NCBI GenBank assembly: GCA_902475535.1
Contig: CABRZR010000001.1
Coordinates: 92,677-156,676, forward strand
Length of the DNA: 64,000 nucleotides
Direction of reading: 5' to 3'
From: an uncultured Coriobacteriia bacterium
GTDB taxonomy: Bacteria; Actinomycetota; Coriobacteriia; Coriobacteriales; QAMH01
Shown one piece after another: positions 1 through 64,000 of this stretch. The position numbers and the translations under genes were made by a program. The number at the start of each line of letters is the position of its first letter. Position 1 is the first letter of the stretch. The notes beneath the pieces were generated by a model, which searched no databases, was not told the origin of the DNA, and was given only the letters and a program-made list of their open reading frames with translations.

Positions 1-702
1 AAGAAGACGGCCTTCGACGCGTACAAGAACGTGCGCTCCAACGGCCTCATCGCCATCAACCTACGCGATGCCGACGAGCTCATCGCCGTGCGCCGCGTGG
101 CTCCCGGCATGAAGGTCATGATGGTGAGCAGCGCTGGCAAGGCCATACGCTTTGACGAGTCCGAAGCGCGCCCCATGGGTCGCGACACCACGGGCGTTCA
201 TGGCATCCGCATCGACGTCAAGGGCGGCGACCGCGTGCTTGGCATGGAGATCGCGCCTGACGATAGCGACCTCTTCGTCATCACCGAGCGCGGTTACGGC
301 AAGCGCACCAAGGTTACCGAGTACACCGAGCACCATCGCGGTGGTGGCGGCATGTCGACGATCAAGATGACCGACAAGAAGGGCAAGATCGCCGCGATGA
401 AGATCATCAACGAGAAGCACGAGATGATGATCGTGTCCGAGGAAGGCGTCGTGATCCGCGTGAAGGCGGGCGACATCTCCGAACTTTCGCGTGCCACCCA
501 GGGTGTCAAGGTCATGAACGTCGACGATTCCGACCGCGTCGTGGCAGTTGCACGTGTGGCCGGCGGCAAGAAAAAGAAGAAGGAGATCATCGAAGGCCAA
601 ACCGAGCTTCTCACCGAGGAAATCTCCGGCCAAATGAAGACCGAAATCCCCGCCGATGTGGAAGACGACACCGACGAAGACGAGATCGACACCACCGACT
701 AG
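1..702 (+). CDS. gyrA: DNA gyrase subunit A, C-terminal part (5-prime end lies outside the window)
   Basis: The frame is open from base 1. The translation shows repeated GyrA C-terminal beta-pinwheel blades (GRDTTGVHGIRI, RATQGVKVMNV) and an acidic D/E tail. The stop codon is at 700-702. Confidence 0.9.
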   Translation, partial: KKTAFDAYKNVRSNGLIAINLRDADELIAVRRVAPGMKVMMVSSAGKAIRFDESEARPMGRDTTGVHGIRIDVKGGDRVLGMEIAPDDSDLFVITERGYGKRTKVTEYTEHHRGGGGMSTIKMTDKKGKIAAMKIINEKHEMMIVSEEGVVIRVKAGDISELSRATQGVKVMNVDDSDRVVAVARVAGGKKKKKEIIEGQTELLTEEISGQMKTEIPADVEDDTDEDEIDTTD

Positions 703-723
703 TAGCCGCAAGTGACTAGGATA

Positions 724-752
724 TGAGACAGCGTGCCAGGCACGCTGTCTCA
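724..752. repeat. Family-A REP-like palindrome
   Basis: TGAGACAGCGTGCC-A-GGCACGCTGTCTCA with 13-bp perfect arms, 22 nt after the gyrA stop. The same sequence recurs at 10 other sites in the window. Confidence 0.9.
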
Positions 753-868
753 TAGGGGCCGCTCGTGTCGTTTGTGGGGCACTTCCGCGGAAACGAGGGG
801 AACTTTCTCGAATATTCGCTTCCCAAGGAACTAAGATTGTGGCAGTATACATGCTCGCGTATTTGCGC

Positions 869-945
869 GGGCCTTTAGCTCAGTTGGCTAGAGCGCACGA
901 CTGATAATCGTGAGGTCACAAGTTCGAATCTTGTAAGGCCCACCA
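869..945 (+). tRNA. tRNA-Ile (anticodon GAU), CCA encoded
   Basis: It folds by hand as a cloverleaf: acceptor GGGCCTT/AAGGCCC, anticodon loop CTGATAA, T-arm ACAAG-TTCGAAT-CTTGT, discriminator A, then CCA. Confidence 0.95.
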
Positions 946-953
946 TTCTAGGT

Positions 954-998
954 AATAAACGCCCCGGCGTGGGCCGAGTCGCCGCCGGGGCGTTTATT
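954..998 (+). terminator. Long hairpin after tRNA-Ile (terminator or processing hairpin)
   Basis: A 16-bp perfect stem AATAAACGCCCCGGCG / CGCCGGGGCGTTTATT with a 13-nt loop. Its loop-proximal CGCCGGGGCG also occurs in family-C repeats. Confidence 0.5.
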
Positions 999-1019
999 GA
1001 TACTAGGACGCAATGCGCA

Positions 1020-1070
1020 CCAGACAAATGTCGCCGGGGCGCTTTTGTCTGGTTTCGAGACACGTGTCTC
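1020..1070. repeat. Family-C palindrome plus a minimal GAGACA-CG-TGTCTC palindrome
   Basis: CCAGACAAATGTCGCCGGGGCGCTTTTGTCTGG (1020-1052) is followed by GAGACACGTGTCTC (1057-1070). Both lie between the two tRNAs. Confidence 0.85.
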
Positions 1071-1075
1071 ACCAC

Positions 1076-1151
<76 letters not shown>

Positions 1152-1427
1152 ACACATCTGATGCGGGCACCCATGTGGTGCCCGTTTTGCATCGATGCTT
1201 GTTCTAGCGGCGATGACGATTCCCGATTTAGGACTCAACCATCCCACCTTTCAACACACTAAAGATTCCGCAGGTCAAGCACATATCATGAACTGCACCG
1301 CTTTCATGTGCGAAAGTACCAACTACGAGCGTGTATGTCATATTTGGTACATGCGTTTACCCCAACTTGACTTATACTGATAGCTCGCGTGCACGTACAG
1401 CGCATGATTTAAAGAAAGAGGTGCCTT

Positions 1428-1946
1428 GTGCGAAAAGGCAATATCATAACCATTGCGGTTCTCGTCGTTTTGTCCTTCGTGTTCCTGTGGCTTTGGAACG
1501 CACTTGGCTTCTCGTTCACGGATCCGGTCGATCTTGTCATCACCATCGTTTGGTGGGTTGTCATCATTGCCGTTGTCGTGGCAATTGTCGTGACCGAAAG
1601 GCGCCGTCGCGAGCGCATCCGCACGGTCTTCGTTGCCGATGGGGTTCTCTACAACTGCGAAAGCGGTGTGATTCGCCTCAACAACGCGGCCGATGCCAAG
1701 AACTACGTCAAGGCAATCAGGCATGCGCTCAATAATCTCGACTACGGTGCGGAGGCAAAGCTCAGCCAAAACCAGCCGCGTTTGCGCTTCAAGTATATCG
1801 TGCGCTCCAAGCGCTTTTCCGACGGTGGCAGGACGTGGGCAGGAGAGCTTGTCAACGTGAGAAACCCGCAAGAAAACAGGGACTTTTCCGGTGCCGAGCA
1901 GCTTGCCAAGCTCATCGGCGCGGGCATGGAAAAGGATGCTCGCTAA
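1428..1946 (+). CDS. Hypothetical membrane protein (two N-terminal TM helices, soluble C-terminal domain)
   Basis: 172-aa ORF with a GTG start after the RBS-like AAGAAAGAGG. Hydrophobic segments are IITIAVLVVLSFVFLWLW and VITIVWWVVIIAVVVAIVV. I recognise no family. Confidence 0.55.
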   Translation: MRKGNIITIAVLVVLSFVFLWLWNALGFSFTDPVDLVITIVWWVVIIAVVVAIVVTERRRRERIRTVFVADGVLYNCESGVIRLNNAADAKNYVKAIRHALNNLDYGAEAKLSQNQPRLRFKYIVRSKRFSDGGRTWAGELVNVRNPQENRDFSGAEQLAKLIGAGMEKDAR

Positions 1947-2704
1947 CGCAGCAGTCTCCAGTACCCCGCCGTTGCCGACCCCACGCGGTCGATGATCCCC
2001 AGCTCGCGTAGCTTTCTGAACGATCGCCGCACCGTGCTTTCGCTCACACCAAGCAGCTCTGCAATGCGTGGTGCGGTGGCACGTCCGTTGGCGCGCAATG
2101 CGCGGAGCACGAATTCATCTGTCGATGTAAGGTCGAGGTTGTTCGCCGCGGCGATGGAGCGTTGCGAAAAGGGGGCACCGCGTAACTCGTCTCCGGTTGC
2201 AAGTCCGTCGAATATGGAACTGCCATTTTGTGCGGGTGGTTGAGGACTGGCGGGTTTCTCGCTGGTGTCCTCGAGAGTCTGGACCTCCGCGGTTTGTTCC
2301 TGCTCAGATGCGACACGGCGAAGGTCCGCCACGTCTTCTGGACGCACAACCATGTTCTCTTCTACCGCAGCGTCGTAATACCAACATGCGCCACGATACT
2401 TGATGGGATGGTCGGGGTTTCCCGCCGGAACGACGACCTCGAGGCAGAAGACGGCACCGTCGAGCACGGGCTCGGTCACGCAGACGATACCAAGCTCCTT
2501 TTGGGTGATGCGAGGGATTTGCTCGAACGGCTTGCGCATGCGCGTCAGGCCCTTTGCGTAGTCTTTGCCCGCAGAATCAACGAGCAGCACGCCGCCGCCC
2601 GCGTTGGCGATTCCGCAGATGAGGGCGATGTGTCCCTGCTCCCACGAGTCCCGTTGTACGCGCAATGTGTCTGCGGAATCGGGCATACTGGCATCTCCCA
2701 TCAT
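1943..2704 (-). CDS. Putative transcriptional regulator with an AlbA_2-like N-terminal region and a C-terminal winged-helix HTH
   Basis: The C-terminus (RALRANGRATAPRIAELLGVSESTVRRSFRKLRELGIIDR) looks like an HTH. The N-terminal ICGIANAGGGVLLVDSAG resembles the AlbA_2 core. The start is uncertain; the ORF is open to 2755. Confidence 0.6.
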   Translation of the reverse strand: MMGDASMPDSADTLRVQRDSWEQGHIALICGIANAGGGVLLVDSAGKDYAKGLTRMRKPFEQIPRITQKELGIVCVTEPVLDGAVFCLEVVVPAGNPDHPIKYRGACWYYDAAVEENMVVRPEDVADLRRVASEQEQTAEVQTLEDTSEKPASPQPPAQNGSSIFDGLATGDELRGAPFSQRSIAAANNLDLTSTDEFVLRALRANGRATAPRIAELLGVSESTVRRSFRKLRELGIIDRVGSATAGYWRLLR

Positions 2705-2918
2705 CGAAAACGGCTTTTCGAGGCTACCATTTGGTTGAATGAAACAGCCGTTCAACGTGCCTATAAGGTCATTACCCTATCATTATACTATCAATATCCT
2801 GTCAAAACGAAGGTGCCGATTGACTTTCTCTATATAGTTGCGGGTATCGCGCGTCACATCGACGCACAGGAATCACCCACACATTGCTTTGGTTGATGGC
2901 AGCGGATAAGGGGCAAGC

Positions 2919-5753
2919 ATGAACAATTTGGAACGCATGATGGATGTGAAGAGGAGCATGGCGGCAAAAGTGATCGCGGCATTTATGTCCGTGGCACTTG
3001 CGCTTACGATGACCAACGTCTCGCTCTTCGCGAGCTATGCATGGGCTGATGAGCCTGAGCAGGCGGTAGATAACACCGCCGGGGATGATGCCGAAGAGGG
3101 AACGCCCGCACCGGAGACGCCTGCCGAGGAGACGCCTGCCGTTGTCGAGGAAGATGCCGAAGACGAGGCAGAGCCCGCTGCTGAGGAGCCTGTCGAAACT
3201 CCCGCTGTCGAAGAAGAGCCCGTCACCACCGAGCAGCAGAACAATGCCTCCGTGCTCATGGTTGCCGAAGAGACGATCGTGCATGAGGCGCTTGCGATTG
3301 CGCCGATGGGGCTGTTTGATAGCAAGGAGCTCGATCCTGGCGTAAGCACAAGCCGGAATCAAAAGGTCAAGTGCGGCGAATCGACTTTATTAGTATGTGA
3401 GACTATTCCTGGCGATGGCATTAATCATGTTGCTGGTACATATACCACATGGAAGTCCGCTGACCCGGCGAACGTGACGGTTGCGCATGGCATTACGGAC
3501 ATCTGGAAATCAACTGCCAGTGTTATTGTGAGAAACGTGGATACTGCAACTGTTGTTCATGAGTGCATCGGAGATCATGATCTTTGGATGCGTCATAGAG
3601 TGACATACCATATCACCGTTGACCACAATTGGGTTGATGTTGAAGAAGAAGCTCCCACTTGCACCGAAGACGGCCACACCGCTGGCAAGAAGTGCACCAC
3701 TTGCGACAGGACGACCGTCGAGACCATCCCCGCCACTGGCCATACCGAAGTTATTGATGAGGCCGTTGCCCCCACCTGCACCACGGACGGTAAAACCGAA
3801 GGCAAGCATTGCTCGGTCTGCGGCGAGACAATCAAAGCCCAGGAGATTGTTCCCGCCAACGGTCACAACGCCGACGGCAAGGTCGAGCACGTGGACGCCA
3901 CCTGCACCACCGACGGCGTCGTGGGCGGAACCTACTGCATGGCCTGCGGCGAGGGCAAAGCCGCCGCCGAGGCCATCATTCCTGCAAACGGTCACACCGC
4001 CGTCATCGACGCGGCTGTCGCTGCAACTTGTGAGGCTACGGGCCTGACCGAGGGCTCCCACTGCGACGTCTGCGGCGAGGTCATCGTCGCCCAGGAGATT
4101 GTTCCCGCAAAAGGCCACACCGTGGTCATCGATGATGCTGTTGCTCCTAACTGCACTAGGTCTGGCCTGACCGAGGGTAAGCACTGCTCGGTCTGTGATG
4201 AGGTTCTTGTTGCGCAGGAAAAAGTCGATCCGCTTGGCCATGTTTGGAGCGAATGGGTCGTCATCGAAGATCCCACTTGCACCGAGAAGGGCAAAGAGGC
4301 CCAGACTTGCGGTCGTTGCCGTGCCCAGCAGATAAGAAACGTTGATGCGACCGACCATGAATGGAACGAGGGTGTCGTAACCACTGAACCCACCTGCACC
4401 GAGGCTGGTGTCAAGACCTTCACCTGCAAGCATGACGCAACCCATACCTATACAGAAGCTATCGAGGCCACCGGTCATACCTGGATCAACGTCGAGCACG
4501 TGGACGCCACCTGCACCACCGACGGCGTCGCGGGCGGAACCTACTGCACCGCCTGCGGCGAGGGCAGGGAGGCTGCCGAGACCGTCATTCCTGCTACTGG
4601 TCACACTACTGTCATCGACGCGGCTGTCGCTGCAACCTGCGAGACCGCGGGCCTAACGGCGGGCTCCCACTGCGACGTTTGCGGCACCGTGCTCGTTGCC
4701 CAGGAGGTTGCTCCCGCGCTCGGCCACGACTACGTCGCCGAGACGACTCCCGCCACCTGCGAGAAAGATGGCGAGACGGTCTACACCTGCTCGCACGACG
4801 CGACTCACACCTACACCGAGGTCATTCCCGCAATTGGCCACGCCTATGGCGAGTGGACCGTCGTGACCCCGGCAACGATTGACGCCGAGGGTCTCGAGCA
4901 GCGCGTCTGCGACAACGACCCCGCGCACGTCGAGACGAGGACCATCGACGTCCTTCCCGCCACGACCATCACCTGGTATGACGAGGACGGCACGACCGTG
5001 CTTTCCACCATGCGCTACATCCAGGGTACCATCGAGCCTAGCTTCGCCGGTGAGGCTCCCGTCAAGGCAGAAGACGCCGACTACACCTATAGCTTCAACG
5101 ACTGGGAGAACGTGACGAGGACTGACTCCGTCATCGCCTACAGGGCTACGTACACCGCGACGGCCAAACCGCAGCCTCCCGTTCCCGTTGATCCCGAGGA
5201 TCCCACCCCCGTCGATCCGGTAGACCCGACGCCGATTGACCCCACTCCGGTAGACCCGACCCCAACCCCGGATCCGACCCCCGTCGACCCGACTCCGACG
5301 CCGGACCCTGCCCCGACGCCCACCCCTGGCGGTGACGACACTGCTACGGGCACCGACGCCGGCACGGGTGCTGGTACCGGCGCTGCAACCACGCCCACGG
5401 CTCCCGCCGCGACCGTGATTCCCGATGACGCGACACCGCTTGCCGCCGCTCCCGCAGCCGCAGCCGCTGCCCCTGCGGCCGAGACCATCGCCGACGACGC
5501 CAATCCTCTGGCCGCCTTCCCCGGCGAGGAGACCATCGATGACGAGGGCAACCCGCTTGCGTCCTTCGAGCTGGCCCCGCAGTGCTGGGTGCACTGGCTG
5601 ATGCTCATCGGCATCATCGTCACCGCTTTCTATGGCATCGGCGTTGTCATCAACCGCCGCAAGGACATTCAGACTGTCGACGAGGTCGAGGCAGAGGTGA
5701 TGGGCCAGCGCCTGGTGCAGCGCAGCGACGCCCGCCGTTCGCAGGAGGCCTAA
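2919..5753 (+). CDS. Large membrane-anchored surface protein with about 11 Cys-rich mini-repeats and a Pro/Thr-rich stalk
   Basis: It has a signal peptide (AAFMSVALALTMTNVSLFASYAWA). About 11 repeats follow the pattern GH-x(10-14)-C-T-x2-G-x5-C-x2-C. It also has a PTPVDP stalk, three DDxxNPLA motifs and a C-terminal TM helix with a basic tail. There is no LPXTG motif. Confidence 0.8.
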   Translation: MNNLERMMDVKRSMAAKVIAAFMSVALALTMTNVSLFASYAWADEPEQAVDNTAGDDAEEGTPAPETPAEETPAVVEEDAEDEAEPAAEEPVETPAVEEEPVTTEQQNNASVLMVAEETIVHEALAIAPMGLFDSKELDPGVSTSRNQKVKCGESTLLVCETIPGDGINHVAGTYTTWKSADPANVTVAHGITDIWKSTASVIVRNVDTATVVHECIGDHDLWMRHRVTYHITVDHNWVDVEEEAPTCTEDGHTAGKKCTTCDRTTVETIPATGHTEVIDEAVAPTCTTDGKTEGKHCSVCGETIKAQEIVPANGHNADGKVEHVDATCTTDGVVGGTYCMACGEGKAAAEAIIPANGHTAVIDAAVAATCEATGLTEGSHCDVCGEVIVAQEIVPAKGHTVVIDDAVAPNCTRSGLTEGKHCSVCDEVLVAQEKVDPLGHVWSEWVVIEDPTCTEKGKEAQTCGRCRAQQIRNVDATDHEWNEGVVTTEPTCTEAGVKTFTCKHDATHTYTEAIEATGHTWINVEHVDATCTTDGVAGGTYCTACGEGREAAETVIPATGHTTVIDAAVAATCETAGLTAGSHCDVCGTVLVAQEVAPALGHDYVAETTPATCEKDGETVYTCSHDATHTYTEVIPAIGHAYGEWTVVTPATIDAEGLEQRVCDNDPAHVETRTIDVLPATTITWYDEDGTTVLSTMRYIQGTIEPSFAGEAPVKAEDADYTYSFNDWENVTRTDSVIAYRATYTATAKPQPPVPVDPEDPTPVDPVDPTPIDPTPVDPTPTPDPTPVDPTPTPDPAPTPTPGGDDTATGTDAGTGAGTGAATTPTAPAATVIPDDATPLAAAPAAAAAAPAAETIADDANPLAAFPGEETIDDEGNPLASFELAPQCWVHWLMLIGIIVTAFYGIGVVINRRKDIQTVDEVEAEVMGQRLVQRSDARRSQEA

Positions 5754-5781
5754 GCAACAACTCGCGCGACATATCTACCAC

Positions 5782-5818
5782 AAAGGATGCGGTCCCAATC
5801 GGGGCCGCATCCTTTTGT
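5782..5818 (+). terminator. Rho-independent terminator of the surface-protein gene
   Basis: Hairpin AAAGGATGCGGTCCC-AATC-GGGGCCGCATCCTTT followed by TTTGT. Confidence 0.8.
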
Positions 5819-5933
5819 ATAAACGGCAGTCAACCATGCTATAACTCAAAAAACGGCTACAAAATTTTACGCTTGCTTTTATAGCCGCAAAATCATATAT
5901 TCTTACAATAAATACGTGCGAAAAGAGGCGTTC

Positions 5934-7181
5934 ATGAAAGAAGCACGAGATCTTGAGTTCAAAGTTGCCGTTAACAACAACTTTCTGAAAACAGTCAGCG
6001 CATTTGCAAATTATGGAAGAGGGACGATCCTGTTTGGTGTGGACGATCGGGGAAAAGAGGTTGGGGTCGACAATCCAAAACAGACCTGCCTCGACATAGA
6101 GCACAAGATAAACGACTCGATATCCCCAATGCCCGATTATTCCCTGGAGGTAAACAAAAGGAACAATGTCATAACCTTGGCCGTAGAAAAGGGAATGGAC
6201 GTTCCCTACCTGTACAAAGCGAAGGCGTACAAAAGGCATGACACCTCAACCGTTGAGGTAGACACGCTCGAGTTGAAGAGACTCATCCTCGAGGGGGAGA
6301 ACCTCACATACGACCAAACCCCCTCGCAACATCCCCAGGGAACATACAAAACGCTTGAAAAGAAGCTAGGCGCTGCCTTGGGGGTAAACGCCCTGACCGA
6401 CGACACGCTGAAGACACTTGAGCTGATTCGATTCGATGGCACCCTGACGATAGCAGGGGAGTTGTTCAGCGATGACAACGGAATCCTCGGCATTGACATT
6501 GCACGCTTCGGTGAATCCATTGACATCTTTCTCGACAGAGTGAGGTTCGAAAAAGAATCGATACTTGAGCAATATGACAAAGCGCTGGAGATGTTCCGCA
6601 CCTTTTACACCTACGAGGAAGTCAAAGGCGCTGAACGAGTGCGAAAAGAGAGCATTCCCGAAGAGGCTTACCGCGAGGCGATTGCTAACGCGCTCGTCCA
6701 TCGCCAGTGGGATGTTCGGGCTGCGATTCGGGTAGCCATGCATCCCGACCGTATCGAAATCTATTCACCCGGGGGCTTGCCCGAGGGTCTTTCGGAAAAG
6801 GACTATCTTGAGGGGCAAGTGGTGGTTCTGCGCAACCCTATCGTTGCAAACGTATTTTTCAGACTTCGCCTGATAGAGAGTTTTGGAACGGGCATACTCC
6901 GCATCAAGAACGCCTATAAGCACTCGAAGAAGAAGCCACGCTTCAAGATTGACGAGAACGTCATAGTCATTACCTTGCCCTTGGTTGACGAAAACGCTGC
7001 GCTTTCAGATGATGAAGCGCGCGTTATCGATGTGCTGAGGGGACGCAAGGCCTCGACTAGCGAGCTTTCCTCCGATACCGGATTTGGCAAAACGAAGCTC
7101 CAGAAGCTGTTGCGTGGCCTCGAAGAGGGTGGCTATATCACCATATCCGGACGTGGTAGGGGAACGCGATACAAGGCTTGA
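5934..7181 (+). CDS. AlbA_2 / HATPase_c_4 / wHTH protein (RecG-like putative DNA-binding regulator family)
   Basis: The AlbA_2 region is MKEARDLEFKVAVNNNFLKTVSAFANYGRGTILFGVDD. The HATPase_c_4-like region is REAIANALVHRQWD...IEIYSPGGLPEG...FGTGILRI. The ATG follows an AAGAGG RBS. GC is visibly lower than in the neighbours. Confidence 0.75.
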   Translation: MKEARDLEFKVAVNNNFLKTVSAFANYGRGTILFGVDDRGKEVGVDNPKQTCLDIEHKINDSISPMPDYSLEVNKRNNVITLAVEKGMDVPYLYKAKAYKRHDTSTVEVDTLELKRLILEGENLTYDQTPSQHPQGTYKTLEKKLGAALGVNALTDDTLKTLELIRFDGTLTIAGELFSDDNGILGIDIARFGESIDIFLDRVRFEKESILEQYDKALEMFRTFYTYEEVKGAERVRKESIPEEAYREAIANALVHRQWDVRAAIRVAMHPDRIEIYSPGGLPEGLSEKDYLEGQVVVLRNPIVANVFFRLRLIESFGTGILRIKNAYKHSKKKPRFKIDENVIVITLPLVDENAALSDDEARVIDVLRGRKASTSELSSDTGFGKTKLQKLLRGLEEGGYITISGRGRGTRYKA

Positions 7182-7316
7182 GCACCCTTCTTTTTCACGT
7201 GGCTTATCGCCCTGCTTGCCCCGTTCAGGGCGCTCGAATCGACAAACAGGCCGCACGTACTGTGAAGATGCCTATAATGTGCAGGAATATCGCAACCGAC
7301 ACGCATTGGGGAGAAC

Positions 7317-8870
7317 ATGGAGTTTGTCGGAACCTTCTGGGCGCTCGTGCCGCCCATCGTCGCCATTGTCCTGGCGCTTATCACCAAGGAAACCTACACG
7401 TCGTTGTTCGTCGGCATCGTCGTGGGTGCGCTTCTGCTCGCGGGGTTCGACCCGATCAACACCGTCAACTACATCATCGTCGGTGAGATTGGCGAGGGAG
7501 AAGACGCCATGGCGGTCGGCTTCCTCAACGCCATCAGCGACCCATGGAATGCAGGTATCTTCGTCTTCCTCGTGATGCTCGGCATCATGGTCGCGCTCGT
7601 CAACAAGGCGGGTGGATCGGCGGCATTCGGCGCTTGGGCGGCCAAGCACATCAAGACGCGTGTCGGCGCACAACTCGCCACCTTCGCCCTCGGCGTGCTC
7701 ATCTTCATCGACGATTACTTCAACTGTCTCACGGTCGGTGCGGTCATGCGCCCCGTGACCGACGAGCAGAAGATCTCGCGCGCCAAGCTGTCCTACATCA
7801 TTGATGCTACCGCCGCGCCCATCTGCATGATCGCCCCCATCTCGTCCTGGGCAGCCGCGGTTTCCGCCACGGCAGCCGACCTAGACTCCGGCATCACGGG
7901 CATCCAGCTCTTCATCCAGGCGATTCCCTATAACTTCTACTCGCTGCTCACCATCGTCTTCGTCATCGTCATCGTTGTCATGGGCTTTGACTACGGCCCC
8001 ATGGCGCGTGCCGAGATCGAGGCGTATCGCGATGGCATGCTGGGCTCGCTCGGCAACGAGGAAAAGCTCGACAATCCTCGCGCCAAGCTCATCGACATGC
8101 TCATTCCCATCCTCGTCCTCATCGTATGCTGCATAATCGGCATGATGTTCGTGGGTGGTTTCTGGGATCCCGAGGCCGAGGGCTTTGGCGATCTGGCCCT
8201 GGCGTTTGGCAATACCGACGCGTCGGTCGGCCTGCCTTGGGGCTCCATCATCGCGCTCGTCTTTACCTTCATCTACCTGCTGTGTCGTCGCGTCATCACC
8301 TTTGGTGACGCGGCCGTCTGCATCGTCGACGGCTTCAAGGCGATGGTGCCCGCGCTGCTCATCCTCACCTTTGCGCTCACCCTCAAGCTCGCGACTTCCG
8401 CGCTCGGTGCCGATGTCTTTGTCGCCGGGCTCATGGAAGGTGCCGCTGCCGGGCTGTATAGCATGCTCCCCGCGATCATCTTCCTCGTTGCCCTGGGCCT
8501 TGCGTTTGCCACGGGCACGAGCTGGGGTACCTTTGGCATCCTCATTCCGATTGTGCTGCCCATCTTTACCGGTCAGCCCGAACTGCTCACCATCGGCATT
8601 TCGGCGTGCCTTGCCGGTGCGGTTTGCGGCGATCACTGCTCGCCCATTTCCGACACCACCATCATGGCGTCCGCCGGTGCTAACGTGAACCACATCGTGC
8701 ATGTCCAGACCCAGCTGCCCTACGTGCTTACGGTGGCGGCCATCTCGTTTGTCTGCTTCGTTATTGCCGGCTTTGTGCAGAACTGGATTATCTGCCTTGC
8801 CATCGGCATCGTGCTCGTGGTGGGTGCCCTCTTCGTGCTGCGCAAGACCATCGGCAAGCGCGTGACATAA
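7317..8870 (+). CDS. nhaC: Na+/H+ antiporter NhaC-family transporter
   Basis: 517-aa polytopic membrane protein with an N-terminus and overall pattern typical of the NhaC family (FWALVPPIVAIVLALITKETYTSLFVGI...). Confidence 0.8.
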   Translation: MEFVGTFWALVPPIVAIVLALITKETYTSLFVGIVVGALLLAGFDPINTVNYIIVGEIGEGEDAMAVGFLNAISDPWNAGIFVFLVMLGIMVALVNKAGGSAAFGAWAAKHIKTRVGAQLATFALGVLIFIDDYFNCLTVGAVMRPVTDEQKISRAKLSYIIDATAAPICMIAPISSWAAAVSATAADLDSGITGIQLFIQAIPYNFYSLLTIVFVIVIVVMGFDYGPMARAEIEAYRDGMLGSLGNEEKLDNPRAKLIDMLIPILVLIVCCIIGMMFVGGFWDPEAEGFGDLALAFGNTDASVGLPWGSIIALVFTFIYLLCRRVITFGDAAVCIVDGFKAMVPALLILTFALTLKLATSALGADVFVAGLMEGAAAGLYSMLPAIIFLVALGLAFATGTSWGTFGILIPIVLPIFTGQPELLTIGISACLAGAVCGDHCSPISDTTIMASAGANVNHIVHVQTQLPYVLTVAAISFVCFVIAGFVQNWIICLAIGIVLVVGALFVLRKTIGKRVT

Positions 8871-8892
8871 CGTGCCTGGCACACTGTCTCAT
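8863..8892. repeat. Family-A palindrome, with a degenerate left arm overlapping the nhaC stop
   Basis: GTGACATAACGTGCCTGGCACACTGTCTCA; compare the copy at 35748-35776. The TAA stop at 8868-8870 lies inside the left arm. Confidence 0.75.
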
Positions 8893-8914
8893 TTCTAGGT
8901 CAGAGGAACAGGTT

Positions 8915-10417
8915 ATGACTAACGTACTCGAGTGGCTCGAGAAACGGGCGCAGGAAATGCCCGACAAGGTCGCGTTTGCCGACGAGCACGACGAGGTGAG
9001 CTTCCTCGACCTCATGCGACGCGCCCGTTCCGTTGGCTCCTATCTTGCCGGCATCGTCGACGAGCGCAGCCCCATCGCCTGCTACATGGAGAAGAGCACC
9101 CAGACACTCGCGGCCATGCTCGGCGCCGTCTACGCTCGTTGCTGCTATTCGATTATCGACGTGCGTCAGCCGGCGTCACGCGCCCGCGCCATCGTCGATA
9201 AGCTCGCTGCTCCCGTCGTGCTTGCGGATGCGAAGAACTTTGATGCCGCATGGGAGGCCTTCGATGGCTACCTGGTGATATGCCTCGAGGATATCGTCGA
9301 CACGCGTGCCGATAGCAGCCTGCTTGCCAAGCGCCGTGCCGCCTCGCTCGACACCGACCCGCTGTATATCAACTTCACGTCGGGCTCCACGGGCACCCCC
9401 AAGGGGGTCGTCGTGAGTCACCGCTCCGTCATCGACTTCATCCCGTCGTTCACCTCGATTTTCGACATCACGAAAGACGATGTGCTAGCCAATCAGGCGC
9501 CTTTCGACTTCGATGTGTCGGTCAAGGATATCTACGGCGGTCTCGCTACGGGCGCGACCGTGCAGATGATCCCGCGCGAGTACTTTAGCGTTCCCGTGAA
9601 CCTCATGGACTTCCTTGTCGAGCGCGAGGTCACCGTTTGCACCTGGGCCGTGAGCGCGATGTGCTTCGTCTCCATGATGGGTGGCTTCGAGTATTGCGTG
9701 CCCACAACGATTCGCGCGGTCATCTTCAGCGGCGAGGTCATGCCGCCCAAGCAGCTTGCCGTGTGGCGCGAGGCGCTGCCCGATGCCATGTTCGTGAACG
9801 TGTACGGCCCCACCGAGGTAACCTGCAACTGCACCTACCACATCATCGTGCGCGACTACGCAAAGGATGAGGTCATTCCCATGGGTAGGCCCTTCCCCAA
9901 CGAACACGTCTTCCTTCTTGACGACGATGACCGGCTCGTTGACGAGCCCGGCGTCGAGGGTGAGCTTTGCGTTGTCGGCACCTGCCTGGCGCTCGGTTAC
10001 TACAATGATCCCGAGAAGACTGCCGAAGTCTTCGTGCAGAACCCCCTCACGCAGGCATTTCCCGAGACGATGTACCGCACGGGTGACGTGGCCGTGCTCG
10101 ACGAGGCAGGACGATTCGTGTATCGCGGTCGTAAGGATCACCAGATCAAGCACCTGGGTCAACGCATCGAGCTCGGTGAAATCGATGCCGCGGCGCACGC
10201 GGTCGAGGGCGTGAAGCGTGCTTGCACGGTCTACGAACCGCGCAAGAAGCGCATTCTCATGTTCTATGCCGGCTCCTGTGACAAGGAAGCTCTTGCCGAT
10301 GCGCTCAAGGCGTCCCTGCCGCAATACATGGTGCCCAACAAGATCCGACAGCTGGATGGCATGCCCCTCACCAAGAACGGCAAGATCGACCGCCAGGCGC
10401 TCCTCGATATAGAATGA
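8915..10417 (+). CDS. DltA-like adenylate-forming enzyme (amino acid--carrier protein ligase)
   Basis: 500 aa, the size of DltA. The AMP-binding core motif is YINFTSGSTGTPKGVVVSH. Later motifs are YGPTE, YRTGD and GRKDHQIKHLGQRIELGEI. Confidence 0.8.
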   Translation: MTNVLEWLEKRAQEMPDKVAFADEHDEVSFLDLMRRARSVGSYLAGIVDERSPIACYMEKSTQTLAAMLGAVYARCCYSIIDVRQPASRARAIVDKLAAPVVLADAKNFDAAWEAFDGYLVICLEDIVDTRADSSLLAKRRAASLDTDPLYINFTSGSTGTPKGVVVSHRSVIDFIPSFTSIFDITKDDVLANQAPFDFDVSVKDIYGGLATGATVQMIPREYFSVPVNLMDFLVEREVTVCTWAVSAMCFVSMMGGFEYCVPTTIRAVIFSGEVMPPKQLAVWREALPDAMFVNVYGPTEVTCNCTYHIIVRDYAKDEVIPMGRPFPNEHVFLLDDDDRLVDEPGVEGELCVVGTCLALGYYNDPEKTAEVFVQNPLTQAFPETMYRTGDVAVLDEAGRFVYRGRKDHQIKHLGQRIELGEIDAAAHAVEGVKRACTVYEPRKKRILMFYAGSCDKEALADALKASLPQYMVPNKIRQLDGMPLTKNGKIDRQALLDIE

Positions 10418-10447
10418 GACAAAACCCGCCGGGTCACTTTTGTCTCA
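10415..10447. repeat. Family-C palindrome
   Basis: TGAGACAAAACCCGCCGGGTCACTTTTGTCTCA. Its first TGA is the stop codon of the DltA-like gene. Confidence 0.85.
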
Positions 10448-10464
10448 TTTTCGGAGGATGTGAC

Positions 10465-11649
10465 ATGAACAACAGCGAGCTTCTCGAGATTGCCGAGGAA
10501 TACGGCACGCCCACCTTCGTCTTCGATGTGCGGGAGTTCTGGCAGCGCCTCGATAAGATTGCCGACATCTTCGGCGAGGACGTGCGCCTCTGCTTCGCGA
10601 TGAAGGCCAACCCCTTCCTTGCGGCCGCCGCAGCCGATCACGGGGAGCGCCTTGAGGTGTGCAGCCCCGGCGAGCTCGCCATTTGCGAGGACGTTGGCAT
10701 CTCCGCAAACCAGATCGTGTATTCGGGCGTGAACAAGCAGGCCAGCGATATCGCTCGCGCCATCGCCTACCGTGTCGGCGTGCTCACGGCCGAGTCGAAG
10801 CTCCACGTCGAGCTCATCGAGCAGTGCGCGGCACAAGCCCAGACCACAGTGGACGTGTTGCTGCGCCTCAATGCCGGGAGTCAGTTCGGTATGTCGAAGG
10901 ACGACTTGCTCGAGGTCATCGACCAGCGCGAGAGCTACCCGCATCTCAACATCGTGGGGCTGCATTACTTCGTGGGCACGCAGCGCAAGAAGCTCAAGCA
11001 CCAGATTCGTGAGCTCGAGAAGTTGCGTGCGTTGATTGCGGAGCTGGAAGACGAGCACGGCTTCGAGGTGCAGCGCCTCGAGTACGGTCCCGGTCTGGCC
11101 GTGCCGTACTTTGCAGACGATGACTTCACGGACGATCTTGCACCGGCCCGCGAGTTGACCCCGTACATCCAGGAACTTGGACGCGATGTAGAGGTCACGG
11201 TCGAGATGGGCCGCTTCTTCTCCGCTTCGTGTGGCACCTACCTTACGCGCGTTGCCGACCTCAAGGAAAACGACGGCACGAACTACTGCATCCTCGACGG
11301 CGGCATCAATCATCTTACGTATGCCGGACAGGTCATGGGCCTCAAGGTGCCCGTGACCGTCAACCTCTCGGCGATGGCCGATGCCATGCGTGCGCAGGAT
11401 ACGCGGAGCTGGACGCTCTGCGGCAGCCTCTGCACCGTCAACGACGTGCTCGTGCGCGAGGTCGAGCTCGATTCGCTCGAGATGGGTGATGTGCTCGCGT
11501 TCGCCAACGCCGGCGCGTATTCCGTGACCGAGGGTGTCCACCTGTTTTTGAGCCGCACGATGCCGCGCGTGGTCTTGCGCTATGATGGCGGAAGCGAGCT
11601 TGCCCGCGATTTCATCGAGACGAGCACGCTCAACACACCGCAAAAATGA
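10465..11649 (+). CDS. PLP-dependent decarboxylase, Orn/DAP/Arg decarboxylase (alanine-racemase fold) family
   Basis: YGTPTFVFD, the PLP-lysine motif CFAMKANP, ILDGGINHL and CGSLCTVNDV are all present. The ATG at 10465 follows a GGAGGA RBS. The upstream part of the 10414 ORF is repeat sequence. Confidence 0.8.
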   Translation: MNNSELLEIAEEYGTPTFVFDVREFWQRLDKIADIFGEDVRLCFAMKANPFLAAAAADHGERLEVCSPGELAICEDVGISANQIVYSGVNKQASDIARAIAYRVGVLTAESKLHVELIEQCAAQAQTTVDVLLRLNAGSQFGMSKDDLLEVIDQRESYPHLNIVGLHYFVGTQRKKLKHQIRELEKLRALIAELEDEHGFEVQRLEYGPGLAVPYFADDDFTDDLAPARELTPYIQELGRDVEVTVEMGRFFSASCGTYLTRVADLKENDGTNYCILDGGINHLTYAGQVMGLKVPVTVNLSAMADAMRAQDTRSWTLCGSLCTVNDVLVREVELDSLEMGDVLAFANAGAYSVTEGVHLFLSRTMPRVVLRYDGGSELARDFIETSTLNTPQK

Positions 11650-11675
11650 GACAGTTGCTCTGAGCAACTGTCTCA
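11647..11675. repeat. Family-B palindrome
   Basis: TGAGACAGTTGCTC-T-GAGCAACTGTCTCA. Its first TGA is the decarboxylase stop codon. Confidence 0.9.
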
Positions 11676-11718
11676 TTAGCAACAGGGTCCGGCACAAGAA
11701 TTGACGAGAGGAAGCACC

Positions 11719-11964
11719 ATGGACGACATCACGCTTGAGGCCATCATCGACCTGCTCAAGGACGTTGAGGAAAACGTTGACTACGAGAACTGCACCGCAC
11801 TGGTCGACGAGCGCTTCCTCGACTCCTTCGACATTCTCGCGATCATCAATGCCATTGACGACGAGTTCGACATCGCCGTGCCAGCCAAGGAAGTCGTCCC
11901 GGCAAACTTCAACAGCGCCCAGGGAATCTACGAGATGGTGCTGCGCCTAGCCGAAGAGGAGTAG
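11719..11964 (+). CDS. Acyl/D-alanyl carrier protein-like (PP-binding)
   Basis: 81-aa acidic protein. Its phosphopantetheine-site motif FLDSFDILAIINAIDDEF resembles the DltC LDSMG region. The RBS is GAGAGGAAG. Confidence 0.7.
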   Translation: MDDITLEAIIDLLKDVEENVDYENCTALVDERFLDSFDILAIINAIDDEFDIAVPAKEVVPANFNSAQGIYEMVLRLAEEE

Positions 11965-11985
11965 GGCGTAGTCACCGCCATTGCC

Positions 11986-12315
11986 CTAGGCGATGCCCAT
12001 CGCGCAATCTGCCGTGATGGGTTCGATCGCCTCGATGTCGTCGCGATGCTCCTCGAGCGACTTCCATATGTCGACCTTGGCCTGCATATTCATCCAGAAC
12101 TGCGGGGTCGTGCCGAAGAGGCGCCCCAGGCGCAGGCACATGTCGGGGCTCAGGGCGCGCTTCTCGCGCACGATGTCGTTGATGGTTTGGCGGGTGACCC
12201 CGATCCGCTGGGCCAGGCCTGCGACCGTGAGCCCGAGCTCCGGCATGTACTCCTCGCGCAGAAACTCGCCAGGATGGATTGGCTCGCGCGAAACCACGAT
12301 CATCTCATCATCCAT
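11986..12315 (-). CDS. higA: HigA-family antitoxin (XRE HTH)
   Basis: IHPGEFLREEYMPELGLTVAGLAQRIGVTRQTINDIVREKRALSPDMCLRLGRLFGTTPQFWMNMQ is a classic HigA/VapI pattern. Confidence 0.85.
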   Translation of the reverse strand: MDDEMIVVSREPIHPGEFLREEYMPELGLTVAGLAQRIGVTRQTINDIVREKRALSPDMCLRLGRLFGTTPQFWMNMQAKVDIWKSLEEHRDDIEAIEPITADCAMGIA

Positions 12316-12324
12316 GAACCCTCC

Positions 12325-12606
12325 TCAGTGATAGTCGCAAATCTCGACGTCATACACGCCGTCGTCAGCGAAGCGAAAGCAAACGCGCCATTGGTCGTTG
12401 ATGGAGACGGCATGCTGACCGGCACGGTTGCCCGCGAGCGCGTGCAGCCTGTTTCCCGGGGGCAGACGCAGGTCGAGAAGCGTCATCGCGTTGTCGATGA
12501 GCTCGAGCTTCCTGAGCGCGCGCCGCAAGATGTCCGGCGGGAGCTCCTTGCTCCGGCCCGTTTCAAACAGAAGGCGCGTGTCGCTGCTGGCGAAACTCCG
12601 TATCAT
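12325..12606 (-). CDS. higB: HigB toxin (RelE/ParE superfamily, plasmid maintenance system killer)
   Basis: MIRSFASSDTRLLFETGRSKELPPDILRRALRKLELIDNA...LHALAGNRAGQHAVSINDQWRVCFRF. It lies 9 nt upstream of higA. The internal ATG at 12606 was chosen as the start. Confidence 0.8.
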   Translation of the reverse strand: MIRSFASSDTRLLFETGRSKELPPDILRRALRKLELIDNAMTLLDLRLPPGNRLHALAGNRAGQHAVSINDQWRVCFRFADDGVYDVEICDYH

Positions 12607-12714
12607 GCAGTCTCCAATCCTTTTGGAGTGTAACATGTAACGTGACGCATTACAATGCGAAAGGGACAAAGCCCCCTCCCCGTCATCCCACCTCGACGAG
12701 TGCAGCACTCCAGG

Positions 12715-12802
12715 TTGTCATTTCGAGCGAAGCGCACAGCCCCCCCCATTGTCATTTCGAGCGGAGCGGCCGCTAGGTCGCGAAGTCGAGAAATCTCACC
12801 CC
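12715..12802. repeat. Family-E element (one and a half units)
   Basis: TTGTCATTTCGAGCGAAGCG...CCCCCCCC, then TTGTCATTTCGAGCGGAGCGGCCGCTAGGTCGCGAAGTCGAGAAATCTCACCCC. Confidence 0.85.
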
Positions 12803-12883
12803 GAGCATGTCCGATCTTGGTCGGCAAAAATTCGGTGATTCGACCGAAAACGTTCGGCGTTTTTGTTAGATTCGCCTGCAATC

Positions 12884-13783
12884 ATGGGGGTCAAGACCAT
12901 GTCGATGAAGCTTGGAGGACCGATGGATAGCAAGGAGATAGAGAAGCGCAGGTTGACGCTCGATGATCACATGCACCACACGAAGGACGGCGTGGAGTTT
13001 TGGTACGCGCGAGAAGTAATGGGGGTCTTCGGATATACCCAATGGCGCAGGTTCGAGGAGACGATAAAGCGTGCCATGATATCGCTCGAGTCTAGCAAAA
13101 CCCCTGTTAGTGACCATTTTGCCGACATTGGCAAAATGGTTCCTCTCGGGAGTGGCGCGGAGCGATTAGTAAAGGACTACATGCTCACGCGCTATGCCTG
13201 CTACCTCATCGCGCAAAACGGCGATCCGCACAAGGAGGAAATAGCATTTGCTCAGAGCTACTTCGCCCTTCAAACGCGCAAGCAAGAGCTCATCGAGCAG
13301 CGCATGTTGGAGCTGCGCAGGCTTACGGAGAGAGATGCCCTTACGGAGTCCGAGAAGGTGCTTGCCGCCATAGCCTTCGAGCGAGGTGTGGATCAGCGGG
13401 GGTTCGCGACCATTAAATCAAAGGGGGACGAGGTCTTGTTCGGCGGAAACAAAACGAAGGCCATGAAGAAACGCCTTGGCGTGCCCGAGAAGAAGCCCCT
13501 TGCCGATGTTCTTCCCGACGTGACCATGGCAGCCAAGAACCTCGCGAACTCAATGACGCCACACAACGCCGAGTCGAAGGATCTGCGCGGTGTGAGGCAA
13601 ATCGGCGATGAGCACCTCCAGAACAATAAGAGCGTGCGCGGCACTCTCGTGGCGCGCGGCATCAAGCCGGAAGATTTGCCACCGGAGGAGGATGCAAAGA
13701 AGCTGAAGCGCAGGGTGGAGGCAGACGAGCGAAAGCTCAGGCAAGACGCGTCCGGGTTCGGGCCGGCGCCCCAGGACCTATAG
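12884..13783 (+). CDS. dinD: DNA-damage-inducible protein D (DinD-like)
   Basis: It is colinear with E. coli DinD as I remember it: ...WYAREVMGVFGY..., DHFADIGKMVPLGSGAERLVKDYMLTRYACYLIAQNGDP..., AQSYFALQTRKQEL. The start is uncertain (12863-12923). Confidence 0.75.
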   Translation: MGVKTMSMKLGGPMDSKEIEKRRLTLDDHMHHTKDGVEFWYAREVMGVFGYTQWRRFEETIKRAMISLESSKTPVSDHFADIGKMVPLGSGAERLVKDYMLTRYACYLIAQNGDPHKEEIAFAQSYFALQTRKQELIEQRMLELRRLTERDALTESEKVLAAIAFERGVDQRGFATIKSKGDEVLFGGNKTKAMKKRLGVPEKKPLADVLPDVTMAAKNLANSMTPHNAESKDLRGVRQIGDEHLQNNKSVRGTLVARGIKPEDLPPEEDAKKLKRRVEADERKLRQDASGFGPAPQDL

Positions 13784-13790
13784 GCATAGA

Positions 13791-13846
13791 CCCCTTCTGT
13801 CATTTCGAGCGAAGGCGTGTAGCGCCGTAGTCGAGAAATCTCCTGC
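13791..13846. repeat. Family-E element
   Basis: CCCCTTCTGTCATTTCGAGCGAAGGCGTGTAGCGCCGTAGTCGAGAAATCTCC. Confidence 0.85.
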
Positions 13847-13897
13847 CAATCATCTGCGGACATCAGTGACATCCCCCAACCGCCCACCGCCGCAAAA

Positions 13898-13913
13898 TTT
13901 GTTGCGCAACAGA
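13898..13913. promoter_or_regulatory. TTTGTTGCGCAACAGA palindrome (candidate operator, site 1)
   Basis: Core TGTTGCGCAACA is a perfect 12-bp palindrome about 130 bp upstream of the CDS at 14045. About 30 bp of context is shared with site 2. Confidence 0.4.
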
Positions 13914-14044
13914 ATTCACCCCCCCCCCCTTATTCTTAAACAGATTTGGATTGTTCCCATGGCTGGACGCTAGGGAACCAGAACAAGAGGCTGCCTTGGG
14001 ATATAAAGGCCCTTGCGTATTTTTCGACAAAGGGAGGCATTATC

Positions 14045-14353
14045 ATGAGTTCCTACGCTTATTCTTCCACTGCTTCTTCCAGCACAAGCGGTGTTTTAAT
14101 CATCCTTCTGTTCATCGTTGCGATTGTGGTGCTTGTGGCATGGCTCGTTGCCACAAAGATGTTCATTGATCTTGCTCAAAAGAAAGACCCGCGGTTTTAT
14201 AGGACGGGGGTACTGTGGTTTGTCGGCATTTTCGCAACACCGATTGTCGTCGGTTTGTATGTATGTGCGATGACCGACAAGCGGAGCGCCACCTCCTCTG
14301 CCAACAACCGAAATGATGCAGATGCCCTTAACAGGGAACTTCCGTCTATCTAA
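14045..14353 (+). CDS. Small 2-TM membrane protein (PLD_N-like), paralog of 17798..18079
   Basis: RBS AAGGGAGG. Two TM helices are present. The motif VLWFVGIFATPIVVGLYVCAM resembles PLDc_N small proteins. It ends in ELPSI, while the paralog ends in ELPSV. Confidence 0.6.
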   Translation: MSSYAYSSTASSSTSGVLIILLFIVAIVVLVAWLVATKMFIDLAQKKDPRFYRTGVLWFVGIFATPIVVGLYVCAMTDKRSATSSANNRNDADALNRELPSI

Positions 14354-14362
14354 GGTGTAGCC

Positions 14363-15895
14363 GTGAGCGATTACAAAGTTGTTTTTCGAGAAGATAGTCA
14401 AAGCGATAATGCGACTGGAATAATGTGGGAGGAAAACTGCCCCATCCTAATTGAGGCAATTCAAGTATCCCGCGATGTTCAGACGGGCGAAGCATATCTC
14501 CAGCTGAAGTTTCGTAACGTTAGCAGTGAAGAGGTCTGTTCCCTTAAGGCGACGGCTATAGCAACCTTTGAAAATGGGGAGAGAGAAGACGTCGAAATAG
14601 TTCTATTGGATGCAGATGTGGAGCCAGGGAGAATCCGTAAGCCAGCTCCGATCCTTCTCAAGCGCGGGGACGTTTCCGAGGTCAGCGTAAAAATATGCTC
14701 CCTCAAGCTTCCATCTGGAGACTGGAAGTCGACGAAAAAAACGATACCTGTCCCCCGACCGAAGCAGGCTCGTCTTTCCGATAAGGCGCAAACGGAGCGC
14801 TCCCTCCAGTGGCATCCTAATCCCTCCGATTCCAAGATGCTCTACAAGGACTTCGCACTGGACAAGGAAATTGACGATCGCGAATCATGGTGGGTTTGCC
14901 CCTGTGGACAACTGAACGTCAATCGCGAGGATTGTCTGCTATGCAACACCCCAAAAACCTTCTGGCGCGAACATCCTGCTGACAACGACCGGCTTGAAAA
15001 AGAGGCGGACGAAAGAGCAGAAAAAGAGGCAGAGGAGCGAGCGCTGCAGGAAGCCGAGCAGAAGGAAAGAGCGAAAAAGAACAAGCGAATCAGGCGCATC
15101 GTGCTCACTACGAGCTTGATCGTCGTTGCCGTTATTCTTGCTATCGTGGCGGTGTTTCAAATCGTGCGTTGCGTTGTTCCCGGTGCTTATGTTGTCACCC
15201 GCTGCACGACTACGGATAGCAAAGGAAACAAGGAAACCATCGAGTACGAGCTCGATGACCGTGGGAATGTAGTAAAAGAGATAGAAGATGGGGACAAGTC
15301 TGAATGTACATATGAGCGCGATGACTACGGAGTTGTCACGAGAATGGACGATAATGAATTTGTAGTCGAGTCAGTCGATGATGGTGGGCAACCCACCAAG
15401 ATCAAGTGTTACTTTGTAGTCGAGTCAGTCGATGATGATGGACAGCCCACCAAGATCAAGTCTCAAACGAGAGAATGCAATATAGAGTGGTTTGGGGAGG
15501 GAAAAATACGCAGCATAGAATGGACCTCCTACGATGACCCAACCCGTTTCTCCAGCGATAGCTACAACGAAAACGGAGAGCTCCTAGCTTCAGATTATGG
15601 CCATTCTGATCACACTGTTGATCACGATAGCTATTCGTATGAATATGACTCAAGTGGGCGCGTAATAGCCGATACAGAAACCGGGGAATACGATTATCAG
15701 GGCGTGCCGCATTCCTATGACATCACGACAAAGTATACCTACGACAATCACGGCAACGTGATTAGGGCAGAGTCAGAACGCGGCACGAGTGTTACCGAAT
15801 GGGAATACACCTACGTAATGAACCCGTCTCCCGCCGCAATGGTGAAAAGCAGGTGTTTCCTGGGACAGGAGAGGCTCCTATCACCTCCGTTTTAG
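14363..15895 (+). CDS. Zinc-ribbon single-pass membrane protein with a YD/RHS-like repeat ectodomain, paralog of 18088..19683
   Basis: The N-terminal domain of about 130 aa is alignable with 18088 (MSDYKVVFRED / MSEYKVIFRAD). A WWVCPCGQLNVNREDCLLC zinc ribbon, an E/K/R coiled segment and a TM helix follow. YD-type repeats include YEYDSSGRVIAD and YTYDNHGNVIRAE. Confidence 0.65.
   Translation: MSDYKVVFREDSQSDNATGIMWEENCPILIEAIQVSRDVQTGEAYLQLKFRNVSSEEVCSLKATAIATFENGEREDVEIVLLDADVEPGRIRKPAPILLKRGDVSEVSVKICSLKLPSGDWKSTKKTIPVPRPKQARLSDKAQTERSLQWHPNPSDSKMLYKDFALDKEIDDRESWWVCPCGQLNVNREDCLLCNTPKTFWREHPADNDRLEKEADERAEKEAEERALQEAEQKERAKKNKRIRRIVLTTSLIVVAVILAIVAVFQIVRCVVPGAYVVTRCTTTDSKGNKETIEYELDDRGNVVKEIEDGDKSECTYERDDYGVVTRMDDNEFVVESVDDGGQPTKIKCYFVVESVDDDGQPTKIKSQTRECNIEWFGEGKIRSIEWTSYDDPTRFSSDSYNENGELLASDYGHSDHTVDHDSYSYEYDSSGRVIADTETGEYDYQGVPHSYDITTKYTYDNHGNVIRAESERGTSVTEWEYTYVMNPSPAAMVKSRCFLGQERLLSPPF
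15359..15470 (+). repeat. Tandem duplication of about 54-57 bp inside CDS 14363..15895
   Basis: TTTGTAGTCGAGTCAGTCGATGATGGTGGGCAACCCACCAAGATCAAG is repeated immediately with a few changes. The protein reads FVVESVDDGGQPTKIK / FVVESVDDDGQPTKIK. Confidence 0.9.
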
Positions 15896-15984
15896 CGAAG
15901 TACATAACGACCCATCTCCTTCGTCCATGTCGGTGATGATGTAGCGGACGCTTTTGTCCAGCCCCGCCGCTTGCCGCCGCGAAA

Positions 15985-16000
15985 TTTGTTGCGCAACAGA
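15985..16000. promoter_or_regulatory. TTTGTTGCGCAACAGA palindrome (candidate operator, site 2)
   Basis: The 16-mer is identical to site 1 and lies about 110 bp upstream of the CDS at 16112. The flank GCCGCCGCGAAA resembles the site 1 flank. Confidence 0.4.
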
Positions 16001-16111
16001 ATCGAGAAATTCTCCAATACGATGCCCTCCATAGCACGCATCCAATCATGCTGCTTTTTGGCTTATAGCAGGACTGCTTCGCTCGCTATAGCCGTAATCG
16101 AAAGGGAGGAC

Positions 16112-17056
16112 ATGATGGTGAAAAAACGTATGGGTAAAGCACGTATTCTGCTTCTCTTTCTGGCAGCAGTAATCGTGGTGTTTGCGTTTGTGGGCTGTGG
16201 CGGTGGTATTACCTCATCGAGTCTTGATGGCTATTGGATAGTGGAGCCGCAATCTGCATCAGATAAAGATTTGAAGGAAAAAGGAGTGTTCACGGTCTAC
16301 CAGTTTGAGGGAGAGAACACTTTCAGGTTGATTCTTCAGGTCCGCGGTGTAGAAGATTTCGTGAGAGAGGGAACTTATGAAATCAGAAACGGAAAGGTCT
16401 ATGTAAACCTTCCCGAAACCAGTGTGGGTTCCGGAACAGTCTCAGCTCACGGTGAAGCCATAGAAAACGCCGAGATTACAGTCAACGGCGAAACGCTAAA
16501 AACAACTGCGATAGCAACCAATGGTGCAGAGACCATCGCAAACAAGGTTACAGATGCGCAATACCAAGAGGAAGTCGCAGCCGCTGCGGCTCTTGGTCCC
16601 CAGAAGATTTCTATTGGCGAGAGCATAACAACGACGACCGCGGTTTTCACTGTAGACTCCATGGCTTTTGTTGATGAGATATACCCTTCAGACACATCCG
16701 GTTACTACACCTATATGTCAAAGCAAGACGGCCAGTCGTATCTCCTGGCAAGCGTTACCTATATGAATCCTGCCACGGAATACGAGGTGCCGGGCTATGC
16801 GACCCAAGCCTCCTTCTCCGTGGGCGGCAATACCTATGAAGCCGAGATAGAAATTGACGCGGGGTCCCGCTTTGGTCCGAGCTATAGGGTCGAGGCAAAG
16901 GAGACGTCGCGCATGTACATATACTGCCTGGTTCCAGATGCCGTGAAAGATGCCGGCGAAGTTAAGCTGACCTGGAGCATTCCCAACGAGCAGTCTTATA
17001 TGACTACCTACTACAGATCCTCGTATCCCCACGACGAGTTTTCCGTGGCGATGTAG
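16112..17056 (+). CDS. Lipoprotein with a DUF4352-like C-terminal domain
   Basis: RBS AAGGGAGGA. The lipobox is LLLFLAAVIVVFAFVGC-GGG. The C-terminal beta-rich region (VFTVDSMAFVD...LLASVTYMN...KLTWSIPN) resembles DUF4352 immunoprotective domains. Confidence 0.6.
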   Translation: MMVKKRMGKARILLLFLAAVIVVFAFVGCGGGITSSSLDGYWIVEPQSASDKDLKEKGVFTVYQFEGENTFRLILQVRGVEDFVREGTYEIRNGKVYVNLPETSVGSGTVSAHGEAIENAEITVNGETLKTTAIATNGAETIANKVTDAQYQEEVAAAAALGPQKISIGESITTTTAVFTVDSMAFVDEIYPSDTSGYYTYMSKQDGQSYLLASVTYMNPATEYEVPGYATQASFSVGGNTYEAEIEIDAGSRFGPSYRVEAKETSRMYIYCLVPDAVKDAGEVKLTWSIPNEQSYMTTYYRSSYPHDEFSVAM

Positions 17057-17136
17057 GTAAAGGCCTGGTGTCATGGCGATGCTGTTTGAAATCCCCATAT
17101 TACCCACTGCGAACAAGGCAGTCTGGAGGGTAAACG

Positions 17137-17718
17137 ATGAGTGACAATGACAATGCTGTCGAAACTCCCCCTATGGTCGAGGATGCCCCCAGCGTCCCCG
17201 CCCCATCGACCGTTCGCGAGAAGGCGCCGCAGCCATCTCCCGAAAACGTCAGCTCTCCTAAGAACGAAAAGCGTCAGAAGAAGACTGTCCTGATTGTCGT
17301 TATCGCCGTCGCGGTCGTAGTTGTGCTATTGGCGGCTATTGGCATCAGCCAGTGTGCGTTTTTCGCCACTCCCGAACAACATGCTCGACAGTTGCTAATC
17401 GGGAAATGGGAGGGTTATGGCACGAGCGTCAATGGGAAAACAAATGCGGTGACTCCAAATTCGATGACAGTGGAGTTTTCGAATGATGGCTTCAAATTGA
17501 ATCTAAAGGATTCAAAGGGCGTGACTTCGTATAGTGGCGGAAAGGACGACTGGAATGTCCGCGAAACGGGTGAGGACGTCGACGATATTTCCTACACGAT
17601 TGATCTCGAAGGAAAGTTCTTTAATGGCCAGCTTCATCTCGACGAAACTGAAGAGGAAATGTACCTCTTCATGAGCTCGATAGATGATTCGCTCATTATG
17701 GTGTTTAAGCGAGCGTGA
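17137..17718 (+). CDS. Membrane-anchored hypothetical protein (N-in, single TM, lipocalin-like ectodomain)
   Basis: RBS GGAGGG. A Pro-rich N-terminus is followed by the TM helix VLIVVIAVAVVVVLLAAIGI. I recognise no family. Confidence 0.5.
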   Translation: MSDNDNAVETPPMVEDAPSVPAPSTVREKAPQPSPENVSSPKNEKRQKKTVLIVVIAVAVVVVLLAAIGISQCAFFATPEQHARQLLIGKWEGYGTSVNGKTNAVTPNSMTVEFSNDGFKLNLKDSKGVTSYSGGKDDWNVRETGEDVDDISYTIDLEGKFFNGQLHLDETEEEMYLFMSSIDDSLIMVFKRA

Positions 17719-17797
17719 TGCTTTTCTTGGATTTGCGGGAACAGCTCTTCCAACTTCCGTTGCACCAACCTCATCAACAGGAAAGGAAATTATCGTC

Positions 17798-18079
17798 ATG
17801 TACTACTATTCGGGATTTGTCGGTTTCATGGGGTTCGTCACAATAGTCATCGCGATTGTCGTTCTCGTTGCGTGGATAATGTCGGTCTATATGTTCGTCG
17901 AGCGTGCCAAGGAGAAGAACCCTAAGATAACCGGCACCGGTTCGCTGTGGTTCATGGGTATCTTTGCCTCTCCCGTCGTGCTCGGTCTCTACGTTATAAG
18001 CATGCCTGACGCACGCCAGCGTGTGGAGACCCATGCAGGGTCCCCTGTGGCGATGCAGGACGAGCTTCCGTCTGTATAG
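17798..18079 (+). CDS. Small 2-TM membrane protein (PLD_N-like), paralog of 14045..14353
   Basis: MYYYSGFVGFMGFVTIVIAIVVLVAWIMSVYMFVERAKEKNPKITGTGSLWFMGIFASPVVLGLYVISM aligns with 14045 throughout. The RBS is GGAAAGGA. Confidence 0.6.
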   Translation: MYYYSGFVGFMGFVTIVIAIVVLVAWIMSVYMFVERAKEKNPKITGTGSLWFMGIFASPVVLGLYVISMPDARQRVETHAGSPVAMQDELPSV

Positions 18080-18087
18080 GGCCCGTC

Positions 18088-19683
18088 ATGAGCGAATACA
18101 AGGTTATTTTCCGAGCGGACGTCGATACGTCTACCGTGACGTGGGAACCCCCATGCCCACTGATGTTCGAGGCCATTCAGATTGCTCGTCATACGCGAAC
18201 CGCCGAGGCCTACCTCCAGGGAAAGGTACGCAACATCGGCGATCAGGAGATAAGTGCCTTCCAAGCAACGATTGCCGTTTGCTACGAGGACGGGTCAGAG
18301 CAAGAGGTGGAGTTCAAACCGCTTGATGCCGACATCGTTCCCGGTAGGGCCTATCAGCTGACTCCAGTACCTCTCGATCAGGGAACCGCAGTTAGAGCAA
18401 GCGGGAGGATAGAGTCCGTAAAGAACGAGTGGGGGCGTACCATCTGGGAAAGCTCTGCGGATCTGATTTCACCTCCCGAGCCCATTCATCTCCACTTGAC
18501 GACAAAAGCTCAAGATGAACGAAGCAGATTGTGGGCAAAGGCGTTTTCAAATGGGTCGTTGAGGCACGACCCGCAAATAGCGCATCTCGCTCGTACTCAC
18601 GATGCCGATGACCATGATGAATGGTGGGTGTGTCCCTGCGGTCAGGTCAACGTCAATCTTGCCAATTGCCTGTCCTGTGGATTGCCCTTAGCCTCGTGGA
18701 GCGAGGTGCCCACCGACAACGAGACCCTCGAGAAGATTGCCGACGAGCGCATCAAGAAGGAAGAGGAGGAGCGCGCCGCAAGAAAGGAAAAACGCGACCA
18801 GGCTGTCGCTAAATCCAAGGCCGCCGCTCTCAAGTTCCTGAAGATTGGCGTTCCCATCATCGTCGGGATAGTTGTCGTCGTGCTCGCCCTCATCTTCTTG
18901 ATCATCCCGACCGTGCGTTATAACAGTGCAAACGGTCTTGCCGAGGCTGCACAGACAAACGAGGAATACCAACGGGCCTACGATGCTTTTCTCGATCTAG
19001 GTGACCAGGGCGATTCCCCGCAGCGTCTCATTGCTGTTGCGACCGCCGCGGGTGACGCCGCGTACAATTCCGAAGATTACGAGAATGCGGCCTATTGGTA
19101 TGACCTTTCTGGAGACGACGAACTCTCTCAAAAGGCGAAGATGGCCTACGTCCAGGAGCACCAGAGCGCCGATGACGAGTTGACCTTCACGTACCTCAAA
19201 GAGCTCGTCGCTAACGAATACGAGGGAGCCGGAGAGCTCTATGAGCAGCTGTTCGGGTGGACCTTCGAGTTTTCAGTAGTTTCCTACAAAGACTACGCTG
19301 CTGCTGGTAACGGATGGACTCAAGGTCGGTCGGTACTTCCTAAAGCTGCTGGATATGATTCCCCTGCGTTGCTTATCATGCCAAAAGGTGGGGTGTCTGG
19401 TAGTGGAATCAAACTTGATCTTGCAATTGAGGAAATCGATGCCAAAAGTCAGATTGGTTACACGGGACAGTGGCATAAATCAGATACGAAGACCGTTTCG
19501 TTTCTTAATAGAGATGGCGAAATGTATGTAGATGAAAAGGGTGGGTCCAGCTACACAAAGATGGAAAAGCCCTTCGTTTTCATTAGTCTTGGAAGCAACA
19601 TGTATGACGAGGCGTGGCGTGTGACGGTGACTGACGGCGAGACGAGGGCCGTGCTCTTTACCGGCGAGATACGAACGTCCTAG
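18088..19683 (+). CDS. Zinc-ribbon single-pass membrane protein with a TPR/Sel1-like plus beta-rich ectodomain, paralog of 14363..15895
   Basis: The architecture matches 14363 up to the TM helix (EWWVCPCGQVNVNLANCLSC, an E/K/R-rich segment, TM IGVPIIVGIVVVVLALIFLII). The ectodomain is unrelated. Confidence 0.65.
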   Translation: MSEYKVIFRADVDTSTVTWEPPCPLMFEAIQIARHTRTAEAYLQGKVRNIGDQEISAFQATIAVCYEDGSEQEVEFKPLDADIVPGRAYQLTPVPLDQGTAVRASGRIESVKNEWGRTIWESSADLISPPEPIHLHLTTKAQDERSRLWAKAFSNGSLRHDPQIAHLARTHDADDHDEWWVCPCGQVNVNLANCLSCGLPLASWSEVPTDNETLEKIADERIKKEEEERAARKEKRDQAVAKSKAAALKFLKIGVPIIVGIVVVVLALIFLIIPTVRYNSANGLAEAAQTNEEYQRAYDAFLDLGDQGDSPQRLIAVATAAGDAAYNSEDYENAAYWYDLSGDDELSQKAKMAYVQEHQSADDELTFTYLKELVANEYEGAGELYEQLFGWTFEFSVVSYKDYAAAGNGWTQGRSVLPKAAGYDSPALLIMPKGGVSGSGIKLDLAIEEIDAKSQIGYTGQWHKSDTKTVSFLNRDGEMYVDEKGGSSYTKMEKPFVFISLGSNMYDEAWRVTVTDGETRAVLFTGEIRTS

Positions 19684-19733
19684 TCCTGTATCAGACGGTA
19701 TGGATTATCGCTGATACCAGCAATGTACATGAG

Positions 19734-19757
19734 GGCGCGTCGAAGGACGCGCCTTTT
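19734..19757 (+). terminator. Rho-independent terminator after 18088..19683
   Basis: GGCGCGTC-GAAG-GACGCGCC followed by TTTT. Confidence 0.75.
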
Positions 19758-20015
19758 CCCTGTGTCCATCTCGCTACCCATACGTCCTAGAACTCTATAT
19801 ACTTGCCGTAGTACCCGCCCTATCGAAAGGCATCACAATGGCTCGGCTATCGTTTTGCATGGACGAAGAGAGCGCGGCTTGCCCGGGCGAAGACGCTGCC
19901 GGATGGGAAAACGGCTGGCCGCCGGGTTTCTTCGACTTGTATGGCAGCAGTCCGGATTTCCCCGAGGCCGAAGATCTCGAGCTTGCTCCCATCGGCTGCC
20001 TCGGCCCCTAAACCC

Positions 20016-20972
20016 CTACCGCACGCCCGCGATCACCACGTACCGCGTGCTCTTGCCGAAGACCAGCTCGTCACCGGGCTTGATAGCCACGGGCTCCCCC
20101 GTCCAGCCGCCCCGTTCGTCAGCCGGCGGCTCCACCACGACCTCGGAGCGGTCTGCGCCACTCACCAGCACGGTGCCGTTCGTCGATCCGGTGCCCTTGA
20201 CGTACCACTCGCCCGCGTTGTCGTGCCAGATGCGCGCATGATGGCGCGAGACGTCGGCCGCCACGTCGCTCAGGGAATCCTTCCCCGTCGCAAAGGCGCC
20301 CACCTCGATCTCGCTGTTCTCGCTGGGATCAAGCCAATGGGGCGACCCCATCACGTACCCATCCATCACGCGCAAGAGCCCCAGGGTCACGGACCTCTCC
20401 GGCACGTCCCAGTCGCGCACCTTCTTGGAATGCGGCGTGACAAGCGGCGTCGCCACCGGGCTTCCGTGGATTTCCTCGGCAAAGGCAAAGGCGCGGGTCG
20501 TTGCCTCGGCCACGCTAGCACTCAACGCCGCCGTCACAAAGAGCACCATGGCGATCTCGACGCGCTCCTCGACTCTAAATTCGCCGTTGTCGGACAGGCG
20601 GGCGAGCATGTTGAGGTATGGGGCGGTGTTTTGCCCGCGGTGGCTCAGGGCCGTCACCATCTCGCGTCCCGCCGTCCCCGCTATCATCGTCATGATCGCC
20701 TGGTTGCTCATGCGCTTCTTGAGGCGCGCGACGATGCGCATGGCGCATTTCTCGCAGTCGATGAAGTAGTCGCTTTTCACGGATTCCACCGGGGCGTGGA
20801 CGAGATAGCGCGAGATCCACGTCCGGTCGTTTACCCGGCTTATGGGACTCGTCCCACCCGTCAGCGGCTTTTCCGAGAGGATGAGCGTGGCCAGGTCCTT
20901 GTAGCTGATATGACCGTGCTTCTTCAGGATGGAAAACAATGCTCCCAGCGGGGTTGACGGGGTCTTTGCCAT
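20016..20972 (-). CDS. FHA-domain protein with an uncharacterised N-terminal domain of about 230 aa (copy 1)
   Basis: The C-terminal FHA signature is DVSRHHARIWHD...GSTNGTVLV...IKPGDELVFG. I do not recognise the N-terminal domain. The gene starts 15 nt after the upstream kinase gene ends. Confidence 0.75.
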   Translation of the reverse strand: MAKTPSTPLGALFSILKKHGHISYKDLATLILSEKPLTGGTSPISRVNDRTWISRYLVHAPVESVKSDYFIDCEKCAMRIVARLKKRMSNQAIMTMIAGTAGREMVTALSHRGQNTAPYLNMLARLSDNGEFRVEERVEIAMVLFVTAALSASVAEATTRAFAFAEEIHGSPVATPLVTPHSKKVRDWDVPERSVTLGLLRVMDGYVMGSPHWLDPSENSEIEVGAFATGKDSLSDVAADVSRHHARIWHDNAGEWYVKGTGSTNGTVLVSGADRSEVVVEPPADERGGWTGEPVAIKPGDELVFGKSTRYVVIAGVR

Positions 20973-20987
20973 GGAGTGCTCCTCTCC

Positions 20988-22373
20988 TCACGTTCGCGGT
21001 GTCCGGCGGGCGAGCCTTATGAGCGCCGACACGCCCACGATTGCCAAGGCAACGGTGCCGCCTGCGATGATTCGCGAACGTCCCGCCCTCCTGGCTCTAC
21101 CTACTCGCCCCCTTGCCCTCGTCGTGTTGCTCACGCAGGGTGAGAGTGGGTTTCCCCAGAGGCCGTTTCTGATGTTTGCGCTATAGGAGTCGATGAAGTC
21201 CGAGAGTGCCTTCTCCATCTCCCTTGCCGTGGGTCTACGCGCCTGCATGGGATCCAGACAAGCGAGGATCAGGTCGTCGAGCTGGCCATCCACCGCGGTC
21301 AGGACCCGTGCGAGTTCCCTGTCCGACGGCCTTCGCCCGCAGTGCGCCACCGCCTCTTCGACGAGCCGCGCCACCGACGCCTCATGGCCGAGCGTCGCTC
21401 TGATGCTGGCCGATGCCCCGTGAGCGCCCATGAGGCTCCGGGGCCAACGTCCGGTCTTCTGGAGGTAATAGGAGCGCTTCCTGCCTCCTCTTTCCAGGTC
21501 GAAGGGCGTACGGCCGTCCAGCAGCAGGTAGAGCACGCTAGCTGCGGCATAGACGTCCACCGCAGGGTCCTTGCGCAGGGTGTCGATACCGGCAACGTCT
21601 TCGGTGAGCATCTCCGGCGGGGCGAACTCCGGGGTTGCCCCTCGCAGGACGCCGTACTTCTGCGTGAGGGAGGCACGATGGTCGGGAAGCATCGCCGAGC
21701 CAAAGTCCACGAGCTTCAGGTCGAAGTGCCCCAGGTCCACCTGCTCCTCGAGCGTGTGCCTCGAGGTGTCGATCATGATGTTGGATGTCGAGATGTCACG
21801 ATGCACCACGCTGTTCTCGAGCGTGTCCATGCGGGCGAGGAGCGCGAAGAGGTCACGTCCCAGCTGCGCCGCCGTCAGCGGCGAAAGCCTTCCCGCCTCG
21901 TCCACGAAGAGGTGCCTGAGTGCCGATTGCAGCGTCTCGCCCTCGATCCATTCCATGACGATGGCATCTCTTCCGTCCAGGCGTCCAAGCCCGTAGAGCT
22001 TCGGAAATCCCCGTATGCCCGAAAGGGTGCGCAGGGTCTGGTACTCTCGCATGAACGCCTCGTGGGCGACGGCACGGTCCATGTCATCGGTCCGTGTGGC
22101 AGGTTGCGACGTGGTGTCGCGCGCTGCATCCGGGTTGTCCATGACCTTCACGGCGACGGGTTTGCCCCAGACGTCCTCGCCATAGAGAAGCCAGCCAATC
22201 CCTCCCTGGCGGCAACGGGTCCTGTCGACGAAGAGGGAGGAGAACCTCCGCACATGTGCCTCCTGCTCATCGGGAGGCAGGGTCCAGGGCGCTGAGAAGC
22301 CGTCCAGGTGAACGACCTGCAGTCCGGCTGTGCCGTGCTCGTTGTGCGTTTCCGGACATGAGGGGTTTTCCAT
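20988..22373 (-). CDS. Ser/Thr protein kinase, tail-anchored by one C-terminal TM helix (copy 1)
   Basis: Hanks motifs are present: VAVKVM, VHRDISTSNIMI, VDFGSA and FAPPE. The C-terminal TM helix is GGTVALAIVGVSALIRLA, and there is no ectodomain. Confidence 0.85.
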   Translation of the reverse strand: MENPSCPETHNEHGTAGLQVVHLDGFSAPWTLPPDEQEAHVRRFSSLFVDRTRCRQGGIGWLLYGEDVWGKPVAVKVMDNPDAARDTTSQPATRTDDMDRAVAHEAFMREYQTLRTLSGIRGFPKLYGLGRLDGRDAIVMEWIEGETLQSALRHLFVDEAGRLSPLTAAQLGRDLFALLARMDTLENSVVHRDISTSNIMIDTSRHTLEEQVDLGHFDLKLVDFGSAMLPDHRASLTQKYGVLRGATPEFAPPEMLTEDVAGIDTLRKDPAVDVYAAASVLYLLLDGRTPFDLERGGRKRSYYLQKTGRWPRSLMGAHGASASIRATLGHEASVARLVEEAVAHCGRRPSDRELARVLTAVDGQLDDLILACLDPMQARRPTAREMEKALSDFIDSYSANIRNGLWGNPLSPCVSNTTRARGRVGRARRAGRSRIIAGGTVALAIVGVSALIRLARRTPRT

Positions 22374-22453
22374 GGTGCGCGACGTTGTTTTCTACTAAGG
22401 GCGGCGGTTAGAGGGCGTCGAAAACCGGGTGGATTTGTCCCACCCGGGAATAA

Positions 22454-22502
22454 TTGCGCAACTATCATATAGTGCAAATTCCGAAATTTGTTGCACAACA
22501 AA
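22454..22502. promoter_or_regulatory. TTGCGCAA box plus TTTGTTGCACAACAAA palindrome (candidate operator, site 3)
   Basis: Read on the minus strand, TTTGTTGTGCAACAAA is followed by 16 nt, then TATATGATAG, then TTGCGCAA. This lies about 80 bp upstream of the kinase copy 1 start. Confidence 0.4.
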
Positions 22503-22552
22503 CGCGAGGTCAGCCGAGGGTTGAGGGCGCGCTTCCCTAGCCGTCGGCTCCT

Positions 22553-23533
22553 CTATCGCACGCCCGCGATCACCACGTATCGCGTGCTCTTGCCGAACAC
22601 GAGCACGTCGCCGGGCTTGATCACCACGGGCGTGCCCTCCCATCCCCCTCGCTCGTCAGCCGGCGGCTCCACCACGACCTCGCGACGGTCCGCGCCGCTG
22701 ATGAGCACGGTTCCGTTCTTCGACCCCATCCCCTCGACGTACCACTCGCCCGCGTCGTCGTGCCAGATGCGCGCATGGTGCCCCGAGACGTCGCTCTCGA
22801 CATCGGTAATGTCGCCCGGTCCCGTCGCAAAGGCGCCCACCTCGCATTGCTCTGCGAGCTCGGCATCGAGCCAGTGCGGCGATCCCATCACGTAGCCGTC
22901 CATCACGCGCAAGAGCCCCAGGTCCGTCATTTGCTCGTCGATGTGGCATCGCGCCTCAACGTCTTCCGCGTCCGGGGAGCATGGCGTGATGAGCGGCGTC
23001 ACCTTCGATGACCCGTGGATTTCGTTGGTGAAGTCGAGCGCGCAAGCCGTCGCCTTCGCGACATCGGCGCTCAGGGCGGCCGTCACGAAGAGGACCATGG
23101 CGATCTCCACGTGCTCCTCGGATCCGGATTCGTCCCCTCCGTTCAGCCTCGCGAGCATGTTGAGATAGGGAGTGGTGTCCTGCCCGACCTCTTCCAGGGC
23201 GATGACCAGCTCCTTTCCGGGTTCTCCTGCGACCATCTGCATGATTTCGCGGTTTCCCAGCGTGCTGCCCCTGCGCTTCTTGAGACGGGCGATGATGCGC
23301 AGGGCGCACTTTTCGTAGCTCACGAAGTACTCGTCCTTCACGGCCTCGATCGGTGCATGCACGAGGTAGCGCGAAACCCAGGTCCGGTCGTTCACACGGC
23401 TTGCGGGACTGACGCCTCCTGCTAATGGCTTTTCCGAGAGGATAAGCGAGGCCAGCTCCTTGTAGCTCACCTTTCCATATTTCTTCAGGATGGAGAACAG
23501 GGCTCCCAGCGGAGTCAATGTGGTTCTTGCCAC
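22553..23533 (-). CDS. FHA-domain protein with an uncharacterised N-terminal domain (copy 2)
   Basis: Colinear paralog of 20016..20972 (MARTTLTPLGALFSILKKYGKVSYKELASLILSEKPL...; FHA region DVSGHHARIWHD...GSKNGTVLI). The 3-prime end is near-identical to copy 1 at the DNA level. Confidence 0.75.
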   Translation of the reverse strand: MARTTLTPLGALFSILKKYGKVSYKELASLILSEKPLAGGVSPASRVNDRTWVSRYLVHAPIEAVKDEYFVSYEKCALRIIARLKKRRGSTLGNREIMQMVAGEPGKELVIALEEVGQDTTPYLNMLARLNGGDESGSEEHVEIAMVLFVTAALSADVAKATACALDFTNEIHGSSKVTPLITPCSPDAEDVEARCHIDEQMTDLGLLRVMDGYVMGSPHWLDAELAEQCEVGAFATGPGDITDVESDVSGHHARIWHDDAGEWYVEGMGSKNGTVLISGADRREVVVEPPADERGGWEGTPVVIKPGDVLVFGKSTRYVVIAGVR

Positions 23534-23555
23534 GGCTACCCTTTCTGCTAACTCG

Positions 23556-25283
23556 TTATGATGCCATGCTAGCCCGTGTTTTTTTCGTCGGCATCATGCG
23601 CGCCTCCTCGATGATGATGCCAAAGGACAGGGCGCCCCACGACAGCGTTGCCGATACGGCCAGTGCGCACAGCAATAGCCAGAAGGTTGCTGGTGTGGCA
23701 AACGCCGTCCCTAGTACGAAGGCGAGCACGAGCAAGGTGCCCACGCCCACGCCGCCGCCAGTCCACGGGAGTGCCGATGGCTTGCCGCGTGTCGCGATAC
23801 GCGCGATGCCTCCGGTGATTGCGGGAAGCCACAGGAGAGCTGCGATCGCCAAGCCACTCAGGGCACCGGTCCACCGAATCGGGCCGAGCGCGACGGTCGC
23901 CTCGTTCGAGTCGACGAGGCCCGCAGTCACGAAGCTCACGGCAAAGAGCAAGATGGCCGCACCTATGCCCACGCCGATGTCCCAACGCCGCGACCTTCTC
24001 GCGCTGGCGACACGTGCCCGACGTTCAAAGGCATTGCTAGCACATGGACTCAATGGCTTTTCTGCAAGGGCGTTTTCGATGTTTTCGTCATACGCCTCGA
24101 CAAACTGACCGAGGGCTTCCTGCACCTCGGTTGCGCGGGGACGGTACTCTTGAATGGAATCAAGGCACGCGAGGATCACGTCGTCGAGCTGGCCATCGAC
24201 CGCAGAGAGTGCCGCGGCCACTTTCCTCTCCGTGGGCTGCTCGCCAATTCTCTGCGCTGCTTTGCGCACGAGCTTTGCCGTCTGCGGTTCGTGCTCGAGG
24301 GTGATGTCAATCGCTGTCGAGGCGGCGTGCGCACCTTTTAGTCCGCGCGGCAGCCGCTCCGTCTTGGCCAGGTAATACGAGCGCTCCCCCTCTTCGTTCT
24401 TGCCAAGATCGAAGGGCGTGTGTCCACTCAAGAGCAGGTAGAGTACGCTTGCCGCGGCATAGACGTCCACCGCCGAGCTCTTGCGCATGGTCGAGACGTT
24501 GGCGATGTCCTCCGTCAGCATTTCCGGAGGGGCAAAGTCCGGCGTCGCACCACGGGGCATTCCGTACCGTTGCGTGAGGGATGACGAGCGAGCGGGAAGC
24601 ACTGCAGATCCAAAGTCCACGAGCTTCAGGTCGAAGCTTCCCGACTCCACCTGTTCATCGAGCGTGTGCGTCGACGTGTCGATCATGATGTTCGAGGTCG
24701 AGATGTCGCGGTGAACTATGCCGTCTTCGAGGATTTCCATGCGGGCGAGGAGGGCGAAGAGGTCACGTCCCAGCTGCGCCACCGTCAGGGGCGAGAGCCT
24801 GTTTTCATCGTCAATGGAGAGATGCCGAATTGCCGTGGCGAGGGTCTCGCCCTCGATCCACTCCATGACGATGGCGTTCTTGCCGTCCAGACGACCCGAC
24901 CCGTACAGGCGCGGAAATCCTCGCACGCCCGACAACGTGCGCAGGGTCTCGTATTCGCGACGAAACGCCACGTTGGTGATGTCGTGCATGGGTGAGGATG
25001 CAGCGTCGTCGGATGGCGCGGATGACACTGCCCGCGCGTCTTCGATGCCCATGGTCTTCACGGCTACCGGCTTGCCCCAGGTATCTTCGCCGTAGAAGAC
25101 CTGTCCCAGACCACCTTCCCTGCAGCGGTTCTCATCGATGAAGATCGTGGAGAAGCGCCGGTTATACGCCTCTTGCTCATCGGGAGGCAGAGTGCGAGGA
25201 GCGGTGAAGCCCTCCAGTCGTGCCACGCGCATGCTGGCATTGTCGCGACTGTCGTGGGGTTTATGGTTCTGCGGCTTTTCCAT
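23556..25283 (-). CDS. Ser/Thr protein kinase with a multi-pass C-terminal membrane domain (copy 2)
   Basis: VAVKTM, VHRDISTSNIMI, VDFGSA and FAPPE are present. The C-terminal part of about 150 aa holds 4-5 hydrophobic helices. Confidence 0.85.
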   Translation of the reverse strand: MEKPQNHKPHDSRDNASMRVARLEGFTAPRTLPPDEQEAYNRRFSTIFIDENRCREGGLGQVFYGEDTWGKPVAVKTMGIEDARAVSSAPSDDAASSPMHDITNVAFRREYETLRTLSGVRGFPRLYGSGRLDGKNAIVMEWIEGETLATAIRHLSIDDENRLSPLTVAQLGRDLFALLARMEILEDGIVHRDISTSNIMIDTSTHTLDEQVESGSFDLKLVDFGSAVLPARSSSLTQRYGMPRGATPDFAPPEMLTEDIANVSTMRKSSAVDVYAAASVLYLLLSGHTPFDLGKNEEGERSYYLAKTERLPRGLKGAHAASTAIDITLEHEPQTAKLVRKAAQRIGEQPTERKVAAALSAVDGQLDDVILACLDSIQEYRPRATEVQEALGQFVEAYDENIENALAEKPLSPCASNAFERRARVASARRSRRWDIGVGIGAAILLFAVSFVTAGLVDSNEATVALGPIRWTGALSGLAIAALLWLPAITGGIARIATRGKPSALPWTGGGVGVGTLLVLAFVLGTAFATPATFWLLLCALAVSATLSWGALSFGIIIEEARMMPTKKTRASMAS

Positions 25284-25315
25284 GATGCGGGGTGCGGTTT
25301 TCTGCGAAACGGTGG

Positions 25316-26239
25316 CTAGACCTGATTGAGTGCCTGGTAGACGTTATACAGGTCATCCAGCGTGTAAATGGTGCGCCCGTCCACGGACGCCTCGATCATA
25401 TGACCTTCGACGATCGGCAAAAAGCAGCTGGGGTGGGCACCGGGATCATCGCAGCCGTCGGCTGCGAAGAGGAACTTCTGGAACAGTTTGGCCGCGCGAT
25501 TCAGGGACTGCCAGGCAGTGGTGACGGCGGCACGCTGACTTTCGCTGGCTGCGTCGACGAAGTCGGGCAGATGGATCTTGTGCTCGTAGTAATCGGACCA
25601 CCTGATGCAATCATCGCACACGTCCATCGCAGCGTTTGCGCTTATCCAGTTCCTTATGCAGTTAGGATCCATGCCAGGACTGTAGTTCCAGTATATCGGC
25701 GAGTCGGCGACGAGCGTGGCAAGCTGCGTGTAGTAGTCCCTGACGCTGTTGTAGTCATTCACGAACTCTTCTTGGGGCGATGGCGTGGGGTCGGGAGTTG
25801 GGGTATAGGGATACCCTTCGGTGCTGGACTGCGCTTCCTGGGCTGTGAGCTGGCTCCCCGAATCTGCTGGTGCGTTTGTGCCGGGGGTGGTCACGCCTCC
25901 GGGGCCTGCCGCTCCGATGGCGCTGACGCCGGCTCCGATGACTGATGCCACCCCAGGGGTATTCGCAGCGCCCGCGGCATCCGAGCCCGCACCTGCCGCT
26001 TCCGAGGCCGGTTGGTTGTCTGCAGATCCAAAGAGGGGATTCTGGAACAGCCCATCGGATTGCTCGCCCAGTACTGGAGGTACCGCAAAGACGAAAAGCG
26101 CGAGGGAGCACGCCACCAGAAGCGTTGACGTGGTCACGAGGGCTCTGTACGCCTTGGGAAGGTGATGAAAGAAGGCGCCTATCTTCGAAGATGGCTTTGA
26201 GGTCACGGCACTCTCCTTCGGTGTTCGAACAATGCGCAT
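25316..26239 (-). CDS. Membrane-anchored or secreted hypothetical protein
   Basis: An N-terminal TM or signal anchor (LVTTSTLLVACSLALFVFAV) is followed by an A/G/P-rich linker and a domain of about 170 aa with no family I recognise. The gene ends 32 nt upstream of kinase copy 2. Confidence 0.55.
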   Translation of the reverse strand: MRIVRTPKESAVTSKPSSKIGAFFHHLPKAYRALVTTSTLLVACSLALFVFAVPPVLGEQSDGLFQNPLFGSADNQPASEAAGAGSDAAGAANTPGVASVIGAGVSAIGAAGPGGVTTPGTNAPADSGSQLTAQEAQSSTEGYPYTPTPDPTPSPQEEFVNDYNSVRDYYTQLATLVADSPIYWNYSPGMDPNCIRNWISANAAMDVCDDCIRWSDYYEHKIHLPDFVDAASESQRAAVTTAWQSLNRAAKLFQKFLFAADGCDDPGAHPSCFLPIVEGHMIEASVDGRTIYTLDDLYNVYQALNQV

Positions 26240-26282
26240 ATGCCACGGTGAACGGAAAGATCAGTCCATTCATCATGAAATG

Positions 26283-26330
26283 TTGCGCAAGTATTATATT
26301 TCGCCGGAGCTGGCTTTTGTTGTGCAACAA
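26283..26330. promoter_or_regulatory. TTGCGCAA box plus TTTGTTGTGCAACAA palindrome (candidate operator, site 4)
   Basis: Read on the minus strand, TTGTTGCACAACAAA is followed by 18 nt, then ATATAATAC, then TTGCGCAA. This ends 44 bp upstream of the ATG at 26239 and has the same architecture as site 3. Confidence 0.45.
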
Positions 26331-26351
26331 GATGCTGCTCGGTCATATGGC

Positions 26352-26388
26352 GGAATGGGACAAATGGACAGGTCATTTGTCCCATTCC
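26352..26388. repeat. Family-D palindrome
   Basis: GGAATGGGACAAATG-GACAGGT-CATTTGTCCCATTCC has 15-bp perfect arms. Relatives lie at 57497-57525 and 31885-31913. Confidence 0.85.
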
Positions 26389-26411
26389 GCAAAAAAATCC
26401 AGAATTATGCA

Positions 26412-26460
26412 TTGACAAAAAGTTAGTCGAGTCTAATATGTAGTTAACATTAGCTAACTA
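26412..26460 (+). promoter_or_regulatory. feoA promoter with candidate DtxR/IdeR-type operator(s)
   Basis: TTGACA, a 16-nt spacer, then TAATAT. TTAGTCGAGTCTAA lies in the spacer. TAGTTAACATTAGCTAACTA (26441-26460) lies just downstream and has TTAGC/GCTAA half-sites like the IdeR consensus TTAGGTTAGGCTAACCTAA. Confidence 0.55.
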
Positions 26461-26471
26461 CGGAGGTCATC

Positions 26472-26696
26472 ATGACGTTATCGGATATCAAGCCGGGAAT
26501 GAGCTGCACAGTCGTACGCTTGCGTGACCAGGGTGCCACGCGCCGCCGCATCATGGATATGGGCATTACCAAAGGCGCGCAAATCAGGGTGGATAAGGTT
26601 GCTCCGCTGGGTGATCCCGTCGATCTGACCGTGCGCGGCTATCACCTTTCGCTGCGCAAGGAGGACCTCAACAAGATCGAGGTCGAGACGGCATAA
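26472..26696 (+). CDS. feoA: Ferrous iron transport protein A
   Basis: 74 aa. MTLSDIKPGMSCTVVRLRDQGATRRRIMDMGITKGAQIRVDKVAPLGDPVDLTVRGYHLSLRKED is a typical FeoA SH3-like domain. Confidence 0.9.
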   Translation: MTLSDIKPGMSCTVVRLRDQGATRRRIMDMGITKGAQIRVDKVAPLGDPVDLTVRGYHLSLRKEDLNKIEVETA

Positions 26697-26712
26697 CCAC
26701 ACGACACAATGA

Positions 26713-26747
26713 TGGGCTGGCTACCCCCTAAGCCAGCCCATCTTTTT
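26713..26747 (+). terminator. Terminator or attenuator hairpin between feoA and feoB
   Basis: TGGGCTGGCT-ACCCCCTAA-GCCAGCCCA followed by TCTTTTT. Confidence 0.7.
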
Positions 26748-26754
26748 GCACTGC

Positions 26755-26772
26755 TGTTAGCATATGCTAACA
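26755..26772. promoter_or_regulatory. Perfect 18-bp palindrome TGTTAGCATATGCTAACA (candidate DtxR-family operator upstream of feoB)
   Basis: Perfect dyad containing TTAGC/GCTAA half-sites. A near copy, TGTTAGCATACCCTAACA, lies at 31790-31807. Confidence 0.6.
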
Positions 26773-26781
26773 AATGAAACA

Positions 26782-26865
26782 GAGACAGCGTGCCCGGCAC
26801 CGTGTCTCAAAACGAAGTCAAAACAGAAGAAATGCCGATGATTTGAGACACGGTGCCAGGCACGG
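26782..26865. repeat. Inverted pair of family-A palindromes (second copy truncated)
   Basis: GAGACAGCGTGCCCGGCACCGTGTCTCA (26782-26809), a 34-bp spacer, then TGAGACACGGTGCCAGGCACGG (26844-26865). The second copy is the reverse complement of the first. Confidence 0.85.
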
Positions 26866-26884
26866 AAAGGAAGAAAGGCACGAC

Positions 26885-29575
26885 ATGGAAACAACCATTG
26901 CGTTGGTGGGCAACCCCAACTCAGGCAAGACGACGCTGTTCAACCAGCTCACCGGCAATCACCAATACGTGGGCAACTGGCCTGGCGTGACGGTGGAGCG
27001 CAAGACCGGCCACCTCAAGAACGACAGGAACGTTCAGTTCGTCGACTTGCCGGGAATCTACTCGTTGTCCCCGTATTCGAGCGAGGAGGTCATCTCCCGC
27101 AACTACTTGATCGACGGTCATCCCGACGTCATCGTCAATATCGTCGATGCCTCGAACCTCGAGCGCAACCTTTACCTGACCACCCAGCTCATGGAGTTCG
27201 ACGTGCCCGTGGTGGTTGCGCTCAACCAAATGGATATCGTCAAGAAGCGCGGCTATACCATCAAATCCAAAGAGCTTTCCGAGCAACTCCAGGTACCGGT
27301 CGTCGAGATTTCGGCGCTCAAGGGCGACGGCCTCGAGGATCTGGTTGCCACCACCATGAAGGCGGCTCGCGAGGGCATCGTCCCGCAACCGGTCCGCTTC
27401 ACCCCCGAGCTCGAAGCCGCCCTCACCAAGATCGAGGACAAGCTCCCCAGCGTCATCCCCGACAACATGCGTCGCTACTATGCCATCAAGCTCTTTGAAC
27501 GTGACAAGGAGGCTATCGAGGAGCTCGGTGCCAAGGTCAACTGCGACGAAGTCATCTTCGAGGCCGAGAGCCTCTTCAACGACTCGTCGGATGCCATCAT
27601 CACCAACGAGCGCTATCGCTATATCGAGGGCTTCATCAAGCGCGTCCACAAGCGCGCCATCACAGGTGCGACTATTTCCGAGAAGGTCGACAGCGTGCTT
27701 ACCAACCGCATCCTCGCGCTGCCCATCTTCGTCGTGGTCATCACGCTCATCTACTACATCTCCATCAGCACCGTCGGCACCTATGCGACTGACTGGGCCA
27801 ACGACGGCGTCTTCGGCGACGGCTGGTACCTCGACCCCGTGGCCATCGTGTCAACCGAGGGTACGGCGCAGTCTGCCCTCGATGCCGCGACCGAGCCCTA
27901 CGACGAGGCGCAAACCGCCATCAGCGAGTACCTGACGCAAGCCGGCGAGGCGGGCGTCAACACCGATGCGATAGCGGCGTTCATCGGCGAGGAAGCCGAT
28001 GAGGAAGCCGACTTCGAGTCCCCCGAGTTCCAGGCGGCACTCGCCGCGTTCGAACAAGATGTCGCCAGCTCCGGCTTCGTGGCCGAGTACACCACCGTCG
28101 ACGAGGAATCCGCCATGGAGACCGACTACTTCGTGTACTATGGCGAAGCGGGCGAGGAACAGGCGCTGGCCCTTGCCGATGCCCGTAACGAGCAAATCGC
28201 TACCGAGGGTCGCGAGGGATCGGCTGAGGCCGTCGTCTACAGTTTCGATGGCGAAGCCACCGATGAGGAAACCGGCGAGGTCATCACCCAGGGTGTCGGC
28301 GTGCCCGCGCCCGAGGATCCCAGCGCCTACGGCATCTGGATTCCCGGCATCCCCGTGCTCATCGGCACCGCGCTCGAGGCCGTCGGCTGCGTCGGCTGGC
28401 TCTACGACCTCATCATGGACGGCATCGTCGCTGGCGTCGGCGCCGTGCTCGGTTTCGTGCCGCAGATCATGATCCTGTTCTTCCTGCTGGCGATTCTCGA
28501 GGCCTGCGGCTACATGGCCCGCGTCACCTTCATCCTCGACCGCCTCTTCCGCCGCTTCGGCCTGTCGGGCAAGACCTTCGTGCCCATGATCGTCGGCACC
28601 GGTTGCGGCGTGCCGGGCATCATGGCCTCGCGCACCATCGAGTCCGAAAGCGCCCGTCGCCTCACGGTCATGACCACGACCTTCATGCCCTGCTCGGCAA
28701 AGCTGCCGATCATCGCCCTCATCGCTACGGCCATCTTCGGTGGCGTGTGGTGGGTCGCTCCGCTGGCGTACTTCATGGGCATCGCCGCCATCATCGTCTC
28801 GGGCATTATCCTGCGTAAGACCAGGCCGTTCATGGGCAAGGTCACGCCCTACGTCATGGAGCTGCCCGAATATCGCCTGCCGCGCTTTGTCGACCTGCTG
28901 CGCAGCATGTGGGATCGCGCCTGGGCCTTCATCAAGAAGGCGGGCACCATCATCCTGCTCGCCACGATCGTGGTCTGGTTCCTGTCGGGTTACGGCATCT
29001 ACGAGGGCCAGTTCATGTGGGTCGGCGAGGATCTGATGGACTACTCGTTCCTCGCGTACTTCGGCAATGCCTTCGCGTGGATCTTCGCGCCGCTCGGCTT
29101 CAACAACTGGGAGTGTGCGTCCACCGTTATCACCGGCCTCATCGCAAAGGAGAACGTCATCTCGACCATGGCCGTGGTGTACGGCAGCGATCCCAACGTC
29201 GCGTGGACCAGCGCCTACATGGCGTCGCTCGCGGCAACGACTGGCTCCGTCCTGCTCGTGCCTGTCGCGGCCTTCGCCTTCATGACCTTCCAGCTGCTCT
29301 GCGCGCCGTGCTTCGCGGCCATGGGTGCCATCAAGCGTGAGATGGGTGGCTTCAACAAGTGGTTCTGGGCCGCCATCGGCTGGGAGTGCGGATTCGCCTA
29401 CGTGATTTCGCTGATCATCTTCCAGATTGGCGCCTGGGCCGTGACCGGTATCTTCAGCCTCGGCACCATCGTCGCCATCGCGCTCATCGCGGCGTTGCTC
29501 TGGGCGCTCTTTCGTCCGGCCAGCAAGCCCATGGCACCTGCGCAGGTGGACACGGCCGTAAAGGCAGCCGCATAG
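26885..29575 (+). CDS. feoB: Ferrous iron transporter FeoB with an enlarged acidic extracytoplasmic loop
   Basis: The G domain starts METTIALVGNPNSGKTTLFNQLTG. Gate motifs (GFVPQIMILFFLLAILEACGYM, MIVGTGCGVPGIMASR) and a polytopic C-terminus are present. The ATG at 26885 follows GGAAAGGAAG. Confidence 0.92.
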   Translation: METTIALVGNPNSGKTTLFNQLTGNHQYVGNWPGVTVERKTGHLKNDRNVQFVDLPGIYSLSPYSSEEVISRNYLIDGHPDVIVNIVDASNLERNLYLTTQLMEFDVPVVVALNQMDIVKKRGYTIKSKELSEQLQVPVVEISALKGDGLEDLVATTMKAAREGIVPQPVRFTPELEAALTKIEDKLPSVIPDNMRRYYAIKLFERDKEAIEELGAKVNCDEVIFEAESLFNDSSDAIITNERYRYIEGFIKRVHKRAITGATISEKVDSVLTNRILALPIFVVVITLIYYISISTVGTYATDWANDGVFGDGWYLDPVAIVSTEGTAQSALDAATEPYDEAQTAISEYLTQAGEAGVNTDAIAAFIGEEADEEADFESPEFQAALAAFEQDVASSGFVAEYTTVDEESAMETDYFVYYGEAGEEQALALADARNEQIATEGREGSAEAVVYSFDGEATDEETGEVITQGVGVPAPEDPSAYGIWIPGIPVLIGTALEAVGCVGWLYDLIMDGIVAGVGAVLGFVPQIMILFFLLAILEACGYMARVTFILDRLFRRFGLSGKTFVPMIVGTGCGVPGIMASRTIESESARRLTVMTTTFMPCSAKLPIIALIATAIFGGVWWVAPLAYFMGIAAIIVSGIILRKTRPFMGKVTPYVMELPEYRLPRFVDLLRSMWDRAWAFIKKAGTIILLATIVVWFLSGYGIYEGQFMWVGEDLMDYSFLAYFGNAFAWIFAPLGFNNWECASTVITGLIAKENVISTMAVVYGSDPNVAWTSAYMASLAATTGSVLLVPVAAFAFMTFQLLCAPCFAAMGAIKREMGGFNKWFWAAIGWECGFAYVISLIIFQIGAWAVTGIFSLGTIVAIALIAALLWALFRPASKPMAPAQVDTAVKAAA

Positions 29576-29796
29576 AACGACTAACTCCGGCTTCAGGACA
29601 AGCCTTCTTCATGAGCGGCTCCTCCACCCGCTCCAAAATGTCCTCCCTCTCTCCGGGAAGCGCCCCTCATGGGGCGTTTCCTGCGTTGGGGACCATCAAA
29701 CGCACGGTTAAAACAATTTGGTGCAGAATTCAACTTGTTAATATAGTTAAATTACATGTAAAATGCATGTATGAAGTATCGATAAAGGAGCAGTTC

Positions 29797-30153
29797 ATGC
29801 CTGCGTTACAAGTAAGAGATTTCCCCGATGCCCTTTACGAGGATCTGCGCGAGTATGCCGCGCGGCACCATCGCAGCATGGCCCAGCAAACGGTGGATGC
29901 CGTCGATTGCCTAGTCCATGGCACCGTGCCTGCGCAGACATACGGATGTGCAACTTCCACAGCGTTCGAATCCGCCTCTGCCCGGAAGTTGCGCATGGCC
30001 AAGCGCGAGGAGGTGTTCCATCGGGCAGCCGAACGCAAGGCGCAGCGGCAAGACGGTTTTCCCAATCCGGTGGAGATGCTTGCCCAGGCTAGAGACGAGC
30101 GCGACGAGCAGCTCGAGCGCGTCATGGCAGAAGTCATGGAGGACGCACGATGA
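29797..30153 (+). CDS. Ribbon-helix-helix antitoxin (FitA/VapB-like)
   Basis: MPALQVRDFPDALYEDLREYAARHHRSMAQQTVDAV matches the FitA/StbC-type N-terminus. It overlaps the PIN gene by 4 nt. The RBS is AAAGGAG. Confidence 0.7.
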   Translation: MPALQVRDFPDALYEDLREYAARHHRSMAQQTVDAVDCLVHGTVPAQTYGCATSTAFESASARKLRMAKREEVFHRAAERKAQRQDGFPNPVEMLAQARDERDEQLERVMAEVMEDAR

Positions 30154-30563
30154 TTGTCCTCGATACCAATGCCGCTGTTGCGATTGCCATGGGCACCGAC
30201 TTGGGCGACGCTCTTGTCATGTTGCGTAACCCCGACGAGCGTGTCATCGCGCCTTCGTTCATGCATGCCGAGGTAGTTCACGTGATGAGCAAGTACGTGC
30301 GCGGGGGATACCTCGAGGTTTCGCAGGCCGTGGACTGCGCACGCGACGCGCTGCTCCTCGTGGACGAGTTTCGCGATGATGCTTCGCTGTGGACGGAGGC
30401 CCTTACCGAGTCACTGCGGCTCGACCACTCTTCGTATGACCTATTCTATCTGGTGCTCGCTCGCCGAGAAGGGGCAACGTTGTTTACGCTAGATCGCAAA
30501 CTCCAGAAGCTCTGCAACAAAAACGGCGTCAATGCCATTTGGCTCGACTGCGATTTTGGGTGA
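30150..30563 (+). CDS. vapC: PIN-domain toxin (VapC family)
   Basis: MIVLDTNAAV... carries acidic PIN residues (D5, E in HAEVVHV, D in SSYDLFY, D in TLDRKL). Its ATGA start overlaps the antitoxin stop. Confidence 0.8.
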   Translation: MIVLDTNAAVAIAMGTDLGDALVMLRNPDERVIAPSFMHAEVVHVMSKYVRGGYLEVSQAVDCARDALLLVDEFRDDASLWTEALTESLRLDHSSYDLFYLVLARREGATLFTLDRKLQKLCNKNGVNAIWLDCDFG

Positions 30564-30638
30564 GGAATCTCTAGTTCAGCTGTCGCAAAGTTTGCGACAG
30601 CTCACCCAGACAAACCATCCCGGCGACTTGTGTCAGGC

Positions 30639-31058
30639 CTACAACCGCGTACTCGTGGGCGTCTCAGAGACGGGACCGAAGTTCTCCTCGTACCAGGCGA
30701 TCCACTTATCCATCGTGTCTTCGCTGACGGCGTGCTCCATCATGCATGCCTCGCGGTTAGCCGCCTCCTCGTCCACGCCAAGCGCGTCGATGAGGAAGGC
30801 ACGCAGCACGCGATGGCGCGTGAGGATATGCTCGCCATATTCCTTGCCAGTCTGGGTGAGGGTGATTTCGCCATAGCGCTCCTGCTCGATGTAGCCCATC
30901 TCACGCAGGTTCTTTGTTGCACGTGCAACACTGGCCTTGGAAAAGCCAAGCGCATCCGCGACGTCGGTGGAGCGCACCGAGCCACTCCCATGCAGGGCAA
31001 GGTCGTAGATTGCCTCGATGTAATCCTCATATGAGGGGGTAAGATCGCCTATGGCCAC
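30639..31058 (-). CDS. DtxR/MntR-family metal-dependent transcriptional regulator
   Basis: SYEDYIEAIYDL...VRSTDVADALGFSKASVARATKNLREMGYIEQERYGEITLTQTGKEYGEHILTRHRVLRAFL is a typical DtxR N-terminal HTH plus dimerisation domain. At 139 aa it has no SH3-like domain. Confidence 0.9.
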   Translation of the reverse strand: MAIGDLTPSYEDYIEAIYDLALHGSGSVRSTDVADALGFSKASVARATKNLREMGYIEQERYGEITLTQTGKEYGEHILTRHRVLRAFLIDALGVDEEAANREACMMEHAVSEDTMDKWIAWYEENFGPVSETPTSTRL

Positions 31059-31270
31059 GATGAGCTCCGCTCGCCTCGAGAGTCGATGATAGACACATTA
31101 TACTACGGATGGATAATCTCGTCGTGTTCTTTATCTGGATTTATGGATAATGCCACAATCCGCAAAAAGCCAGCGAAAAAAGTTTGATATTATTCTTTAC
31201 AAAGAATAAAAAGAAGCTATACTACTATTCCAGATGGAGAACAATTACTCTTCTTCTTCCTCTCTCTCGT

Positions 31271-31490
31271 GCGAATGCGGCCGAACTTCTCCGGTCGCAT
31301 TCGCATATATGCAGGGTGTTATGCGGCGCGCGTGCAAAAACCGCGAATGTCTAGGACCGTCCGGCCTTATGCACGCAAAAGTGGCGAATGTCTAGTCTCT
31401 GTGGTTCTCAAATCCTAGACATTCGGCATTTTCCTGCACATCACGCTAGTGTTATGCATCGGTACCCTAGATTTGCGCTGTTTTTGCGCG
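31271..31490. repeat. Cluster of hairpins and inverted repeats (CGAATGTCTAG motif three times) in a 460-bp non-coding gap
   Basis: A hairpin TGCGAATGCGGCCG...CGGTCGCATTCGCA lies at 31271-31306. CGAATGTCTAG occurs at about 31337 and 31386, and its inverse CTAGACATTCG at about 31417. The outer imperfect inverted repeat is GTTATGCGGCGCGCGTGCAAAAACCGCG / GCGCTGTTTTTGCGCGC. Confidence 0.6.
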
Positions 31491-31518
31491 CACAGTTCGA
31501 GTTTTTCGCCAGCTAGTC

Positions 31519-31782
31519 CTAGGGTTCCGGATTTTCGCGAATAATCGGTGTCGGGACATCATGCCGGCCAGCTGCGCTTGCACAGCCCGCGCAGCTACCT
31601 TTGCTGCAACCCATGCAAGCACTCGGAAGTTTGAGGTCTTCGTCACTTGGCAGATTGGCATCGTGGTGCGCGTCGTGACACGAGCGCCCCTTTTTGCCAA
31701 AGCCACCGAAGAAGGCGACCTTGATGGCGATGCCAATCCATACGACAACGATGGCAAGTATGATCCAACTCGCAATATTCAT
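31519..31782 (-). CDS. FeoB-associated Cys-rich small membrane protein-like
   Basis: MNIASWIILAIVVVWIGIAIKVAFF (TM helix) is followed by a Cys cluster, CMGCSKGSCAGCAS. This pattern fits the FeoB-associated Cys-rich (P12) family. The ATG is at 31782. Confidence 0.55.
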   Translation of the reverse strand: MNIASWIILAIVVVWIGIAIKVAFFGGFGKKGRSCHDAHHDANLPSDEDLKLPSACMGCSKGSCAGCASAAGRHDVPTPIIRENPEP

Positions 31783-31789
31783 ACCCAAA

Positions 31790-31807
31790 TGTTAGCATAC
31801 CCTAACA
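31790..31807. promoter_or_regulatory. TGTTAGCATACCCTAACA (candidate DtxR-family operator)
   Basis: It matches the perfect palindrome at 26755-26772 at 16 of 18 positions and lies 8 nt upstream of the Cys-rich membrane protein start. Confidence 0.5.
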
Positions 31808-31808
31808 A

Positions 31809-31913
31809 ATGAGGCAAACGCCGCCGGGGCAATTTTGTCTTGTTTGCTGCGGGTGCCATCACCTGCGAGATACGTAAACCTCAGTGGGACAAAAGGCCCG
31901 TTCATTTGTCTCG
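31809..31913. repeat. Family-C-like and family-D-like palindromes upstream of ahcY
   Basis: TGAGGCAAACGCCGCCGGGGCAATTTTGTCTTG (31809-31843) and TGGGACAAAAGGCCCGTTCATTTGTCTCGG (31885-31913). Confidence 0.75.
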
Positions 31914-31980
31914 GCCCGACTGCTTGTTTCATCCGCCCGTGATAGTATGTGCAGCGTGTCATTTCATCGAGGAGGAACCC

Positions 31981-33240
31981 ATGAGCTACGACATCACCGA
32001 CATCAACCTTGCCGACGAGGGCCGCGCGCGCATCCTGTGGGCCGACCGCGACATGCCCGTGCTTGCCAAGATTCGCGAGCGTTTTGCCAAGGAGCGCCCC
32101 TTCGAGGGAATCCGCGTCGGTGCGTGTCTGCACGTGACGACCGAGACTGCCAACCTCGTACGTACGATGATCGAGGGCGGTGCCCAGGTCGCCCTGTGCG
32201 CGAGCAACCCGCTCTCCACCCAGGACGATACGGCTGCTGCGCTCGTCAAGTACTACGGCGCCGAGGTTTTTGCCCGCTGTGGCGAGGATACCGAAACCTA
32301 CTACAAGCACCTCGACGCGGTCATCGACACCAAGCCGCAGATCACGATGGACGACGGCGCCGACCTCTGCGACCGCATCCACGGCGATCGCCAGGACGCT
32401 CTCGAGTATGTCATCGGCGGCACCGAGGAGACCACGACCGGCGTCATTCGTCTTGCGGCCATGGCTGCCGCCGGTGCGCTCAAGTACCCCTCGTTCAACG
32501 TCAATGATGCCAACACCAAGCACTTCTTCGACAACCGCTATGGCACGGGCCAGTCCACGCTTGATGGCATCGTGCGTGCGACCAATCGCCTGCTTGCGGG
32601 CCGCACCCTCGTGGTGAGCGGTTACGGCTTTTGCGGTCGTGGCCTGGCACAGCGTGCCGCCGGCATGGGCATGAGCGTCATCATCTGCGAAGTCGATCCG
32701 CTCAAGGCGCTCGAGGCGCACATGGAGGGCTACCGTGTGATGCCGTGCGCCGAGGCCGCCAAGTACGCCGACGTATGGGTCACCGTCACGGGCGACCTCA
32801 ACGTCATCGATGCGCCGGCGTTCGAGAACATGAAGGACGGCGCCATCATCTGCAACTCTGGTCACTTCAATAGCGAGATCAACATCCCGTGGCTCGAGGA
32901 GCATGCGGTGTCGAAGGAGACCCTCAAGCCGTTGGTCGACGAGTACACGTTGCCTGACGGCCGTACCATCATCCTGCTCGCCGACGGACGCCTCGTGAAC
33001 CTGTCGGCGGCCGAGGGGCATCCCGCCGAGGTCATGGACATGAGCTTCGCCAACCAGGTGCTCGCCGCCGAATACGTGCTCAAGCATCGCGACGAGCTAT
33101 TGCCCCAGTGCTACAACATCCCGGCCGAGATCGATGACGAGATCGCTCGCGTCAAGCTCGGCACGCTCGGCATCGAGATTGACACGCTCACGCCCGAGCA
33201 GGAGGCCTACCTCAATTCCTGGACGCTGGGAACGGTGTAG
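31981..33240 (+). CDS. ahcY: Adenosylhomocysteinase
   Basis: [35 protein letters not shown]...[13 protein letters not shown]...SNPLSTQDD... is a textbook SAH hydrolase. The RBS is GAGGAGGAA. The ORF part upstream of 31981 is repeat sequence. Confidence 0.95.
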
Positions 33241-33245
33241 CAAAA

Positions 33246-33274
33246 TGAGACAGTTGCTCAGAGCAACTGTCTCA
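33246..33274. repeat. Family-B palindrome between the convergent ahcY and hypB genes
   Basis: TGAGACAGTTGCTC-A-GAGCAACTGTCTCA. Its right-hand TCA is the hypB stop codon on the minus strand. Confidence 0.9.
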
Positions 33275-33922
33275 TTTTTCGATTTGCTCGGAGAGCCAGC
33301 CAGCCCACTCGTCAACGCCGTCGCCCTTGGTTGCGGCGATGGCGAAACTCGGTGCCGTGGGATTGAGACGCGCGATGTGTTCGTCGAAGAGCGTCTTGTC
33401 AAAGGTGAAAGCTGGCATCACGTCAATCTTGTTGAGGATGATGGCGTCTGCCACTTGGAACATTCCCGGGTATTTGAGCGGCTTGTCGTCACCTTCGGGC
33501 ACGGAGAGAATCATCATCTTGATGTCCTCGCCTAGGTAGAAATCCGCAGGACACACGAGATTGCCGACGTTCTCGATGAAGATAAGGTCGATGTTGTCGA
33601 GGTCGAGCACATCGAGTGCGCGGCGCAGCATGTCGCTTTCCAGGTGACAGGCGCCAGCCGTGTTGATCTGCACGGCGGGGATTCCCATGGCCTTGATGGT
33701 CTGCGAGTCGACGTCGCTCGCGATATCGCCCTCGATGACGGCGATGTTGTACTTGTCGCGCAGCGCGTTGATGGTTGCCACGATGGTCGACGTCTTGCCC
33801 GATCCGGGGCTTGCCAGCACGTTGACCATGTAGACGCCCTTTTCGTCGAGCAGGGCGCGGTTTGCCGCAGCTCCCTCGTCGTTCTTGTTCAGGATCTTCG
33901 TTTCCAGGTCGATGTGAGCCAT
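33272..33922 (-). CDS. hypB: Hydrogenase nickel-incorporation GTPase HypB
   Basis: P-loop region VLASPGSGKTSTIVATINAL, then AVIEGDIASDVD, CHLESDM and LIFIENVGNLVCPA. The start was chosen at MAHIDLE (33922). Confidence 0.9.
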   Translation of the reverse strand: MAHIDLETKILNKNDEGAAANRALLDEKGVYMVNVLASPGSGKTSTIVATINALRDKYNIAVIEGDIASDVDSQTIKAMGIPAVQINTAGACHLESDMLRRALDVLDLDNIDLIFIENVGNLVCPADFYLGEDIKMMILSVPEGDDKPLKYPGMFQVADAIILNKIDVMPAFTFDKTLFDEHIARLNPTAPSFAIAATKGDGVDEWAGWLSEQIEK

Positions 33923-33976
33923 GTCATCCTTCTCTCTCGACGTGTCGGGGGGTCTGACCCCGTGACACATTGGCCC

Positions 33977-34348
33977 CTACGCGGGGTCGTCCTCGTCGTC
34001 GGGTGTCTCGATTTCCATGGACGCGACTTCGAGTTCGCGACCCGCTATGAGCATGGTCGCCGCGGAGTCGCAGGCGGGACAGTGGTTGTGAAAGCGGTCG
34101 TGTTCGAACTCGTTACCGCAATCGAGGCATTTCGATCGCGGACTCACGAAGTCCATCACGAGCACGCAGCCGTCGAGCAACGGGTCATCTTCGGAAAGCG
34201 CCTCGAAGGCAAACTCCATCGCTTCGGGTACGACCATCGTCATCTCGCCAATCGTGAGCTTGATGTTTGTGATCTTTGTCGCACCGTTTTGGCGCGCGAC
34301 GGGAACGACCGAATCGAATATCCCCTGGACGAGCGAAAGTTCGTGCAT
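33977..34348 (-). CDS. hypA: Hydrogenase maturation nickel metallochaperone HypA
   Basis: The MHELSL N-terminus is the Ni site. The zinc site is CLDCG...CPAC. Confidence 0.9.
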   Translation of the reverse strand: MHELSLVQGIFDSVVPVARQNGATKITNIKLTIGEMTMVVPEAMEFAFEALSEDDPLLDGCVLVMDFVSPRSKCLDCGNEFEHDRFHNHCPACDSAATMLIAGRELEVASMEIETPDDEDDPA

Positions 34349-35088
34349 TATGCAGCCATCTCCGCTTCTTCCTCGGCGCGCTGGCGCTTGATTCTACGCG
34401 ACAGCGCAATGCGCGCGGCGGCGAGGGACACCTCGTAGAGCGCGAGAAGCGCGGCGAACATGATGCCCATCGTCACGGGAGAGGCGTCCGGAGTGACGAC
34501 GGCGGCGATTACGAGCAGGCCAACGTAGATGCCACGCCAACTCGCACGCATCTTCTTGTACGGCACGATGTTGAACAGGATGAGGAAGAACACCACAAGC
34601 GGCAGCTCGAACGCAAGGCCAAAGGCAAGCTCGAACAGGATGATGTAGTGCAGGTAGTCGGTTGCCTGGGGCAGAATCTGGCCGATCGACATGCTTTCGT
34701 TCGTGAGAAACTGGAACGCCGGATTCAGGCAGAAGCAATAGCAGAAGACCATGCCGAGCACGTAGAGCGCGACGGCAACGAAGAACGTCGGCAGCACGTA
34801 GCGGCGCTCGTTGGGACGCAACGCCGGCAGGAAGAACGCGAGCAGCTCCCAGAAGATGAGCGGGCTGCACACGAGGACGGACATGAAGAGGGCAACGCGA
34901 AACTTCAGCGAGAAGCCTTCGAAAGCGCCGGTCACATAGACTTCCTGCACGTAATCGCTCACGGGAAGGATGAGGAAGTCGATGAGGTAGGGCGCGAGGA
35001 GGTACATGAAGCAAACCGTAACGGCCAGCGCCACAACGATTATGACGATGCGGCGGCGTAACTCGCCGATATGGTCCATGAGCGGCAT
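34348..35088 (-). CDS. tatC: Twin-arginine translocase subunit TatC
   Basis: MPLMDHIGELRRRIVIIVVALAVTV... has 6 TM helices typical of TatC. The internal ATG at 35088 was chosen as the start. Its stop overlaps the hypA ATG (TAATG). Confidence 0.88.
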   Translation of the reverse strand: MPLMDHIGELRRRIVIIVVALAVTVCFMYLLAPYLIDFLILPVSDYVQEVYVTGAFEGFSLKFRVALFMSVLVCSPLIFWELLAFFLPALRPNERRYVLPTFFVAVALYVLGMVFCYCFCLNPAFQFLTNESMSIGQILPQATDYLHYIILFELAFGLAFELPLVVFFLILFNIVPYKKMRASWRGIYVGLLVIAAVVTPDASPVTMGIMFAALLALYEVSLAAARIALSRRIKRQRAEEEAEMAA

Positions 35089-35110
35089 GCGAGCGGGTCC
35101 GATGGGCACG

Positions 35111-35671
35111 TCACTCACCGCCCTTCTCGTCGTCAAGATCGTACAGGCTCGCAGCCATGCTCTTCTTCTTGACGGTGCCGCTTGCCTCGGGAATGGGCTT
35201 GCCCTCGGGCTGCGCTGCGGGCGCGTCATCGAGGACGGACGCGAACGGGTCGTCGGCAACGGGTGCCGGAGCGGCTTGCTTTGCCGCCGGAGCAGGGGGC
35301 TCGCCAGGAACGCCGCCGGGGATGGCAGCGCCGGGCTTGGTCGCGGGAGAACCAGTCGAGCTGCCGAACATGTCCTTGAACGGGTCGGTGAACATGTTCT
35401 TCGTCTCGTTGAGGGTATCGTTGATGGCGGAGATGTCCTCCTGGATGGGCTTGGTCGACTCTTCGACCTGATCCTTATAGGGGGCAATGGCCTCCTGGAA
35501 GGGATCGGCGACCTCTTCCTTGAACTTCTTGTTGGCCGCCTCGGAGGCGTTTCTGAACTGCCTGATCGCCCGTCCTACGGTGCGCCCCATCTGGGGCAGC
35601 TTCTCCGGTCCGAAGATGAGGAAACCGAAGAACAGGATAATCACTAGCTCCGTGCCACTAATTCCGAACAC
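35111..35671 (-). CDS. tatA: Twin-arginine translocase TatA/E with a long Ala/Pro-rich tail
   Basis: A GTG start gives MFGISGTELVIILFFGFLIFGPEKLPQMGRTVGRAIRQFR, the canonical TatA TM helix plus amphipathic helix. At 186 aa it is much longer than usual. Confidence 0.8.
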   Translation of the reverse strand: MFGISGTELVIILFFGFLIFGPEKLPQMGRTVGRAIRQFRNASEAANKKFKEEVADPFQEAIAPYKDQVEESTKPIQEDISAINDTLNETKNMFTDPFKDMFGSSTGSPATKPGAAIPGGVPGEPPAPAAKQAAPAPVADDPFASVLDDAPAAQPEGKPIPEASGTVKKKSMAASLYDLDDEKGGE

Positions 35672-35747
35672 GAAAACATCCTTTTCTAATAACGTTCGAT
35701 TTCCCTGCAAGCTCGCTACTTTACCACATGCGGGGCGGAGGAAGCGG

Positions 35748-35836
35748 TGAGACAACGTGCCTGGCACACTGTCTCATATCGCAGACATTTTATTGATTCT
35801 GGCTATCATTTGAGACAGTGTGCCAGGCACGTCTCA
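35748..35836. repeat. Inverted pair of family-A palindromes
   Basis: TGAGACAACGTGCCTGGCACACTGTCTCA (35748-35776), a 34-bp spacer, then TGAGACAGTGTGCCAGGCACGTCTCA (35811-35836). The second copy is the reverse complement of the first with a 3-nt deletion. Its last TCA is the mtnA stop. Confidence 0.9.
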
Positions 35837-36997
35837 CTCGCCTGCGAACTCGATGCCCGTTTCGGTGATGACGCCGGTGATGAGCTCGTTGGGAGTGATG
35901 TCGAAAGCGGGATTGAAGACATCGCATTCGCTCGGCGCAATGGGAAGCCATTGATGCCCGTAGGGCATGCAGCGCACTTCGGCCTCGTCGCGTTGCTCGA
36001 TGACGACCTCATCGCCTGTCACGAGCGACTTGTCGAAGGTCGAGTGCGGCGCGGCGACAAAGAACGGCACGCTGTGATAGCTCGAGACAACCGCGAGCGG
36101 ATAGGTTCCGATCTTGTTTGCCACGTCGCCGTTAGCGCACACGCGGTCGGCACCGACGATGACGGCGTCCACGAGCCCCTGGCCCATGATGGATCCGGCC
36201 ATGTTGTCGCAGATGAGCGTATAGGGTACGCCCGCTTGCTCAAGCTCCCACGCGGTAAGGCGCGATCCCTGCTCGACGGGGCGTGTCTCGTCGACCCAGA
36301 CCTTCTCGATGTCGCCGTTCTCGAAGGCGTGGTAGATGATTGACGTCGCCGTGCCCCACGCGGCTGTTGCGAGCGCGCCGGCGTTACAGTGCGTCTCGAT
36401 GCGCAGGGGACGGCCCAGACGCTGGGCAAGCGTGGAGATGATGACAGCGCCGTTCTCGCCGATGAGCTTGCATGAGTAGATTTCGTCCTCCATGAGCTGG
36501 CAGGCTTGCTCCTCGAGGTCTTCGGTGATCTTGTCGACGCTGCCGCCCTGGTAAGCGGCCATGCGCGCCGGTGCTACAAGCTCGTTGATCGCCCAGGCGA
36601 GGTTGACCGCCGTCGGACGCACCGCCGCGATTTCGCGGCCGCGTTGCTCGAGCTTGCTCGCGAATACCGTGACAGAATCGACATCGCTCTTGGGGTTGGC
36701 CTGGCGCTTGGCCTCGCGAATGACAGGCCACTCGTTTTTGGCCCAGAGCACGAGGGCGAACGCGCCGGCAATGCCGATGGCCGGGGCACCGCGTACGGCA
36801 AGCTCCTCGATTGCATCACAGACCTGCTTCGAGGTGAAGCAGTCGATGTACTCGATCGAAAACGGAAGCAGACGCTGGTCGAGCACCGTCAATCGGGCTG
36901 CCGCATCGTCAAGATTTGCCGTGGTCAGCGCACTGGGAACCCATCCCTCGAGCGCCGGCTGCCATTTTAGGGAACGCGGAAGATTCTCTCCCACCAT
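35834..36997 (-). CDS. mtnA: S-methyl-5-thioribose-1-phosphate isomerase (eIF-2B alpha/beta/delta family)
   Basis: VRGAPAIGIAGAFAL, HCNAGALATAAWGTA, VDETRPVEQGSRLTAWEL, VGADRVCANGDVANKIGTY and AFDITPNELITGVITE are all present. The start is 36997 or 37027. Confidence 0.85.
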   Translation of the reverse strand: MVGENLPRSLKWQPALEGWVPSALTTANLDDAAARLTVLDQRLLPFSIEYIDCFTSKQVCDAIEELAVRGAPAIGIAGAFALVLWAKNEWPVIREAKRQANPKSDVDSVTVFASKLEQRGREIAAVRPTAVNLAWAINELVAPARMAAYQGGSVDKITEDLEEQACQLMEDEIYSCKLIGENGAVIISTLAQRLGRPLRIETHCNAGALATAAWGTATSIIYHAFENGDIEKVWVDETRPVEQGSRLTAWELEQAGVPYTLICDNMAGSIMGQGLVDAVIVGADRVCANGDVANKIGTYPLAVVSSYHSVPFFVAAPHSTFDKSLVTGDEVVIEQRDEAEVRCMPYGHQWLPIAPSECDVFNPAFDITPNELITGVITETGIEFAGE

Positions 36998-37101
36998 GTC
37001 TATCGCACCGCCTTTGATTAAAAACACTTAGGCGGATGATACCACCAAGCGCCCGCACGCGGCGCCTTCACGCCTCACAAGACTTTGGCTATCATGAGCG
37101 C

Positions 37102-38400
37102 ATGGATAAGAAACCAAACGCAAAGGCCTTGTTGCCCATAGCCGTCTTCCTTGTGCTGTACCTCGGATGCGGCATCTATTTCGAGTACATTGCGCCGACT
37201 GAGGGGCAGATGGGCTTCTACGTGGTGAGCGTCGTCGTGGCGTTCGTCATCGCGCTCATCGTCGCACTGTTGCAAAATCGCTCGCTCTCCTTCGACGAGA
37301 AGATTCACGTTTGCGCGCGCGGCATCGGCGATGACAACATCGTCATCATGCTCTTCATCTTCCTGATGGCCGGCGCCTTCTCGGGCATTGCGAGTGCGGC
37401 CGGAGGCGCCGAGAGCACGGCCAACCTCTTTCTCGACATACTCCCTGCCCAGGCGGCCATACCCGGACTCTTCGTCATCGCCTGTATCATCTCGCTGGCC
37501 ATGGGCACGAGCGTGGGCACCATCACGGTGTTGACGCCGATCGCGGTCACGGTTGCGCAGAGTGCTGGCTTTAACCTACCCCTGTGCGTTGGCACTGTCG
37601 TGGGTGGTGCGATGTTTGGCGATAACCTCTCCTTCATCTCGGATACCACCATCGCGGCGACCCGCACGCAGGGCGTCAACATGAAGGACAAGTTCTTCAA
37701 CAACTTCCGCATCGCCTTGCCGGCAGCGCTCATCACGCTTGGCATTCTCATTGTCATGGCGCTCATGGCCGGCACCCCGACACTCGACGATTTCGACTAC
37801 AACATCTGGCAGGCGATTCCGTACTTCGCGGTGCTTATCGCCGCATTGTGCGGCATCAACGTCTTCGTCGTGCTCGGTGGCGGCATCGTGCTCTTTGCCA
37901 TCGTGGGCGGCGCGACGGGATCGCTCGACTTCGCGACGGCGTTCTCGGCCATGGGCACGGGAACGGCTGGGATGTTCGAGACGATGATCGTCACGATTCT
38001 GGTGGCATCGATCAGCGCGCTCATGCGCGAGTATGGCGGCTTTGCCTCGGTGCTCGGCTTCATCAAGCGTCACTTCACGGGCAAGCGGGGAGGCGAGCTG
38101 GGCTGCGGTCTGCTCACGTTGCTGCTTGACGTTGCTTGCGCGAACAACACGGTCGCCATTGTCGTGGCCGGACCCATCGCCAAGCACATCGGCGAGAAAT
38201 ACGGCATCGAGCCCGTGCGAGTGGCGAGTCTCATCGACATCTTCAGTTGCATCGGCCAGGGTCTTATCCCTTATGGTGCGCAGCTGCTCGTTGCCGCGAG
38301 CCTCGCCGGCATCGCAAGCGTCGAGATCATGCCGTTTCTGTTCTACCAGTTCCTGCTGCTCGCCTGCGTGCTCATCAGCATCGCCCTCGACCGCAAATGA
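37102..38400 (+). CDS. nhaC: Na+/H+ antiporter NhaC-family transporter (second copy)
   Basis: 432-aa polytopic protein. MDKKPNAKALLPIAVFLVLYLGCGIYFEY...MLFIFLMAGAFSGIASAAGG is typical of short NhaC-family proteins. Confidence 0.78.
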   Translation: MDKKPNAKALLPIAVFLVLYLGCGIYFEYIAPTEGQMGFYVVSVVVAFVIALIVALLQNRSLSFDEKIHVCARGIGDDNIVIMLFIFLMAGAFSGIASAAGGAESTANLFLDILPAQAAIPGLFVIACIISLAMGTSVGTITVLTPIAVTVAQSAGFNLPLCVGTVVGGAMFGDNLSFISDTTIAATRTQGVNMKDKFFNNFRIALPAALITLGILIVMALMAGTPTLDDFDYNIWQAIPYFAVLIAALCGINVFVVLGGGIVLFAIVGGATGSLDFATAFSAMGTGTAGMFETMIVTILVASISALMREYGGFASVLGFIKRHFTGKRGGELGCGLLTLLLDVACANNTVAIVVAGPIAKHIGEKYGIEPVRVASLIDIFSCIGQGLIPYGAQLLVAASLAGIASVEIMPFLFYQFLLLACVLISIALDRK

Positions 38401-39338
38401 GACAGCTGTGCCCGGCACGCTGTCTCAAAAACTGGGCAAAACTACGAGAATGTCGATGATATGAGACAGCGTGCCGGGCACAGCTGTCTCATTTGTCTCA
38501 GGCGCGGCATATTGTATTTCTTCCGACACCTGTCAGGAGTTCGATTTTGCGAACCGAAAGACCTGCAGCTTTTAATGTTCTCAAGCTGGCATCACGCTCA
38601 GATTGGGGCAATCGTATGATCGCCCCAAGGGAAACGGGACTAAGGAGCGTCTGGGCGAGCTTCCGAACGTCATCATCGCTAACATAGGGTTTCTCTTCAC
38701 TGTTCGTAAGCGAACACTCGCTTTCCTGCTCCGCCTCGTGAAAAAGCCGGAAGTTTTCTCTACCTCCGAAGATGTCCAACACAAAATCCACTTCGCATAA
38801 TGAAGGTAACCCAACATATTCGTGATAGCTTGACCACTTATAGGTTTCCATAGGAGCCAATCCACCCTTTTCAGGATTTTTGTGAATGTAACGCACGACC
38901 GTCAGCAGATAGGATTCGTCGTTAATGGGCTCGCTCTTGAACCGATCCTGGAACAAATGTCCGACATGTCCCGTTTTGGCATTGAACCGACGTGCGTAGA
39001 CACTGCAAACTCTATGCATGCCCCTCGACAAGCTCTCTTTATCTCCTCGAACAAGCAAGTGAAAGTGGTTTCCCATTAAGCACCACGCGTAGAGATCGAG
39101 ATGGGCGTCTACTAAGCAATCCTGGAGCTTGTATAGGAAAAACTGACGGTCATTATCATCTTCGAATATCAGTTGCCTTCCGTTTCCTCGCGACATGACA
39201 TGGTAAATATCCCCGACGCTTTCTTTCCGAAATCTACTCATTTTGTTCTCCTTTCAGGTGCCCGTGCTAGGCACCTTGTCTCACATCATCGCCACTTCCT
39301 TTACTTTGTCCTCCTTTTGAGACAGCGTGCCAGGCACG
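38398..39338. mobile_element. REPtron-like unit: a RayT-type transposase gene flanked on both sides by pairs of family-A palindromes
   Basis: The left pair, 38398-38427 and 38462-38491, are exact reverse complements of each other. The right pair, 39258-39292 and 39318-39338, is degenerate but has similar spacing. The enclosed gene is an HUH/Y1 transposase homolog. Confidence 0.75.
38498..39241 (-). CDS. IS200/IS605-family Y1 (HUH) transposase-like protein, RayT-type, with a C-terminal HTH extension
   Basis: The N-terminus is GDIYHVMSRGNGRQLIFEDDNDRQFF. The HUH motif is MGNHFHLLV, and the catalytic-Tyr region is VVRYIHKNPEKGG. The C-terminus, LSVRKIELLTGVGRNTICRA, is HTH-like. GC is visibly lower. 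Confidence 0.8.
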   Translation of the reverse strand: MSRFRKESVGDIYHVMSRGNGRQLIFEDDNDRQFFLYKLQDCLVDAHLDLYAWCLMGNHFHLLVRGDKESLSRGMHRVCSVYARRFNAKTGHVGHLFQDRFKSEPINDESYLLTVVRYIHKNPEKGGLAPMETYKWSSYHEYVGLPSLCEVDFVLDIFGGRENFRLFHEAEQESECSLTNSEEKPYVSDDDVRKLAQTLLSPVSLGAIIRLPQSERDASLRTLKAAGLSVRKIELLTGVGRNTICRA

Positions 39339-39350
39339 ACATTTGCTTTT

Positions 39351-40250
39351 TCACCAGACGCGGCAGCAGGTGACGGCGCGGATCTCGTGGGCGCCGCCGT
39401 CGAGGAGCACATGCGCTGCCGCCGAAAGCGTCGCGCCCGTCGTGAAGACGTCGTCGATGAGGACGATACGTTGCGGCAGCGCACCTGCTTCCGGCACTGC
39501 ATCTGCTGCTAGCGAGAACGACCCATTGCGATTTGCCAGCCGCTCCCCGCGTCCCAGCTCGCGCTGGTCGCGTGCCCCTTTGCAACTCACGAGTGCGTGC
39601 ACGAGCGGCATTTCCGTGCGCCGCGCGACAATCCCTGCCACACGTTCCATGTGGTCGAATCCGCGTCGCAGGAGCGCCTCGGGCGATGCCGGCACGTACA
39701 CGAGCGCATCTGCCCACTGCGTCCAATCCTGGAGAGATGGCGGGGAGGAGATTTCTCGACTCCGCTCCGCTTCGCCCGAAATGACAGCGGGACGCTCCGC
39801 TTCGCTCGAAGTGACAGCGGGAGGCCTTGGGATGTCGGCCCCCATCGTTCGTCCCCGTATCGCGGCGCACAGCAGCGAGGCGATCACCGCATCGAGGCGC
39901 AGCTCGTCGCCGTCCTTGTAGGTGCTGATGATTCTCCGCGCCCCGTCCTCGAAGGAAAGCGCCGCACGCGCCTGCGTGAACGGAAACGCCTCCTCGGGAT
40001 GCAGCAGCGCCGACTCGCTACCGGGCATGGGGCACTCCGTGCACAACGTGCGCCCAAACGGTGCTCCGCAGCGCGGGCACGCGAGTGCAAGATTGATGAA
40101 GGGGAGGGAGGAAGCGCAGCCCTCGCACAAAACGCTGCCGGGCATGTCGCACACGACACAGCGCGTGGGGCTAATCGTTTCCAAAATGGAGGTAGCCAGA
40201 ACCTTATATATATGGTTAAAATCGTGCAACTGAGGCCTTTCCGGCCCCAC
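39351..40250 (-). CDS. comFC: ComF-family phosphoribosyltransferase-domain protein carrying an in-frame family-E repeat
   Basis: The N-terminal zinc motifs are CVVCD...CEGC...CPRCG...CTEC. The PRT motif is RIVLIDDVFTTGATL, and RGFDHMERVA is also present. The start codon is uncertain (GTG at 40250). Confidence 0.78.
   Translation of the reverse strand: MGPERPQLHDFNHIYKVLATSILETISPTRCVVCDMPGSVLCEGCASSLPFINLALACPRCGAPFGRTLCTECPMPGSESALLHPEEAFPFTQARAALSFEDGARRIISTYKDGDELRLDAVIASLLCAAIRGRTMGADIPRPPAVTSSEAERPAVISGEAERSREISSPPSLQDWTQWADALVYVPASPEALLRRGFDHMERVAGIVARRTEMPLVHALVSCKGARDQRELGRGERLANRNGSFSLAADAVPEAGALPQRIVLIDDVFTTGATLSAAAHVLLDGGAHEIRAVTCCRVW
39742..39825. repeat. Family-E element (reverse orientation, one and a half units) inside comF
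   Basis: GGGGAGGAGATTTCTCGACTCCGCTCCGCTTCGCCCGAAATGACAGCGGGACGCTCCGCTTCGCTCGAAGTGACAGCGG. It is translated as AVTSSEAERPAVISGEAERSREISSPP. Confidence 0.88.
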
Positions 40251-40317
40251 CCGCTAGTCTCCGCGGGTAATTGTAAGCCATAGCTGTCTTCAAGAACGCA
40301 GCAAAAACGAGTGAGTG

Positions 40318-42852
40318 ATGGACAACATGGAACTAATCATTACCGAGAAGAACATCGCGGCCCAACAGATCTCTCGCCTTCTTGCCCAAGGTGGCAAGCC
40401 CGAGACGGACAAGGTCTACAACACCCCCGTGTACCGCTTCAACCGCGATGGTCACGAATGCGTCGCCATCGGTCTCAAGGGCCACATCCTCGGCCTCGAC
40501 TTCCCGCAGGAGCTCATCTACAAGAAGAAGACCGGCTGGGTTGGCCTCGAAGAGGACGGCGAGGTCATCGATGCGCCGGACGTCCCCAAGGAGCTCCCCA
40601 CCCCACCGTGGAAGTCCAAGCGTCGTCCGTACATCCCCGAGGGCATCAACCTCAAGGGCTGGAAGATCCCGTCGCTGCCCTACCTCACCTACGCGCCTAT
40701 CGTGAAGCTTCCCGCCGAGAAGGACATCATTCGCTCGCTCAAGAACCTCGCCAAGAAGGCGGACGAGATCGTCATCGCCACCGACTTCGATCGCGAGGGC
40801 GAGCTCATCGGCCTCGACGCCATCTCGGTCGTGCGTGAGGTGAACGAGACCGCCCCCATCACGCGCTCTCGCTATTCGGCTTTCGTGAAGAAGGAGATCG
40901 AGGAGGCGTTCTCTCCCGCCAAGCTCACGACGCTCGATTACGATCTCGCGCATGCGGGCGAGACGCGCCAGTACATCGACCTCATCTGGGGTGCCGTGCT
41001 CACGCGCTACCTCACTTGCGTGAAGTACAGCGGCATCGGCAACACGCGCTCTGCCGGTCGCGTGCAGACCCCGACGCTTGCCCTCGTGGTCGAGCGCGAG
41101 AAGGAGCGCGACGCCTTCATCCCCGAGGACTATTGGGTCATCACCGGCAATGCCGCCCCCAAGGGCGATCACGACGAGGCCTTCACCGCGACGCATGCCA
41201 CTGCGCGCTTCAAGGATAAGGACGAGGCAGATGCCGTCATGGCCCGCATTGCGGGCGCAAACGAGGCGCCCGTCGGCACCATCGAGAAGAAGCGCCGCAA
41301 GTCCAATCCGCCGGCTCCGTTCAACACCACGTCGCTCATGGCGGCGGCAAGTTCCATCGGCATCAAGCCGGCGCGCACCATGCGCATCGCCGAGTCGCTC
41401 TACATGAACGGCTACACCTCGTATCCCCGCGTTGACAACACGGTCTACCCCGACAATCTCGACCTGCGCGAGGTCCTCGGCATTCTCGCCAAGGTTCCCG
41501 ATTTCCGCGAGGGCGCCGAGGAGCTGCTCGCCAAGAACAAGCTCACGGCAACGCGCGGCAAGCAGGAGACGACCGATCACCCGCCCATCTATCCCACGGG
41601 CGCGGCCGATCCCGACAAGCTTCGCCCCGAGGAGTGGAAGCTCTACAGCCTCATCTGCCGCCGTTTCATGGCGACGCTGTCCGAAGCTGCGGTCCTCGAG
41701 TCCACCAAGGTCACGCTCGATGTCGCGGGCGAGGCATTTACCGCCCGCGGTGACGTGCTCGTCGAGCCGGGCTATCGCAGCGTGTATCCGTACGGCCTCA
41801 AGAAGGACGAGCAGATGCCCTCGCTCACCGAGGGCCAGACGCTCGATTTCTGGGATGCCGATTGCGCCCACAAGCAGACCGAGCCGCCCGCGCGCTTCTC
41901 GTCGGGCAAGCTCGTCCAAGAGATGGAGGCCAAGGGTCTGGGCACCAAGGCCACGCGTCACGATATGATCGAGCGCCTCTACAGCCGCCACTACATCGTG
42001 AACGACCCCATCGAGCCCACCCAGCTCGGCATCGCCATCATCGATGCACTCGAGAAGTTCGCCGAGCCCATCACCACTCCCAACATGACCGCCGAGCTCG
42101 AAGGCGAGATGACGCAGGTTGCCGATGGCAAGCGCCAGCGCGACGAGGTCGTGCTGCATTCGCGCGAGCTGCTCGGCGGCATCATCGAGGCCCTCATTCC
42201 CGAGAAGGACGCTATCGCGGACATGATCAGCGACGCCGTCACGGCCGACAGTCGCGTTGGCGCGTGCCCCAAGTGCGGTGGCGACCTCTGCGTGAAGACG
42301 TCGGCCAAGACTCGCGCGAGCTTCGTGGGCTGCAACAACTGGCCCGATTGCGACGTGACCTATCCGCTGCCCCAGGGCCGCTACGAGGCACTTGAGGAGC
42401 CATGTCCCACCTGCGGAGGCCCGCAGATCAAGGTCACGCCCTTCAGGCAGAAGGCGTACAACCACTGCCTCGACCCCGAGTGCCCCACCAACAAGATGGA
42501 GGAGATCGTCGTCGGCACGTGCGAGGTCTGCAAGGAAGCAGGTCGCGAGGGCAAGCTCATCGCGCAGAAGAACCCGCGCACGCTCAAGCGCTTCATCCGC
42601 TGCGAGAACTTCGAGCAATGCGACGTGAGCTATCCGCTGCCCCAGCGCGGCGACATCACCGCGACGGGCGAGGTGTGCGACGAGTGCGGTGCCCCCGAGG
42701 TCATCGTCTCGACGGCTCGTGGCCCATGGCGCATCTGCGTGAACATGAACTGCCCCAAGCGCGAGAAGGAGAAGGCCGAAAGGGCCAAGAAGTCGAGCGG
42801 TGGGGCCAAGAAGAAGTCCACGGCAAAGAAAAAGACCGCGGCCAAGAAGTAG
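40318..42852 (+). CDS. topA: Type IA DNA topoisomerase (syntenic topA) with four C-terminal zinc ribbons and a Lys-rich tail
   Basis: The Toprim region is MELIITEKNIAAQQI...IATDFDREGE. The active-site region is ESLYMNGYTSYPRVDNT. The zinc ribbons are CPKCGG...C..WPDC, CPTCGG, CEVC...CENFEQC and CDECG. Confidence 0.88.
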   Translation: MDNMELIITEKNIAAQQISRLLAQGGKPETDKVYNTPVYRFNRDGHECVAIGLKGHILGLDFPQELIYKKKTGWVGLEEDGEVIDAPDVPKELPTPPWKSKRRPYIPEGINLKGWKIPSLPYLTYAPIVKLPAEKDIIRSLKNLAKKADEIVIATDFDREGELIGLDAISVVREVNETAPITRSRYSAFVKKEIEEAFSPAKLTTLDYDLAHAGETRQYIDLIWGAVLTRYLTCVKYSGIGNTRSAGRVQTPTLALVVEREKERDAFIPEDYWVITGNAAPKGDHDEAFTATHATARFKDKDEADAVMARIAGANEAPVGTIEKKRRKSNPPAPFNTTSLMAAASSIGIKPARTMRIAESLYMNGYTSYPRVDNTVYPDNLDLREVLGILAKVPDFREGAEELLAKNKLTATRGKQETTDHPPIYPTGAADPDKLRPEEWKLYSLICRRFMATLSEAAVLESTKVTLDVAGEAFTARGDVLVEPGYRSVYPYGLKKDEQMPSLTEGQTLDFWDADCAHKQTEPPARFSSGKLVQEMEAKGLGTKATRHDMIERLYSRHYIVNDPIEPTQLGIAIIDALEKFAEPITTPNMTAELEGEMTQVADGKRQRDEVVLHSRELLGGIIEALIPEKDAIADMISDAVTADSRVGACPKCGGDLCVKTSAKTRASFVGCNNWPDCDVTYPLPQGRYEALEEPCPTCGGPQIKVTPFRQKAYNHCLDPECPTNKMEEIVVGTCEVCKEAGREGKLIAQKNPRTLKRFIRCENFEQCDVSYPLPQRGDITATGEVCDECGAPEVIVSTARGPWRICVNMNCPKREKEKAERAKKSSGGAKKKSTAKKKTAAKK

Positions 42853-42870
42853 ACGAGGCACCATAGCTGC

Positions 42871-43599
42871 ATGAATAACAACGCAGATAGCACCGAGGGC
42901 ATCTTCCTCACGCTCGAAGGCGACGATGGCGTCGGCAAGTCGACCCAGGCCGACCTTCTCGCTAAATGGCTCGAGGAGCAGGGCCGCACGGTCCTGCGTG
43001 TGCATGAACCAGGCGGTACGCGTCTGGGCGAGAAGATCCGCGCGCTCCTCCTCGACAAGGACGATGACGCGATGGTGCCGCTTGCCGAGCTCCTGCTTTT
43101 CGAGGCGGCTCGCGCCCAGGTGATGAGCGAGGTCATCGAGCCGGCACTTGCCGCGGGCAGCATCGTCGTCTGCGATCGCTTCACCGATTCCACGCTCGCC
43201 TACCAGGGTTACGGCCGCGAGCTCGGCGCCGAGCTCGTCCGCGCGACGAACGACCTCGCCTGCGGCGGTCGCTATCCTACGCGCACGCTGCTGCTCTCGC
43301 TTGATCCCAGCATTGCGCGCGAGCGCGTCGAGGACCGGTCGAACGACGGCACGGGTGATCGCATGGAGTCCGCAGGCGACGAGTTTCGCACGCGCTTGCG
43401 CGCGGGCTTCGAGGAGATAGCTGCCGCCGAACCCGAGCGCGTGCACGTCATCGACGCCAACGGTAGTGTCGAGCAAGTGCACGAGCGCATATGCGCCGAC
43501 CTCGCCGAGTTGCTTGACCTGGACCTGCGAAACCAGACAAAACTGCCCCGGCGACATTTGTCTTGTTCGGCGGATTCTGGGGCGGAGGGGTGCTCATGA
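42871..43599 (+). CDS. tmk: dTMP (thymidylate) kinase with a repeat-encoded C-terminal extension
   Basis: IFLTLEGDDGVGKSTQADLLAKWLEEQGRTVLRVHEPGGT..., DRFTDSTLAYQGYGR. The last 25 or so aa (RNQTKLPRRHLSCSADSGAEGCS) read through a family-C repeat. Confidence 0.9.
   Translation: MNNNADSTEGIFLTLEGDDGVGKSTQADLLAKWLEEQGRTVLRVHEPGGTRLGEKIRALLLDKDDDAMVPLAELLLFEAARAQVMSEVIEPALAAGSIVVCDRFTDSTLAYQGYGRELGAELVRATNDLACGGRYPTRTLLLSLDPSIARERVEDRSNDGTGDRMESAGDEFRTRLRAGFEEIAAAEPERVHVIDANGSVEQVHERICADLAELLDLDLRNQTKLPRRHLSCSADSGAEGCS
43533..43565. repeat. Family-C palindrome (reverse orientation) inside the tmk 3-prime end
   Basis: CCAGACAAAACTGCCCCGGCGACATTTGTCTTG. Its reverse complement matches the copy at 1020-1052. 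Confidence 0.85.
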
Positions 43600-44591
43600 G
43601 CGAGCTCTTTGCCGGCATTGCCGGTCAGGATCAGGTCATATCGTATCTCCAGCGCGTGCACGACACGGGCAACGCCACGCATGCCTATCTCATCGCAGGC
43701 GGCGACGAAAGCCTGGGTGCCGATTTGGCGTTGCGTTTTGCGGCCGGTCTCATCGCGCAGGGCGACGCGCAGGCGCAAGACGAGGTTCTGCGCCGCGTCC
43801 ACCCCGACCTGCACGTCTACACGCCTGGTGGCACCGACGGCTACCTTGTCGAGCAGATCCGCGAGCTCACGCGCGATGCCGAGCTCGCCCCCATCCGCGC
43901 CGCGAGCAAGGTCTACATCGTCCAGGACGCTCATCGCCTGGCGGGGGCGCCGGCAAACGCGTTCCTCAAGACGCTCGAGGAGCCGCCGCGCGATGTCACC
44001 TGCATACTCGTTGCCAACAGCGAGTCCGCGGTGCTCGAAACCCTGCGTAGTCGCTGCGAGGTGCTCGTACTCAACGCCATCTCGGGGGTACGAGCCGGAA
44101 ACACCCAGGTCTTCGACATGCTCTACGCTCTTGCGCGCAACTGTGACAACCGTACGCTACTCGGCAACTCCAAGCGTTTCGTCGAGCTTGCACGCGAGCA
44201 AGCGGCAAAGATGAGCGACGATGACCTCGATGTCGAGGCGTATATCGAGAAGTACGACGATTACCTTTCGCAGGGCGCCAAGAAGCAGATCGAGCTTGCC
44301 GGCAAACGCGAAGCGACCGCGCACGAGCGTGCGGCCCTCTTCGACTTCTGCGCTTTCGTACGCGCCTGGTTACGCGATTGCCTCGTGACGCGCGAAGGGG
44401 GCTCGGAGTTGCTCGCGTACCCCGAATGTGCCGACCAGACCTCTCAGATCGCTCGTTCGGCGAGCATCCCCGGTCTTCTCACCGCGCTCGATGCCGCCAA
44501 GGGAGCCATCGCGCGCATTTCGTATAATGTGACACCACAACTTGCGATTGACGCAATGTTCTTAGAAATCAGGGAGGCGTTATGCCATTAG
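43596..44591 (+). CDS. holB: DNA polymerase III delta-prime subunit
   Basis: THAYLIAGG..., VYIVQDAHRLAGAPANAFLKTLEEPPRDVTCILVANSESAVLETLRSRCEVL. Its ATGA start overlaps the tmk stop. Confidence 0.85.
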   Translation: MSELFAGIAGQDQVISYLQRVHDTGNATHAYLIAGGDESLGADLALRFAAGLIAQGDAQAQDEVLRRVHPDLHVYTPGGTDGYLVEQIRELTRDAELAPIRAASKVYIVQDAHRLAGAPANAFLKTLEEPPRDVTCILVANSESAVLETLRSRCEVLVLNAISGVRAGNTQVFDMLYALARNCDNRTLLGNSKRFVELAREQAAKMSDDDLDVEAYIEKYDDYLSQGAKKQIELAGKREATAHERAALFDFCAFVRAWLRDCLVTREGGSELLAYPECADQTSQIARSASIPGLLTALDAAKGAIARISYNVTPQLAIDAMFLEIREALCH

Positions 44592-46051
44592 TAGCGTCCG
44601 TTCGACTTCGCTACGCGTCCCAGGACTATTGGTTCGACCCTGCTGGCCTTGACGTGAAGGCGGGAGACCACGTGCTGGTCGAGACAAGCAAGGGCACCGA
44701 AATTGGCCTGTGCACTCACGATGTCGTCGATGTCGAAGAGGTGGAGCTCGCCAAGCCGCTCAAGCCGGTCATCCGCATCGCAACCGAGGAAGACCTCGAA
44801 AAGGCCGATGAGATAGCCGCGCGCGACCAAGAAGCACTCGCCGTCTTTCATGACCTTGCCGATAAGAACCACCTCGACATGAGTCCCTCGGCCGTCGAGT
44901 TCTCGTTCGACAAGTCACATGCGACCTTCTACTTCACCTCGGACGATCGCGTGGACTTCCGCGGTCTCGTGCGCGATCTGGCTGCCGAGTTCCACACGCG
45001 CGTCGACATGCGCCAGATCGGGCCGCGTGACGAGGCCCGCATGCTCGGCGGTTTGGGCCATTGCGGCGAGGAGCTGTGCTGTGCACGTCTGGGCGGCGAG
45101 TTCCAGCCGGTGAGCATTCGCATGGCCAAGGAGCAGGACCTTCCTCTCAACCCCACGAAGATTTCGGGTCTGTGCGGCAGGCTCATGTGCTGCCTACGCT
45201 ACGAGTACGAGGCATACAAGGACTTCAAGAGCCGCGCCCCCAAGAAGAACGCCCTCATCGACACGCCGGCGGGCATGGGCAAGGTCGTCGAGTTCGATAC
45301 GCCACGCGAGACCGTGCGTCTGCGTATGGAGGACGGCTCGAGCCTCACGCTTCCCGTTTCGTCCCTTGACACGGGTGACAAGGTGCCGCGCGAGGGCGAG
45401 CGCATTCGTCCTTGCCATATCTCGCAGGAGAACTTCGACAAGATCATGGAGGAGCTCAGCAACGACAGCAACCTCGCGATGATGGGCGAGAAGCTCTTCT
45501 CCGATGACCCCAATCTGGCTGACACCACGGCCGAAGGCGGCTCGCTCGAGCGCGTTCACCGTCGTCGTCGCGGCTCGCCGGGCTCTTCCTCGCACGGTTC
45601 ATCGGGCGAATCAGGCCGCAAGCCACGCAAGCGCGGGTCTTCCTCGCCGGAGCCCAAGCCGCGCGATGAACGCAAGCGCCGCCGTTCCGTCTCCGCAACC
45701 GACGGCAGCGAGATCAAGCACGACGACTCCACGCGCAAGCAGGCGAGCAGCTCCAAGGACGAGCAATCCTCGAGCAACGCGAACCGTTCGCGCAATCGCC
45801 GTAGGCGCTCGAACGGCAAGCCACGCGAAAACGGCCAGAGTGCGCAGTCTAAGGATGGCGCGCAGGGCAAGAACCAGGGTTCCTCGCGTCCGCGCCCCGG
45901 TCAGCACTCATCGACCGTAAGCGGAAGCGCGGCACAGGGCGGCTCAGGCGGCTCGAATGGTTCGGGCAACAAGCGCCGCCGCAGACGCCGTGGCGGGTCG
46001 GGGCACGGTCAGGGTTCGGGCAAGCCAGGCGAGGGCAAGGCAAGCGAATAA
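44582..46051 (+). CDS. PSP1-domain protein (RicT/YaaT-like) with a long basic Ser/Arg/Gly-rich tail
   Basis: The PSP1 core is FYFTSDDRVDFRGLVRDLAAEFHTRVDMRQIGPRDEARMLGGLGHCGEELCCARL...CGRLMCCLRYEY. The last 190 or so aa are low complexity. Confidence 0.85.
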   Translation: MPLVASVRLRYASQDYWFDPAGLDVKAGDHVLVETSKGTEIGLCTHDVVDVEEVELAKPLKPVIRIATEEDLEKADEIAARDQEALAVFHDLADKNHLDMSPSAVEFSFDKSHATFYFTSDDRVDFRGLVRDLAAEFHTRVDMRQIGPRDEARMLGGLGHCGEELCCARLGGEFQPVSIRMAKEQDLPLNPTKISGLCGRLMCCLRYEYEAYKDFKSRAPKKNALIDTPAGMGKVVEFDTPRETVRLRMEDGSSLTLPVSSLDTGDKVPREGERIRPCHISQENFDKIMEELSNDSNLAMMGEKLFSDDPNLADTTAEGGSLERVHRRRRGSPGSSSHGSSGESGRKPRKRGSSSPEPKPRDERKRRRSVSATDGSEIKHDDSTRKQASSSKDEQSSSNANRSRNRRRRSNGKPRENGQSAQSKDGAQGKNQGSSRPRPGQHSSTVSGSAAQGGSGGSNGSGNKRRRRRRGGSGHGQGSGKPGEGKASE

Positions 46052-46068
46052 CACGCGCGAAGCGGGAG

Positions 46069-47535
46069 ATGCACATGGCACGCAACATGACGCTGTTGAC
46101 CGATCTCTACGAGATCACGATGGCTCAAGGATATTGGTCGCAGGGCAAGCTCGATACCGAGGCGTGCTTCTACTCGTTCTATCGCGATAATCCCTTTGGA
46201 GGCGGTTACGGCATCTTCTGCGGTGCCAACCAGATCGCCGAGCTCATCGACGGTTTCGGTTTCACCGATGATGACATCGAATATCTCGCGACGCTCACCA
46301 CCGCATCCTCGACGCCGCTCTTCAATTCGGCGTTTCTCGACTGGCTGCGCAATCTCGAGCTGTCTGTCGACATCTGCACCGTTCCCGAGGGCTCACCCGT
46401 CTTCCCGCGCGAACCGCTCGTGCGCGTGATGGGGCCGTTGCTGCAATGCCAGCTCCTGGAACCCGCCATTCTCAACGGCGTCAATTTCCAGACGCTCATT
46501 GCCACCAAGGCCGCTCGCATCTGTCGGGCAGCCGAGGGACGCCCCGTTTCCGAGTTTGGCTTGCGTCGTGCGCAGGGCCCTGACGGCGCCATGTCCTCGT
46601 CGCGCGCTGCCTATGTGGGCGGATGCGCGTCTGTTGCAAATGTGCTTGCGGGCAAGCTCTACGATATTCCCGTGAGCGGCACGCATGCGCATTCGTGGGT
46701 CATGTCGTTTCCCGACGAGCTCTCCGCTTTCAGGGCATACGCGGCTGAGATGCCCGATAACTGCACGCTTCTCGTGGATACCTATGATGTGGAGCAGGGC
46801 GTGCGCAACGCCATCATTGTCGCTCGCGAACTCGAGCGCGATGGGCACAAGCTCCAGGCCATTCGCATTGATTCGGGTGATTTGGCGTGGCTCTCAAAGA
46901 TGGCCCGCTCCATGCTCGATAAGGCCGGGCTCTTCGATGTGGGCATCGTGCTTTCAAATGACCTCGATGAGTACACGATCATGTCGCTCAACGACCAAAA
47001 GGCCCAGTACACGGCCTTGGGCGTGGGTACGCATCTGGCTGCCGCCTATGGGCAACCCGCTCTGGGAGGCGTCTACAAGCTTTCGGCCATACGCGAGCCG
47101 GGGCAGGAGGAGTGGACGCCGCGCCTCAAGATTTCCGAACAGCTCTACAAGCGCACCATTCCCGGCGTGCTTGACGTGCGTCGTTATTTCGATGCGGATG
47201 GCCACTTGGCCGGTGATCTTATCGTTGACGTGCACGACGAGCTGCCTGCAGAAGCCGTCATGGTAGATCCGCTCGATGCAACACGTCGCAAGAAGGTGGA
47301 GGGGCGCTTCGAGACGCTGCTCAAGCCGCTCGTCACCGATGGCAAGGTCGAGGATATCGACCTATCCGCACGTAGGGCGCAAAAGCGCTGCACCGAGCAG
47401 TTTGCGCTTCTGGACGATTCGATCAAGCGCTTCATGAATCCGCACGAGTATCCGTGTGGCATCGAACGCGGGCTTTTTGACCGTCGCAACGAGATGGTCA
47501 TTGCCACGGGGAAGAACAGTTCGCTCTATGATTAG
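46069..47535 (+). CDS. pncB: Nicotinate phosphoribosyltransferase
   Basis: LLTDLYEITMAQGYW..., FGLRRAQGPDGA, SGTHAHSWVMSF and RIDSGDL are present. Confidence 0.9.
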   Translation: MHMARNMTLLTDLYEITMAQGYWSQGKLDTEACFYSFYRDNPFGGGYGIFCGANQIAELIDGFGFTDDDIEYLATLTTASSTPLFNSAFLDWLRNLELSVDICTVPEGSPVFPREPLVRVMGPLLQCQLLEPAILNGVNFQTLIATKAARICRAAEGRPVSEFGLRRAQGPDGAMSSSRAAYVGGCASVANVLAGKLYDIPVSGTHAHSWVMSFPDELSAFRAYAAEMPDNCTLLVDTYDVEQGVRNAIIVARELERDGHKLQAIRIDSGDLAWLSKMARSMLDKAGLFDVGIVLSNDLDEYTIMSLNDQKAQYTALGVGTHLAAAYGQPALGGVYKLSAIREPGQEEWTPRLKISEQLYKRTIPGVLDVRRYFDADGHLAGDLIVDVHDELPAEAVMVDPLDATRRKKVEGRFETLLKPLVTDGKVEDIDLSARRAQKRCTEQFALLDDSIKRFMNPHEYPCGIERGLFDRRNEMVIATGKNSSLYD

Positions 47536-47592
47536 AGCTACAGATGCGATGCGGGGTAGTTCCCGCACGCGCAAGTAAGAAGGGGGCATCCG

Positions 47593-48534
47593 ATGCCAGA
47601 AGACAAGATTCAGTGCCGCTTAGTTCTCGATTCGTGCTGCGATCTTCCCGCCGAGATTATCGACAACGCCAAGGTCGATCTTCTCGAGTTCCCGTTCAAC
47701 ATGAACGATGGCGAGCACTTCGACGATATGTGGAAGAGCATGACCGCCAAGGAGTTCTACGACCGCATGCGCAAGGGCGAGGTCTCGGGAACGGCGCAGG
47801 TTCCCGTCTCCGAAATCACCGAGCGTTTCGAGGCCTATGCCAAGGATGGCATGCCGACGGTGTACCTTGGCTTTAGCTCTGCGCTTTCCGGCACCTTCGG
47901 GCTTGTCGAGCAGGTTGTCAGCGACATCAGGGAGCAATATCCCGATTTCGAGATATACGTGATCGACACCAAGCTCGCGTCGATTGCCGAAGGTTTGCTT
48001 GCCTACGAGGCGATCAACCAGCGCAATCGTGGCCTTTCGGCAAAGCAGCTCGCAGCATGGGCCGAGGAGGCGCGCTGGTTCGTGAACTGCCTGTTCACGG
48101 TCGACGAGCTCGAGTACCTGCGTCGAGGCGGTCGCATTCCGGCAGCGGCAGCCACCATTGGCGCCAAGCTCAACATCAAGCCGCTGCTCGACTTCGACCT
48201 CGATGGCGCCCTTTCCCTCACCGGCGTCGCCCGCGGCCGCAAGAAGTCGCTCAAATCGCTGGTCAAGTGCTATGACGAAAACCACGCCGATGACCATGGG
48301 TCCAACGGCGTCGTGCTCACGGCTTCGGCGGATGCGGAGGGTGACGTCAAGTGGGTCGAGGAACATCTCGATCGCCCCGAGGGCGCCATCCCCGCCATTC
48401 GCAGTCAGATCGGCCCCGTCATCGGTTCGCACGTCGGCCCGGGTATGGTCGCCGTCGTGTTCTGGGGCGACGATCGCCGCGAGAAGATTTCCATTGCCGA
48501 TCGCATTGCCAACAAGATAAACAGTGGGGAGTAA
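47593..48534 (+). CDS. DegV-family fatty-acid-binding protein
   Basis: LVLDSCCDLPAEIID..., GFSSALSGTF and GPVIGSHVGPGMVAVVF are DegV hallmarks. Confidence 0.88.
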   Translation: MPEDKIQCRLVLDSCCDLPAEIIDNAKVDLLEFPFNMNDGEHFDDMWKSMTAKEFYDRMRKGEVSGTAQVPVSEITERFEAYAKDGMPTVYLGFSSALSGTFGLVEQVVSDIREQYPDFEIYVIDTKLASIAEGLLAYEAINQRNRGLSAKQLAAWAEEARWFVNCLFTVDELEYLRRGGRIPAAAATIGAKLNIKPLLDFDLDGALSLTGVARGRKKSLKSLVKCYDENHADDHGSNGVVLTASADAEGDVKWVEEHLDRPEGAIPAIRSQIGPVIGSHVGPGMVAVVFWGDDRREKISIADRIANKINSGE

Positions 48535-48537
48535 TTG

Positions 48538-49590
48538 ATGATCAGTCCGCTTGACACGCGCATCGCGTTCTTTGGCGGGTCGGCGCAGCCCGCCGTCATC
48601 GAAGCGATTGCCAAGCTCAAGATGAGCGGGTTCGATGTCGTCGTCGCGAGTCACGACCCGCGCGAAGCCCCGGCCCTGCGCGAAGTGGGTGCGGTCTTCA
48701 TCGACGACCGTATGGAGGCCCTGCTCGGCAGCCAGGTCGTCATCACCTCGCTGCGCACCACGGCCGAGGTCGAGAACCTGTATCTCGGCGATGAGGGCCT
48801 GCTTGAACTCATGGATCCGGGCACGTTCTGCATCGACTTGAGCATATCAAGTCCGCGTCTTGCCCGCGAGATTCAGGCGGTCGCCGCCGTCTCGGACATC
48901 GAGGTGCTCGATGCTCCCATCGTCTGCGTGGGCGAGCACGAGCAGCCCATCGCCTTCGTGGGCGGTGATCCGCAAACGCAGGAAACGCTCTCGCCGATCT
49001 TCCCGTACCTGGCCCCCGTCATCATGCCGCAGGAGGCGGCAGGCGATGGGCAGTTCGCCGCCATGATCAGCATCATCGCGCTTGCCGGATCCCTCATGGG
49101 CGCCATCGAGGCGATTTCGCTCGCGCACATCGCGGGCTTTCCCGAGAAGAACGCGCTCAACGTGCTCGCGTCAACCTCGGGCGGCTCGCGTGCCCTTATC
49201 GACTACATTCCGCAGGTGCTCAGCCACGACTATACGGGCCTCATCAATATCGCGAACTTCCTCGACATGCTTGACGTCGCACTCGACACCGCCGAAGAGC
49301 TCGAGGTGACCATTCCCATGACCGAGACGGCCTATCAGCTCTACGAGCTGCTTCAGGCGGTTGGCGGCGAGGAGATGAACCTGCAGGCCCTTGCCCTGCT
49401 GTACGAGGATGAGCAGACCTGTGCCGATTATGGTCTGGATTGGGCGCTAGCCGAGGGATTTAACGAGCGTTGCGAGCGTTTTGACGACCTTTTCGGTGGC
49501 TCGGGCCTTCTCGATGACGATATGCCAGGCCCCTCCGGCCGCTCGCATGGCGATCCGCCGCCCATCGACGGCTTCTTCTCGAAGAACTAG
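48538..49590 (+). CDS. HIBADH/6PGDH-fold (NAD_binding_2-like) protein, probably non-catalytic
   Basis: The fold pattern is IAFFGGSAQPAV...DAPIV...GDGQFAAMISIIALAGSLMGAIEAISLA. The glycine motif and the catalytic Lys/Asn-Asn appear substituted. It starts 3 nt after the degV stop. Confidence 0.6.
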   Translation: MISPLDTRIAFFGGSAQPAVIEAIAKLKMSGFDVVVASHDPREAPALREVGAVFIDDRMEALLGSQVVITSLRTTAEVENLYLGDEGLLELMDPGTFCIDLSISSPRLAREIQAVAAVSDIEVLDAPIVCVGEHEQPIAFVGGDPQTQETLSPIFPYLAPVIMPQEAAGDGQFAAMISIIALAGSLMGAIEAISLAHIAGFPEKNALNVLASTSGGSRALIDYIPQVLSHDYTGLINIANFLDMLDVALDTAEELEVTIPMTETAYQLYELLQAVGGEEMNLQALALLYEDEQTCADYGLDWALAEGFNERCERFDDLFGGSGLLDDDMPGPSGRSHGDPPPIDGFFSKN

Positions 49591-49604
49591 ACGGGCGACC
49601 TTCC

Positions 49605-51806
49605 ATGGAATTGTACGCGACCTGCGGCACGGGCCTTGAGACGATTCTCGGCCAGGAGTTGCGCAGCCTTGGAATGGACGAGGTTCGCCCCCTCACGGGC
49701 GGCGTCGCGTTCTCGGCAGATCTTGAACAGGCCTATACCGCCCTGCTGTGGTCGCGTGTCGCGAGTCGTATCTTGCTGGTGCTCGAACGCGTCGAGGCAA
49801 CAGACTCCGATAGCCTCTATGCGGGCGTGCGTGACGTTGCCTGGGAGGATGTCGTTGCCCCCGGCGCGACGATTGCCGTGAATGCCCGTGGCACCAACGA
49901 CCAGCTGCGTGACACGCGCTATACAGCGCTGCGCGTGAAGGATGCCGTCTGCGACCGCTTGCGCGATGAACGCGGTGAGCGTCCCGATGTCGACGCGCAA
50001 CATCCCGACCTGCTCATTCAGGTAAACCTCCACGCCAAGCGAGCGACTGTCTACATCGATCTCTCAGGCACCTCGCTTGAGAATCGTGGGTATCGCGATG
50101 CCATGCGGAGCAGCTCGCCCTTCGTACACGAAACGCTCGCTGCCGCCATGCTTCTCGCGGCGGATTGGCCCGCGCGTGCAAAGCGTGGCGAAACACTTGT
50201 TGATAGCATGTGTGCCGCGGGCACCCTCATTATCGAAGCAGCTTTGATAGCGGGTGATGTGGCACCGGGAATCACGCGTTCTACCTGGGGATTCTCGGGA
50301 TGGTGTGGCCATGACGAAGAGTTGTGGCAGGTCATCCTCGACGCTGCTGACGCACGTGCCCAGGCAGGGGCGCGTAAGGCTGTGATATACGCGACAGACG
50401 CCCACGAGCGCGAGATAGCATGTGCACGGGCCCGAGCCAAGGCTGCGGCTATCGCTTCGCTCATCGAGTTTCTACCGGACCGAGATGCGCTCGCCAACGC
50501 CATCATGCATCGTGCCGACGCCTGGGGCCTGTTCGCGAGCTGCCTCTTCGTCAGCACGGAGTGCCTCGAGGCGACCCTGCCCGCGCGCTACGCGCAGCTC
50601 GCCGGCGAATTGCTTGACACCAAGCCGCTTGAGGCGGCCGTCATGCTCGTGGAGAGCCAAGATGCCGACGCCTATCTAGGCATGGAACGCACGCGGGGCT
50701 ATAGCTGCATGAACGGTTCCGCTCCCTGCGACATCGCGCTCTTCGACCTGCGCGGTGACGCATCCCGTGCTGCACAGGTGAGCGTGCGTGATAGGCAGCT
50801 CGCCGTCTACGACGCAAGCGCGCAGCAGTTTGCCGACCGTCTCAACAAGGTCTTCAAGCAGCGCCGCAAATGGGCGAGCAAGAACGGTATTTCGGCTTAC
50901 CGCATCTACGATGCGGATTTGCCCGATTACAACATGGCCATCGACCTCTATGAGGGAGCGGGCAAGGATGTGGGCAGGCGCCTCGTGCACGTCGCCGAGT
51001 ACGTGCCACCCAAGAACATCGATGCGACCAAGGCGGCACGGCGCATGACCGACGCCCTCAATATCGCAAGCGTTGTGTTCGGGGTGCCCGCGGATGACAT
51101 CTTCGTGAAGCGTCGCGTGCGTGCCAAGGGCGGCTCGCAATACGCGCAGCATGACCAAGATATGAGACAGCGTGCCAGGCACGTTGTCATCACGCAGGAG
51201 AATGGCCTGCTCTTCGAGGTCGATCTTGCGAGTTATCTGGATACGGGCCTCTTTCTCGACCATCGTGACACGCGCGAGCTTGTCGGCAAGCTCGCCGCGG
51301 GCAAGAGCTTCCTCAACCTCTTTGCCTACACCTGCACGGCAAGTGTCTATGCCGCTGCGCGTGGGGCGAAGTTCACGACGAGTGTGGACCTCTCGAACAC
51401 CTATCTGCAGTGGGGCGAGCGCAACATGGAGCTCAACGGCCTCATGAACGGCCATCAGGAGTTCGTGCGTGCCGATTGCGTCGAATGGGTCCAGCAAACG
51501 CGTCACACGAAAATGCGCTGGGACCTTGTCTTCGTCGATCCGCCCACCTTCTCGAACTCCGCGAAGATGCGCACGCGTGGTTGGGACGTGCAGCGCGATC
51601 ATGCCGAGCTGCTCATCGGTGTGAGTCGCCTGCTGACCCGTGGCGGTGCTGCGGTGTTCTCGTGTAATCTGCGTGGATTCAAGCTCGATCGCGAGACGAT
51701 CGAGCGTGCGGGCGTGCAGGTCGTTGACATCACCGACAAGACGATACCGTTGGATTTCGAGCGGCATGCCCAGGTCCACCATTGTTTCGTTTTGCGGAGA
51801 ATCTAG
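49605..51806 (+). CDS. rlmL: Bifunctional 23S rRNA methyltransferase RlmKL-like (THUMP plus two MTase domains)
   Basis: The N-terminus is MELYATCGTGLETILGQELRSLG...LLWSRVASRILLVL. The C-terminus, YLDTGLFLDHRDTR...FVDPPTFSNS...VQRDH, is colinear with E. coli RlmL. Confidence 0.85.
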   Translation: MELYATCGTGLETILGQELRSLGMDEVRPLTGGVAFSADLEQAYTALLWSRVASRILLVLERVEATDSDSLYAGVRDVAWEDVVAPGATIAVNARGTNDQLRDTRYTALRVKDAVCDRLRDERGERPDVDAQHPDLLIQVNLHAKRATVYIDLSGTSLENRGYRDAMRSSSPFVHETLAAAMLLAADWPARAKRGETLVDSMCAAGTLIIEAALIAGDVAPGITRSTWGFSGWCGHDEELWQVILDAADARAQAGARKAVIYATDAHEREIACARARAKAAAIASLIEFLPDRDALANAIMHRADAWGLFASCLFVSTECLEATLPARYAQLAGELLDTKPLEAAVMLVESQDADAYLGMERTRGYSCMNGSAPCDIALFDLRGDASRAAQVSVRDRQLAVYDASAQQFADRLNKVFKQRRKWASKNGISAYRIYDADLPDYNMAIDLYEGAGKDVGRRLVHVAEYVPPKNIDATKAARRMTDALNIASVVFGVPADDIFVKRRVRAKGGSQYAQHDQDMRQRARHVVITQENGLLFEVDLASYLDTGLFLDHRDTRELVGKLAAGKSFLNLFAYTCTASVYAAARGAKFTTSVDLSNTYLQWGERNMELNGLMNGHQEFVRADCVEWVQQTRHTKMRWDLVFVDPPTFSNSAKMRTRGWDVQRDHAELLIGVSRLLTRGGAAVFSCNLRGFKLDRETIERAGVQVVDITDKTIPLDFERHAQVHHCFVLRRI
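51163..51191. repeat. Family-A palindrome (slightly degenerate) in frame inside rlmL
   Basis: TGAGACAGCGTGCCAGGCACGTTGTCATCA is translated as MRQRARHVVI. It sits in the linker just before the conserved YLDTGLFLDHR block. Confidence 0.8.
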
Positions 51807-52119
51807 ACCGCGCGATTATCTGCTGCGTGATACACTAGAACCGCTCCTCCCAAGTCTGTGGTTGCGAGCTGGTAAAACAGCTCTAGTCCAAGGCAGATGC
51901 GGTCGAAAGGATCCACGTAAGCGGGCAGGGTTTCCTGCACGTGAGCATGGCGCATCTTAGGGGTAAGACGTACCGTCCGTTATGGTCACATACGGTGGCC
52001 CGGGCGAGAAAATGAGTAGTGAGATAGTATCAGGCAAAAGTTTCTGTATGCGAGTGTGGGGTCAAAAACCAGGTCAGTTGGGAGGAGCACTTTCACTGGC
52101 CCATGAAAAACGGAGCAAG

Positions 52120-53121
52120 ATGTTCGCAAAGCAAATCAAACACAAGACAATAACCTCGATCATCATGGCGCTTGCCGTGTGCATGCTTGCCGTGGTCGGG
52201 CTGTCCGCATGCCAGCTTCAAACCAAGACGCAGGTTGAGAGCAACCTCACGCCCAAGCTGGATGCTTCGGCAACCATCACCGAGGGCGTGCTCACCGTGG
52301 GCATCAACACGAGCAACTCACCGTATGGCGGCACCAATTCGAGCAATCAGACCGTTGGCATTGACGTCGACGTTGCCGCGGCCGTCGCCCAGGAGCTCGG
52401 CTTGCGCATGCAAATCATCGACGTCGGGTCGAGCGGTCGCTTCGCGCTCAGCAACAAGCAGGTCGATGTTGCTCTCGGGCTCACCAAGTCCGGCACGGGC
52501 GACCTCGTTACCTACAGCGATCCATACCTGACGGATGGCCTCTCGCTGTTTTGCCTGAGCACCAACCGTCCCGTTTCCATCGAGGATGTCGCAGCGCAGA
52601 CGGCTGCTGGCACCGCCAAGGTGCTCGTCCAGGCCGAGACCACCGCTGCGAGCAAAATGCAGGAGCTCCTCGGCATCGACAAGATCGTCGCCATGCCCAC
52701 CATGCAGGCGGCATTTGACGCGCTCAACAACGGCGAGCAGAAGTTCCTGGTGACTGACGCAGTCATCGGCGACTACTTTGCGCGCAACTACGAGAGCGTC
52801 ATCCGCATGGGTTTCCTGGGCGCAGATTGCGTCACGCCCATCTACGCCGTGACGCTTACGCAGAACTCCGCGCTTTCGAGCGGCGTTAACACCGCCATCA
52901 AGACGATCAACGAGAACGGCGTCATGCGTGTCATCGCAACCAAGTGGCTTGGTACCGATGGCGATACGCTTCTTGCAGGAAAGACCGATCTGGCGACGCT
53001 GCCGGCCAAGGCATTTGGCATCGGCGTGTCAACAGAACCGGATAATCCCGAGGAACCCAACCCCGATACGCCGGAAACCCCAGGTGAGGAGGATACGGGC
53101 GCACAATCCGGCGACGAGTAG
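52120..53121 (+). CDS. Family-3 extracellular solute-binding lipoprotein (amino-acid ABC type), orphan
   Basis: The lipobox is MALAVCMLAVVGLSAC. The SBP_bac_3 pattern is LTVGINTSNSPYGG...GIDVDVAAAVAQELG...YSDPYL. No permease or ATPase gene is adjacent. It has a Pro/Glu-rich C-terminus. Confidence 0.78.
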   Translation: MFAKQIKHKTITSIIMALAVCMLAVVGLSACQLQTKTQVESNLTPKLDASATITEGVLTVGINTSNSPYGGTNSSNQTVGIDVDVAAAVAQELGLRMQIIDVGSSGRFALSNKQVDVALGLTKSGTGDLVTYSDPYLTDGLSLFCLSTNRPVSIEDVAAQTAAGTAKVLVQAETTAASKMQELLGIDKIVAMPTMQAAFDALNNGEQKFLVTDAVIGDYFARNYESVIRMGFLGADCVTPIYAVTLTQNSALSSGVNTAIKTINENGVMRVIATKWLGTDGDTLLAGKTDLATLPAKAFGIGVSTEPDNPEEPNPDTPETPGEEDTGAQSGDE

Positions 53122-53152
53122 AACGAACAACCCACGATCAAGGAGGTTTACC

Positions 53153-53728
53153 ATGGCTATCACAGTTTCGGGACGAAAGATGAACGTCACTCCCGCTATC
53201 AAGGATTACGTTGACGAGAAGATCGGACGCTCGCTCGAAGTGTTCGACAGCGCTGCCATGGACGCAGAAGTCGTCCTGCGCACCGAGAAGAACCCGGCCA
53301 TTTCACTCAACGCCATTTGCGAGGTCACGGTCAACGCCAAGGGCGCCGTCATCCGCGTGGCCGAGTCCGCCGAGGACATGTACGCTGCCATCGACCTGGC
53401 ATCCGACAAGGTCGCGCGCCAGCTGCGCAAGTACAAGACGAGGATCGTGGAGCGTCGTGGCGGCAGGGGCAGCATCCGTCATCTCCAGCCCGACGAGCTG
53501 GATATCCCCGATGTCATCCCGACCGAGCCGGAGGAAGACGACGACTTGCTCGTGCGCCTGAAGGAAGTCGAGATGGAGCCGATGACCGAGGAGCACGCGC
53601 TTGTCCAGACCGACCTGCTCGGCCATGACTTCTTCGTCTACTTCGACCAGGACGCGCATCAGATCCAGGTCATCTACCATCGCAAGAATGGCGGTTACGG
53701 CATCATCAGGCCGATTATCAATGCCTAG
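53153..53728 (+). CDS. hpf: Ribosome hibernation promoting factor (long HPF)
   Basis: MAITVSGRKMNVTPAIKDYVDEKIGRSLE...MYAAIDLASDKVARQLRKYKTRI is followed by a C-terminal dimerisation domain, HDFFVYFDQDAHQIQVIYHRKNGGYGII. The RBS is AAGGAGG. Confidence 0.9.
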   Translation: MAITVSGRKMNVTPAIKDYVDEKIGRSLEVFDSAAMDAEVVLRTEKNPAISLNAICEVTVNAKGAVIRVAESAEDMYAAIDLASDKVARQLRKYKTRIVERRGGRGSIRHLQPDELDIPDVIPTEPEEDDDLLVRLKEVEMEPMTEEHALVQTDLLGHDFFVYFDQDAHQIQVIYHRKNGGYGIIRPIINA

Positions 53729-53757
53729 GTAATAAGACACGCCATCGTTTTGAGCAA

Positions 53758-53784
53758 GGGGTCGGGCACTGCCCGGCCCCTTTG
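53758..53784 (+). terminator. hpf terminator hairpin
   Basis: GGGGTCGGGCA-C-TGCCCGGCCCC followed by TTTG. Confidence 0.7.
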
Positions 53785-53889
53785 TCGTAGCACATTGGCT
53801 ACTCTGTGCTTTTTGCACATGGTCGTGTTTATCGAAGTGCTAGTATGTGCAGATTATCAACTGTAGTTGGACGAAAGGAACATCAACCC

Positions 53890-54972
53890 ATGGCACGCGT
53901 GTACAATTTTTCCGCCGGTCCGGCGGTTCTCCCCGAGGAGGTCCTGAAGCAAGCGGCGAGCGAGATGCTCGATTACGAGGGCACCGGCATGTCCGTCATG
54001 GAGATGAGCCATCGTTCGGCTGCGTTCACGAAGATCATCACCGAGGCCGAGCAAGACCTGCGTGAGCTGTTGTCCATTCCGGACAACTACAAGGTGCTCT
54101 TCCTGCAGGGTGGTGACTCCCTGCTCTTCGCATCGGTGTTCATGAACCTCGCCACCAACGGCAAGGCCGACTACATCGTCACCGGCGGTTGGTCCAAGAA
54201 GGCATACAAGGAGGCCCAGATCCTCGGTGATCCCAAGCTGTTGGTCAACGGCGAGGGCGACAACTTCTCGTGGATTCCCGACCTCTCCGACCTTGACATT
54301 CGCGATGATGCGTCCTTCGTCTACATTTGCGAGAATGAGACTGTCTATGGCAATCGCATCTACACGCTGCCCAACACCAAGGGTCACGTGCTTGTCTCCG
54401 ATCAGAGCTCCATGTTCCTCTCCGAGCCGGTCGACGTGAGCAAGTACGGCCTCATCCACGCCGGCGTGCAGAAGAACTGCGGCCCGGCTGGTGTGCAGAT
54501 CGTCATCGTGCGCGAGGATCTCATCCCCGACGACCTTCCCGGCGTGCCCACCATGCTGCGTTTCAAGACGCATGCGGACAGCGGCAGCCTCTACAACACG
54601 CCGCCGAGCTACGGCATCTACGTGTGCGGCCTCGTGTTCAAGTGGATCAAGGAGCTGGGCGGCCTCGAGGTCATGAAGGAGCGCAACGAGGCCAAGGCCA
54701 AGCTTCTCTACGACTACCTCGACGCGAGCGATCTTTTCTCGAGCACGGTCAACCCCAAGGACCGCTCCATCATGAACGTGCCGTTCATCACGGGCGACGA
54801 AGATCTCGACAAGAAGTTCATCGCCGAGGCGACTGCCGCTGGCCTGGCCAACATCAAAGGCCATCGCAGCGTGGGCGGCATGCGCGCGAGCATCTACAAC
54901 GCCATGCCCATCGAGGGCGTGCAGGCGCTCGTCGACTTCATGCGCGGGTTCGAGGCGGCCAACAACAAATAA
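53890..54972 (+). CDS. serC: Phosphoserine aminotransferase
   Basis: MARVYNFSAGPAVLPEEVLKQAASEMLDYEGTGMSVMEMSHRS... and GGMRASIYNAMP are present. Confidence 0.95.
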   Translation: MARVYNFSAGPAVLPEEVLKQAASEMLDYEGTGMSVMEMSHRSAAFTKIITEAEQDLRELLSIPDNYKVLFLQGGDSLLFASVFMNLATNGKADYIVTGGWSKKAYKEAQILGDPKLLVNGEGDNFSWIPDLSDLDIRDDASFVYICENETVYGNRIYTLPNTKGHVLVSDQSSMFLSEPVDVSKYGLIHAGVQKNCGPAGVQIVIVREDLIPDDLPGVPTMLRFKTHADSGSLYNTPPSYGIYVCGLVFKWIKELGGLEVMKERNEAKAKLLYDYLDASDLFSSTVNPKDRSIMNVPFITGDEDLDKKFIAEATAAGLANIKGHRSVGGMRASIYNAMPIEGVQALVDFMRGFEAANNK

Positions 54973-55043
54973 CCAGACAAAAGTCGCCGGGGCATGTTTG
55001 TCTGGCTTCGAAAATGAGACAGTTGCTCAGAGCAACTGTCTCA
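54973..55043. repeat. Family-C palindrome followed by a family-B palindrome
   Basis: CCAGACAAAAGTCGCCGGGGCATGTTTGTCTGG (54973-55005) starts directly after the serC stop. TGAGACAGTTGCTCAGAGCAACTGTCTCA follows at 55015-55043. Confidence 0.9.
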
Positions 55044-55210
55044 TTTTTATATGTATCCCCTCCTTTGATGGGACAGGGTTGTTCGCGAACACCTCTTTCG
55101 CAGTTGTGAAGCGGATATGTAGGGAATGTGACGGCTTTTGAGCATATTGCTGGCTTACGCTACAGTTATATCCCGCATGCACGTAAACGAAGCGTAAATG
55201 AGGTTATTTC

Positions 55211-56272
55211 TTGCTGCAACATGCACTCAACCGAGGCATCATCCTCGCGCTTTCATCTTTGTTAGCGCTTGTGGTTTGTCTTGCCAGCGGCGGGTTTGTG
55301 CAGACATCCCTCGCAGATGAAGAAGCTGAGGCTCTCGAAGCGCAAGTCAAGTCCAGTGCCGATGCCTATAACGATGCCATCTCGCGCCAGGAAGAGCTAA
55401 CGGCCGAGATAGCGACACTCGATGCGCGTATAGCGGAGCTCGAAGCCACGCTTCCGGCCCAGCGCGAGCGTTCTGACGAGAGCATACGAGCGCTCTACAA
55501 GTACGAATACGATTCCTCGAGCGTGCTCATGATGCTGCTCGAGTCGACGAGCGTCACCGACATGCTTGCGATTGTCGATTCGTACAACTGGATCATCGAG
55601 TACAACACGACGGAGATTCAAAGCGCCATCCAAATGGAGTCCGAGCTCAAGAATGCTCGAGAGAAGCTTGCAAACGACAAGGCGAACGTCGACAAGGCCG
55701 CTCAGGATGCGCTCGATTCGCTGCAACAAGCCCGCGAGGCCCGCGAGCGCGTGGCGGCCCGAGCCGCCGCTGCCCAGGCCGCCGAGCAACAGGCGAGCCA
55801 GTACATCATCAATTCGGATTCGGCGAGCGCCGACGAGAAACAAGCTGCGAGTGAAGCAAGCAGTGCGGCATCATCGGCCAGTGCTTCGCATGTGGGTTGG
55901 TCGGCGGATAAGTCCGATTTCGTGAGTGACTGGGCGCCACGCATCGATGCGTATCTTTCTGGTTCGCCCATGGCGGGTACGGGCGAGTACTACGCAGCGG
56001 CTGCCTGGGATAACGGCGTTGACCCGCGTTGGGCGCCGGCGATTTCGTACGTGGAGAGCAGCAAAGGCGCTGTCTGCTTCCGTTCGCACAACGCCTGGGG
56101 TTACGGCAGCTATAGCTTTGGCTCATGGGAAGAGGGCATCAACAGGGTTGTCTCCGCACTCGGTGGCTCGCTGTACGGTGGCTATCTCACGCGCGAGGCT
56201 GCTGCTACGTACTGCCCCTCGAACCCCGGGCACTGGTACAACAGCTGTGCCGAGCAAATGGCCCAGATCTAG
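55211..56272 (+). CDS. Secreted coiled-coil protein with a possible lytic-transglycosylase-like C-terminal domain
   Basis: It has a signal or anchor sequence (IILALSSLLALVVCLASGG). A long coiled coil resembles CwlO/PcsB N-termini. The C-terminal WAPAISYVESSKG...AWGYGS resembles an SLT E-S motif. The TTG start is uncertain. Confidence 0.5.
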   Translation: MLQHALNRGIILALSSLLALVVCLASGGFVQTSLADEEAEALEAQVKSSADAYNDAISRQEELTAEIATLDARIAELEATLPAQRERSDESIRALYKYEYDSSSVLMMLLESTSVTDMLAIVDSYNWIIEYNTTEIQSAIQMESELKNAREKLANDKANVDKAAQDALDSLQQAREARERVAARAAAAQAAEQQASQYIINSDSASADEKQAASEASSAASSASASHVGWSADKSDFVSDWAPRIDAYLSGSPMAGTGEYYAAAAWDNGVDPRWAPAISYVESSKGAVCFRSHNAWGYGSYSFGSWEEGINRVVSALGGSLYGGYLTREAAATYCPSNPGHWYNSCAEQMAQI

Positions 56273-56298
56273 CGGGGAAACACATTGTCATTCCGAAA

Positions 56299-56462
56299 TG
56301 AGACAGTTGCTCTGAGCAACTGTCTCATTTTATGCCTCTCGTCATTTCGACCGGAGGCGTGAGGCACCGGAGTGGAGAAATCCGTGATGAGATTTCTCGA
56401 CTACACTTCGTTACGCTCGAAATGACAGATAAGACAAATCCGACCCGGCGGCATCTGTCTCA
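56299..56462. repeat. Composite repeat cluster: family B, an inverted pair of family-E units, family C
   Basis: TGAGACAGTTGCTCTGAGCAACTGTCTCA lies at 56299-56327. CGTCATTTCGACCGGAGG...GGAGAAATCC and its inverse GAGATTTCTCGAC...CTCGAAATGACAG lie at 56335-56428. AAGACAAATCCGACCCGGCGGCATCTGTCTCA lies at 56431-56462. Confidence 0.85.
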
Positions 56463-56492
56463 TCCCGGCGGCATTCGCTTATCATGTAGCCC

Positions 56493-57377
56493 ATGGAAAT
56501 CATCATCACATCTATCGTGCTCATCCTTGTCGGCGTCGGTATCGGCGTGCTTTCCGGGATGCTCGGCATTGGCGGCGGCACCATCATGGTTCCCGTTCTG
56601 CGACTGGGCTATGGGCTTGATGCCTTCATGGCCACGGCGACCTCGCTCTTTGCGATTATCCCGATCTCGCTTGCAGGAGCTATCACGCACATCCGCGCAC
56701 GGAGTTGCTTTCCCAAGCTGGGGCTACTCCTGGGCATTGCCGGTGCGGTTACCTCGTCGGCAGGTGTGTACCTGGGGTCGATATCCCCTTCATGGCTCAT
56801 CATGCTGGCCGCTGCCATCATCATCGTCTACTCCGCCTTCACCATGTTGCGAAAGGCGCTGCGCATGGGAAAGAAGGGGACAGACCCTTCCGTTGCAGGT
56901 GGGCAAAAGGGGACAGACCCCGCAACGCCGACTGGCAATAAGGGGACGGACCTTCACGACGCGCACGAGGCCGAGCAGACGCCCCCCTGCGCATTTGCGT
57001 TCACACGCAAAAACGTCGCGCTCGCGGTGGTGATAGGCCTCATAGCCGGGTTCGCTTCGGGCTATGTGGGCGTGGGCGGCGGCTTCATCATGGTTCCGCT
57101 CATGACGGCATGGCTCGGCATTCCCATGAAGCGCACCTCGGGCACGTCGCTCATCGCCATCATCATCCTCGCCATCCCCGGCGTCATCCAGCAGGCCTTC
57201 CTCGGTCACATCGACTACCTTGCGGGCATCATGCTGTGCGTGGGCGCCATTCCCGGTGCCGTGCTCGGCGCCCGTCTCGTACCGCGGGTACCCGAGCGCA
57301 CGTTGCGCTTCATCTTCGCCGGCCTGCTTGCCGTGGCGGCCGTGATGCTCGTGATAAACGAGTTCAGCCTGCTGTAA
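56493..57377 (+). CDS. TauE/SafE-family anion exporter-like membrane protein
   Basis: MEIIITSIVLILVGVGIGVLSGMLGIGGGTIMVPVL has a duplicated 4-TM half (GYVGVGGGFIMVPLM). The central loop contains a tandem repeat. Confidence 0.8.
   Translation: MEIIITSIVLILVGVGIGVLSGMLGIGGGTIMVPVLRLGYGLDAFMATATSLFAIIPISLAGAITHIRARSCFPKLGLLLGIAGAVTSSAGVYLGSISPSWLIMLAAAIIIVYSAFTMLRKALRMGKKGTDPSVAGGQKGTDPATPTGNKGTDLHDAHEAEQTPPCAFAFTRKNVALAVVIGLIAGFASGYVGVGGGFIMVPLMTAWLGIPMKRTSGTSLIAIIILAIPGVIQQAFLGHIDYLAGIMLCVGAIPGAVLGARLVPRVPERTLRFIFAGLLAVAAVMLVINEFSLL
56874..56972 (+). repeat. Tandem repeat of three 33-bp units in the TauE central loop
   Basis: AAGGGGACAGACCC occurs at 56874 and 56907, and AAGGGGACGGACC at 56940. 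The protein reads KGTDPSVAGGQ / KGTDPATPTGN / KGTDLHDAHEA. Confidence 0.85.
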
Positions 57378-57385
57378 TGGCGAAA

Positions 57386-57525
57386 GAGATTTCTCCACTG
57401 CGCCGCCTATCGGCGGCTCCGGTCGAAATGACAAGGGGAGGGCAATCGGGCTTCAGTCGAGATGACAAGGGCACGCCACGCATCCTTGGTCGAAACTGGG
57501 ACAAATGGCCTGTCCATTTGTCCCA
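57386..57525. repeat. Family-E element (reverse, one and a half units) followed by a family-D palindrome
   Basis: GAGATTTCTCCACTGCGCC...GGTCGAAATGACAAGGGGAGG and CAGTCGAGATGACAAGGGC are followed by TGGGACAAATGGCCTGTCCATTTGTCCCA at 57497-57525. Confidence 0.85.
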
Positions 57526-57587
57526 CACGCTATAATACGTAAATTACGCTATCAAAGCCCAATGACGAGGGAAACGACGATACCGCG

Positions 57588-59306
57588 ATGAGCAAACACA
57601 ACGAAACGAAGATGAGCGGTGCGCAGTGCCTTATAAAGGCACTCGAGGACGCCGGCGTCGAATTCGTCTTCGGCTATCCTGGTGGCCATGCGCTCGACAT
57701 CTACGACGCGCTCTACGATAGCGAGAAGCTCAACCACATTCTCGTGCGCCACGAGCAGGGTGCGGTGCATGCCGCCGATGGCTACGCGCGCGCAACCGGC
57801 AGGGCCGGCACCGTCATCGTCACGAGCGGTCCCGGTGCTACCAACACGGTTACGGGCATCGCGACGGCGTACATGGACTCCATCCCGCTCGTCGTCATCA
57901 CCGGTCAGGTTCCCACCGACGCGCTGGGCAGCGATGCGTTCCAGGAGTCGGACATGACGGGCATCACGCTTCCCATCGTGAAGCACAGCTACCTCGTCAA
58001 AGACGCGGCCGATATCCCCGCGACCGTCGCCCAGGCATATCACATCGCCTCGACCGGACGTCCGGGCCCCGTGGTCATCGACATTCCGAGCAACCTCGCG
58101 CGCGAGCTCGACGTTGCGTATAGCTATCCCGCCGAGGTCAAGCTCCAGTCGTACAAGCCCACGTACAAGGGCAATAGCAAGCAGGTGAAGCAGGCGGCGC
58201 GCGCGATCGAGAAGGCGAAGCGCCCCGTCATCTACGCGGGAGGCGGTGTCATCGCCTCGGGAGCGACGGCCGAGCTCACGCAGCTTGCCGAGTCAATGCA
58301 GATTCCCGTCGCGACGACGCTCACCGGCAAGGGGGGCTTTCCCGAGGACAGTCCGCTCAACCTGGGGATGCTGGGAATGTACGGGCTCCCGGCGGCAAAC
58401 GAGGCGATGCACGAGAGCGACCTCGTGCTTGCCGTGGGCACGCGCTTCGCGAACCGCTCGACGGGTGACGCGCAGGGATTCGCGCCGCACGCGCGCGTGA
58501 TACACATCGACATCGATCCCGCCGAAATAGGCAAGAACCACCACGCCGACATCCCCATCGTGGGCGACGTGAAGACAGTGCTTACCGCCCTCGTCGAGGA
58601 GTTGCACAAGAACGACGCGCAGCCGCAGACCTCTGCATGGCTCGAGAGCATCGCGCGATGGAAGCGGGAAAAGCCCCATCGCAACATGCGTGGCGAGGGC
58701 ACGATTCGTCCCGAGCAGGTAATGATGGTCCTGGACGAGCTCGTGAAGGACCGCGACACCATTCTCACCACCGACGTGGGGCAGCACCAGATGTGGGCAA
58801 GCCAGCTCTTCCACACCACGAGGCCACGCACGTTCGTGTCGAGTGGTGGTGCGGGGACGATGGGATTTGGGCTTCCGGCGGCAATGGGCGCTCAGCTCGG
58901 CATGCCCGATAGTCGCGTCATCTGCATCACGGGCGATGGCTCCATCCAGATGAACATTCAGGAGATGGCGACGATTCACGAGAACGGGCTGCCGGTCAAG
59001 GTGCTGCTCCTCGACAACAGTTGCCTGGGAATGGTGCGCCAGATGCAAGAGCAGTTCCACGACAGGCGATACAGCCAGACCCTGTTCACCGGAAATCCCG
59101 ATTTCGTCGCGCTCGCCCGTGCCTACGGATGGAACGCAAGCAAGGTCGAGAGTCCGTCGGAGCTCGAGGCGGCAATGCGGCAGTGGCTTACAAGCGATGG
59201 ACCGGCGCTTCTATGGGTTCCCATTGCGAGTGACGAGGACGTATACCCCAAGGACGCATGCGATGGCTCGGCCAAGGGCGTGTCAGACCTGCGAGACGAG
59301 GAGTAG
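57588..59306 (+). CDS. ilvB: Acetolactate synthase large subunit (biosynthetic)
   Basis: GAQCLIKALEDAGVEFVFGYPGGHALDIYDAL..., the TPP motif GDGSIQMNIQEMAT, and 572 aa. Confidence 0.93.
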   Translation: MSKHNETKMSGAQCLIKALEDAGVEFVFGYPGGHALDIYDALYDSEKLNHILVRHEQGAVHAADGYARATGRAGTVIVTSGPGATNTVTGIATAYMDSIPLVVITGQVPTDALGSDAFQESDMTGITLPIVKHSYLVKDAADIPATVAQAYHIASTGRPGPVVIDIPSNLARELDVAYSYPAEVKLQSYKPTYKGNSKQVKQAARAIEKAKRPVIYAGGGVIASGATAELTQLAESMQIPVATTLTGKGGFPEDSPLNLGMLGMYGLPAANEAMHESDLVLAVGTRFANRSTGDAQGFAPHARVIHIDIDPAEIGKNHHADIPIVGDVKTVLTALVEELHKNDAQPQTSAWLESIARWKREKPHRNMRGEGTIRPEQVMMVLDELVKDRDTILTTDVGQHQMWASQLFHTTRPRTFVSSGGAGTMGFGLPAAMGAQLGMPDSRVICITGDGSIQMNIQEMATIHENGLPVKVLLLDNSCLGMVRQMQEQFHDRRYSQTLFTGNPDFVALARAYGWNASKVESPSELEAAMRQWLTSDGPALLWVPIASDEDVYPKDACDGSAKGVSDLRDEE

Positions 59307-59308
59307 CC

Positions 59309-59782
59309 ATGTCACGCATTCTTTCCGTGTGGGTGGACAACAAACCGGGCGTGCTCGCCCGCATCGCCGGTCTTATCGCGCGCCGTGGTTTCAACATCGA
59401 GTCCCTCGCCGTCAGCATCACCGAAGAGGACGTGCGCAGTCGCGTGACGATGGTGGTCGATGCCGACGAGCGCATCGTCGAGCAGGTGACCAAGCAGCTT
59501 CACAAGCTCATCAACGTGTACAAGGTGACTGACCTCACCGATAAGGACCACATCGAACGCGAGCTTGTGCTCTTCAAGGTGAGCGCCGAGCCCGAGAAGC
59601 GCGGCGAGATCATCGAGCTTGCGGGGCTCTTCGGCGCACGTGTCGATGGTGGCGCGGCCGATTCGCTCATCATCGAGCTTACGGACACCGCCGAAAGGAT
59701 CGAGGCATTCGAGGCGCTCCTCGGCCCCTACGGCATCAGGGAAATGATCCGCACCGGCAAGGTCGCGCTAGCAACCGACTAG
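59309..59782 (+). CDS. ilvN: Acetolactate synthase small (regulatory) subunit
   Basis: The ACT domain is MSRILSVWVDNKPGVLARIAGLIARRGFNIESLAV. It starts 2 nt after the ilvB stop. Confidence 0.9.
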   Translation: MSRILSVWVDNKPGVLARIAGLIARRGFNIESLAVSITEEDVRSRVTMVVDADERIVEQVTKQLHKLINVYKVTDLTDKDHIERELVLFKVSAEPEKRGEIIELAGLFGARVDGGAADSLIIELTDTAERIEAFEALLGPYGIREMIRTGKVALATD

Positions 59783-59790
59783 CCGTCATC

Positions 59791-59848
59791 CCCCCCCCTG
59801 TCATTTCGAGCGGAGCGAAGCGGAGTCGAGAAATCCCCTCCCCTCCCT
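59791..59848. repeat. Family-E element
   Basis: CCCCCCCCTGTCATTTCGAGCGGAGCGAAGCGGAGTCGAGAAATCCCCTCCCCTCCC lies directly after ilvN. Confidence 0.88.
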
Positions 59849-59944
59849 CACATAATCGTCATGTTGCCCAGGGCATGATGCGGCCAAGAAAGGTATCCTT
59901 AAGAGAAGGGGGAACGCCCCTCCCCGCGAGGAAAGGAGCTCGGC

Positions 59945-60151
59945 ATGTGCATTCCCTGCGTCATGTGCGGAGCTTGCATGGGACTGCAAGAGGGCGACCC
60001 TGCCCAGCATGAGCATGTCTGCCCGGAATGCGGCGTTCAAGTTGCAGAATCCGATATCAGCTGTCCCGCCTGCCACACGTTCCTTCCACACAATGCAAGA
60101 GCGCGGGCAATCGCAGCAGCAGGTGACACCGTCGATGCATTCAATCGCTAG
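59945..60151 (+). CDS. Small Cys-rich zinc-ribbon protein (hypothetical)
   Basis: 68 aa. MCIPCVMCGAC...HVCPECGVQVAESDISCPACH. The RBS is AGGAAAGGAG. No homolog is known to me. Confidence 0.45.
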   Translation: MCIPCVMCGACMGLQEGDPAQHEHVCPECGVQVAESDISCPACHTFLPHNARARAIAAAGDTVDAFNR

Positions 60152-60855
60152 TGCTCGCTTGGACCCAAGTGCTTGGCTATCATCAGCTGCAGTGACTCGT
60201 GTATGACGTTCTCGAAGGGGGCAATGTCGTGCATGCTCCTGTTGAAGCCCGTGTCATGGATTCTTGTGATAACACGCGAGATAAAGGACCCGGTGAAGAA
60301 CTCCGCAAGAAAGTCGATAGCGGCGCTTTCCTCCATCTTGCTCTTGATCGTCGGCGCGTCGATTCCTCCGCGCAGCTCAAGCTCACGGTCTATCAGGTAG
60401 AGAACGTCCTCTCTCAGGCAGGGAGTGTAAATCTGATGCAGGTAGCTATCCAAGCTGTCGCCGCCTACGTGTGAAAACACCTGACGGTAGTAGTCGCGGT
60501 GCTTTTCGAGGCTACGTGAGAACACCTCGAAAAACATGGTGTTGTCAATCGTGCCGTTTTGCTGAAAGTGCCTCGCATAGAAGGGTAGACCGGCCAGATG
60601 CTCGTCGTCGCCGGTAGCGTCGAACACAAGCTCGTGTGTAGGAAAGTAGCGCTCGAGCTCGCATGCGATGTCATAGCGAAAGAGCCACCTCACCAGCGCG
60701 CTCTTGTCTTCGAAGTGATAGTAGAAGGTCTTGCGATTCTTGCCTGCCTCCTCAACGATCTGTCCGACCGTAACCTTGTCAGGATGCTGCGCCGTCGCAA
60801 GCTTTACGAATGCCGTGGCAAAGCGTAGCTTGGCTTCATATCTATCCTGCACCAT
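60148..60855 (-). CDS. TetR/AcrR-family transcriptional regulator
   Basis: The N-terminal HTH is FATAFVKLATAQHPDKVTVGQIVEEAGKNRKTFYYHFEDK. The C-terminal helical domain resembles DhaS-type TetR proteins. Confidence 0.85.
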   Translation of the reverse strand: MVQDRYEAKLRFATAFVKLATAQHPDKVTVGQIVEEAGKNRKTFYYHFEDKSALVRWLFRYDIACELERYFPTHELVFDATGDDEHLAGLPFYARHFQQNGTIDNTMFFEVFSRSLEKHRDYYRQVFSHVGGDSLDSYLHQIYTPCLREDVLYLIDRELELRGGIDAPTIKSKMEESAAIDFLAEFFTGSFISRVITRIHDTGFNRSMHDIAPFENVIHESLQLMIAKHLGPSEH

Positions 60856-60995
60856 GACATCCCTCGCTTATCCGCTTGTCGCGTCTTCCTCGTTTTTCGC
60901 AGGCGCACGAAAGCTCCTGCTGCATGCCTGCTGCAGAAGCCTTCGCGCTCGTTACGTTTGTCAACTGGTGGGCCAAACCCTCACCAGACAGAAAC

Positions 60996-61187
60996 TTACT
61001 CTGGTGCTCCCGGTGCCTTCGGCGCTGTGGGGTTGGGAGCAGGCGACGGTGTCGCAGCGGCCGGAGCGGGATCTCCCATTTGTGCACCACATTCGGGGCA
61101 GGTGCCGTCCGGATTAGGCTCGACGACCATATAGCAGCTCCGGCATACGACTTCTCCTGCATCCACTTCAGGTGGTCTGAAACACAT
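60996..61187 (-). CDS. Small zinc-ribbon protein with a Pro/Ala-rich tail (hypothetical)
   Basis: 63 aa. CRSC...CPECG. It has a strong RBS, AGGAGGAAAGAG, and lies downstream of the molybdoenzyme operon. Confidence 0.55.
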   Translation of the reverse strand: MCFRPPEVDAGEVVCRSCYMVVEPNPDGTCPECGAQMGDPAPAAATPSPAPNPTAPKAPGAPE

Positions 61188-61216
61188 GTTTCTCTTTCCT
61201 CCTATCTGAGCAGAAG

Positions 61217-61447
61217 CTACTCGTCATCATCATCCCAGGAGCAGTCCATCATGAGAATGAAGTTTCCCGCGATAGAAGAGAGCTCCTCTAGGCGGAAACT
61301 TTCGATACCCGTCTTGCCAGCTAGTTCGGTGCGGCTATCAGGGTGCTTGGCCACCTCATAGAAGGCTTCCACGGTTTCGATTCCCTCGCCCTTTACGGCT
61401 TCGATTTCCTGGTCGGTGATTCCAAAGAGCTTTGACACATCAGCCAT
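61217..61447 (-). CDS. Small acidic hypothetical protein
   Basis: 76 aa, MADVSKLFGITDQEIEAVKGEGIETVEAFYEVAKHPD...DDDDE. The RBS is GAGAGGAGAA. It starts about 80 nt after the molybdoenzyme gene ends. Confidence 0.5.
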   Translation of the reverse strand: MADVSKLFGITDQEIEAVKGEGIETVEAFYEVAKHPDSRTELAGKTGIESFRLEELSSIAGNFILMMDCSWDDDDE

Positions 61448-61528
61448 CTTGTTCTCCTCTCGCACTCGAGGCTCAAACGCGCGCCGTCCCATGCGAGAGA
61501 CGGCGCGCTTGTTGCTAGCGTCTTGACG

Positions 61529-63766
61529 CTAGTCGATACCGCATTCCTCGGGGGCACATTTGTATACCTTTACGGCAACGCCGGTTTGCTGCCAAGAGCC
61601 CATGAGCTGGTCCAGGCTTTCCGGATCATCATCGAGGATGACATTGGCGCTGGACTTGAACACGCCGCCGAGGTTTGGCAGGGCCATGTCCTGCTCGGGG
61701 AACCACCAGTCGTGCTGGACGCTGATGACCCTTGGGTCGACAATCGAGGTCTTTCGAGCGCGTTGCTTGATGCGGCCCATGTGGGTTTCAATCCAACACC
61801 AGTCACCATCTGCGATATCAAGGTCGATTGCGGTGTCCGGGTGGATATCGAAGATCGGCTCCGGATGCAAATCACGATAGGGGCCGGGTTGCCTGTGCTC
61901 GGAGTGATAGAACGGCATGAAGCGAGCGCCGGTGATGGCGATGAGCGGATATTCATCGCCCCATTCGGGATGCTTTTCGTTGCTCAGGCCGGGGTACTCG
62001 AAGTGAGGCAACGGGTCGAAGGGGCGCCCCGTCTCTTCTGCGAGTTTTTCGATAACCGAAGACTTGAGCTCGACCTTGCCGGAGGGAGTGAGGAACTTGT
62101 AGCCAGGCTCCTTGTACTTGAGGTACTTCTTCTTGCCAGCCATGTACTTCACGTCGTTGTAGAACTGCTCAAACGTCATGCCCATGGGCGCGAGCTGGAA
62201 GTCAAGCATGTCCTCCGTCTTGGGACCCCACCACTTGTCTTCTTGGCCGAGACGAATTGCCAGGCCGTACCAGAATTCGTAGTCGTCACGGAAGTCAACG
62301 TCAGCTCCGCCTTCGAAACGGTCGATGACGCGAGCCTGTGCGCCAAAGTACATGGGACGATGGTTCATGACGGCATAGCAGTTATCGGGTCTCTCGAGCC
62401 AGGTGGCTGCAGGCAGCGCGTAATCCGCAAGCGCGGCGGTCGGGGTCATGAAGTAGTCGTGGACCACGAGCAAATCGAGATTCTTAAGTGCCTCGACTAC
62501 CAGCTTGGTGTTGGAGAACGCCACGACGGGGTTGTCTGCCTGAACGATGAGCGCCTTGATGGGATACGGGTCGCCCGAAATCATCTGGCGGAACATCAGC
62601 GGCGCGTTGGAGTAGGGATAGAACGATGGGTAGGCTTGGGAGATGATGTCCCAGCCCTTGAAGGTCAGGCCGGGGAAGACATCGTTTCCGACCATCTTGT
62701 CGCGCTGCTCCTGAGGCAAGGCGTAGTGCTCGAAGAACGCCGGTGGGAAGCGAGACGGAGGAGCAAGCTGGTCTCCGCCCTTTTTGTCCAGGTTGCCAGT
62801 AATGGCTCGCAGGATGGCCTTGGCCTGGATGGTGGAGGAAGCGTTGATGCCGGAGGCGTCTCCGCCCTTCTGGCCCCAGGGCATGGATGCCGATTCGGCG
62901 GTTGCGTACATGCGTGCCGCCGCGCGTATCTTCTCTTCGGGGACCCAGGTGATTTCGGCAACTTTGTCGACGGGGTATTCGGCGGCGCGCTCCTTGAGCT
63001 CCTCGAAGCCGATGCACCATTCGTCAACGAATTCGTGATCGTAGAGGTCTTCCTCGATAATGACGTTGATCATGCCAAGCGCCAGTGCGGCGTCGGTGCC
63101 GGGGCGCAGCTGCAGGAACAGGTCGGCTTGCTGTGCCACCTCGCTGAAGCGCGGGTCGATGCACAGAATCTTGGCGCCGTTTTTCTCGCGGTTCTTCTGC
63201 ACCCAGTCCCACAGCAGAGGCTCTGAAGCGATGGTGTTGCGACCCCACATGACTACGACGTCGGCATTGACCCAGTCAGCCTTGTCGGAGCAGAAGCCGC
63301 CGTAGGTGCAGGGCTCGAGCCACATGTCGGAGCTGTAGCAGATGGTGCCGTTGCCTCCCGTGTTGGGGGTGCCAAACAGGTTGGTGAACTTGTAGTGTAG
63401 CCAGCTCCAGGTACGGGCCGTGCCCTCCGTGAAGGCCAGGGTCTCAGCACCGTATTTGTCGCGCAGATCGGCGAGCTTCTCTGCGATCTCGTCAAAAGCC
63501 TGGTCCCAGGAAATCTCTTCCCATTGACCGCTGCCGCGTTCGCCTATGCGCTTGAGGGGCTTTTTCAGGCGGTTGGGATTGTAGACGAACCCTTCCAGGT
63601 AGCGCTGCTTGTCCAGGCGCGAGCAGGTAAATCCGTGATTGTGGGGGCAATCCGGATCTCCCTTAATGTCGGTGATGCGGCCATTGACCTTGGTTACCAG
63701 CACGCCGCAGCGGACATGGCAGAAAAAGCAACCGGCTCGCAGGACCTCTACCTTGTCTTCAGCCAT
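61529..63766 (-). CDS. Cytoplasmic bis-MGD molybdo/tungstoenzyme, acetylene-hydratase-like subfamily of the DMSO reductase family
   Basis: The N-terminal FeS motif is CFFCHVRC...C, and there is no twin-arginine signal. Blocks ISWDQAFDEIAEKL, GTDAALALGMINVII, WCIGFEELKERAAEYPVDKVAEIT, FMTPTAALADYALPAATWLERP and TPSGKVEL resemble acetylene hydratase as I remember it. Confidence 0.82.
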   Translation of the reverse strand: MAEDKVEVLRAGCFFCHVRCGVLVTKVNGRITDIKGDPDCPHNHGFTCSRLDKQRYLEGFVYNPNRLKKPLKRIGERGSGQWEEISWDQAFDEIAEKLADLRDKYGAETLAFTEGTARTWSWLHYKFTNLFGTPNTGGNGTICYSSDMWLEPCTYGGFCSDKADWVNADVVVMWGRNTIASEPLLWDWVQKNREKNGAKILCIDPRFSEVAQQADLFLQLRPGTDAALALGMINVIIEEDLYDHEFVDEWCIGFEELKERAAEYPVDKVAEITWVPEEKIRAAARMYATAESASMPWGQKGGDASGINASSTIQAKAILRAITGNLDKKGGDQLAPPSRFPPAFFEHYALPQEQRDKMVGNDVFPGLTFKGWDIISQAYPSFYPYSNAPLMFRQMISGDPYPIKALIVQADNPVVAFSNTKLVVEALKNLDLLVVHDYFMTPTAALADYALPAATWLERPDNCYAVMNHRPMYFGAQARVIDRFEGGADVDFRDDYEFWYGLAIRLGQEDKWWGPKTEDMLDFQLAPMGMTFEQFYNDVKYMAGKKKYLKYKEPGYKFLTPSGKVELKSSVIEKLAEETGRPFDPLPHFEYPGLSNEKHPEWGDEYPLIAITGARFMPFYHSEHRQPGPYRDLHPEPIFDIHPDTAIDLDIADGDWCWIETHMGRIKQRARKTSIVDPRVISVQHDWWFPEQDMALPNLGGVFKSSANVILDDDPESLDQLMGSWQQTGVAVKVYKCAPEECGID

Positions 63767-64000
63767 TTCGATCCTCCTCTTGTCTTCACATTTCTCGTGG
63801 GGCCCCAGTTCTCGCGATACCTACATACTAGGAAGCGTCTGGGGATGCCGCCATGCCCAAAGGAGGGGTCTTGAGCAGTGGATTCGCTCTATTATTCTCT
63901 GAGAAGGATGTATTCGGTTTTCCAGGCGTGAGGACCAGTCTCGGACGAGCTAGTCCGTAACCCCGTCGGCGTTGCGAATCATCTTGCGCTTGATCTTGCC

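Follow-up and report, generated by a model that had tools for sequence, protein, structure and literature searches.

Four transcription units in the window (the whole 64-kb stretch of DNA which was analysed) are each preceded by one copy of the same short palindrome. The first unit (14045-15895, forward strand), located behind promoter P1, comprises two genes: one for a small 2-TM protein (14045-14353, forward strand, SD AAGGGAGG) and one for a Zn-ribbon/TM/YD-repeat protein (14363-15895, forward strand). The second unit (16112-19683, forward strand, L140 gene calls included), behind P2, encodes a lipoprotein, an anchored protein, the second small 2-TM protein and the second Zn-ribbon membrane protein. 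The other two units are encoded on the reverse strand. Behind P3 (20016-22373) lie kinase 1 (20988-22373), in which the VAVK, HRD and DFG motifs are present, and FHA protein 1 (20016-20972), and behind P4 (22553-26239) lie a membrane-anchored Ser/Gly-rich ectoprotein (25316-26239), kinase 2 (23556-25283) and FHA protein 2 (22553-23533). PADLOC returned only generic kinase-domain matches. The genes of the FHA, Zn-ribbon, small-TM, lipoprotein and ectoprotein components had no profile match in this search, which therefore gave no support for a known anti-phage defence system. NCBIfam also gave only generic kinase matches.

The exact palindrome TTGTTGNNCAACA is found at 13899-13911, 15986-15998, 22488-22500 and 26317-26329, and there is no fifth copy in the 64-kb window, the remaining 51 kb of which contain none. 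With up to one mismatch allowed, 0.59 copies of TTGTTGNNCAACA are expected (100 shuffles), and the observed number was reached by none of the shuffles. The count in this genome is limited to the window, and the rest of the genome lies outside it. On the coding strand, direct extraction at all four sites gives TGTTGNNCAACA followed after exactly 19 nt by a TAnnnT -10 box (TATTCT, TACGAT, TATGAT and TATAAT at sites 1 to 4, respectively), and a sigma-70 scan found no TTGACA-like -35 hexamer at any of the four promoters. The centre of the dyad is located about 37.5 bp upstream of the inferred start site, the dyad itself overlapping the region from -45 to -30.

At P1, operator O1 (TGTTGCGCAACA, 13900-13911, forward strand), which precedes small-TM protein 1 and Zn-ribbon protein 1, is followed by a 19-nt spacer (13912-13930, forward strand) with a C11 homopolymer (13919-13929) and by the -10 box (13931-13936, forward strand) at the spacing typical of the whole family. 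At P2 the same operator TGTTGCGCAACA (15987-15998, forward strand), identified by palindrome match and extraction, has its -10 box 19 nt past the palindrome (16018-16023, forward strand). On the reverse strand, O1 of P3 (TGTTGTGCAACA, 22489-22500) precedes kinase 1 and FHA 1, and O1 of P4 (TGTTGCACAACA, 26318-26329) precedes the ectoprotein, kinase 2 and FHA 2; their -10 boxes, both obtained by direct extraction, occupy 22464-22469 and 26293-26298. Downstream of the -10 box, sites 3 and 4 have 2 nt and then TTGCGCAA, an 8-mer with only four copies in 64 kb. Two of these copies lie within sites 1 and 2, and the other two constitute a second box, O2 (22454-22461 at P3 and 26283-26290 at P4, reverse strand), which is present only at the two kinase promoters and lies across the inferred start site; its designation as an operator rests on the 8-mer count, on direct extraction and on recurrence in other genera. 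Sites 1 and 2 have GCCGCCGC(A/G)AAATTTGTTGCGCAACAGAAT in common (31 bp with one mismatch).

The earlier note, made without database searches, had claimed four palindromes ahead of the four units and none elsewhere in the window, which was confirmed by exact matches, and its description of the gene content of the units held too. It had also reported 16-18 nt between the palindrome and a TATAAT-like box at sites 3 and 4, which is the same geometry counted from a longer palindrome, and about 30 bp common to sites 1 and 2, which was correct.

The operon and its probable operator across Coriobacteriia

The genes of the membrane ectoprotein, the Hanks kinase and the FHA protein create a conserved operon which is specific to Coriobacteriia. 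The FHA family is found in Eggerthellaceae, Coriobacteriaceae and relatives and is confined to this class. Among 79 loci of other species, 74 have the kinase gene immediately in front of the FHA gene. Only the three genes of the operon are conserved in the loci, and a sigma gene is not among them. Pairwise similarity between the ectoproteins f2 and f15 was not detectable, and for this reason they are regarded as positional analogues only.

In the 1.34 Mb of these loci 55 exact palindromes were observed against 0.65 expected, all of them in the range from -6 to +8 kb relative to the FHA start and none in the approximately 380 kb of outer flanks; within the window and the loci surveyed, the sites are thus confined to the kinase-FHA neighbourhood. 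A -10 box follows at 18-19 nt at 42 of 59 sites. TAnnnT stands at a spacing of 19 in 40 unique promoters of unrelated genes, while other spacings are represented about once. The cross-genus consensus of the 40 promoters is aATTTGTTGCgCAACAAAtt-N15-TAtaaT, and the consensus operator is a 20-bp dyad, AATTTGTTGC.GCAACAAATT, with the half-site TGTTG and a 2-bp centre. The palindrome and the -10 box are kept between genera and the spacer sequences are unrelated, so comparative footprinting, which had been proposed as a check, gave a conserved dyad and -10 box within diverged flanks. An O2-type second box across the start site recurs in several genera, which supports the earlier reading of the kinase promoters as ones with two operator elements. 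In one locus (L040) a single palindrome is able to serve two divergent promoters.

The distribution has its gaps. An exact palindrome within 10 kb is missing from 44 of the 79 loci, and the Senegalimassilia group has retained Arg50 of the FHA protein (discussed below), yet it possesses neither the dyad nor an alternative conserved dyad; the operon of this type comes after a trmL-like gene, without a promoter gap of its own. PFOR, considered as a target in Collinsella, was dropped because the -10 box faces a divergent gene of a 311-aa coiled-coil protein. In a metagenome scan for the palindrome, N18/19 and TATAAT, 16 matches at GC >=0.46 represent the operon promoter, complete or truncated. The rest at this GC (L081, L120 and a repeated soil sequence, L091/L117/L132) and all low-GC matches apparently arose by chance, as did the 96 matches in viral contigs, essentially all of low GC. 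No description of the motif was found in the literature searched.

It is therefore very likely that the four palindromes are a conserved, shared operator/promoter cassette of a local regulon. The idea of a common cis-element tying the units into one regulon is supported by its recurrence at the orthologous kinase-FHA operon in many genera, by its local distribution and by the fixed 19 nt. It could be argued that the sites are functionless leftovers of a tandem duplication (of modules 1 and 2 and of kinase-FHA pairs 1 and 2) or a short dispersed repeat, and the 31 bp common to sites 1 and 2, the layout common to sites 3 and 4 and the paralogous gene modules speak for it. Nevertheless P2 fronts a lipoprotein gene which is not a paralogue of the gene behind P1, and the dyad and its spacing are kept in other genera where spacers and downstream genes are unrelated. 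Against a dispersed repeat, which the earlier note had offered as its alternative, stand the strictly local distribution (in 1.34 Mb, no copy beyond the -6 to +8 kb range around the FHA gene), the viral contigs with chance matches only and the absence of any Rfam match. The repeat alternative is rejected, and this whole explanation can be regarded as all but excluded.

Another explanation would have an alternative sigma factor recognise CAACA as its -35 element, the palindromic appearance being incidental. The fixed spacing to the -10 box and the lack of TTGACA are in its favour. It is nevertheless very unlikely: among 55 instances of CAACA-N19-TAnnnT 40 are full dyads, and those without the distal TGTTG arm (15, of which 3 are near-dyads) are no commoner than at other spacings (9-13), so that the excess at spacing 19 is due to full dyads only and not to half-sites. 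Moreover, a 19-nt spacer is long for a -35/-10 pair of the sigma-70 family, and the conserved genes of the loci do not include one for a sigma factor. Two familiar types of site were also rejected, the LacI-type operator because the centre dinucleotide is variable (CG, TG/CA, TA, AG) and the MerR-type promoter because the dyad is located upstream of the spacer and not inside it.

The FHA protein as the candidate binder

The FHA proteins consist of a 170-residue N-terminal domain (N-domain) and an FHA domain. The latter is recognised by Pfam PF00498 (E 2e-7 and 4e-7 for the two window proteins), the AF2 model has a pLDDT of 88.5, and Foldseek matches it with probability 1.0 to FHA domains (ArnA, GarA, EmbR), the best of which is ArnA. 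Among the phosphothreonine ligands, S242, H245 and N-G-T are kept, and the canonical Arg after G225 is Ala (A226) family-wide; without the canonical Gly-Arg ligand, the FHA domain may be coupled to the kinase in an atypical way.

The N-domain is modelled confidently (pLDDT 93) and has no match with E <1 in Foldseek searches of PDB and BFVD; with the full FHA protein Foldseek recovered FHA domains only. There is no significant Pfam match for residues 1-173, and the PDB profile search gave only designed helical repeats for residues 71-163 and nothing for residues 1-69. In a representative search (221) the domain was always fused to FHA, without alternative architectures. Sub-threshold Pfam matches were to MerR_1 in 3 of 48 members (best E 0.0098), to HTH_24 in 2 and to AbiEi_3_N in 1. 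An XRE/MerR-type HTH regulator is not supported in the absence of a significant profile or fold match, and that DRTWISRYLVH resembles XRE recognition helices is only our own reading. The winged helix-turn-helix suggested earlier for the N-terminus is not confirmed by the confident model, which is without a fold or profile match, or by such faint HTH hits. Segment 36-61 of the N-domain is nearly invariant, and so is Thr7-Pro8 ahead of the domain. In FHA 1, codons 1-56 (20805-20972, reverse strand) include the candidate DNA-reading segment (..SPISRVNDRTWISRY..) with residue R50. As there is no significant fold match and the HTH signal is faint, DNA binding by the N-domain is argued only from context and covariation.

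One residue of the FHA protein, R50, varies together with the operator sequence. In at least two separate lineages Arg50 of the conserved DRTWxSRY is replaced by Lys, and with this replacement the operator reads RGTTG..CAACY in place of TGTTG..CAACA. In promoters chosen only by GTTGNNCAAC plus the 18-20-nt geometry, the outer operator positions are T/A in 89 of 98 arms of R50 loci and in 0 of 16 arms of K50 loci. K50 occurs in at least two lineages, which are separated by starred branches and span a GC of 0.48-0.68; P0032 and P0024 are R-type sisters of a K-type lineage, and their contigs are uninformative. Only two or three evolutionary events underlie this covariation. Six loci have Asp-Pro in place of Arg50, and in these GTTGNNCAAC is absent altogether; past the -10 box this clade has TGCCCATTTGGGCA in L070/71/74 and CAATT-N5-AATTG in L061, neither of them clade-wide. 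Since the operator changes with residue 50 in at least two lineages, the FHA protein is implicated as the binder of the palindrome, which is likely on the indirect evidence of context and covariation. The suggestion that the FHA proteins are the regulators is supported only in this indirect manner, there being no binding data.

It cannot be entirely dismissed that some regulator with its gene elsewhere in the genome binds the dyad and that the kinase-FHA operon and its neighbours are mere targets. This possibility is helped by an N-domain without a recognisable DNA-binding fold and by the many family members that have no site within 10 kb, the rest of the genome being outside the count. On the other side, sites occur only around the operon (none in the outer flanks or in the rest of the window, 51 kb), the high-GC metagenome matches are nearly all the operon itself, the operator covaries with residue 50 of the FHA protein, and the loci contain no other conserved gene. 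A regulator elsewhere is thus considered unlikely.

Proposed mechanism and a variable promoter spacer

The palindrome is likely to be the operator of a signalling module specific to Coriobacteriia, which combines a Hanks-type Ser/Thr kinase of the membrane and an ectoprotein anchored there with a cytoplasmic N-domain-FHA protein. The dyad would take the place of the -35 hexamer and would be read by a dimer of the FHA protein through the N-domain (segment DRTWxSRY), with Arg50 predicted to contact the outer base in both half-sites. The activity of the FHA protein may be altered by the kinase encoded next to it, through phosphorylation or FHA docking. At P1 and P2, with a weak -10 box and a single site, the protein would aid RNA polymerase in the manner of a class II activator; at P3 and P4, with a near-consensus -10 box, the extra site over the start would provide negative autoregulation. 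The regulon would be local and variable, its members in the window being the two small-TM, Zn-ribbon and lipoprotein envelope cassettes. Activation at the targets combined with autorepression, the dependence of transcription on bound protein included, is an inference which could equally well prove right or wrong.

Its main competitor keeps the same operator and regulon and makes the protein a pure repressor: the dyad would block the -35 region (and, at P3 and P4, the start) until kinase signalling releases it. This remains possible. The site overlaps -45 to -30, O2 overlaps the start, and the consensus TATAAT of the operon promoters should need no activator; at actinobacterial promoters a TAnnnT box alone often suffices. 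On the other hand, a near-invariant 19 nt in 40 promoters is needed for stereospecific contact with polymerase and not for occlusion, the -10 boxes of targets are weak (TATTCT, TACGAT, TAAGAT, TACGGT), and variation of the P1 poly-C tract matters only where spacing matters.

This tract was read from metagenome assemblies as 8 C (L140), 9 (L142), 10 (L141), 10 (L144) and 11 (the window), with identical flanks, and all five samples encode an identical Zn-ribbon protein. The canonical 19-nt spacing is achieved only with 11 C. Because the length varies from C8 to C11 between samples, P1 may be phase-variable by homopolymer slippage, a possibility in which the effect on expression is inferred; if confirmed, it would be among the rare examples of promoter phase variation documented for Coriobacteriia.

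A bolder version of the activator-autorepressor reading, tenable as a whole only as a possibility, is an unrecognised one-step transmembrane pathway. It would lead from the ectoprotein-kinase to a DNA-binding domain of new fold fused to a non-canonical FHA, with a polymerase-contacting activator at -37.5, second-site autorepression, evolutionary re-addressing by one Arg-to-Lys change, and private, fast-changing Zn-ribbon-anchored surface cassettes, at least one of them phase-variable via poly-C. Were it true, gut commensals would gain a joint sensory and stochastic switch for surface variation. The hosts belong to common human-gut Actinomycetota in which regulation is barely characterised, and the proposed envelope-protein targets vary by species. 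The family offers a defined 20-bp operator, a fixed promoter geometry and a small local regulon readable from sequence, together with a candidate DNA-binding domain without a structural relative (no Pfam, PDB or BFVD match). The protein-DNA assignment can be tested directly thanks to a natural switch of specificity, in which R50K is paired with T-to-A at the outer base.

Comparison with known systems

GarA and OdhI are alike in being small cytoplasmic FHA proteins beside Hanks kinases in Actinomycetota. They are switched by an N-terminal phosphothreonine, and GarA regulates enzymes, not DNA; that Thr7-Pro8 could act as such a phosphosite is a guess by analogy, though a possible one. In Sulfolobus acidocaldarius ArnA and ArnB with the kinases ArnC and ArnD (PMC6509490) control surface-structure genes, again with an FHA protein, Zn-ribbon and vWA partners and Hanks kinases, and in the deepest clade of the Coriobacteriia FHA family a Zn-ribbon-VWA gene lies inside the operon. 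In contrast, ArnA has a Zn ribbon of its own and lacks a counterpart of the N-domain, and it is not known to have an operator of the Coriobacteriia kind.

The promoters resemble class II activator-dependent ones, known from CRP/FNR at -41.5 and lambda cI at PRM, in that a dimer site overlaps and replaces the -35 element, its distance from the -10 box being fixed; they differ in a centre near -37.5 and not -41.5, in the half-site TGTTG and in the 2-bp centre, and activation here is inferred. Bordetella fim2, fim3 and fimX possess a promoter C-stretch (PMC1891110; PMC10172299), which is likewise a poly-C of isolate-dependent length in a surface-protein promoter, here C8-C11 between operator and -10 box, although organism, regulator and gene class are different.

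A further parallel is PknH-EmbR of Mycobacterium tuberculosis, a Hanks kinase and an FHA-containing transcription factor (PDB 2FF4; PMC4601284). In both systems the kinase gene stands beside a regulator with an N-terminal DNA-binding part (inferred here) and a C-terminal FHA domain, and cell-envelope genes are under its control (likewise inferred here). EmbR combines an OmpR-type winged helix with a BTAD (SARP family), whereas the N-terminal 170 residues of the Coriobacteriia protein match neither, and a SARP/EmbR-type assignment was rejected, the adjoining cognate Hanks kinase being present and the winged helix with BTAD missing. SARP direct repeats also differ from the dyad at -37.5, and the Coriobacteriia FHA domain is without the canonical Arg and belongs to a family restricted to this class. 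Few transcription factors are known that are wired directly to bacterial Hanks-type kinases, EmbR being the textbook FHA example; if their inferred role as regulators is right, the Coriobacteriia FHA proteins would be a second such family, unrelated to EmbR.

The palindromic dyad and its promoters

The palindrome TTGTTGNNCAACA is found exactly at 13899-13911, 15986-15998, 22488-22500 and 26317-26329 and has no other exact match in the 64-kb window, the chance expectation with one mismatch allowed being 0.59 matches. Each site precedes one of the four transcription units of the block: P1 a small 2-TM protein and a Zn-ribbon membrane protein, P2 a lipoprotein, an anchored protein, a small 2-TM protein and a Zn-ribbon membrane protein, P3 kinase 1 and FHA 1, and P4 an ectoprotein, kinase 2 and FHA 2. 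The four palindromic sites claimed in the earlier note thus held as exact matches, and their common features exceed those noticed then. On the coding strand the 12-mer TGTTGNNCAACA is followed at all four sites, after exactly 19 nt, by a TAnnnT hexamer (TATTCT, TACGAT, TATGAT and TATAAT in site order). The inner 8-mer TTGCGCAA occurs just four times in the window, twice within sites 1 and 2 and twice as separate boxes (22454-22461 and 26283-26290), which in the kinase promoters P3 and P4 come 2 nt after the hexamer. At none of the four sites did a sigma-70 consensus scan yield a -35/-10 pair, so the dyad occupies the place of the -35 hexamer. Taking the hexamer as -12 to -7 would put the dyad centre at about -37.5, the second box at about -4 to +4, and the predicted transcription starts near 13943, 16030, 22457 (minus strand) and 26286 (minus strand).

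Scanning GTDB species genomes for the FHA family turned up 79 loci. They belong to Eggerthellaceae, Coriobacteriaceae, Slackia, Collinsella, Senegalimassilia, Adlercreutzia, Cryptobacterium and Enorma, apart from a few derived from obviously mis-binned MAGs. Cultivable relatives with the cassette include Slackia piriformis YIT 12062, Adlercreutzia mucosicola DSM 19490 and Cryptobacterium. Counts of AATTTGTTGNNCAACAAATT-like sites cover the window and these loci, the rest of the source genome being outside the count. In 1.34 Mb of loci 55 copies of TGTTGNNCAACA were observed versus 0.65 expected from Markov-1 shuffles; all lie within -6 to +8 kb of the FHA start, and the outer flanks (about 380 kb) hold none. 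For the majority of the family's loci, no exact dyad lies within 10 kb; in Senegalimassilia, more distant sites are predicted. When the 55 sites were pooled with the window's four, TAnnnT at a spacing of 19 filled 40 orientation slots, versus about 1 at any other spacing from 5 to 39, and in 25 of the 59 sites a hexamer matching TATAAT in at least 5 of 6 positions stood at 18-19 nt (chance rate 0.00076 per position). The 40 unique oriented promoters have the consensus aATTTGTTGCgCAACAAAtt-N15-TAtaaT, and their 19-nt spacers are unrelated from genus to genus; dyad and -10 box are kept while spacers have diverged, which is a classical phylogenetic footprint. Without the distal arm, CAACA-N19-TAnnnT stays at background level, and this confinement of the spacing-19 excess to full dyads favours a dimeric protein over a sigma -35 element.

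In several loci the operon promoters have a further box immediately behind the -10 hexamer (TATAAT-GTTGCGCCAC in the Aphodovivens-type loci L010 and L011, similar boxes in L012, L017, L021, L078 and the window, and a complete second dyad in L037), and none was found at target promoters. At another locus (L040:12964) one dyad has TAnnnT boxes 19 nt off on both sides and faces genes for a 4-TM protein and a lipoprotein, one in each direction, apparently as a single operator shared by two divergent promoters.

In an unbiased scan, TTTGTTGYRCAACA-N18/19-TATAAT was matched 60 times among 241 million metagenome records. Sixteen matches on contigs of at least 0.46 GC are the kinase-FHA operon promoter, including some truncated copies such as L131, where the gene behind encodes an f2-type ectoprotein. 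The other matches at this GC are contigs L081 and L120 and a soil sequence that recurs (L091/L117/L132). The remaining matches, all in low-GC DNA, are probably due to chance, and viral contigs gave chance-level matches only.

The FHA family and the candidate binder

FHA 1 has just 51 cluster representatives in a collection of 5.8 billion proteins. With the 173 N-terminal residues as a profile, 221 representatives were retrieved at 50% identity; almost all of these are 310-330 aa long (N-domain plus FHA domain) or fragments. The window's closest relatives are uncultured Coriobacteriia of the human gut (L001 with 97% identity, L002, L078). A Hanks kinase gene lies directly 5' of the FHA gene in 74 of the 79 loci and is usually preceded by the gene of a TM-anchored, Ser/Gly-rich ectoprotein (clusters f2, f15, f42); no further conserved gene was found in the loci, and their neighbours are housekeeping genes, for example priA, a principal sigma factor and nadABC. 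In Aphodovivens-type genomes (L010:11024-12349, L011, L013, L076) priA precedes the operon and a full-length principal-type sigma-70 gene (regions 1.2, 2, 3, 4) directly follows the FHA gene.

The window kinases have intact catalytic motifs. In the FHA domains (window 20016-20972 and 22553-23533) the canonical Gly-Arg phosphothreonine ligand has Ala for Arg (G225-A226) throughout the family, S-x-x-H and N-G-T being retained, so phosphopeptides may be bound in an atypical way, judging by these residues. The N-domain is immediately preceded by a nearly invariant Thr7-Pro8, and it may be speculated that Thr7 is a phosphosite.

The FHA protein is the sole conserved cytoplasmic non-enzyme protein of the loci. 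The winged HTH proposed for it in the earlier note was not confirmed, since the N-domain, for which the AF2 model is confident (pLDDT 93.4) and all-alpha, has no significant match in PDB, BFVD, Pfam or PDB sequence profiles. Residues 36-61 (P.L..G.SP.SR..DRTW.SR..VHAP) are nearly invariant, an invariance that parallels that of the operator half-sites. Covariation was assessed on promoters for which the sole criteria were the core GTTGNNCAAC and a TAnnnT hexamer spaced 18-20 nt from it. At Arg50 (DRTW) loci, 89 of 98 arms carry T and A in the outer operator positions; at Lys50 (DKTW) loci this holds for 0/16 arms, and RGTTG..CAACY is found instead. Within the main radiation Lys50 is found in L007/L009 (and L016), and outside it in the deep clade P0043/45/46; the starred branches between these lineages require at least two changes. 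Base composition is not the cause of the operator change, because the GC of K-type lineages ranges from 0.48 to 0.68 and the AT-rich dyad is retained in R-type loci of 0.66-0.69 GC. Six loci in which Asp-Pro replaces Arg50 have no GTTGNNCAAC at all. It is therefore likely that the FHA protein binds the dyad, on fairly strong but indirect evidence without binding data, the covariation amounting to two or three events in evolution.

The deepest clade of the family (L242:4486-12006, L243:4387-12242, L246) has a longer operon, in the order DUF4282, Amidase_2, Zn-ribbon-VWA-YARHG, a 190-aa protein, kinase and FHA, with genes of DZR-type Zn-ribbon membrane proteins after the FHA gene. Dyad promoters of the form RGTTGCGCAACC stand ahead of both the operon and these Zn-ribbon genes, which shows the link of the FHA operon with Zn-ribbon membrane proteins to be old.

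Proposed regulation and the genes behind the sites

At P1 and P2 the bound protein would act as a class II-type activator, as inferred from the near-invariant spacing, the absent -35 hexamer and the weak target -10 boxes; at P3 and P4 the near-consensus -10 box and the second site over the start would mean negative autoregulation. A purely repressive role is not excluded, although it is held to be the less likely reading. The preferred scheme of activation at P1/P2 with autorepression at P3/P4 is read from sequence alone, with no experimental or transcript evidence. The leader of kinase 1 (window 22420-22447, minus strand) contains a 9-bp GC-rich hairpin, CCCGGGTGG-N5-CCACCCGG, then UUUUC, located 10-35 nt 3' of the inferred P3 start. 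Its fold is no better than that of shuffles (z -0.7); it could terminate the operon upstream, serve as an attenuator, or do both.

Besides the operon, dyad promoters face small 2-TM and Zn-ribbon membrane proteins and lipoproteins of the window families, an Ltp-repeat lipoprotein, other TM proteins and, in Collinsella, a 311-aa coiled-coil protein. This range of genes indicates a small, local and species-variable regulon of mostly envelope proteins. Pyruvate:ferredoxin oxidoreductase was considered as a Collinsella target and rejected, because the -10 box points to the coiled-coil gene. Genes behind a dyad in a Collinsella locus (L067:12144-13052) encode proteins with Ltp repeats (PF07553, E 4e-27), a domain known to occur in a phage lipoprotein for superinfection exclusion.

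The lower-GC block of the window opens with a DinD/Bro-N gene (12863-13783 and upstream; NCBIfam PRK11525, E 3e-98), which on a sister contig (L140:451-2248) adjoins a HigB-like toxin and HTH_3 antitoxin pair. These neighbours suggest that the membrane-protein cassettes belong to an island, mobile or variable, next to the conserved kinase-FHA operons. Palindromes of the TTAGC/GCTAA type (e.g. TGTTAGCATATGCTAACA) at 26441-26460 and 26755-26772, on either side of feoA and ahead of feoB, look like a metal-regulator site and have no relation to the dyad.

Six contigs from other samples encode a Zn-ribbon protein 1 identical to that of the window. The C tract in the P1 spacer (window 13919-13929) is C11 and has identical flanks elsewhere, where four contigs spanning P1 show C8 (L140:2377), C9 (L142:1417) and C10 (L141:1152 and L144:49) and a fifth breaks within the tract; the family-wide spacing of 19 nt is met by C11 only. 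Slipped-strand phase variation of the small-TM/Zn-ribbon cassette is suggested, with the caveat of homopolymer assembly errors and no read-level data. The P1 allele of L142 (1390-1420), where the operator arm TGTTG is changed to TTTTG and 41 bp are deleted just upstream, looks naturally disabled.

Comparison with known systems

The poly-C tract of P1 is similar to the C-stretch found in fim promoters of Bordetella (PMC1891110), and the FHA, vWA and Zn-ribbon set of the deep clade recalls archaeal ArnA/ArnB. The FHA family, its operator and its regulon appear undescribed in the literature searched. The closest known system is PknH-EmbR (PMC4601284; PDB 2FF4 is among the FHA fold matches), which has in common with the window system, where binding is inferred, a kinase beside a DNA-binding FHA protein controlling envelope genes. 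In contrast to EmbR, the window FHA proteins have an N-terminal part that is not a SARP, and the dyad that forms the operator lies at a predicted -37.5.

Follow-up and report, generated by a model that had tools for sequence, protein, structure and literature searches.

A putative transmembrane Ser/Thr phospho-signalling cassette of Coriobacteriia with an anciently duplicated kinase–FHA part

The kinases PknA and PknB, together with FhaA (Rv0020c) and FhaB/FipA (Rv0019c), are an example of a membrane-anchored Hanks-type kinase encoded with FHA partners, and in FhaA a long linker joins the C-terminal FHA domain to an N-terminal domain. In the T6SS threonine-phosphorylation pathway TagR-PpkA-Fha1-PppA, a membrane Ser/Thr kinase acts together with an extracytoplasmic accessory protein and with an FHA protein that is its dedicated substrate or adaptor. 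EmbR, a transcription factor under the control of the membrane kinase PknH, combines an FHA domain with a second helical domain. The FHA domains studied to date depend on the Arg of their Gly-Arg motif to bind pThr. Pseudokinases typically lose catalytic residues (the beta3 Lys, the HRD Asp, the Asn, DFG and APE), and the RIO/Bud32 catalytic loop reads H-x-D-L-S/T-x-x-N. In the T7SSb, the contact of the pseudokinase EssB/YukC with the FHA domains of EssC/YukB is independent of phosphorylation, and the pThr-binding residues of these FHA domains are not conserved (PMC9600267).

Here we describe a locus from an uncultured Coriobacteriia bacterium, located in a window that comprises the whole stretch of DNA analyzed (64,000 nucleotides). 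We consider it fairly probable that the genes for ORF-X, a kinase and an FHA protein, in this order, form a Coriobacteriia-specific transmembrane Ser/Thr phospho-signalling cassette, and that its kinase–FHA part and promoter block were tandemly duplicated long ago in this lineage. This uncharacterised cassette would combine a surface protein on a stalk, a membrane-embedded kinase and an FHA protein whose helical domain is an orphan. A preliminary description had reported four minus-strand ORFs forming two kinase–FHA pairs, and their coordinates, gaps, motifs and transmembrane (TM) tails were all borne out (Table 1). The kinase and FHA genes are separated by 15 nt (KIN1/FHA1) and 22 nt (KIN2/FHA2); the two kinases share 62% identity and the two FHA proteins 68%.

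Table 1. Features of the duplicated kinase–FHA locus and its upstream gene, in window coordinates.
Feature	Position (nt)	Strand	Residues (aa)	Remarks
FHA1	20016-20972	minus	318	ORF
FHA1 N-terminal helical domain	20463-20972	minus	1-170	
FHA1 disordered linker		minus	171-192	
FHA1 FHA domain	20019-20390	minus	195-318	
KIN1	20988-22373	minus	461	ORF; duplicated kinase
KIN1 kinase domain	21189-22208	minus	~56-395	same domain as in KIN2
KIN1 tail anchor	21009-21077	minus	433-455	single TM helix
Block before KIN1	22454-22501	minus		promoter/operator-like; also in sister species L084
KIN1 block palindrome	22488-22501	minus		TTGTTGTGCAACAA
KIN1 block TATGAT	22464-22469	minus		after 18-nt spacer
KIN1 block element	22454-22461	minus		TTGCGCAA
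FHA2	22553-23533	minus	326	ORF
FHA2 N-terminal domain	23012-23533	minus	1-~174	orphan, all-helical
FHA2 disordered linker				between N-terminal and FHA domains
FHA2 FHA domain	22556-22927	minus	~203-326	C-terminal
KIN2	23556-25283	minus	575	ORF; ancestral-type kinase
KIN2 kinase domain	24099-25118	minus	~56-395	Hanks-type
KIN2 TM region	23610-23984	minus	434-558	four C-terminal TM helices, short loops only
ORF-X	25316-26239	minus	307	32 nt upstream of KIN2
Block before ORF-X	26283-26330	minus		promoter/operator-like; divergent from feoA-feoB
ORF-X block palindrome	26317-26330	minus		TTGTTGCACAACAA, minus-strand reading
ORF-X block TATAAT	26293-26298	minus		after 18-nt spacer
ORF-X block element	26283-26290	minus		TTGCGCAA

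In Coriobacteriia (gut Actinobacteria), to which the cassette was confined in our survey, the FHA gene follows immediately after the kinase gene in about 76 of 80 genome loci; where upstream sequence is available, the two genes are neighbours in practically all loci. The kinase–FHA pairing proposed earlier is thus real, because the same arrangement recurs at nearly every locus. The arrangement had also been described as a two-gene module, and this must be revised: the conserved unit has three genes, and 70 of 72 non-redundant loci carry an ORF-X homologue immediately in front of the kinase gene. In the window, this third gene is presumably co-transcribed with the others. All three genes point in one direction, are often translationally coupled (ORF-X and the kinase overlap by 4 nt in 38 loci) and are co-inherited across Eggerthellaceae and Coriobacteriaceae. 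No further neighbour is conserved, the next-best gene cluster being present in 13 loci. In a divergent subfamily, the P0050-type FHA gene and the kinase gene are still adjacent and convergent (tail-to-tail), and this kinase belongs to the same family (37% identity, HRDLSPRN). Among 85 species loci, the cassette appears to span part of the class only, and identity follows taxonomy (Eggerthellaceae 42-52%, Collinsella ~37-41%), which is consistent with vertical descent. The survey of neighbours detected no phosphatase gene in the cassette, and a Pfam scan found no PP2C domain in the 36 larger ORFs of the window, in agreement with the preliminary description. A variable island of low GC adjoins the module in the window, and in the sister species its neighbours are toxin-antitoxin genes.

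ORF-X begins with a short basic N-terminus, which is followed by one TM helix (aa ~33-55), a low-complexity stalk rich in Gly, Ser, Ala and Pro, and a C-terminal domain that contains Cys and is predicted to be extracellular. Searches of Pfam, NCBIfam, PADLOC and PDB returned no sequence match. Two types of ectodomain occur in the family, and the TM region alone is common to both (hhalign 97.5%, 35-37 columns); this segment, with a conserved exit motif '...A(V/I)PP...', is the sole part of ORF-X conserved family-wide. KIN1 has no ORF-X of its own.

Both kinases exceed the Pfam Pkinase (PF00069) cut-off of 31.7 bits (KIN1, 69.4; KIN2, 74.1); RIO1, ABC1 and APH also match weakly, with Pkinase by far the best model, and the closest PDB sequence to KIN2 is the yeast IRE1 kinase (E=2e-8). 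Earlier, the kinases were judged catalytically competent, and this judgement stands in part: each of them has VAVK, VHRDISTSN, DFG and APPE, and across the family [AV]xK and A[PA]PE are kept in 76/76 members and DFG in 73/76, together with the catalytic-loop Asn, a GT-type P+1 loop and, in nearly all 76, HRD (HGD in two). However, the catalytic loop reads HRD[IV]S[PLT]xN, so that Ser replaces the Lys of HRDxKxxN in 76 of 76 sequences, opposite the Lys of HRDLKPQN in IRE1; the canonical Arg is missing from the partner FHA domain. Ser at this position is a trait of RIO/Bud32-like atypical kinases; therefore, the enzyme may be unusual or only weakly active as a protein kinase. The N-terminal extension of KIN2 is conserved. 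One C-terminal TM segment is predicted for KIN1 and four for KIN2, and four is the number in 51 of 76 family members. The loops are short, and neither kinase has an extracellular sensor domain, as previously noted. Its sequence marks the kinase as a divergent enzyme of Hanks type that lacks an ectodomain and is predicted to be anchored in the membrane by a bundle of four helices.

The FHA proteins score 31.6 and 30.8 bits against Pfam FHA (PF00498; cut-off 20.7), and the modelled FHA domain resembles those of ArnA (5a8i), CEP170 (4jon) and CT664 (3gqs) in Foldseek, with target TM-scores of 0.66-0.76. The phosphate-binding Arg of Gly-Arg is present in 0 of 86 FHA domains; the position, which aligns to the GR of 1UHT, is occupied by Ala (69), Ser (8), Thr (7), Cys (1) or Met (1), and Gly-Arg is kept only in the divergent member P0050. 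Ser-x-x-His is preserved (Ser 85/86, His 86/86), as are the Asn of Asn-Gly (75/86) and, in most members, Asn-Gly-Thr; the conserved Ser is followed by Ala or Gly in most members. AlphaFold2 modelled FHA1 with a pLDDT of 86.5 at full length, and the N-terminal domain alone (pLDDT 88.8, pTM 0.85) as a confident all-helical fold. These N-terminal ~170 residues have no match in Pfam, NCBIfam, PADLOC or PDB sequences, nor do 16 such domains match Pfam at E<=5, and a Foldseek search with the model gave no neighbour at E<1 and none in the PDB. The domain is thus as unassignable as had been claimed. The suggestion that it starts as a winged helix is not borne out: in the model, residues 1-60 form helices only, and the search for structural neighbours gave neither a winged helix nor an HTH fold. 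Cytoplasmic in location, the FHA protein contains an orphan helical domain whose fold the models give with confidence.

The preliminary description regarded the FHA 3' ends as near-identical and the duplication as recent, or affected by gene conversion. Neither statement holds. The last 85 nt match at 74 positions (87%), and the last ~250 nt are about 81-83% identical, with 63-70% identity at third codon positions. The dS between paralogues is 0.7-1.1 (0.74-1.13), both copies are present in the sister species (L084/L085, in which the KIN1 orthologue has 453 aa), and purifying selection acts on the two paralogue pairs (dN/dS 0.20-0.28; KIN1, 0.20). By these sequence measures, the tandem duplication of the kinase–FHA part with its promoter block is evidently old.

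We propose that ORF-X, judging by its topology and synteny, serves as an extracytoplasmic sensor or co-receptor, with its head domain carried on a wall-spanning low-complexity stalk, and that TM-TM contacts would convey its signal to the kinase. The latter, which is of the RD type and has Ser/Thr in its activation loop, might then autophosphorylate, and the FHA protein could dock on it as a dedicated adaptor or effector whose helical domain would supply the output. Such docking would have to be non-canonical, because the phosphate-binding Arg is missing. KIN1-FHA1 may represent a sub-functionalised, ORF-X-independent branch.

Several established families were considered as identities for these proteins and rejected. 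FhaB/FipA (NCBIfam NF049868) gave 29.7 and 28.4 bits (cut-off 125); the PknB/Stk1 PASTA kinase (NF033483) gave ~52 bits against 450, with no PASTA match and a C-terminus of one or four TM helices. GarA/OdhI differs in architecture (OdhI model 13.5 bits, cut-off 200). Trans_reg_C and BTAD, expected of an EmbR-type transcription factor, were absent from the 16 N-terminal domains at Pfam E<=5, with no Foldseek neighbour at E<1. For MADS Mad6/PD-T4-6, the MAD6 model gave 46-50 bits against 460, the PADLOC match covered the kinase domain only, and no companions were conserved.

The FHA protein might instead be a kinase-controlled transcription factor similar to EmbR, the N-terminal domain of which binds TTGTTG-N2-CAACAA, autoregulates both units and co-regulates lipoprotein/surface-protein genes. 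The 14-bp palindrome TTGTTGNNCAACAA precedes both transcription units here and ORF-X in 25 loci, and it is enriched (57 occurrences in 1.1 Mb of loci versus ~1 expected; 4 in the window versus 0.22 expected); sites lie just upstream of ORF-X in loci of other genera (25), upstream of KIN1 copies (2) and upstream of a stand-alone FHA gene (1, L016), and the palindrome is ~18 nt upstream of a -10-like hexamer, an activator-like spacing. Moreover, the first ~62 residues of the N-terminal domain are basic in most members (pI 9-10) and contain its most highly conserved Arg, Trp and Ser residues. Yet neither Pfam, PDB sequences nor Foldseek gave an HTH or winged-helix match for this domain, and about half of the palindrome sites lie at unrelated genes. 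With up to two mismatches allowed, the module has no palindrome in front of it in Senegalimassilia or in several loci of Slackia and Collinsella, and the P0045 and P0050 lineages lack it as well. A 6-2-6 palindrome at about -41 is the format of Crp/Fnr-family (PrfA-type) boxes, so the protein that binds it is at least as likely to be some other, global regulator, and we regard the EmbR-like explanation as unlikely. A low probability is likewise given to a phosphorylation-independent complex, in which the kinase fold would be mainly a scaffold or ATPase and the Arg-less FHA domain would bind constitutively, as in EssB/YukC–EssC/YukB. The missing Arg, the Ala/Gly after the FHA Ser, the invariant catalytic-loop Ser, the weak RIO1/ABC1/APH matches and the absence of a phosphatase from the cassette agree with it, and the T7SSb contact provides a precedent (PMC9600267); however, the beta3 Lys, HRD Asp, Asn, DFG and APE are all kept family-wide, and most FHA domains retain Ser-x-x-His and Asn-Gly-Thr.

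A regulator of cell division or wall synthesis, equivalent to actinobacterial PknA/B with FhaA/FhaB, would suit an actinobacterial host, a membrane-anchored kinase, an ORF-X stalk of wall-spanning type and an FHA domain whose best NCBIfam match is FhaB/FipA. We consider it quite improbable, given that the FhaB match falls far below its cut-off and covers the FHA domain only, that the PknB_PASTA score is likewise far below its cut-off and a PASTA domain is absent, that pstP, rodA, pbpA and divisome genes are not among the conserved neighbours, and that part of the class only appears to be covered; the preliminary description had correctly set the module apart from the fhaA-fhaB-pstP-rodA-pbpA-pknAB cluster. 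Most improbable of all appears to be a role in anti-phage defence or conflict, as known for systems based on Ser/Thr kinases such as Stk2, PD-T4-6 or MADS Mad6. The best PADLOC matches of both kinases are indeed mad6 (E 2e-29, 2e-32) and PD-T4-6 models, the module borders on a low-GC variable island here and on toxin-antitoxin genes in the sister species, and a KAP P-loop NTPase gene adjoins the P0050-type locus; nevertheless, these matches are confined to the generic kinase domain, FHA proteins and ORF-X match nothing in PADLOC, the MAD6 score falls far short of its cut-off, other MADS genes, effector domains and conserved companions are lacking, and a single bacterial class, taxonomy-tracking identity and a dN/dS of 0.2 all speak against such a role.

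The phospho-signalling cassette that we favour can thus be placed among the known systems. Compared with PknA/PknB–Fha, it lacks the PASTA ectodomain and the pstP/rodA/pbpA context, its FHA domain lacks the Gly-Arg Arg, and its kinase has four TM helices and Ser for the catalytic-loop Lys; the N-terminal domain is unrelated to that of FhaA (no Pfam match and no Foldseek PDB match), despite the similar architecture. The logic of the T6SS pathway is the same, whereas T6SS genes and a PP2C partner are missing here, the kinase has no periplasmic domain, and ORF-X and the FHA N-terminal domain are orphan families. With EmbR/PknH, the cassette shares the FHA domain joined to a second helical domain and the membrane kinase, and a conserved palindrome precedes its operon, but its FHA protein has the two domains in the opposite order, searches gave neither a Trans_reg_C winged helix nor a BTAD domain, and DNA binding is putative. 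As in the T7SSb, a membrane-anchored kinase fold accompanies FHA domains without the full set of pThr-binding residues, yet the kinase keeps almost all catalytic residues, T7SS genes are absent, and the FHA domain has Ser-x-x-His and Asn-Gly. Finally, the kinase resembles RIO/Bud32 in its Ser at the HRDxKxxN Lys position and in weak RIO1/ABC1 matches from the N-lobe through the catalytic loop, whereas a full ePK C-lobe, APE and the GT-type P+1 loop, with Pkinase as the best model, distinguish it from that group.

All four minus-strand ORFs of the preliminary description, FHA1, KIN1, FHA2 and KIN2, were recovered at exactly the coordinates it gave, with intra-pair gaps of 15 and 22 nt. The two long ORFs match Pfam Pkinase at 69 and 74 bits (cut-off 31.7), and the two short ones carry a C-terminal FHA domain scoring approximately 31 bits (cut-off 20.7). 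KIN1 and KIN2 are 62% identical over residues 1-417, and FHA1 and FHA2 are 68% identical over their full length. Of the hydrophobic C-terminal segments described for the kinases, one was found in KIN1 and four in KIN2, and the reported lack of a PP2C domain held among the 36 larger window ORFs scanned. The surroundings consist of ordinary chromosomal genes, including feoAB, tatC and the genes for NaPRTase and an rRNA methyltransferase; an IS200-like Y1 transposase gene also lies in the window.

Features located in the window
Feature	Position (nt)	Strand	Description
FHA1	20016-20972	minus	ORF; Pfam FHA at C-terminus
KIN1	20988-22373	minus	ORF; Pfam Pkinase
FHA2	22553-23533	minus	ORF; Pfam FHA at C-terminus
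KIN2	23556-25283	minus	ORF; Pfam Pkinase
ORF-X	25316-26239	minus	307 aa; 32 nt upstream of KIN2; homologues at kinase loci
Palindrome	13899-13912		TTGTTGNNCAACAA
Palindrome	15986-15999		TTGTTGNNCAACAA
Palindrome	22488-22501		TTGTTGNNCAACAA
Palindrome	26317-26330		TTGTTGNNCAACAA
Inverted repeat	26350-26390		GCGGAATGGGACAAATG-N7-CATTTGTCCCATTCCGC
Inverted-repeat core	57497-57525
Inverted-repeat half-site	22433-22442
TPP-enzyme gene	57588-59306		acetolactate-synthase-like
Promoter-like site	26412-26439		TTGACA-16-TAATAT
feoA	~26440-26700	plus	small, unlisted ORF (MTLSDIKPGMSC...)
feoB	26774-29575
Low-GC island	~12000-19700		GC 0.50 vs ~0.60
Island ORF	14363-15895		orphan lipoprotein/membrane protein
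Island ORF	15971-17056		orphan lipoprotein/membrane protein
Island ORF	17137-17718		orphan lipoprotein/membrane protein
Island ORF	18088-19683		orphan lipoprotein/membrane protein
Transposase gene	38498-39241	minus	IS200-like; Pfam Y1_Tnp, E=3e-13

Against 5.8 billion proteins, FHA1 matched only 51 clusters, none of them named, and a locus scan using one genome per GTDB species yielded 85 loci, 80 of which were retained. A kinase homologue lies directly upstream of the FHA gene, on the same strand, in essentially all loci whose upstream sequence is long enough, which bears out the proposed pairing. The pair does not, however, form a module of two genes as first described: a profile of ORF-X, the membrane-protein gene preceding KIN2, found a homologue directly upstream of the kinase in 70 of 72 non-redundant loci, and in 38 loci the ORF-X stop and the kinase start overlap by 4 nt. 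All-against-all clustering of neighbouring ORFs revealed no wider synteny beyond these three genes, the next cluster occurring in only 13 loci. The loci are distributed over Eggerthellaceae (Slackia, Adlercreutzia, Senegalimassilia, Cryptobacterium and others) and Coriobacteriaceae (Collinsella, Enorma). Other taxon labels, found on a small number of contigs, include Christensenellaceae, Prevotella, Sphaerochaetaceae, Succinivibrio and the archaeal Methanomethylophilaceae (L066, L075, L076 and L079, together with L042, L051, L053, L061, L062, L069 and L077); these contigs all belong to a single 'cleanbin' assembly series, with the same kinase and FHA ORF lengths under four different labels. 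Because near-identically organized loci appear under four taxon names within one assembly set, these labels almost certainly reflect mis-binning of a Coriobacteriia genome. We regard the cassette, ORF-X followed by the kinase and the FHA protein, as a real, conserved, uncharacterized and class-restricted unit with two orphan proteins.

In ORF-X, a short basic N-terminus is followed by a single TM helix, a long low-complexity stretch rich in Gly, Ser, Asp and Pro, and a C-terminal domain of approximately 150 aa, for which two unrelated versions exist across the loci; the window has the Cys-containing one. Only the TM segment with its exit motif is common to the two versions (hhalign probability 97.5% over 35-37 columns), and searches of Pfam, NCBIfam, PADLOC and PDB sequences gave no match to ORF-X. 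It seems that a separate stalked membrane protein has replaced the usual sensor ectodomain of the kinase. In the P0045 lineage (L082, 5963-7543, 7551-8126 and 11070-12242), a 191-aa ORF that is not a typical ORF-X precedes the kinase; a zinc-ribbon/VWA/YARHG protein is encoded before this ORF and a zinc-ribbon protein after it. These neighbours recall the archaeal pair ArnA (FHA, zinc ribbon) and ArnB (VWA), and the ArnA FHA domain is the top structural match.

Across 76 kinases of the family, the beta3 Lys, the alpha-C Glu region, HRD, the catalytic-loop Asn, APE and a GT-type P+1 loop are kept, and DFG is present in 73. In all 76 the catalytic loop reads HRD[IV]S[PLT]xN, with Ser at the Lys position of HRDxKxxN, a register confirmed by alignment to HRDLKPQN of IRE1. 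The preliminary description judged that the kinases look catalytically competent; this is plausible, with the qualification that Ser stands in place of the catalytic-loop Lys. Since the nearest solved structure by sequence is the yeast IRE1 kinase, at only E=2e-8, the family forms a very divergent branch. In atypical kinases of the RIO/Bud32 type, Ser or Thr likewise occupies the catalytic-loop Lys position, a background with which the weak Pfam RIO1, ABC1 and APH co-hits of the cassette kinases agree. A divergent subfamily of the FHA protein, P0050, shows approximately 35% identity; at the one locus of this type examined, the FHA gene is followed after 4 nt, in tail-to-tail orientation, by a member of the cassette kinase family (37% identity, HRDLSPRN), which indicates that the kinase-FHA link survives a changed gene arrangement. 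At this locus (L086; 3-1508 (-) and 2881-3930 (-)), the FHA gene stands between a KAP-family P-loop NTPase and the convergent HRDxS-family kinase, which has DLG in place of DFG.

An AlphaFold2 model of the FHA protein, built with a 29-sequence alignment (pLDDT 86.5), contains a confident ten-helix N-terminal bundle (residues 8-169), a disordered linker (171-192) and an FHA beta-sandwich (196-316); modelled alone, the N-terminal domain reached pLDDT 88.8 and pTM 0.85. The full model resembles the FHA structures of ArnA, CEP170, kanadaptin and CT664. For the N-terminal domain itself, Foldseek returned no neighbour better than E=1.8 in the PDB or E=1.2 among viral models, a sequence profile matched only designed helical repeats in the PDB, and none of 16 members matched Pfam at E<=5. 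The earlier statement that this domain belongs to no recognizable family has thus withstood structure prediction and these searches, whereas a winged helix or HTH in its first 40-60 aa or so was not supported: the model consists of helices only and lacks wing strands, and no structural neighbour of HTH type was found. With the N-terminal domain as profile, an exhaustive search of 1.84 billion representative proteins gave 245 clusters; full-length members of the best 150 are almost all approximately 310-330 aa, shorter entries looking like fragments, and in those 150 the domain therefore occurs together with this FHA domain. In the FHA domain, the Arg of the Gly-Arg motif, which aligns to the GR of 1UHT, is replaced by Ala, Ser, Thr, Cys or Met in 86 of 86 main-family members; the Ser (85/86) and His (86/86) of Ser-x-x-His, the Asn (75/86) and a Gly-Thr are kept, and P0050 is the only member seen with canonical Gly-Arg. 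By its residues, the domain is non-canonical. We also considered a conserved pT-x-x-[ILV] ligand in the linker (TPLVTP): Thr175 occurs in 73 of 86, but most members lack a hydrophobic residue at +3, and the canonical motif was therefore dropped.

A second kinase-FHA unit occurs only in the clade of the window, in the same species (L001) and in its sister species (L084/L085, approximately 78% protein identity). Both copies are present in both species; a sliding codon-window comparison with L084 found greater similarity between orthologues than between paralogues along most of the gene. Between paralogues, dS reaches 0.74 (FHA genes) and 1.13 (kinases), and each of the four genes has an orthologue dN/dS within 0.20-0.28. 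Together these comparisons show that the duplication is old and that both copies are, to judge from their substitution patterns, functional. The preliminary description had called the FHA 3' ends near-identical and proposed recent duplication or gene conversion. We found 87% identity over the last 85 nt (74/85) and approximately 81-83% over the last 250 nt or so, with all four copies about equally similar there (76-87%), a pattern more in keeping with constraint on the FHA core than with a recent event, and the codon-window comparison revealed no conversion tract in the window FHA genes. In L084, the FHA paralogues (7464-8444 vs 10001-10966) share 86-89% of nucleotides over approximately 30-45 codons around codons 121-150, with 87% at third positions, whereas orthologues share only 74-77%; this is likely a local gene-conversion tract. 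KIN1 is the sole family member with a single TM helix, four being present in 51 of 76, and no separate ORF-X accompanies it. A block of approximately 50 nt found before ORF-X is repeated in the 179-nt spacer before KIN1; the flanking sequences of the two upstream regions do not align. An ancient duplicate that has shed ORF-X and three TM helices offers a ready-made experiment in pathway insulation.

The repeated block consists of the 14-bp palindrome TTGTTGNNCAACAA, 18 nt, a -10-like hexamer (TATAAT or TATGAT) and TTGCGCAA. The palindrome precedes ORF-X by 78 nt and KIN1 by 115 nt, and occurs four times in the window (0.22 expected); the other two sites are in the adjacent low-GC island, one before an orphan lipoprotein gene. 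Related loci totalling 1.1 Mb (L002-L084) contain 57 sites against approximately one expected, of which 25, from many genera, lie just upstream of ORF-X, two upstream of KIN1 copies and one before a stand-alone FHA gene, while many others precede lipoprotein, choline-binding or LRR surface-protein genes. Several genera lack it upstream of the cassette, and none of the literature searched mentions it. The palindrome probably serves as operator for a regulon in Coriobacteriia; its format and position are like those of Crp/Fnr-type class II sites.

Other elements accompany the cassette. A perfect 17-nt inverted repeat in the divergent feoA/ORF-X intergenic region, kept in L002 and L084, is possibly an operator of a second type. 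Its core is found again, immediately adjoining a TATAAT, in front of the TPP-enzyme gene, and a half-site was also detected. A DtxR/IdeR-like box, TAGTTAGCTAATGTTAACTA, lies between a promoter-like site and the start codon of feoA, upstream of feoB, and in the sister locus L084 a DtxR-family repressor is encoded nearby. The low-GC island encodes a Bro-N protein and several orphan lipoproteins and membrane proteins, two of which (361 and 531 aa) have homologues near the cassette in a dozen other loci; L084 has PIN and HigB toxin-antitoxin genes at this position instead.

We consider it reasonably probable that the cassette is a three-component transmembrane Ser/Thr signalling system. For the three genes we observed co-inheritance, co-orientation, frequent translational coupling, their topologies, catalytic-residue conservation and purifying selection. 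The ORF-X head domain, on a wall-spanning stalk, would sense an envelope or extracellular cue, and its conserved TM helix would signal to the four-helix bundle of the kinase; the RD kinase would then autophosphorylate, and the FHA protein would dock on it, with the orphan helical domain delivering the output. Because the FHA domain lacks its Arg, docking may follow a variant pThr mode or be phospho-independent, the latter having a precedent in the T7SSb pseudokinase-FHA contact (PMC9600267). That the cassette is instead a phospho-independent scaffold accords with the same missing residue and is unlikely, as the kinase keeps most of its catalytic residues.

An EmbR-like transcription factor acting on the palindrome, in keeping with the sites before ORF-X and KIN1, is similarly doubtful, as the cassette lacks EmbR domains. 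A fuller reading, rather improbable as a whole, would make the N-terminal domain a new DNA-binding fold on TTGTTG-N2-CAACAA within a one-step pathway from membrane Ser/Thr kinase to FHA transcription factor; the cassette would be autoregulated and control a lipoprotein and surface-protein regulon in gut Coriobacteriia, with kinase-FHA recognition by a pThr mode without the canonical Arg. A PknB/FhaA-like division regulator, likewise built on a kinase and an FHA protein, has little probability, and a defence system is the least probable of all: scores for known systems fall under the model cut-offs (MAD6, 46-50 bits vs 460).

The gut harbours abundant Coriobacteriia, among them Eggerthellaceae and Collinsella, which metabolize drugs and dietary compounds; their signalling is almost uncharted, and our literature search on their Hanks-type kinases and FHA proteins gave nothing relevant. 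Two of the three cassette proteins are orphans, one with a confident predicted fold that has no structural neighbour in the libraries searched. With an FHA domain lacking its hallmark Arg and a kinase lacking its catalytic-loop Lys, both family-wide, the cassette is a natural test of how far FHA-kinase recognition and Hanks-kinase catalysis can stray from the textbook mechanism. In its working it resembles known kinase-FHA pairs, but it falls outside each named system: its FHA protein scores 29.7 bits against the FhaB model (cut-off 125) and 13.5 bits against OdhI (cut-off 200), and its kinase 52 bits against the PASTA kinase model (cut-off 450). Both of its defining domains, kinase and FHA, depart from their own family at one hallmark residue each.

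Follow-up and report, generated by a model that had tools for sequence, protein, structure and literature searches.

A probable REPtron-like locus in a Coriobacteriia genome: a TIRYT-class Y1/HUH gene bracketed by inverted hairpins

The window, meaning the whole 64-kb stretch of DNA that was analysed, carries on its minus strand a gene for a Y1/HUH tyrosine transposase-like protein. As originally noted, no tnpB partner lies beside it; the adjacent genes are those for a ComF-like phosphoribosyltransferase and for an antiporter, NhaC. On either side it is bracketed by a doublet of a short palindrome, and the three features of the locus are as follows:

38498..39241, minus strand: Y1/HUH tyrosine transposase-like gene, TIRYT / TnpA-REP subclass-2.1-like, 247-aa ORF
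38394..38495, unstranded: REPIN-like doublet immediately 3′ to the gene; units 38398–38427 and 38462–38491, spacer 38428–38461 (34 nt)
39255..39338, unstranded: degenerate doublet 5′ of the gene; unit 39255–39283, spacer 39284–39317, half-unit 39318–39338

The gene and the doublets that bracket it

The two motifs by which the gene was originally recognized, GNHFHLLV and YIHKNP, are both present in the 247-aa ORF, and the profile search that had been proposed for it gives a match to Pfam Y1_Tnp (PF01797) of 50.3 bits against a cut-off of 23. The catalytic core spans residues ~10–145, with His59 and His61 forming the HUH motif, Tyr118 in RYIHKNP, and WSSY at 136–139; His59, His61, and Tyr118 are invariant in an alignment of 39 homologues. 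A disordered linker at residues 173–183 is followed by a C-terminal segment, 189–246, that is predicted to be helical in the AF2 model (pLDDT 88.7). The earlier description of this segment as HTH-like agrees with the weak matches to HTH_7, HTH_23, HTH_38, and HTH_28 that the C-terminus gives across the family; in the window protein itself, no HTH match in this region reaches a Pfam cut-off. Two other assignments of the C-terminus were rejected: a ribosomal S11-like domain, for which there are only sub-threshold matches (E ~0.05) attributable to a short helix, and a DnaA-C domain, for which Bac_DnaA_C gives no match. The gene is also lower in GC than its neighbors, as first noted, with 48% GC (window, 59%) and a GC3 of 52% compared with 74–87% in neighboring genes; it lies 11 points under the genome in GC.

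Just 3′ of the gene, the 30-mers 38398–38427 and 38462–38491 are exact reverse complements, and the match extends beyond what was originally described to 34-nt arms (38394–38427 and 38462–38495) that are 100% complementary with 34 nt between them. As single-stranded DNA, this doublet is predicted to fold into a 34-bp hairpin (ΔG = −46.6 kcal/mol, z = −13.6). One arm has the extra T that had been reported (TGAGACAGC-T-GTGCC versus GGCAC-GCTGTCTCA), and the TGA stop codon of nhaC lies inside the first foot. The doublet 5′ of the gene is degenerate and similarly spaced, again as described: its unit 39255–39283 consists of the core GTGCTAGGCAC plus CTTGTCTCA, its two cores (39264–39274 and 39327–39337) are 63 nt apart, and its 74 nt are inverted relative to the left doublet, with 76% complementarity to 38408–38481. 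In strain HGM04055 the right-hand core is intact (GTGCCAGGCAC). The loop base (A/T) does not tell how these flanking units are oriented relative to the gene, since the loops in question are C/G or A/A. A simple terminator scan at the locus flags just the 5-bp core of the half-unit, 39326–39338, and none of the full palindromes.

Affiliation of the enzyme

Among the NCBIfam models, REP_Tyr_transpos (NF047646) matches the window protein at 64.3 bits (E = 1e-17), below the equivalog cut-off of 80, and the IS200 model gives no match. REP_Tyr_transpos is also the best model for all family members tested (39/39, best E 9e-21), 28 of which match the IS200 model weakly (best E 7e-6). In a Foldseek search with the AF2 model, the top structure is 4ER8, E. 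coli TnpA-REP in complex with a REP hairpin (E 5e-7, TM 0.67); ranks 1–26 are all TnpA-REP, IS608, ISDra2, or IS200 structures, and a profile search of PDB sequences likewise ranked 4er8 first. By sequence and modeled fold, then, the enzyme is nearer to E. coli TnpA-REP than to IS200/IS608 TnpA. The modeled HUH/Y1 fold, and presumably a hairpin-recognizing chemistry on single-stranded DNA, are shared with the IS200/IS605 transposases of IS608 and ISDra2, whereas the structural fit to these is poorer, tnpB is lacking, no multi-copy element is seen in the DNA sampled, and the ends are mutually inverted repeats rather than distinct LE and RE. A canonical IS200/IS605 element was rejected in view of the missing IS200 match, the missing tnpB, the single copy in the 204 kb sampled, and the best fold match to TnpA-REP, in agreement with the original prediction that the protein is not a canonical IS200/IS605 TnpA.

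A BLASTP comparison with 18 published proteins (taken from Additional file 5 of PMC3733652) finds 35–42% identity to TIRYTs (Di Nocera 2013, PMC3733652), with E values of 1e-23 to 2e-31, and 22–27% identity to classical RAYTs; the published TIRYTs include ORFs 1152 and 4509 of Stenotrophomonas maltophilia K279a, gbm 2474 of Geobacter bemidjiensis, and dau 2153 of Desulforudis. The top 12 hits are all TIRYT-type (E 2e-31 to 3e-17), with the classical RAYTs at E 9e-14 to 3e-4. The window enzyme has the TIRYT signatures YHVxxRGN, A(W/Y)CLMxNHxHLL, GHL(F/W)QxR(F/Y)KS, RYIxxNP, and WSS, and, like the TIRYTs, it is longer than classical RAYTs and its gene lies between terminal inverted repeats. TIRYTs have been equated with TnpA-REP subclass 2.1 (Quentin 2018, PMC6006769), and several traits of subclass 2.1.2 recur here, namely a class-2 Y1 domain, Y---NP, a serine motif after the tyrosine, and an extended C-terminus akin to HTH_23 or HTH_28. 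As judged from these alignments, the nearest relatives of the enzyme are the TIRYTs described in Di Nocera 2013, and it belongs with TIRYT / TnpA-REP subclass 2.1 carrying a C-terminal HTH.

The protein does not qualify as a RayT of the classical GTAG type: its score is under the NCBIfam equivalog cut-off, and the units lack the GTAG tag of classical REPs and have GNCNANN(A/T)T(A/T)-TGAGACAG in its place. The RayT-type assignment made originally thus stands in so far as REP_Tyr_transpos is the best model, and gives way to the TIRYT class in the narrower, GTAG-type sense. Membership of the classical GTAG or CGTC REP families was rejected, neither tag being found at the foot of the unit; the CGTC-like string of relatives (GGGACGG) sits in the loop, and CGTC REPs are described as having no association with transposases (Di Nocera 2013, PMC3733652). 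The repeat had been predicted to be unrelated to the GTAG-hairpin REPs, and GTAG is indeed missing, but the repeat does have known kin: its origin is the terminal hairpin that characterizes the TIRYT family.

Hairpin ends, copy number, and inheritance

In three related species an orthologue of the gene is found at this comF/nhaC site, and the hairpin flanking it has a version of its own in each. Those that are 74% and 59% identical lie in the order comF, rayT, nhaC, and the flanking pairs expected at orthologous loci are kept there as inverted hairpins that have the TGAGACA foot in common and differ in their inner stems. Farther afield, flanking inverted repeats beat every shuffle at ~41/61 loci of relatives with both flanks. 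The arms of these relatives are stem-loops with a conserved loop of ~11 nt, GGGACGGTTCT or GGGACAGGCAC; stem positions 2–9 are paired in 65–95% of 63 distinct elements, compared with 37–58% after shuffling of the arms, and the observed pairing is reached in 0–1 of 500 shuffles. This pattern suggests that the “terminal inverted repeats” of subclass 2.1 are single-stranded DNA stem-loops recognized through a conserved loop. In relatives, both arms contain GGGGACAG or GGGGACGG, close to the GGGGWSAS published for TIRtrons, whereas the window arms hold degenerate forms, TGAGACAG and GTGCCAGG, of this GGGG[AT][CG]A[CG] motif. Other differences from the published TIRtrons are the host, a Coriobacteriia actinobacterium whose phylum is outside the list for tagged REPs in PMC3733652, the short C-terminal HTH in place of the ...GRPRK-type tail of the proteobacterial examples, and the finding that the arms form stem-loops whose loop is conserved and whose stems covary. 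Family-wide, the end hairpins lie 62–128 nt upstream of the start (mostly ~65–105) and at most ~80 nt past the stop, and from genus to genus the gene occupies unrelated loci. Within 6 kb to either side of the gene, most other members of the family have no further copies of the arms; dispersal is therefore not general to the family.

The 204 kb sampled, made up of the window and 140 kb from a MAG of the same species, contain one copy of the gene, and its context is identical in the six places shown of 17 contigs, from many samples, carrying the protein. Many contigs of ~918 nt with the homologue P0050 gave an appearance of multi-copy status that was rejected as an assembly artefact; these contigs end exactly at the arms because inverted ends collapse in de Bruijn graphs. 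The housekeeping neighbors of the occupied site are 83–99% identical among the three species. Relatives of the protein occur in 27 of 72,556 plasmid records, at no more than 35% identity, and in 1 of 50,697 phages, and carriage by plasmids or phages was rejected on these counts. A search for an empty comF/nhaC site in distant relatives was uninformative, as the NhaC homologues there (74–76%) lie in unrelated contexts.

These data bear on whether the gene and its inverted ends together form an autonomous, still-mobile, IS-like “TIRtron”, whose doublets would be MITE-like internal-deletion derivatives, with a spread limited to the active period of the element, and whose latest insertion would be the present locus. 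The fairly constant positions of the end hairpins, resembling defined IS ends, the low GC of the gene, its unrelated loci in different genera, and the end-spacer-end form of the doublets, which fits a deletion derivative, are all compatible with such an element, as is the patchy distribution driven by horizontal transfer that has been inferred for these subclasses (Quentin 2018, PMC6006769). We nonetheless consider it quite unlikely, given the one copy in the DNA sampled, the identical contexts, the same insertion site in three species beside well-conserved neighbors, and the virtual absence of relatives from plasmids and phages; moreover, each flank has a complete doublet, so that REPIN-like units rather than simple ends border the gene. 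The topA and IF-2B-family genes are 96–99% identical to their counterparts where the transposase orthologue is 59% identical. Because of this disparity, and of the low GC3, the gene could have been replaced by a horizontally transferred allele and not simply have descended vertically.

The dispersed repeats and their interpretation

Away from the gene, palindromes of three families (A, B, and C) were located in the window:

724..752, unstranded: family-A single unit, perfect palindrome; 5′ extension GACTAGGATA conserved
8863..8891, unstranded: family-A single unit, one foot degenerate; overlaps the 3′ end of a gene
10416..10446, unstranded: family-C imperfect palindrome GAGACAAAACCCGCCGGGTCACTTTTGTCTC; foot shared with family A
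11647..11675, unstranded: family-B palindrome ATGAGACAGTTGCTC-N-GAGCAACTGTCTCAT; at a gene 3′ end
26781..26863, unstranded: family-A doublet; units 26781–26809 and 26844–26863, 63 nt start to start
33246..33274, unstranded: family-B palindrome between convergent cobW and ahcY
35748..35836, unstranded: family-A doublet in the gap between the IF-2B-family gene and tatA; units 35748–35776 and 35811–35836
51163..51189, unstranded: family-A single unit, distal arm degenerate
55015..55043, unstranded: family-B palindrome
56299..56327, unstranded: family-B palindrome

The window has 15 half-sites (at most 2 mismatches) where 0.75 are expected, a number reached in 0/100 shuffles. The palindrome therefore recurs as predicted, with a different tally from the nine other sites first given: 11 family-A units in all, 7 of them at 5 loci away from the gene (724, 8863, 26781+26844, 35748+35811, and 51163), plus 5 further palindromes (four of family B and one of family C) that keep the TGAGACA foot and have another inner stem. 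Family B has the TGAGACAG foot of family A; the foot is all that families B and C have in common with the flanks of the gene. The unit at 724..752 lies upstream of two tRNA genes (ΔG = −17.8 kcal/mol, z = −9), the second unit of the 26781..26863 doublet is without its distal arm, and the palindrome at 11647..11675 has A and T runs on its flanks and is terminator-like. Most units lie outside genes, immediately beyond a 3′ end, and in many cases the TGA stop is part of the unit. No known RNA family in Rfam overlaps any of the palindromes.

The oriented unit is 30 nt long, 5′-GNCNANN(A/T)T(A/T)-TGAGACAGC-GTGCCAGGCAC, with a conserved 10-nt extension on its 5′ side only. Doublets of 74 nt have 20-nt inverted ends and a 34-nt spacer, which is conserved across the 13 doublets aligned (11 with the 63-nt spacing and both with 77 nt); the spacing is 63 nt in 13 doublets and 77 nt in two. 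The doublets thus have the REPIN pattern of a pair of inverted REPs that, across a short conserved spacer, form a long hairpin and are repeated together. The conspecific MAG HGM04055 contains 40 units, 13 of which (13/40) lie within about 3% of the genome near the gene. In a search of 185,579 species genomes the palindrome is confined to the window species and its closest relatives, and matches outside the lineage are isolated singletons, fewer than the ~70 estimated by chance, which upholds the predicted genome-wide enrichment. Inverted copies flanking the gene and a dispersed, lineage-specific extragenic repeat are both present, as in a REPtron in the broad sense of Nunvar 2010 and Ton-Hoang 2012.

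Could the palindromes simply be lineage-typical terminators or protein-binding sites, near which the Y1 gene lies incidentally and with an unrelated role? Most units sit just 3′ of genes and often give the stop codon, family B lies between A and T runs as bidirectional terminators do, and hairpins of similar size and different sequence occupy the corresponding sites in sister species. To function, however, a terminator requires neither identical 14-nt arms, nor a conserved extension of 10 nt on one side, nor a spacer of 34 nt that is conserved; this reading also leaves aside the inverted hairpins flanking the gene in the window as well as its orthologues and ~41/61 distant relatives, the clean insertion described below, and the failure of the terminator scan to flag a full palindrome at the locus. 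We regard it as very improbable.

Comparison of strains and species reveals insertion or replacement of individual repeats at orthologous sites, as the original prediction had proposed to examine. Strains at 96–97% identity differ in the unit that occupies a site. The 33246 site is polymorphic, with a family-A doublet in HGM04055 and palindromes of their own in sister species, and the 35748 site holds a different single palindrome in a sister species; orthologous sites in sister species have a hairpin of similar size with another sequence, and both gains and replacements of units are seen there. Between hypA and cobW there is a clean insertion polymorphism, the sister species having no hairpin at this position. 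A 5.1-kb inversion adjoining the gene, which came to light in a 94% relative during the NhaC-based search for an empty site, has identical palindromes at its bounds, one end being 33246..33274. Units appear to act locally, to replace one another at terminator sites, and to drive inversions.

Such turnover is relevant to the view that the enzyme is fully domesticated and binds or processes hairpins for a host purpose (maintenance of replication forks or terminators, control of recombination or inversion), the repeats being relics that no longer multiply. Domestication of RAYTs has been argued (Bertels 2017, PMC5581495), and an apparently single-copy, syntenic, conserved gene with a repeat-bounded inversion next to it would suit the idea. 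The differences in site occupancy between close strains and the gains and replacements in sister species, however, point to ongoing activity, and the fast divergence of the protein, with 59% identity against 96–99% for neighbors, is unlike a housekeeping role. Full domestication is in our view unlikely, though the least so of the alternatives.

The best explanation, which we hold with good confidence, is a REPtron/TIRtron-type locus: a chromosomally fixed gene, coding for a RAYT-like endonuclease (Y1/HUH, TIRYT class, short-HTH form of TnpA-REP subclass 2.1) and bracketed by inverted cognate hairpins. The link between protein and repeat is one of association at the sequence level, and we infer that the enzyme mobilizes the repeats. 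In the wider family, the ends of the gene are stem-loops in which the loop, GGGACGGTTCT or GGGACAGGCAC, is conserved while the stem varies freely. In the Eggerthellaceae-like lineage studied here, the loop would have mutated to the self-complementary GTGCC-N-GGCAC, so as to make the end a perfect 29-nt palindrome, which then multiplied in extragenic DNA as 30-nt units and 74-nt doublets. The enzyme would recognize the hairpin once it has folded in single-stranded DNA, such as that of replication forks; Tyr118 would cut beside the hairpin, with His59 and His61 holding the metal, and the strands would be rejoined. Units would thereby be copied, moved, or replaced, chiefly at the 3′ ends of genes; many of the units there can also serve as terminators, and the C-terminal HTH would add DNA docking or autoregulation. 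Several observations run against this explanation: the genome of ~2 Mb has ~40 units where classical REP hosts have hundreds; the NCBIfam score is under the RAYT cut-off and GTAG is missing; the low GC3 and the 59% identity could mean allele replacement; the arms are not dispersed near the gene in most other family members; and many of the units look like ordinary terminators, families B and C having just the foot in common with the flanks. The predicted REP/RayT system in a Coriobacteriia-like actinobacterium is supported overall, in that none of the three outcomes named against it (grouping with canonical IS200/IS605 TnpA, a palindrome without genome-wide enrichment, or orthologous loci without flanking pairs) was found.

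Among known systems, the E. coli REPtron with RayT/YafM offers the best structural and PDB match, a gene likewise present once (in the 204 kb sampled here) with inverted flanking hairpins that are dispersed extragenically, and an oriented hairpin with a conserved 5′ single-stranded extension; it differs in its 21–25% identity, its GTAG tag, its far greater number of copies, and its lack of the extra C-terminal HTH. The REPIN-RAYT system of Pseudomonas fluorescens SBW25 (Bertels and Rainey 2011, PMC3116915) is similar in having inverted REPs with a short conserved spacer as one long hairpin, a doublet that is the repeated unit and brackets the gene, and apparent vertical inheritance with syntenic orthologues; here, in contrast, the enzyme subclass and the repeat are other ones, and the copies number tens rather than hundreds and appear to cluster near the gene. 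TIR-derived repeat families are moderately abundant, some self-complementary and some dimeric (Di Nocera 2013, PMC3733652). For subclass 2.1 genes, no REP-like sequences were found nearby, and for Actinobacteridae subclass 1.1 alone was reported (Quentin 2018, PMC6006769), whereas here hairpins flank a subclass-2.1-like gene and are dispersed ~40 times.

We put forward tentatively that this is the first described Gram-positive (Coriobacteriia) REPIN/RAYT-like system, run by a TIRYT, with ends recognized by their loops on single-stranded DNA, fast co-evolution, and local action. The 59% protein identity beside neighbors at 96–99%, together with the species-specific inner stems, suggests that enzyme and hairpin co-evolve fast. 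REP/REPIN-RAYT biology has been worked out almost wholly in Proteobacteria, and the locus would carry the arrangement of a fixed gene with a hairpin population into abundant human-gut Coriobacteriia. Among TnpA-Y1 subclasses, 2.1 (TIRYT) ranks second in size; for it, the 30-nt oriented unit and the 74-nt doublet provide a candidate substrate, and the conserved GGGACGGTTCT loop with its covarying stems suggests how TIRYT enzymes may find their ends. The repeats mark differences between strains and bound an inversion, which matters for MAG assembly, strain typing, and the genome plasticity of gut Actinobacteria.

Locus and class of the Y1 gene

The Y1 gene encodes a Y1/HUH protein with the motifs GNHFHLLV and RYIHKNP, and it is bracketed by palindromes of the family that we call A. 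A single unit of this family is a palindrome of about 30 nt (GACTAGGATATGAGACAGCGTGCCAGGCACGCTGTCTCA), and two inverted units make up a REPIN-like doublet.

Features at the Y1 locus (window positions)
38394-38427 and 38462-38495: left arms, 34 nt each, 100% complementary, separated by 34 nt
38498-39241, minus strand: Y1 gene, ORF of 247 aa
39255-39283 and 39318-39338: right pair, a degenerate copy of the left doublet

Taken singly, the left arms are also near-perfect palindromes in which one T is bulged: TGAGACAGC(T)GTGCC-N-GGCACGCTGTCTCA. The right block has the opposite orientation to the left doublet and is 76% complementary to it over 74 nt. When folded, the left doublet makes a hairpin of 34 bp (dG -46.6 kcal/mol, z -13.6). 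The neighbouring genes are those for a ComF-like phosphoribosyltransferase, topA, an NhaC antiporter, and an IF-2B-family gene, with no tnpB among them. The GC content of the Y1 gene is 48%, compared with 59% for the window, and its GC3 is 52%, compared with 74-87% in neighbouring genes. Low GC3 (52-60%) is seen for this gene in three species (window 38498-39241, L007:10001-10747, and L059:653-1396, the latter two being loci in other genomes). The ORF, the HUH and tyrosine motifs, the lack of tnpB, the flanking inverted pairs, and the low GC that the original prediction described at 38398-39338 are all borne out.

The profile search of the protein against PF01797 gives a match to Y1_Tnp at 50.3 bits (cut-off 23). 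The sole real NCBIfam match is the REP-associated tyrosine transposase model; at 64.3 bits (E 1e-17) it falls short of the equivalog cut-off of 80. The IS200 model does not match the window protein. Among homologues, 39 of 39 match the REP model and 28 of 39 match the IS200 model, weakly. A search of PDB sequences with the family profile returns 4er8 (E. coli TnpA-REP) as the top match. AlphaFold models the fold with confidence (pLDDT 88.7), and among solved structures 4ER8 once more comes closest to the model (E 5e-7, TM 0.67, rmsd 3.3 Å), outranking the IS608, ISDra2, and IS200 TnpA structures. In the model, residues 189-246 form a small helical domain; weak C-terminal matches to HTH_7, HTH_23, and HTH_38 are found in family members. 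The family comprises 791 clusters (50% identity) at E ≤ 1e-30, and at least 585 metagenome loci encode relatives; almost none were found in the plasmids and phages searched.

In the TIRtrons described by Di Nocera et al. (2013, PMC3733652), a RAYT-like gene ("TIRYT") has terminal inverted repeats at its flanks instead of GTAG REPs. Many TIRtron repeats have GGGGWSAS in common; the repeats form moderately abundant families in some species, and some are self-complementary or dimeric (PMC3733652). BLASTP of the window protein against published sequences from Additional file 5 of PMC3733652 gives 35-42% identity to TIRYTs (gbm 2474, dau 2153, pca 3049, sml 4509/1152; E 2e-31 to 1e-23) and just 22-27% identity to classical RAYTs (eco b228, pfs 4255, sml 2816). 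Quentin et al. (2018, PMC6006769) equate the TIRYT class with TnpA-REP subclass 2.1, whose members bear an HTH at the C-terminus; in subgroup 2.1.2 this HTH is short and HTH_23/HTH_28-like. The same study reports no REP-like sequences near subclass 2.1 genes and only IS200-type genes in the Actinobacteridae. In our literature search, no description of a REPtron- or TIRtron-type system in Coriobacteriia was found. The Y1 enzyme belongs to the TIRYT/RAYT-like class. The proposal of a REP/RayT system in a Coriobacteriia-like actinobacterium is supported as a RAYT-like REPtron, with the refinement that the gene is of the TIRYT (subclass 2.1) branch and not of the classical GTAG type.

Terminal hairpins across the Y1 family

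Across all the DNA sampled, one copy of the Y1 gene was found, and its locus is syntenic in three species. The homologous proteins P0005 (59% identity) and P0002 (74%) are encoded at the same site, comF / gene / nhaC / IF-2B; more distant relatives sit at unrelated loci. At the 59%-identical syntenic orthologue, the topA and IF-2B-family proteins are 96-99% identical to those of the window, and the neighbours overall are 83-99% identical. The low GC3 and the 59% identity of the Y1 gene could reflect fast co-evolution with the hairpin or repeated replacement of the allele. Flanking pairs, which had been expected at orthologous loci, are present at both: the hairpins there are inverted and keep the TGAGACA foot, but their inner stems differ. 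Those of the P0005 gene are single palindromes (TGAGACAAAAGTTCGTC-C-GACGAAC...), and those of the P0002 gene are doublets whose inner stem is ACGTCTCC and whose spacer is related to that of the window. In the sister species that carries L007, the commonest palindrome is AATAAGACAAATTRCMC-N-GKGYAATTTGTCTTATT, with the foot TAAGACA (L007:1794-1828, 13436-13470, 15244-15278, 15937-15977); since it differs from the Y1-flanking pair of that locus (TGAGACAAAAGTTCGTC...), there is more than one hairpin family per genome.

Among the 61 loci with both flanks, about 41 have flanking inverted repeats that score above every shuffle. The arms of these relatives are stem-loops with a near-invariant 11-nt loop, GGGACGGTTCT, of which GGGACAGGTCA, GGGGACAGGCAC, and GGGTCAGGCAC are among the variants. 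In gene orientation the loop motif is found 62-128 nt ahead of the start, in most cases at about 65-105, and its reverse complement mostly lies within about 80 nt past the stop. Stem positions 2-9 pair in 65-95% of 63 distinct elements, compared with 37-58% when partner arms are shuffled; 0-1 of 500 shuffles attain as much, and 3-6 pair types occur at every position. The covariation of the family's end hairpins is therefore real. An observation of a different kind concerns Adlercreutzia faecimuris: on both sides of its homologue (48% identity) lie inverted repeats some 44-56 nt long (L061:9880-10000 and 10772-10830), which consist of tandem GGGACAACG units and not of a single hairpin.

The L105 unit, CAGACAG-GGGGACAGGCAC-TCTGTCTG, has the same architecture as the window unit, GAGACAGC-GTGCCAGGCAC-GCTGTCTC, and this comparison suggests that the window unit is a hairpin whose former loop has turned self-complementary. 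The view that the repeat is unrelated to classical REPs holds insofar as it is not of the GTAG type; its apparent origin, however, is the terminal hairpin of the TIRYT branch. Most other loci have no further copies of the arms within 6 kb on either side of the gene, so dispersal is a trait of this lineage and not of the whole family. Many contigs of 917-920 nt (L146-L153) consist of a homologous gene with about 133 nt before it and 14 nt after it; a multi-copy gene was considered, but the contigs break at the inverted arms and are best explained by de Bruijn-graph collapse.

Anatomy and dispersal of the hairpin units

The half-site TGAGACAGCGTGCC, with up to two mismatches, occurs 15 times in the window against 0.75 expected, a count reached in 0 of 100 shuffles. 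There are 11 family-A units, and five other palindromes combine the TGAGACA foot with other inner stems (four of family B, one of family C). Two tRNA genes (869-942 and 1076-1148, plus strand) lie directly downstream of a perfect family-A palindrome (724-752), and the family-A unit at 51163 has a raiA RNA motif downstream of it (51845-52086, plus strand; Rfam RF03072, 157 bits). Segments 20013-20951 and 22550-23512, secondary BLAST matches of L012, are about 75% identical to each other and are probably paralogous genes in tandem.

Alignment of 13 doublets defines the conserved element, which spans from one palindrome centre to the next: GTGCCTGGCAC-GCTGTCTCA, a 34-nt spacer (AAAG.TGGCCAAAACTGA.A.AA.GYCGATGATA), and TGAGACAGC-GTGCCAGGCAC. 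The outer arms are frequently unrelated in sequence. The doublet is a 74-nt element with 20-nt inverted ends. Single units are oriented, with a 10-nt 5′ extension conserved in the "A-loop" orientation (G at -10 in 28/32, C at -8 in 29/32, T at -2 in 26/32) and no comparable conservation on the opposite side. Units are extragenic and mostly directly follow a stop codon; the TGAGACA foot often provides the TGA stop of the upstream gene (38398-38400, 10415-10417, 11647-11649) and, in sister species, that of the Y1 gene itself (L007:10745-10747).

The genome-wide count that had been called for was made by scanning one genome per species (185,579 species) with TGAGACANNGTGCCNGGCAC. Of the 50 loci recovered, 24, with 40 matches, lie in one MAG, Coriobacteriia bacterium HGM04055, which is 95-98% identical to the window and is therefore of the same species. 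The few other Coriobacteriia matches are from the same species (98%) or from relatives at about 90-93% identity; the remainder are isolated singletons, below the roughly 70 estimated by chance. With a slightly looser unit definition, the HGM04055 loci hold 40 family-A units, with 13 doublets of 63-nt spacing and two of 77-nt spacing. Of the 40 units in these loci (L012-L056), 13 fall in DNA homologous to the window. Given a sister species contig of 2.04 Mb, the window amounts to about 3% of the genome; units therefore seem concentrated around the Y1 gene, a tentative reading based on a MAG that may be incomplete.

Unit content differs between strains and species. At 33246-33274 a family-B single palindrome in the window is replaced by a family-A doublet in HGM04055 (L048:1880-1975), with flanks conserved on both sides and the strains 96-97% identical. 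In a comparison of two species that share 96-99% identity in the topA and IF-2B-family proteins, the hypA/cobW intergenic site shows a clean insertion, the cobW/ahcY site a substituted palindrome, and the IF-2B/tatA site a doublet versus a single unit. In another sister species, the 5.1-kb block corresponding to 33276-38397 (cobW-hypA-tatC-tatA-IF2B-nhaC) is inverted (L159:179-5305; NhaC 94% identical). A 33-nt palindrome of that species' own, ATGTGTAAAAGGGCCTGACCCTTTTACACAT, stands at each of the two junctions, one of which adjoins the Y1 gene. Dispersal of hairpin units is lineage-specific.

Implications for the TIRYT family

Inverted cognate hairpins at the flanks of the Y1 gene are conserved across the family. 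By analogy with TnpA-REP and IS608 TnpA, the Y1 enzyme would recognize the folded hairpin on single-stranded DNA and would cut and rejoin it via Tyr118 and the HUH motif, which may spread or replace 30-nt units and 74-nt doublets; the HTH may add DNA docking or regulation. The system is of a known kind, TIRYT-type, in a lineage for which the literature searched describes none. Two points are modestly new: that the inverted ends of the family are hairpins, and the probable REPIN-like amplification by a subclass said to be without REPs.
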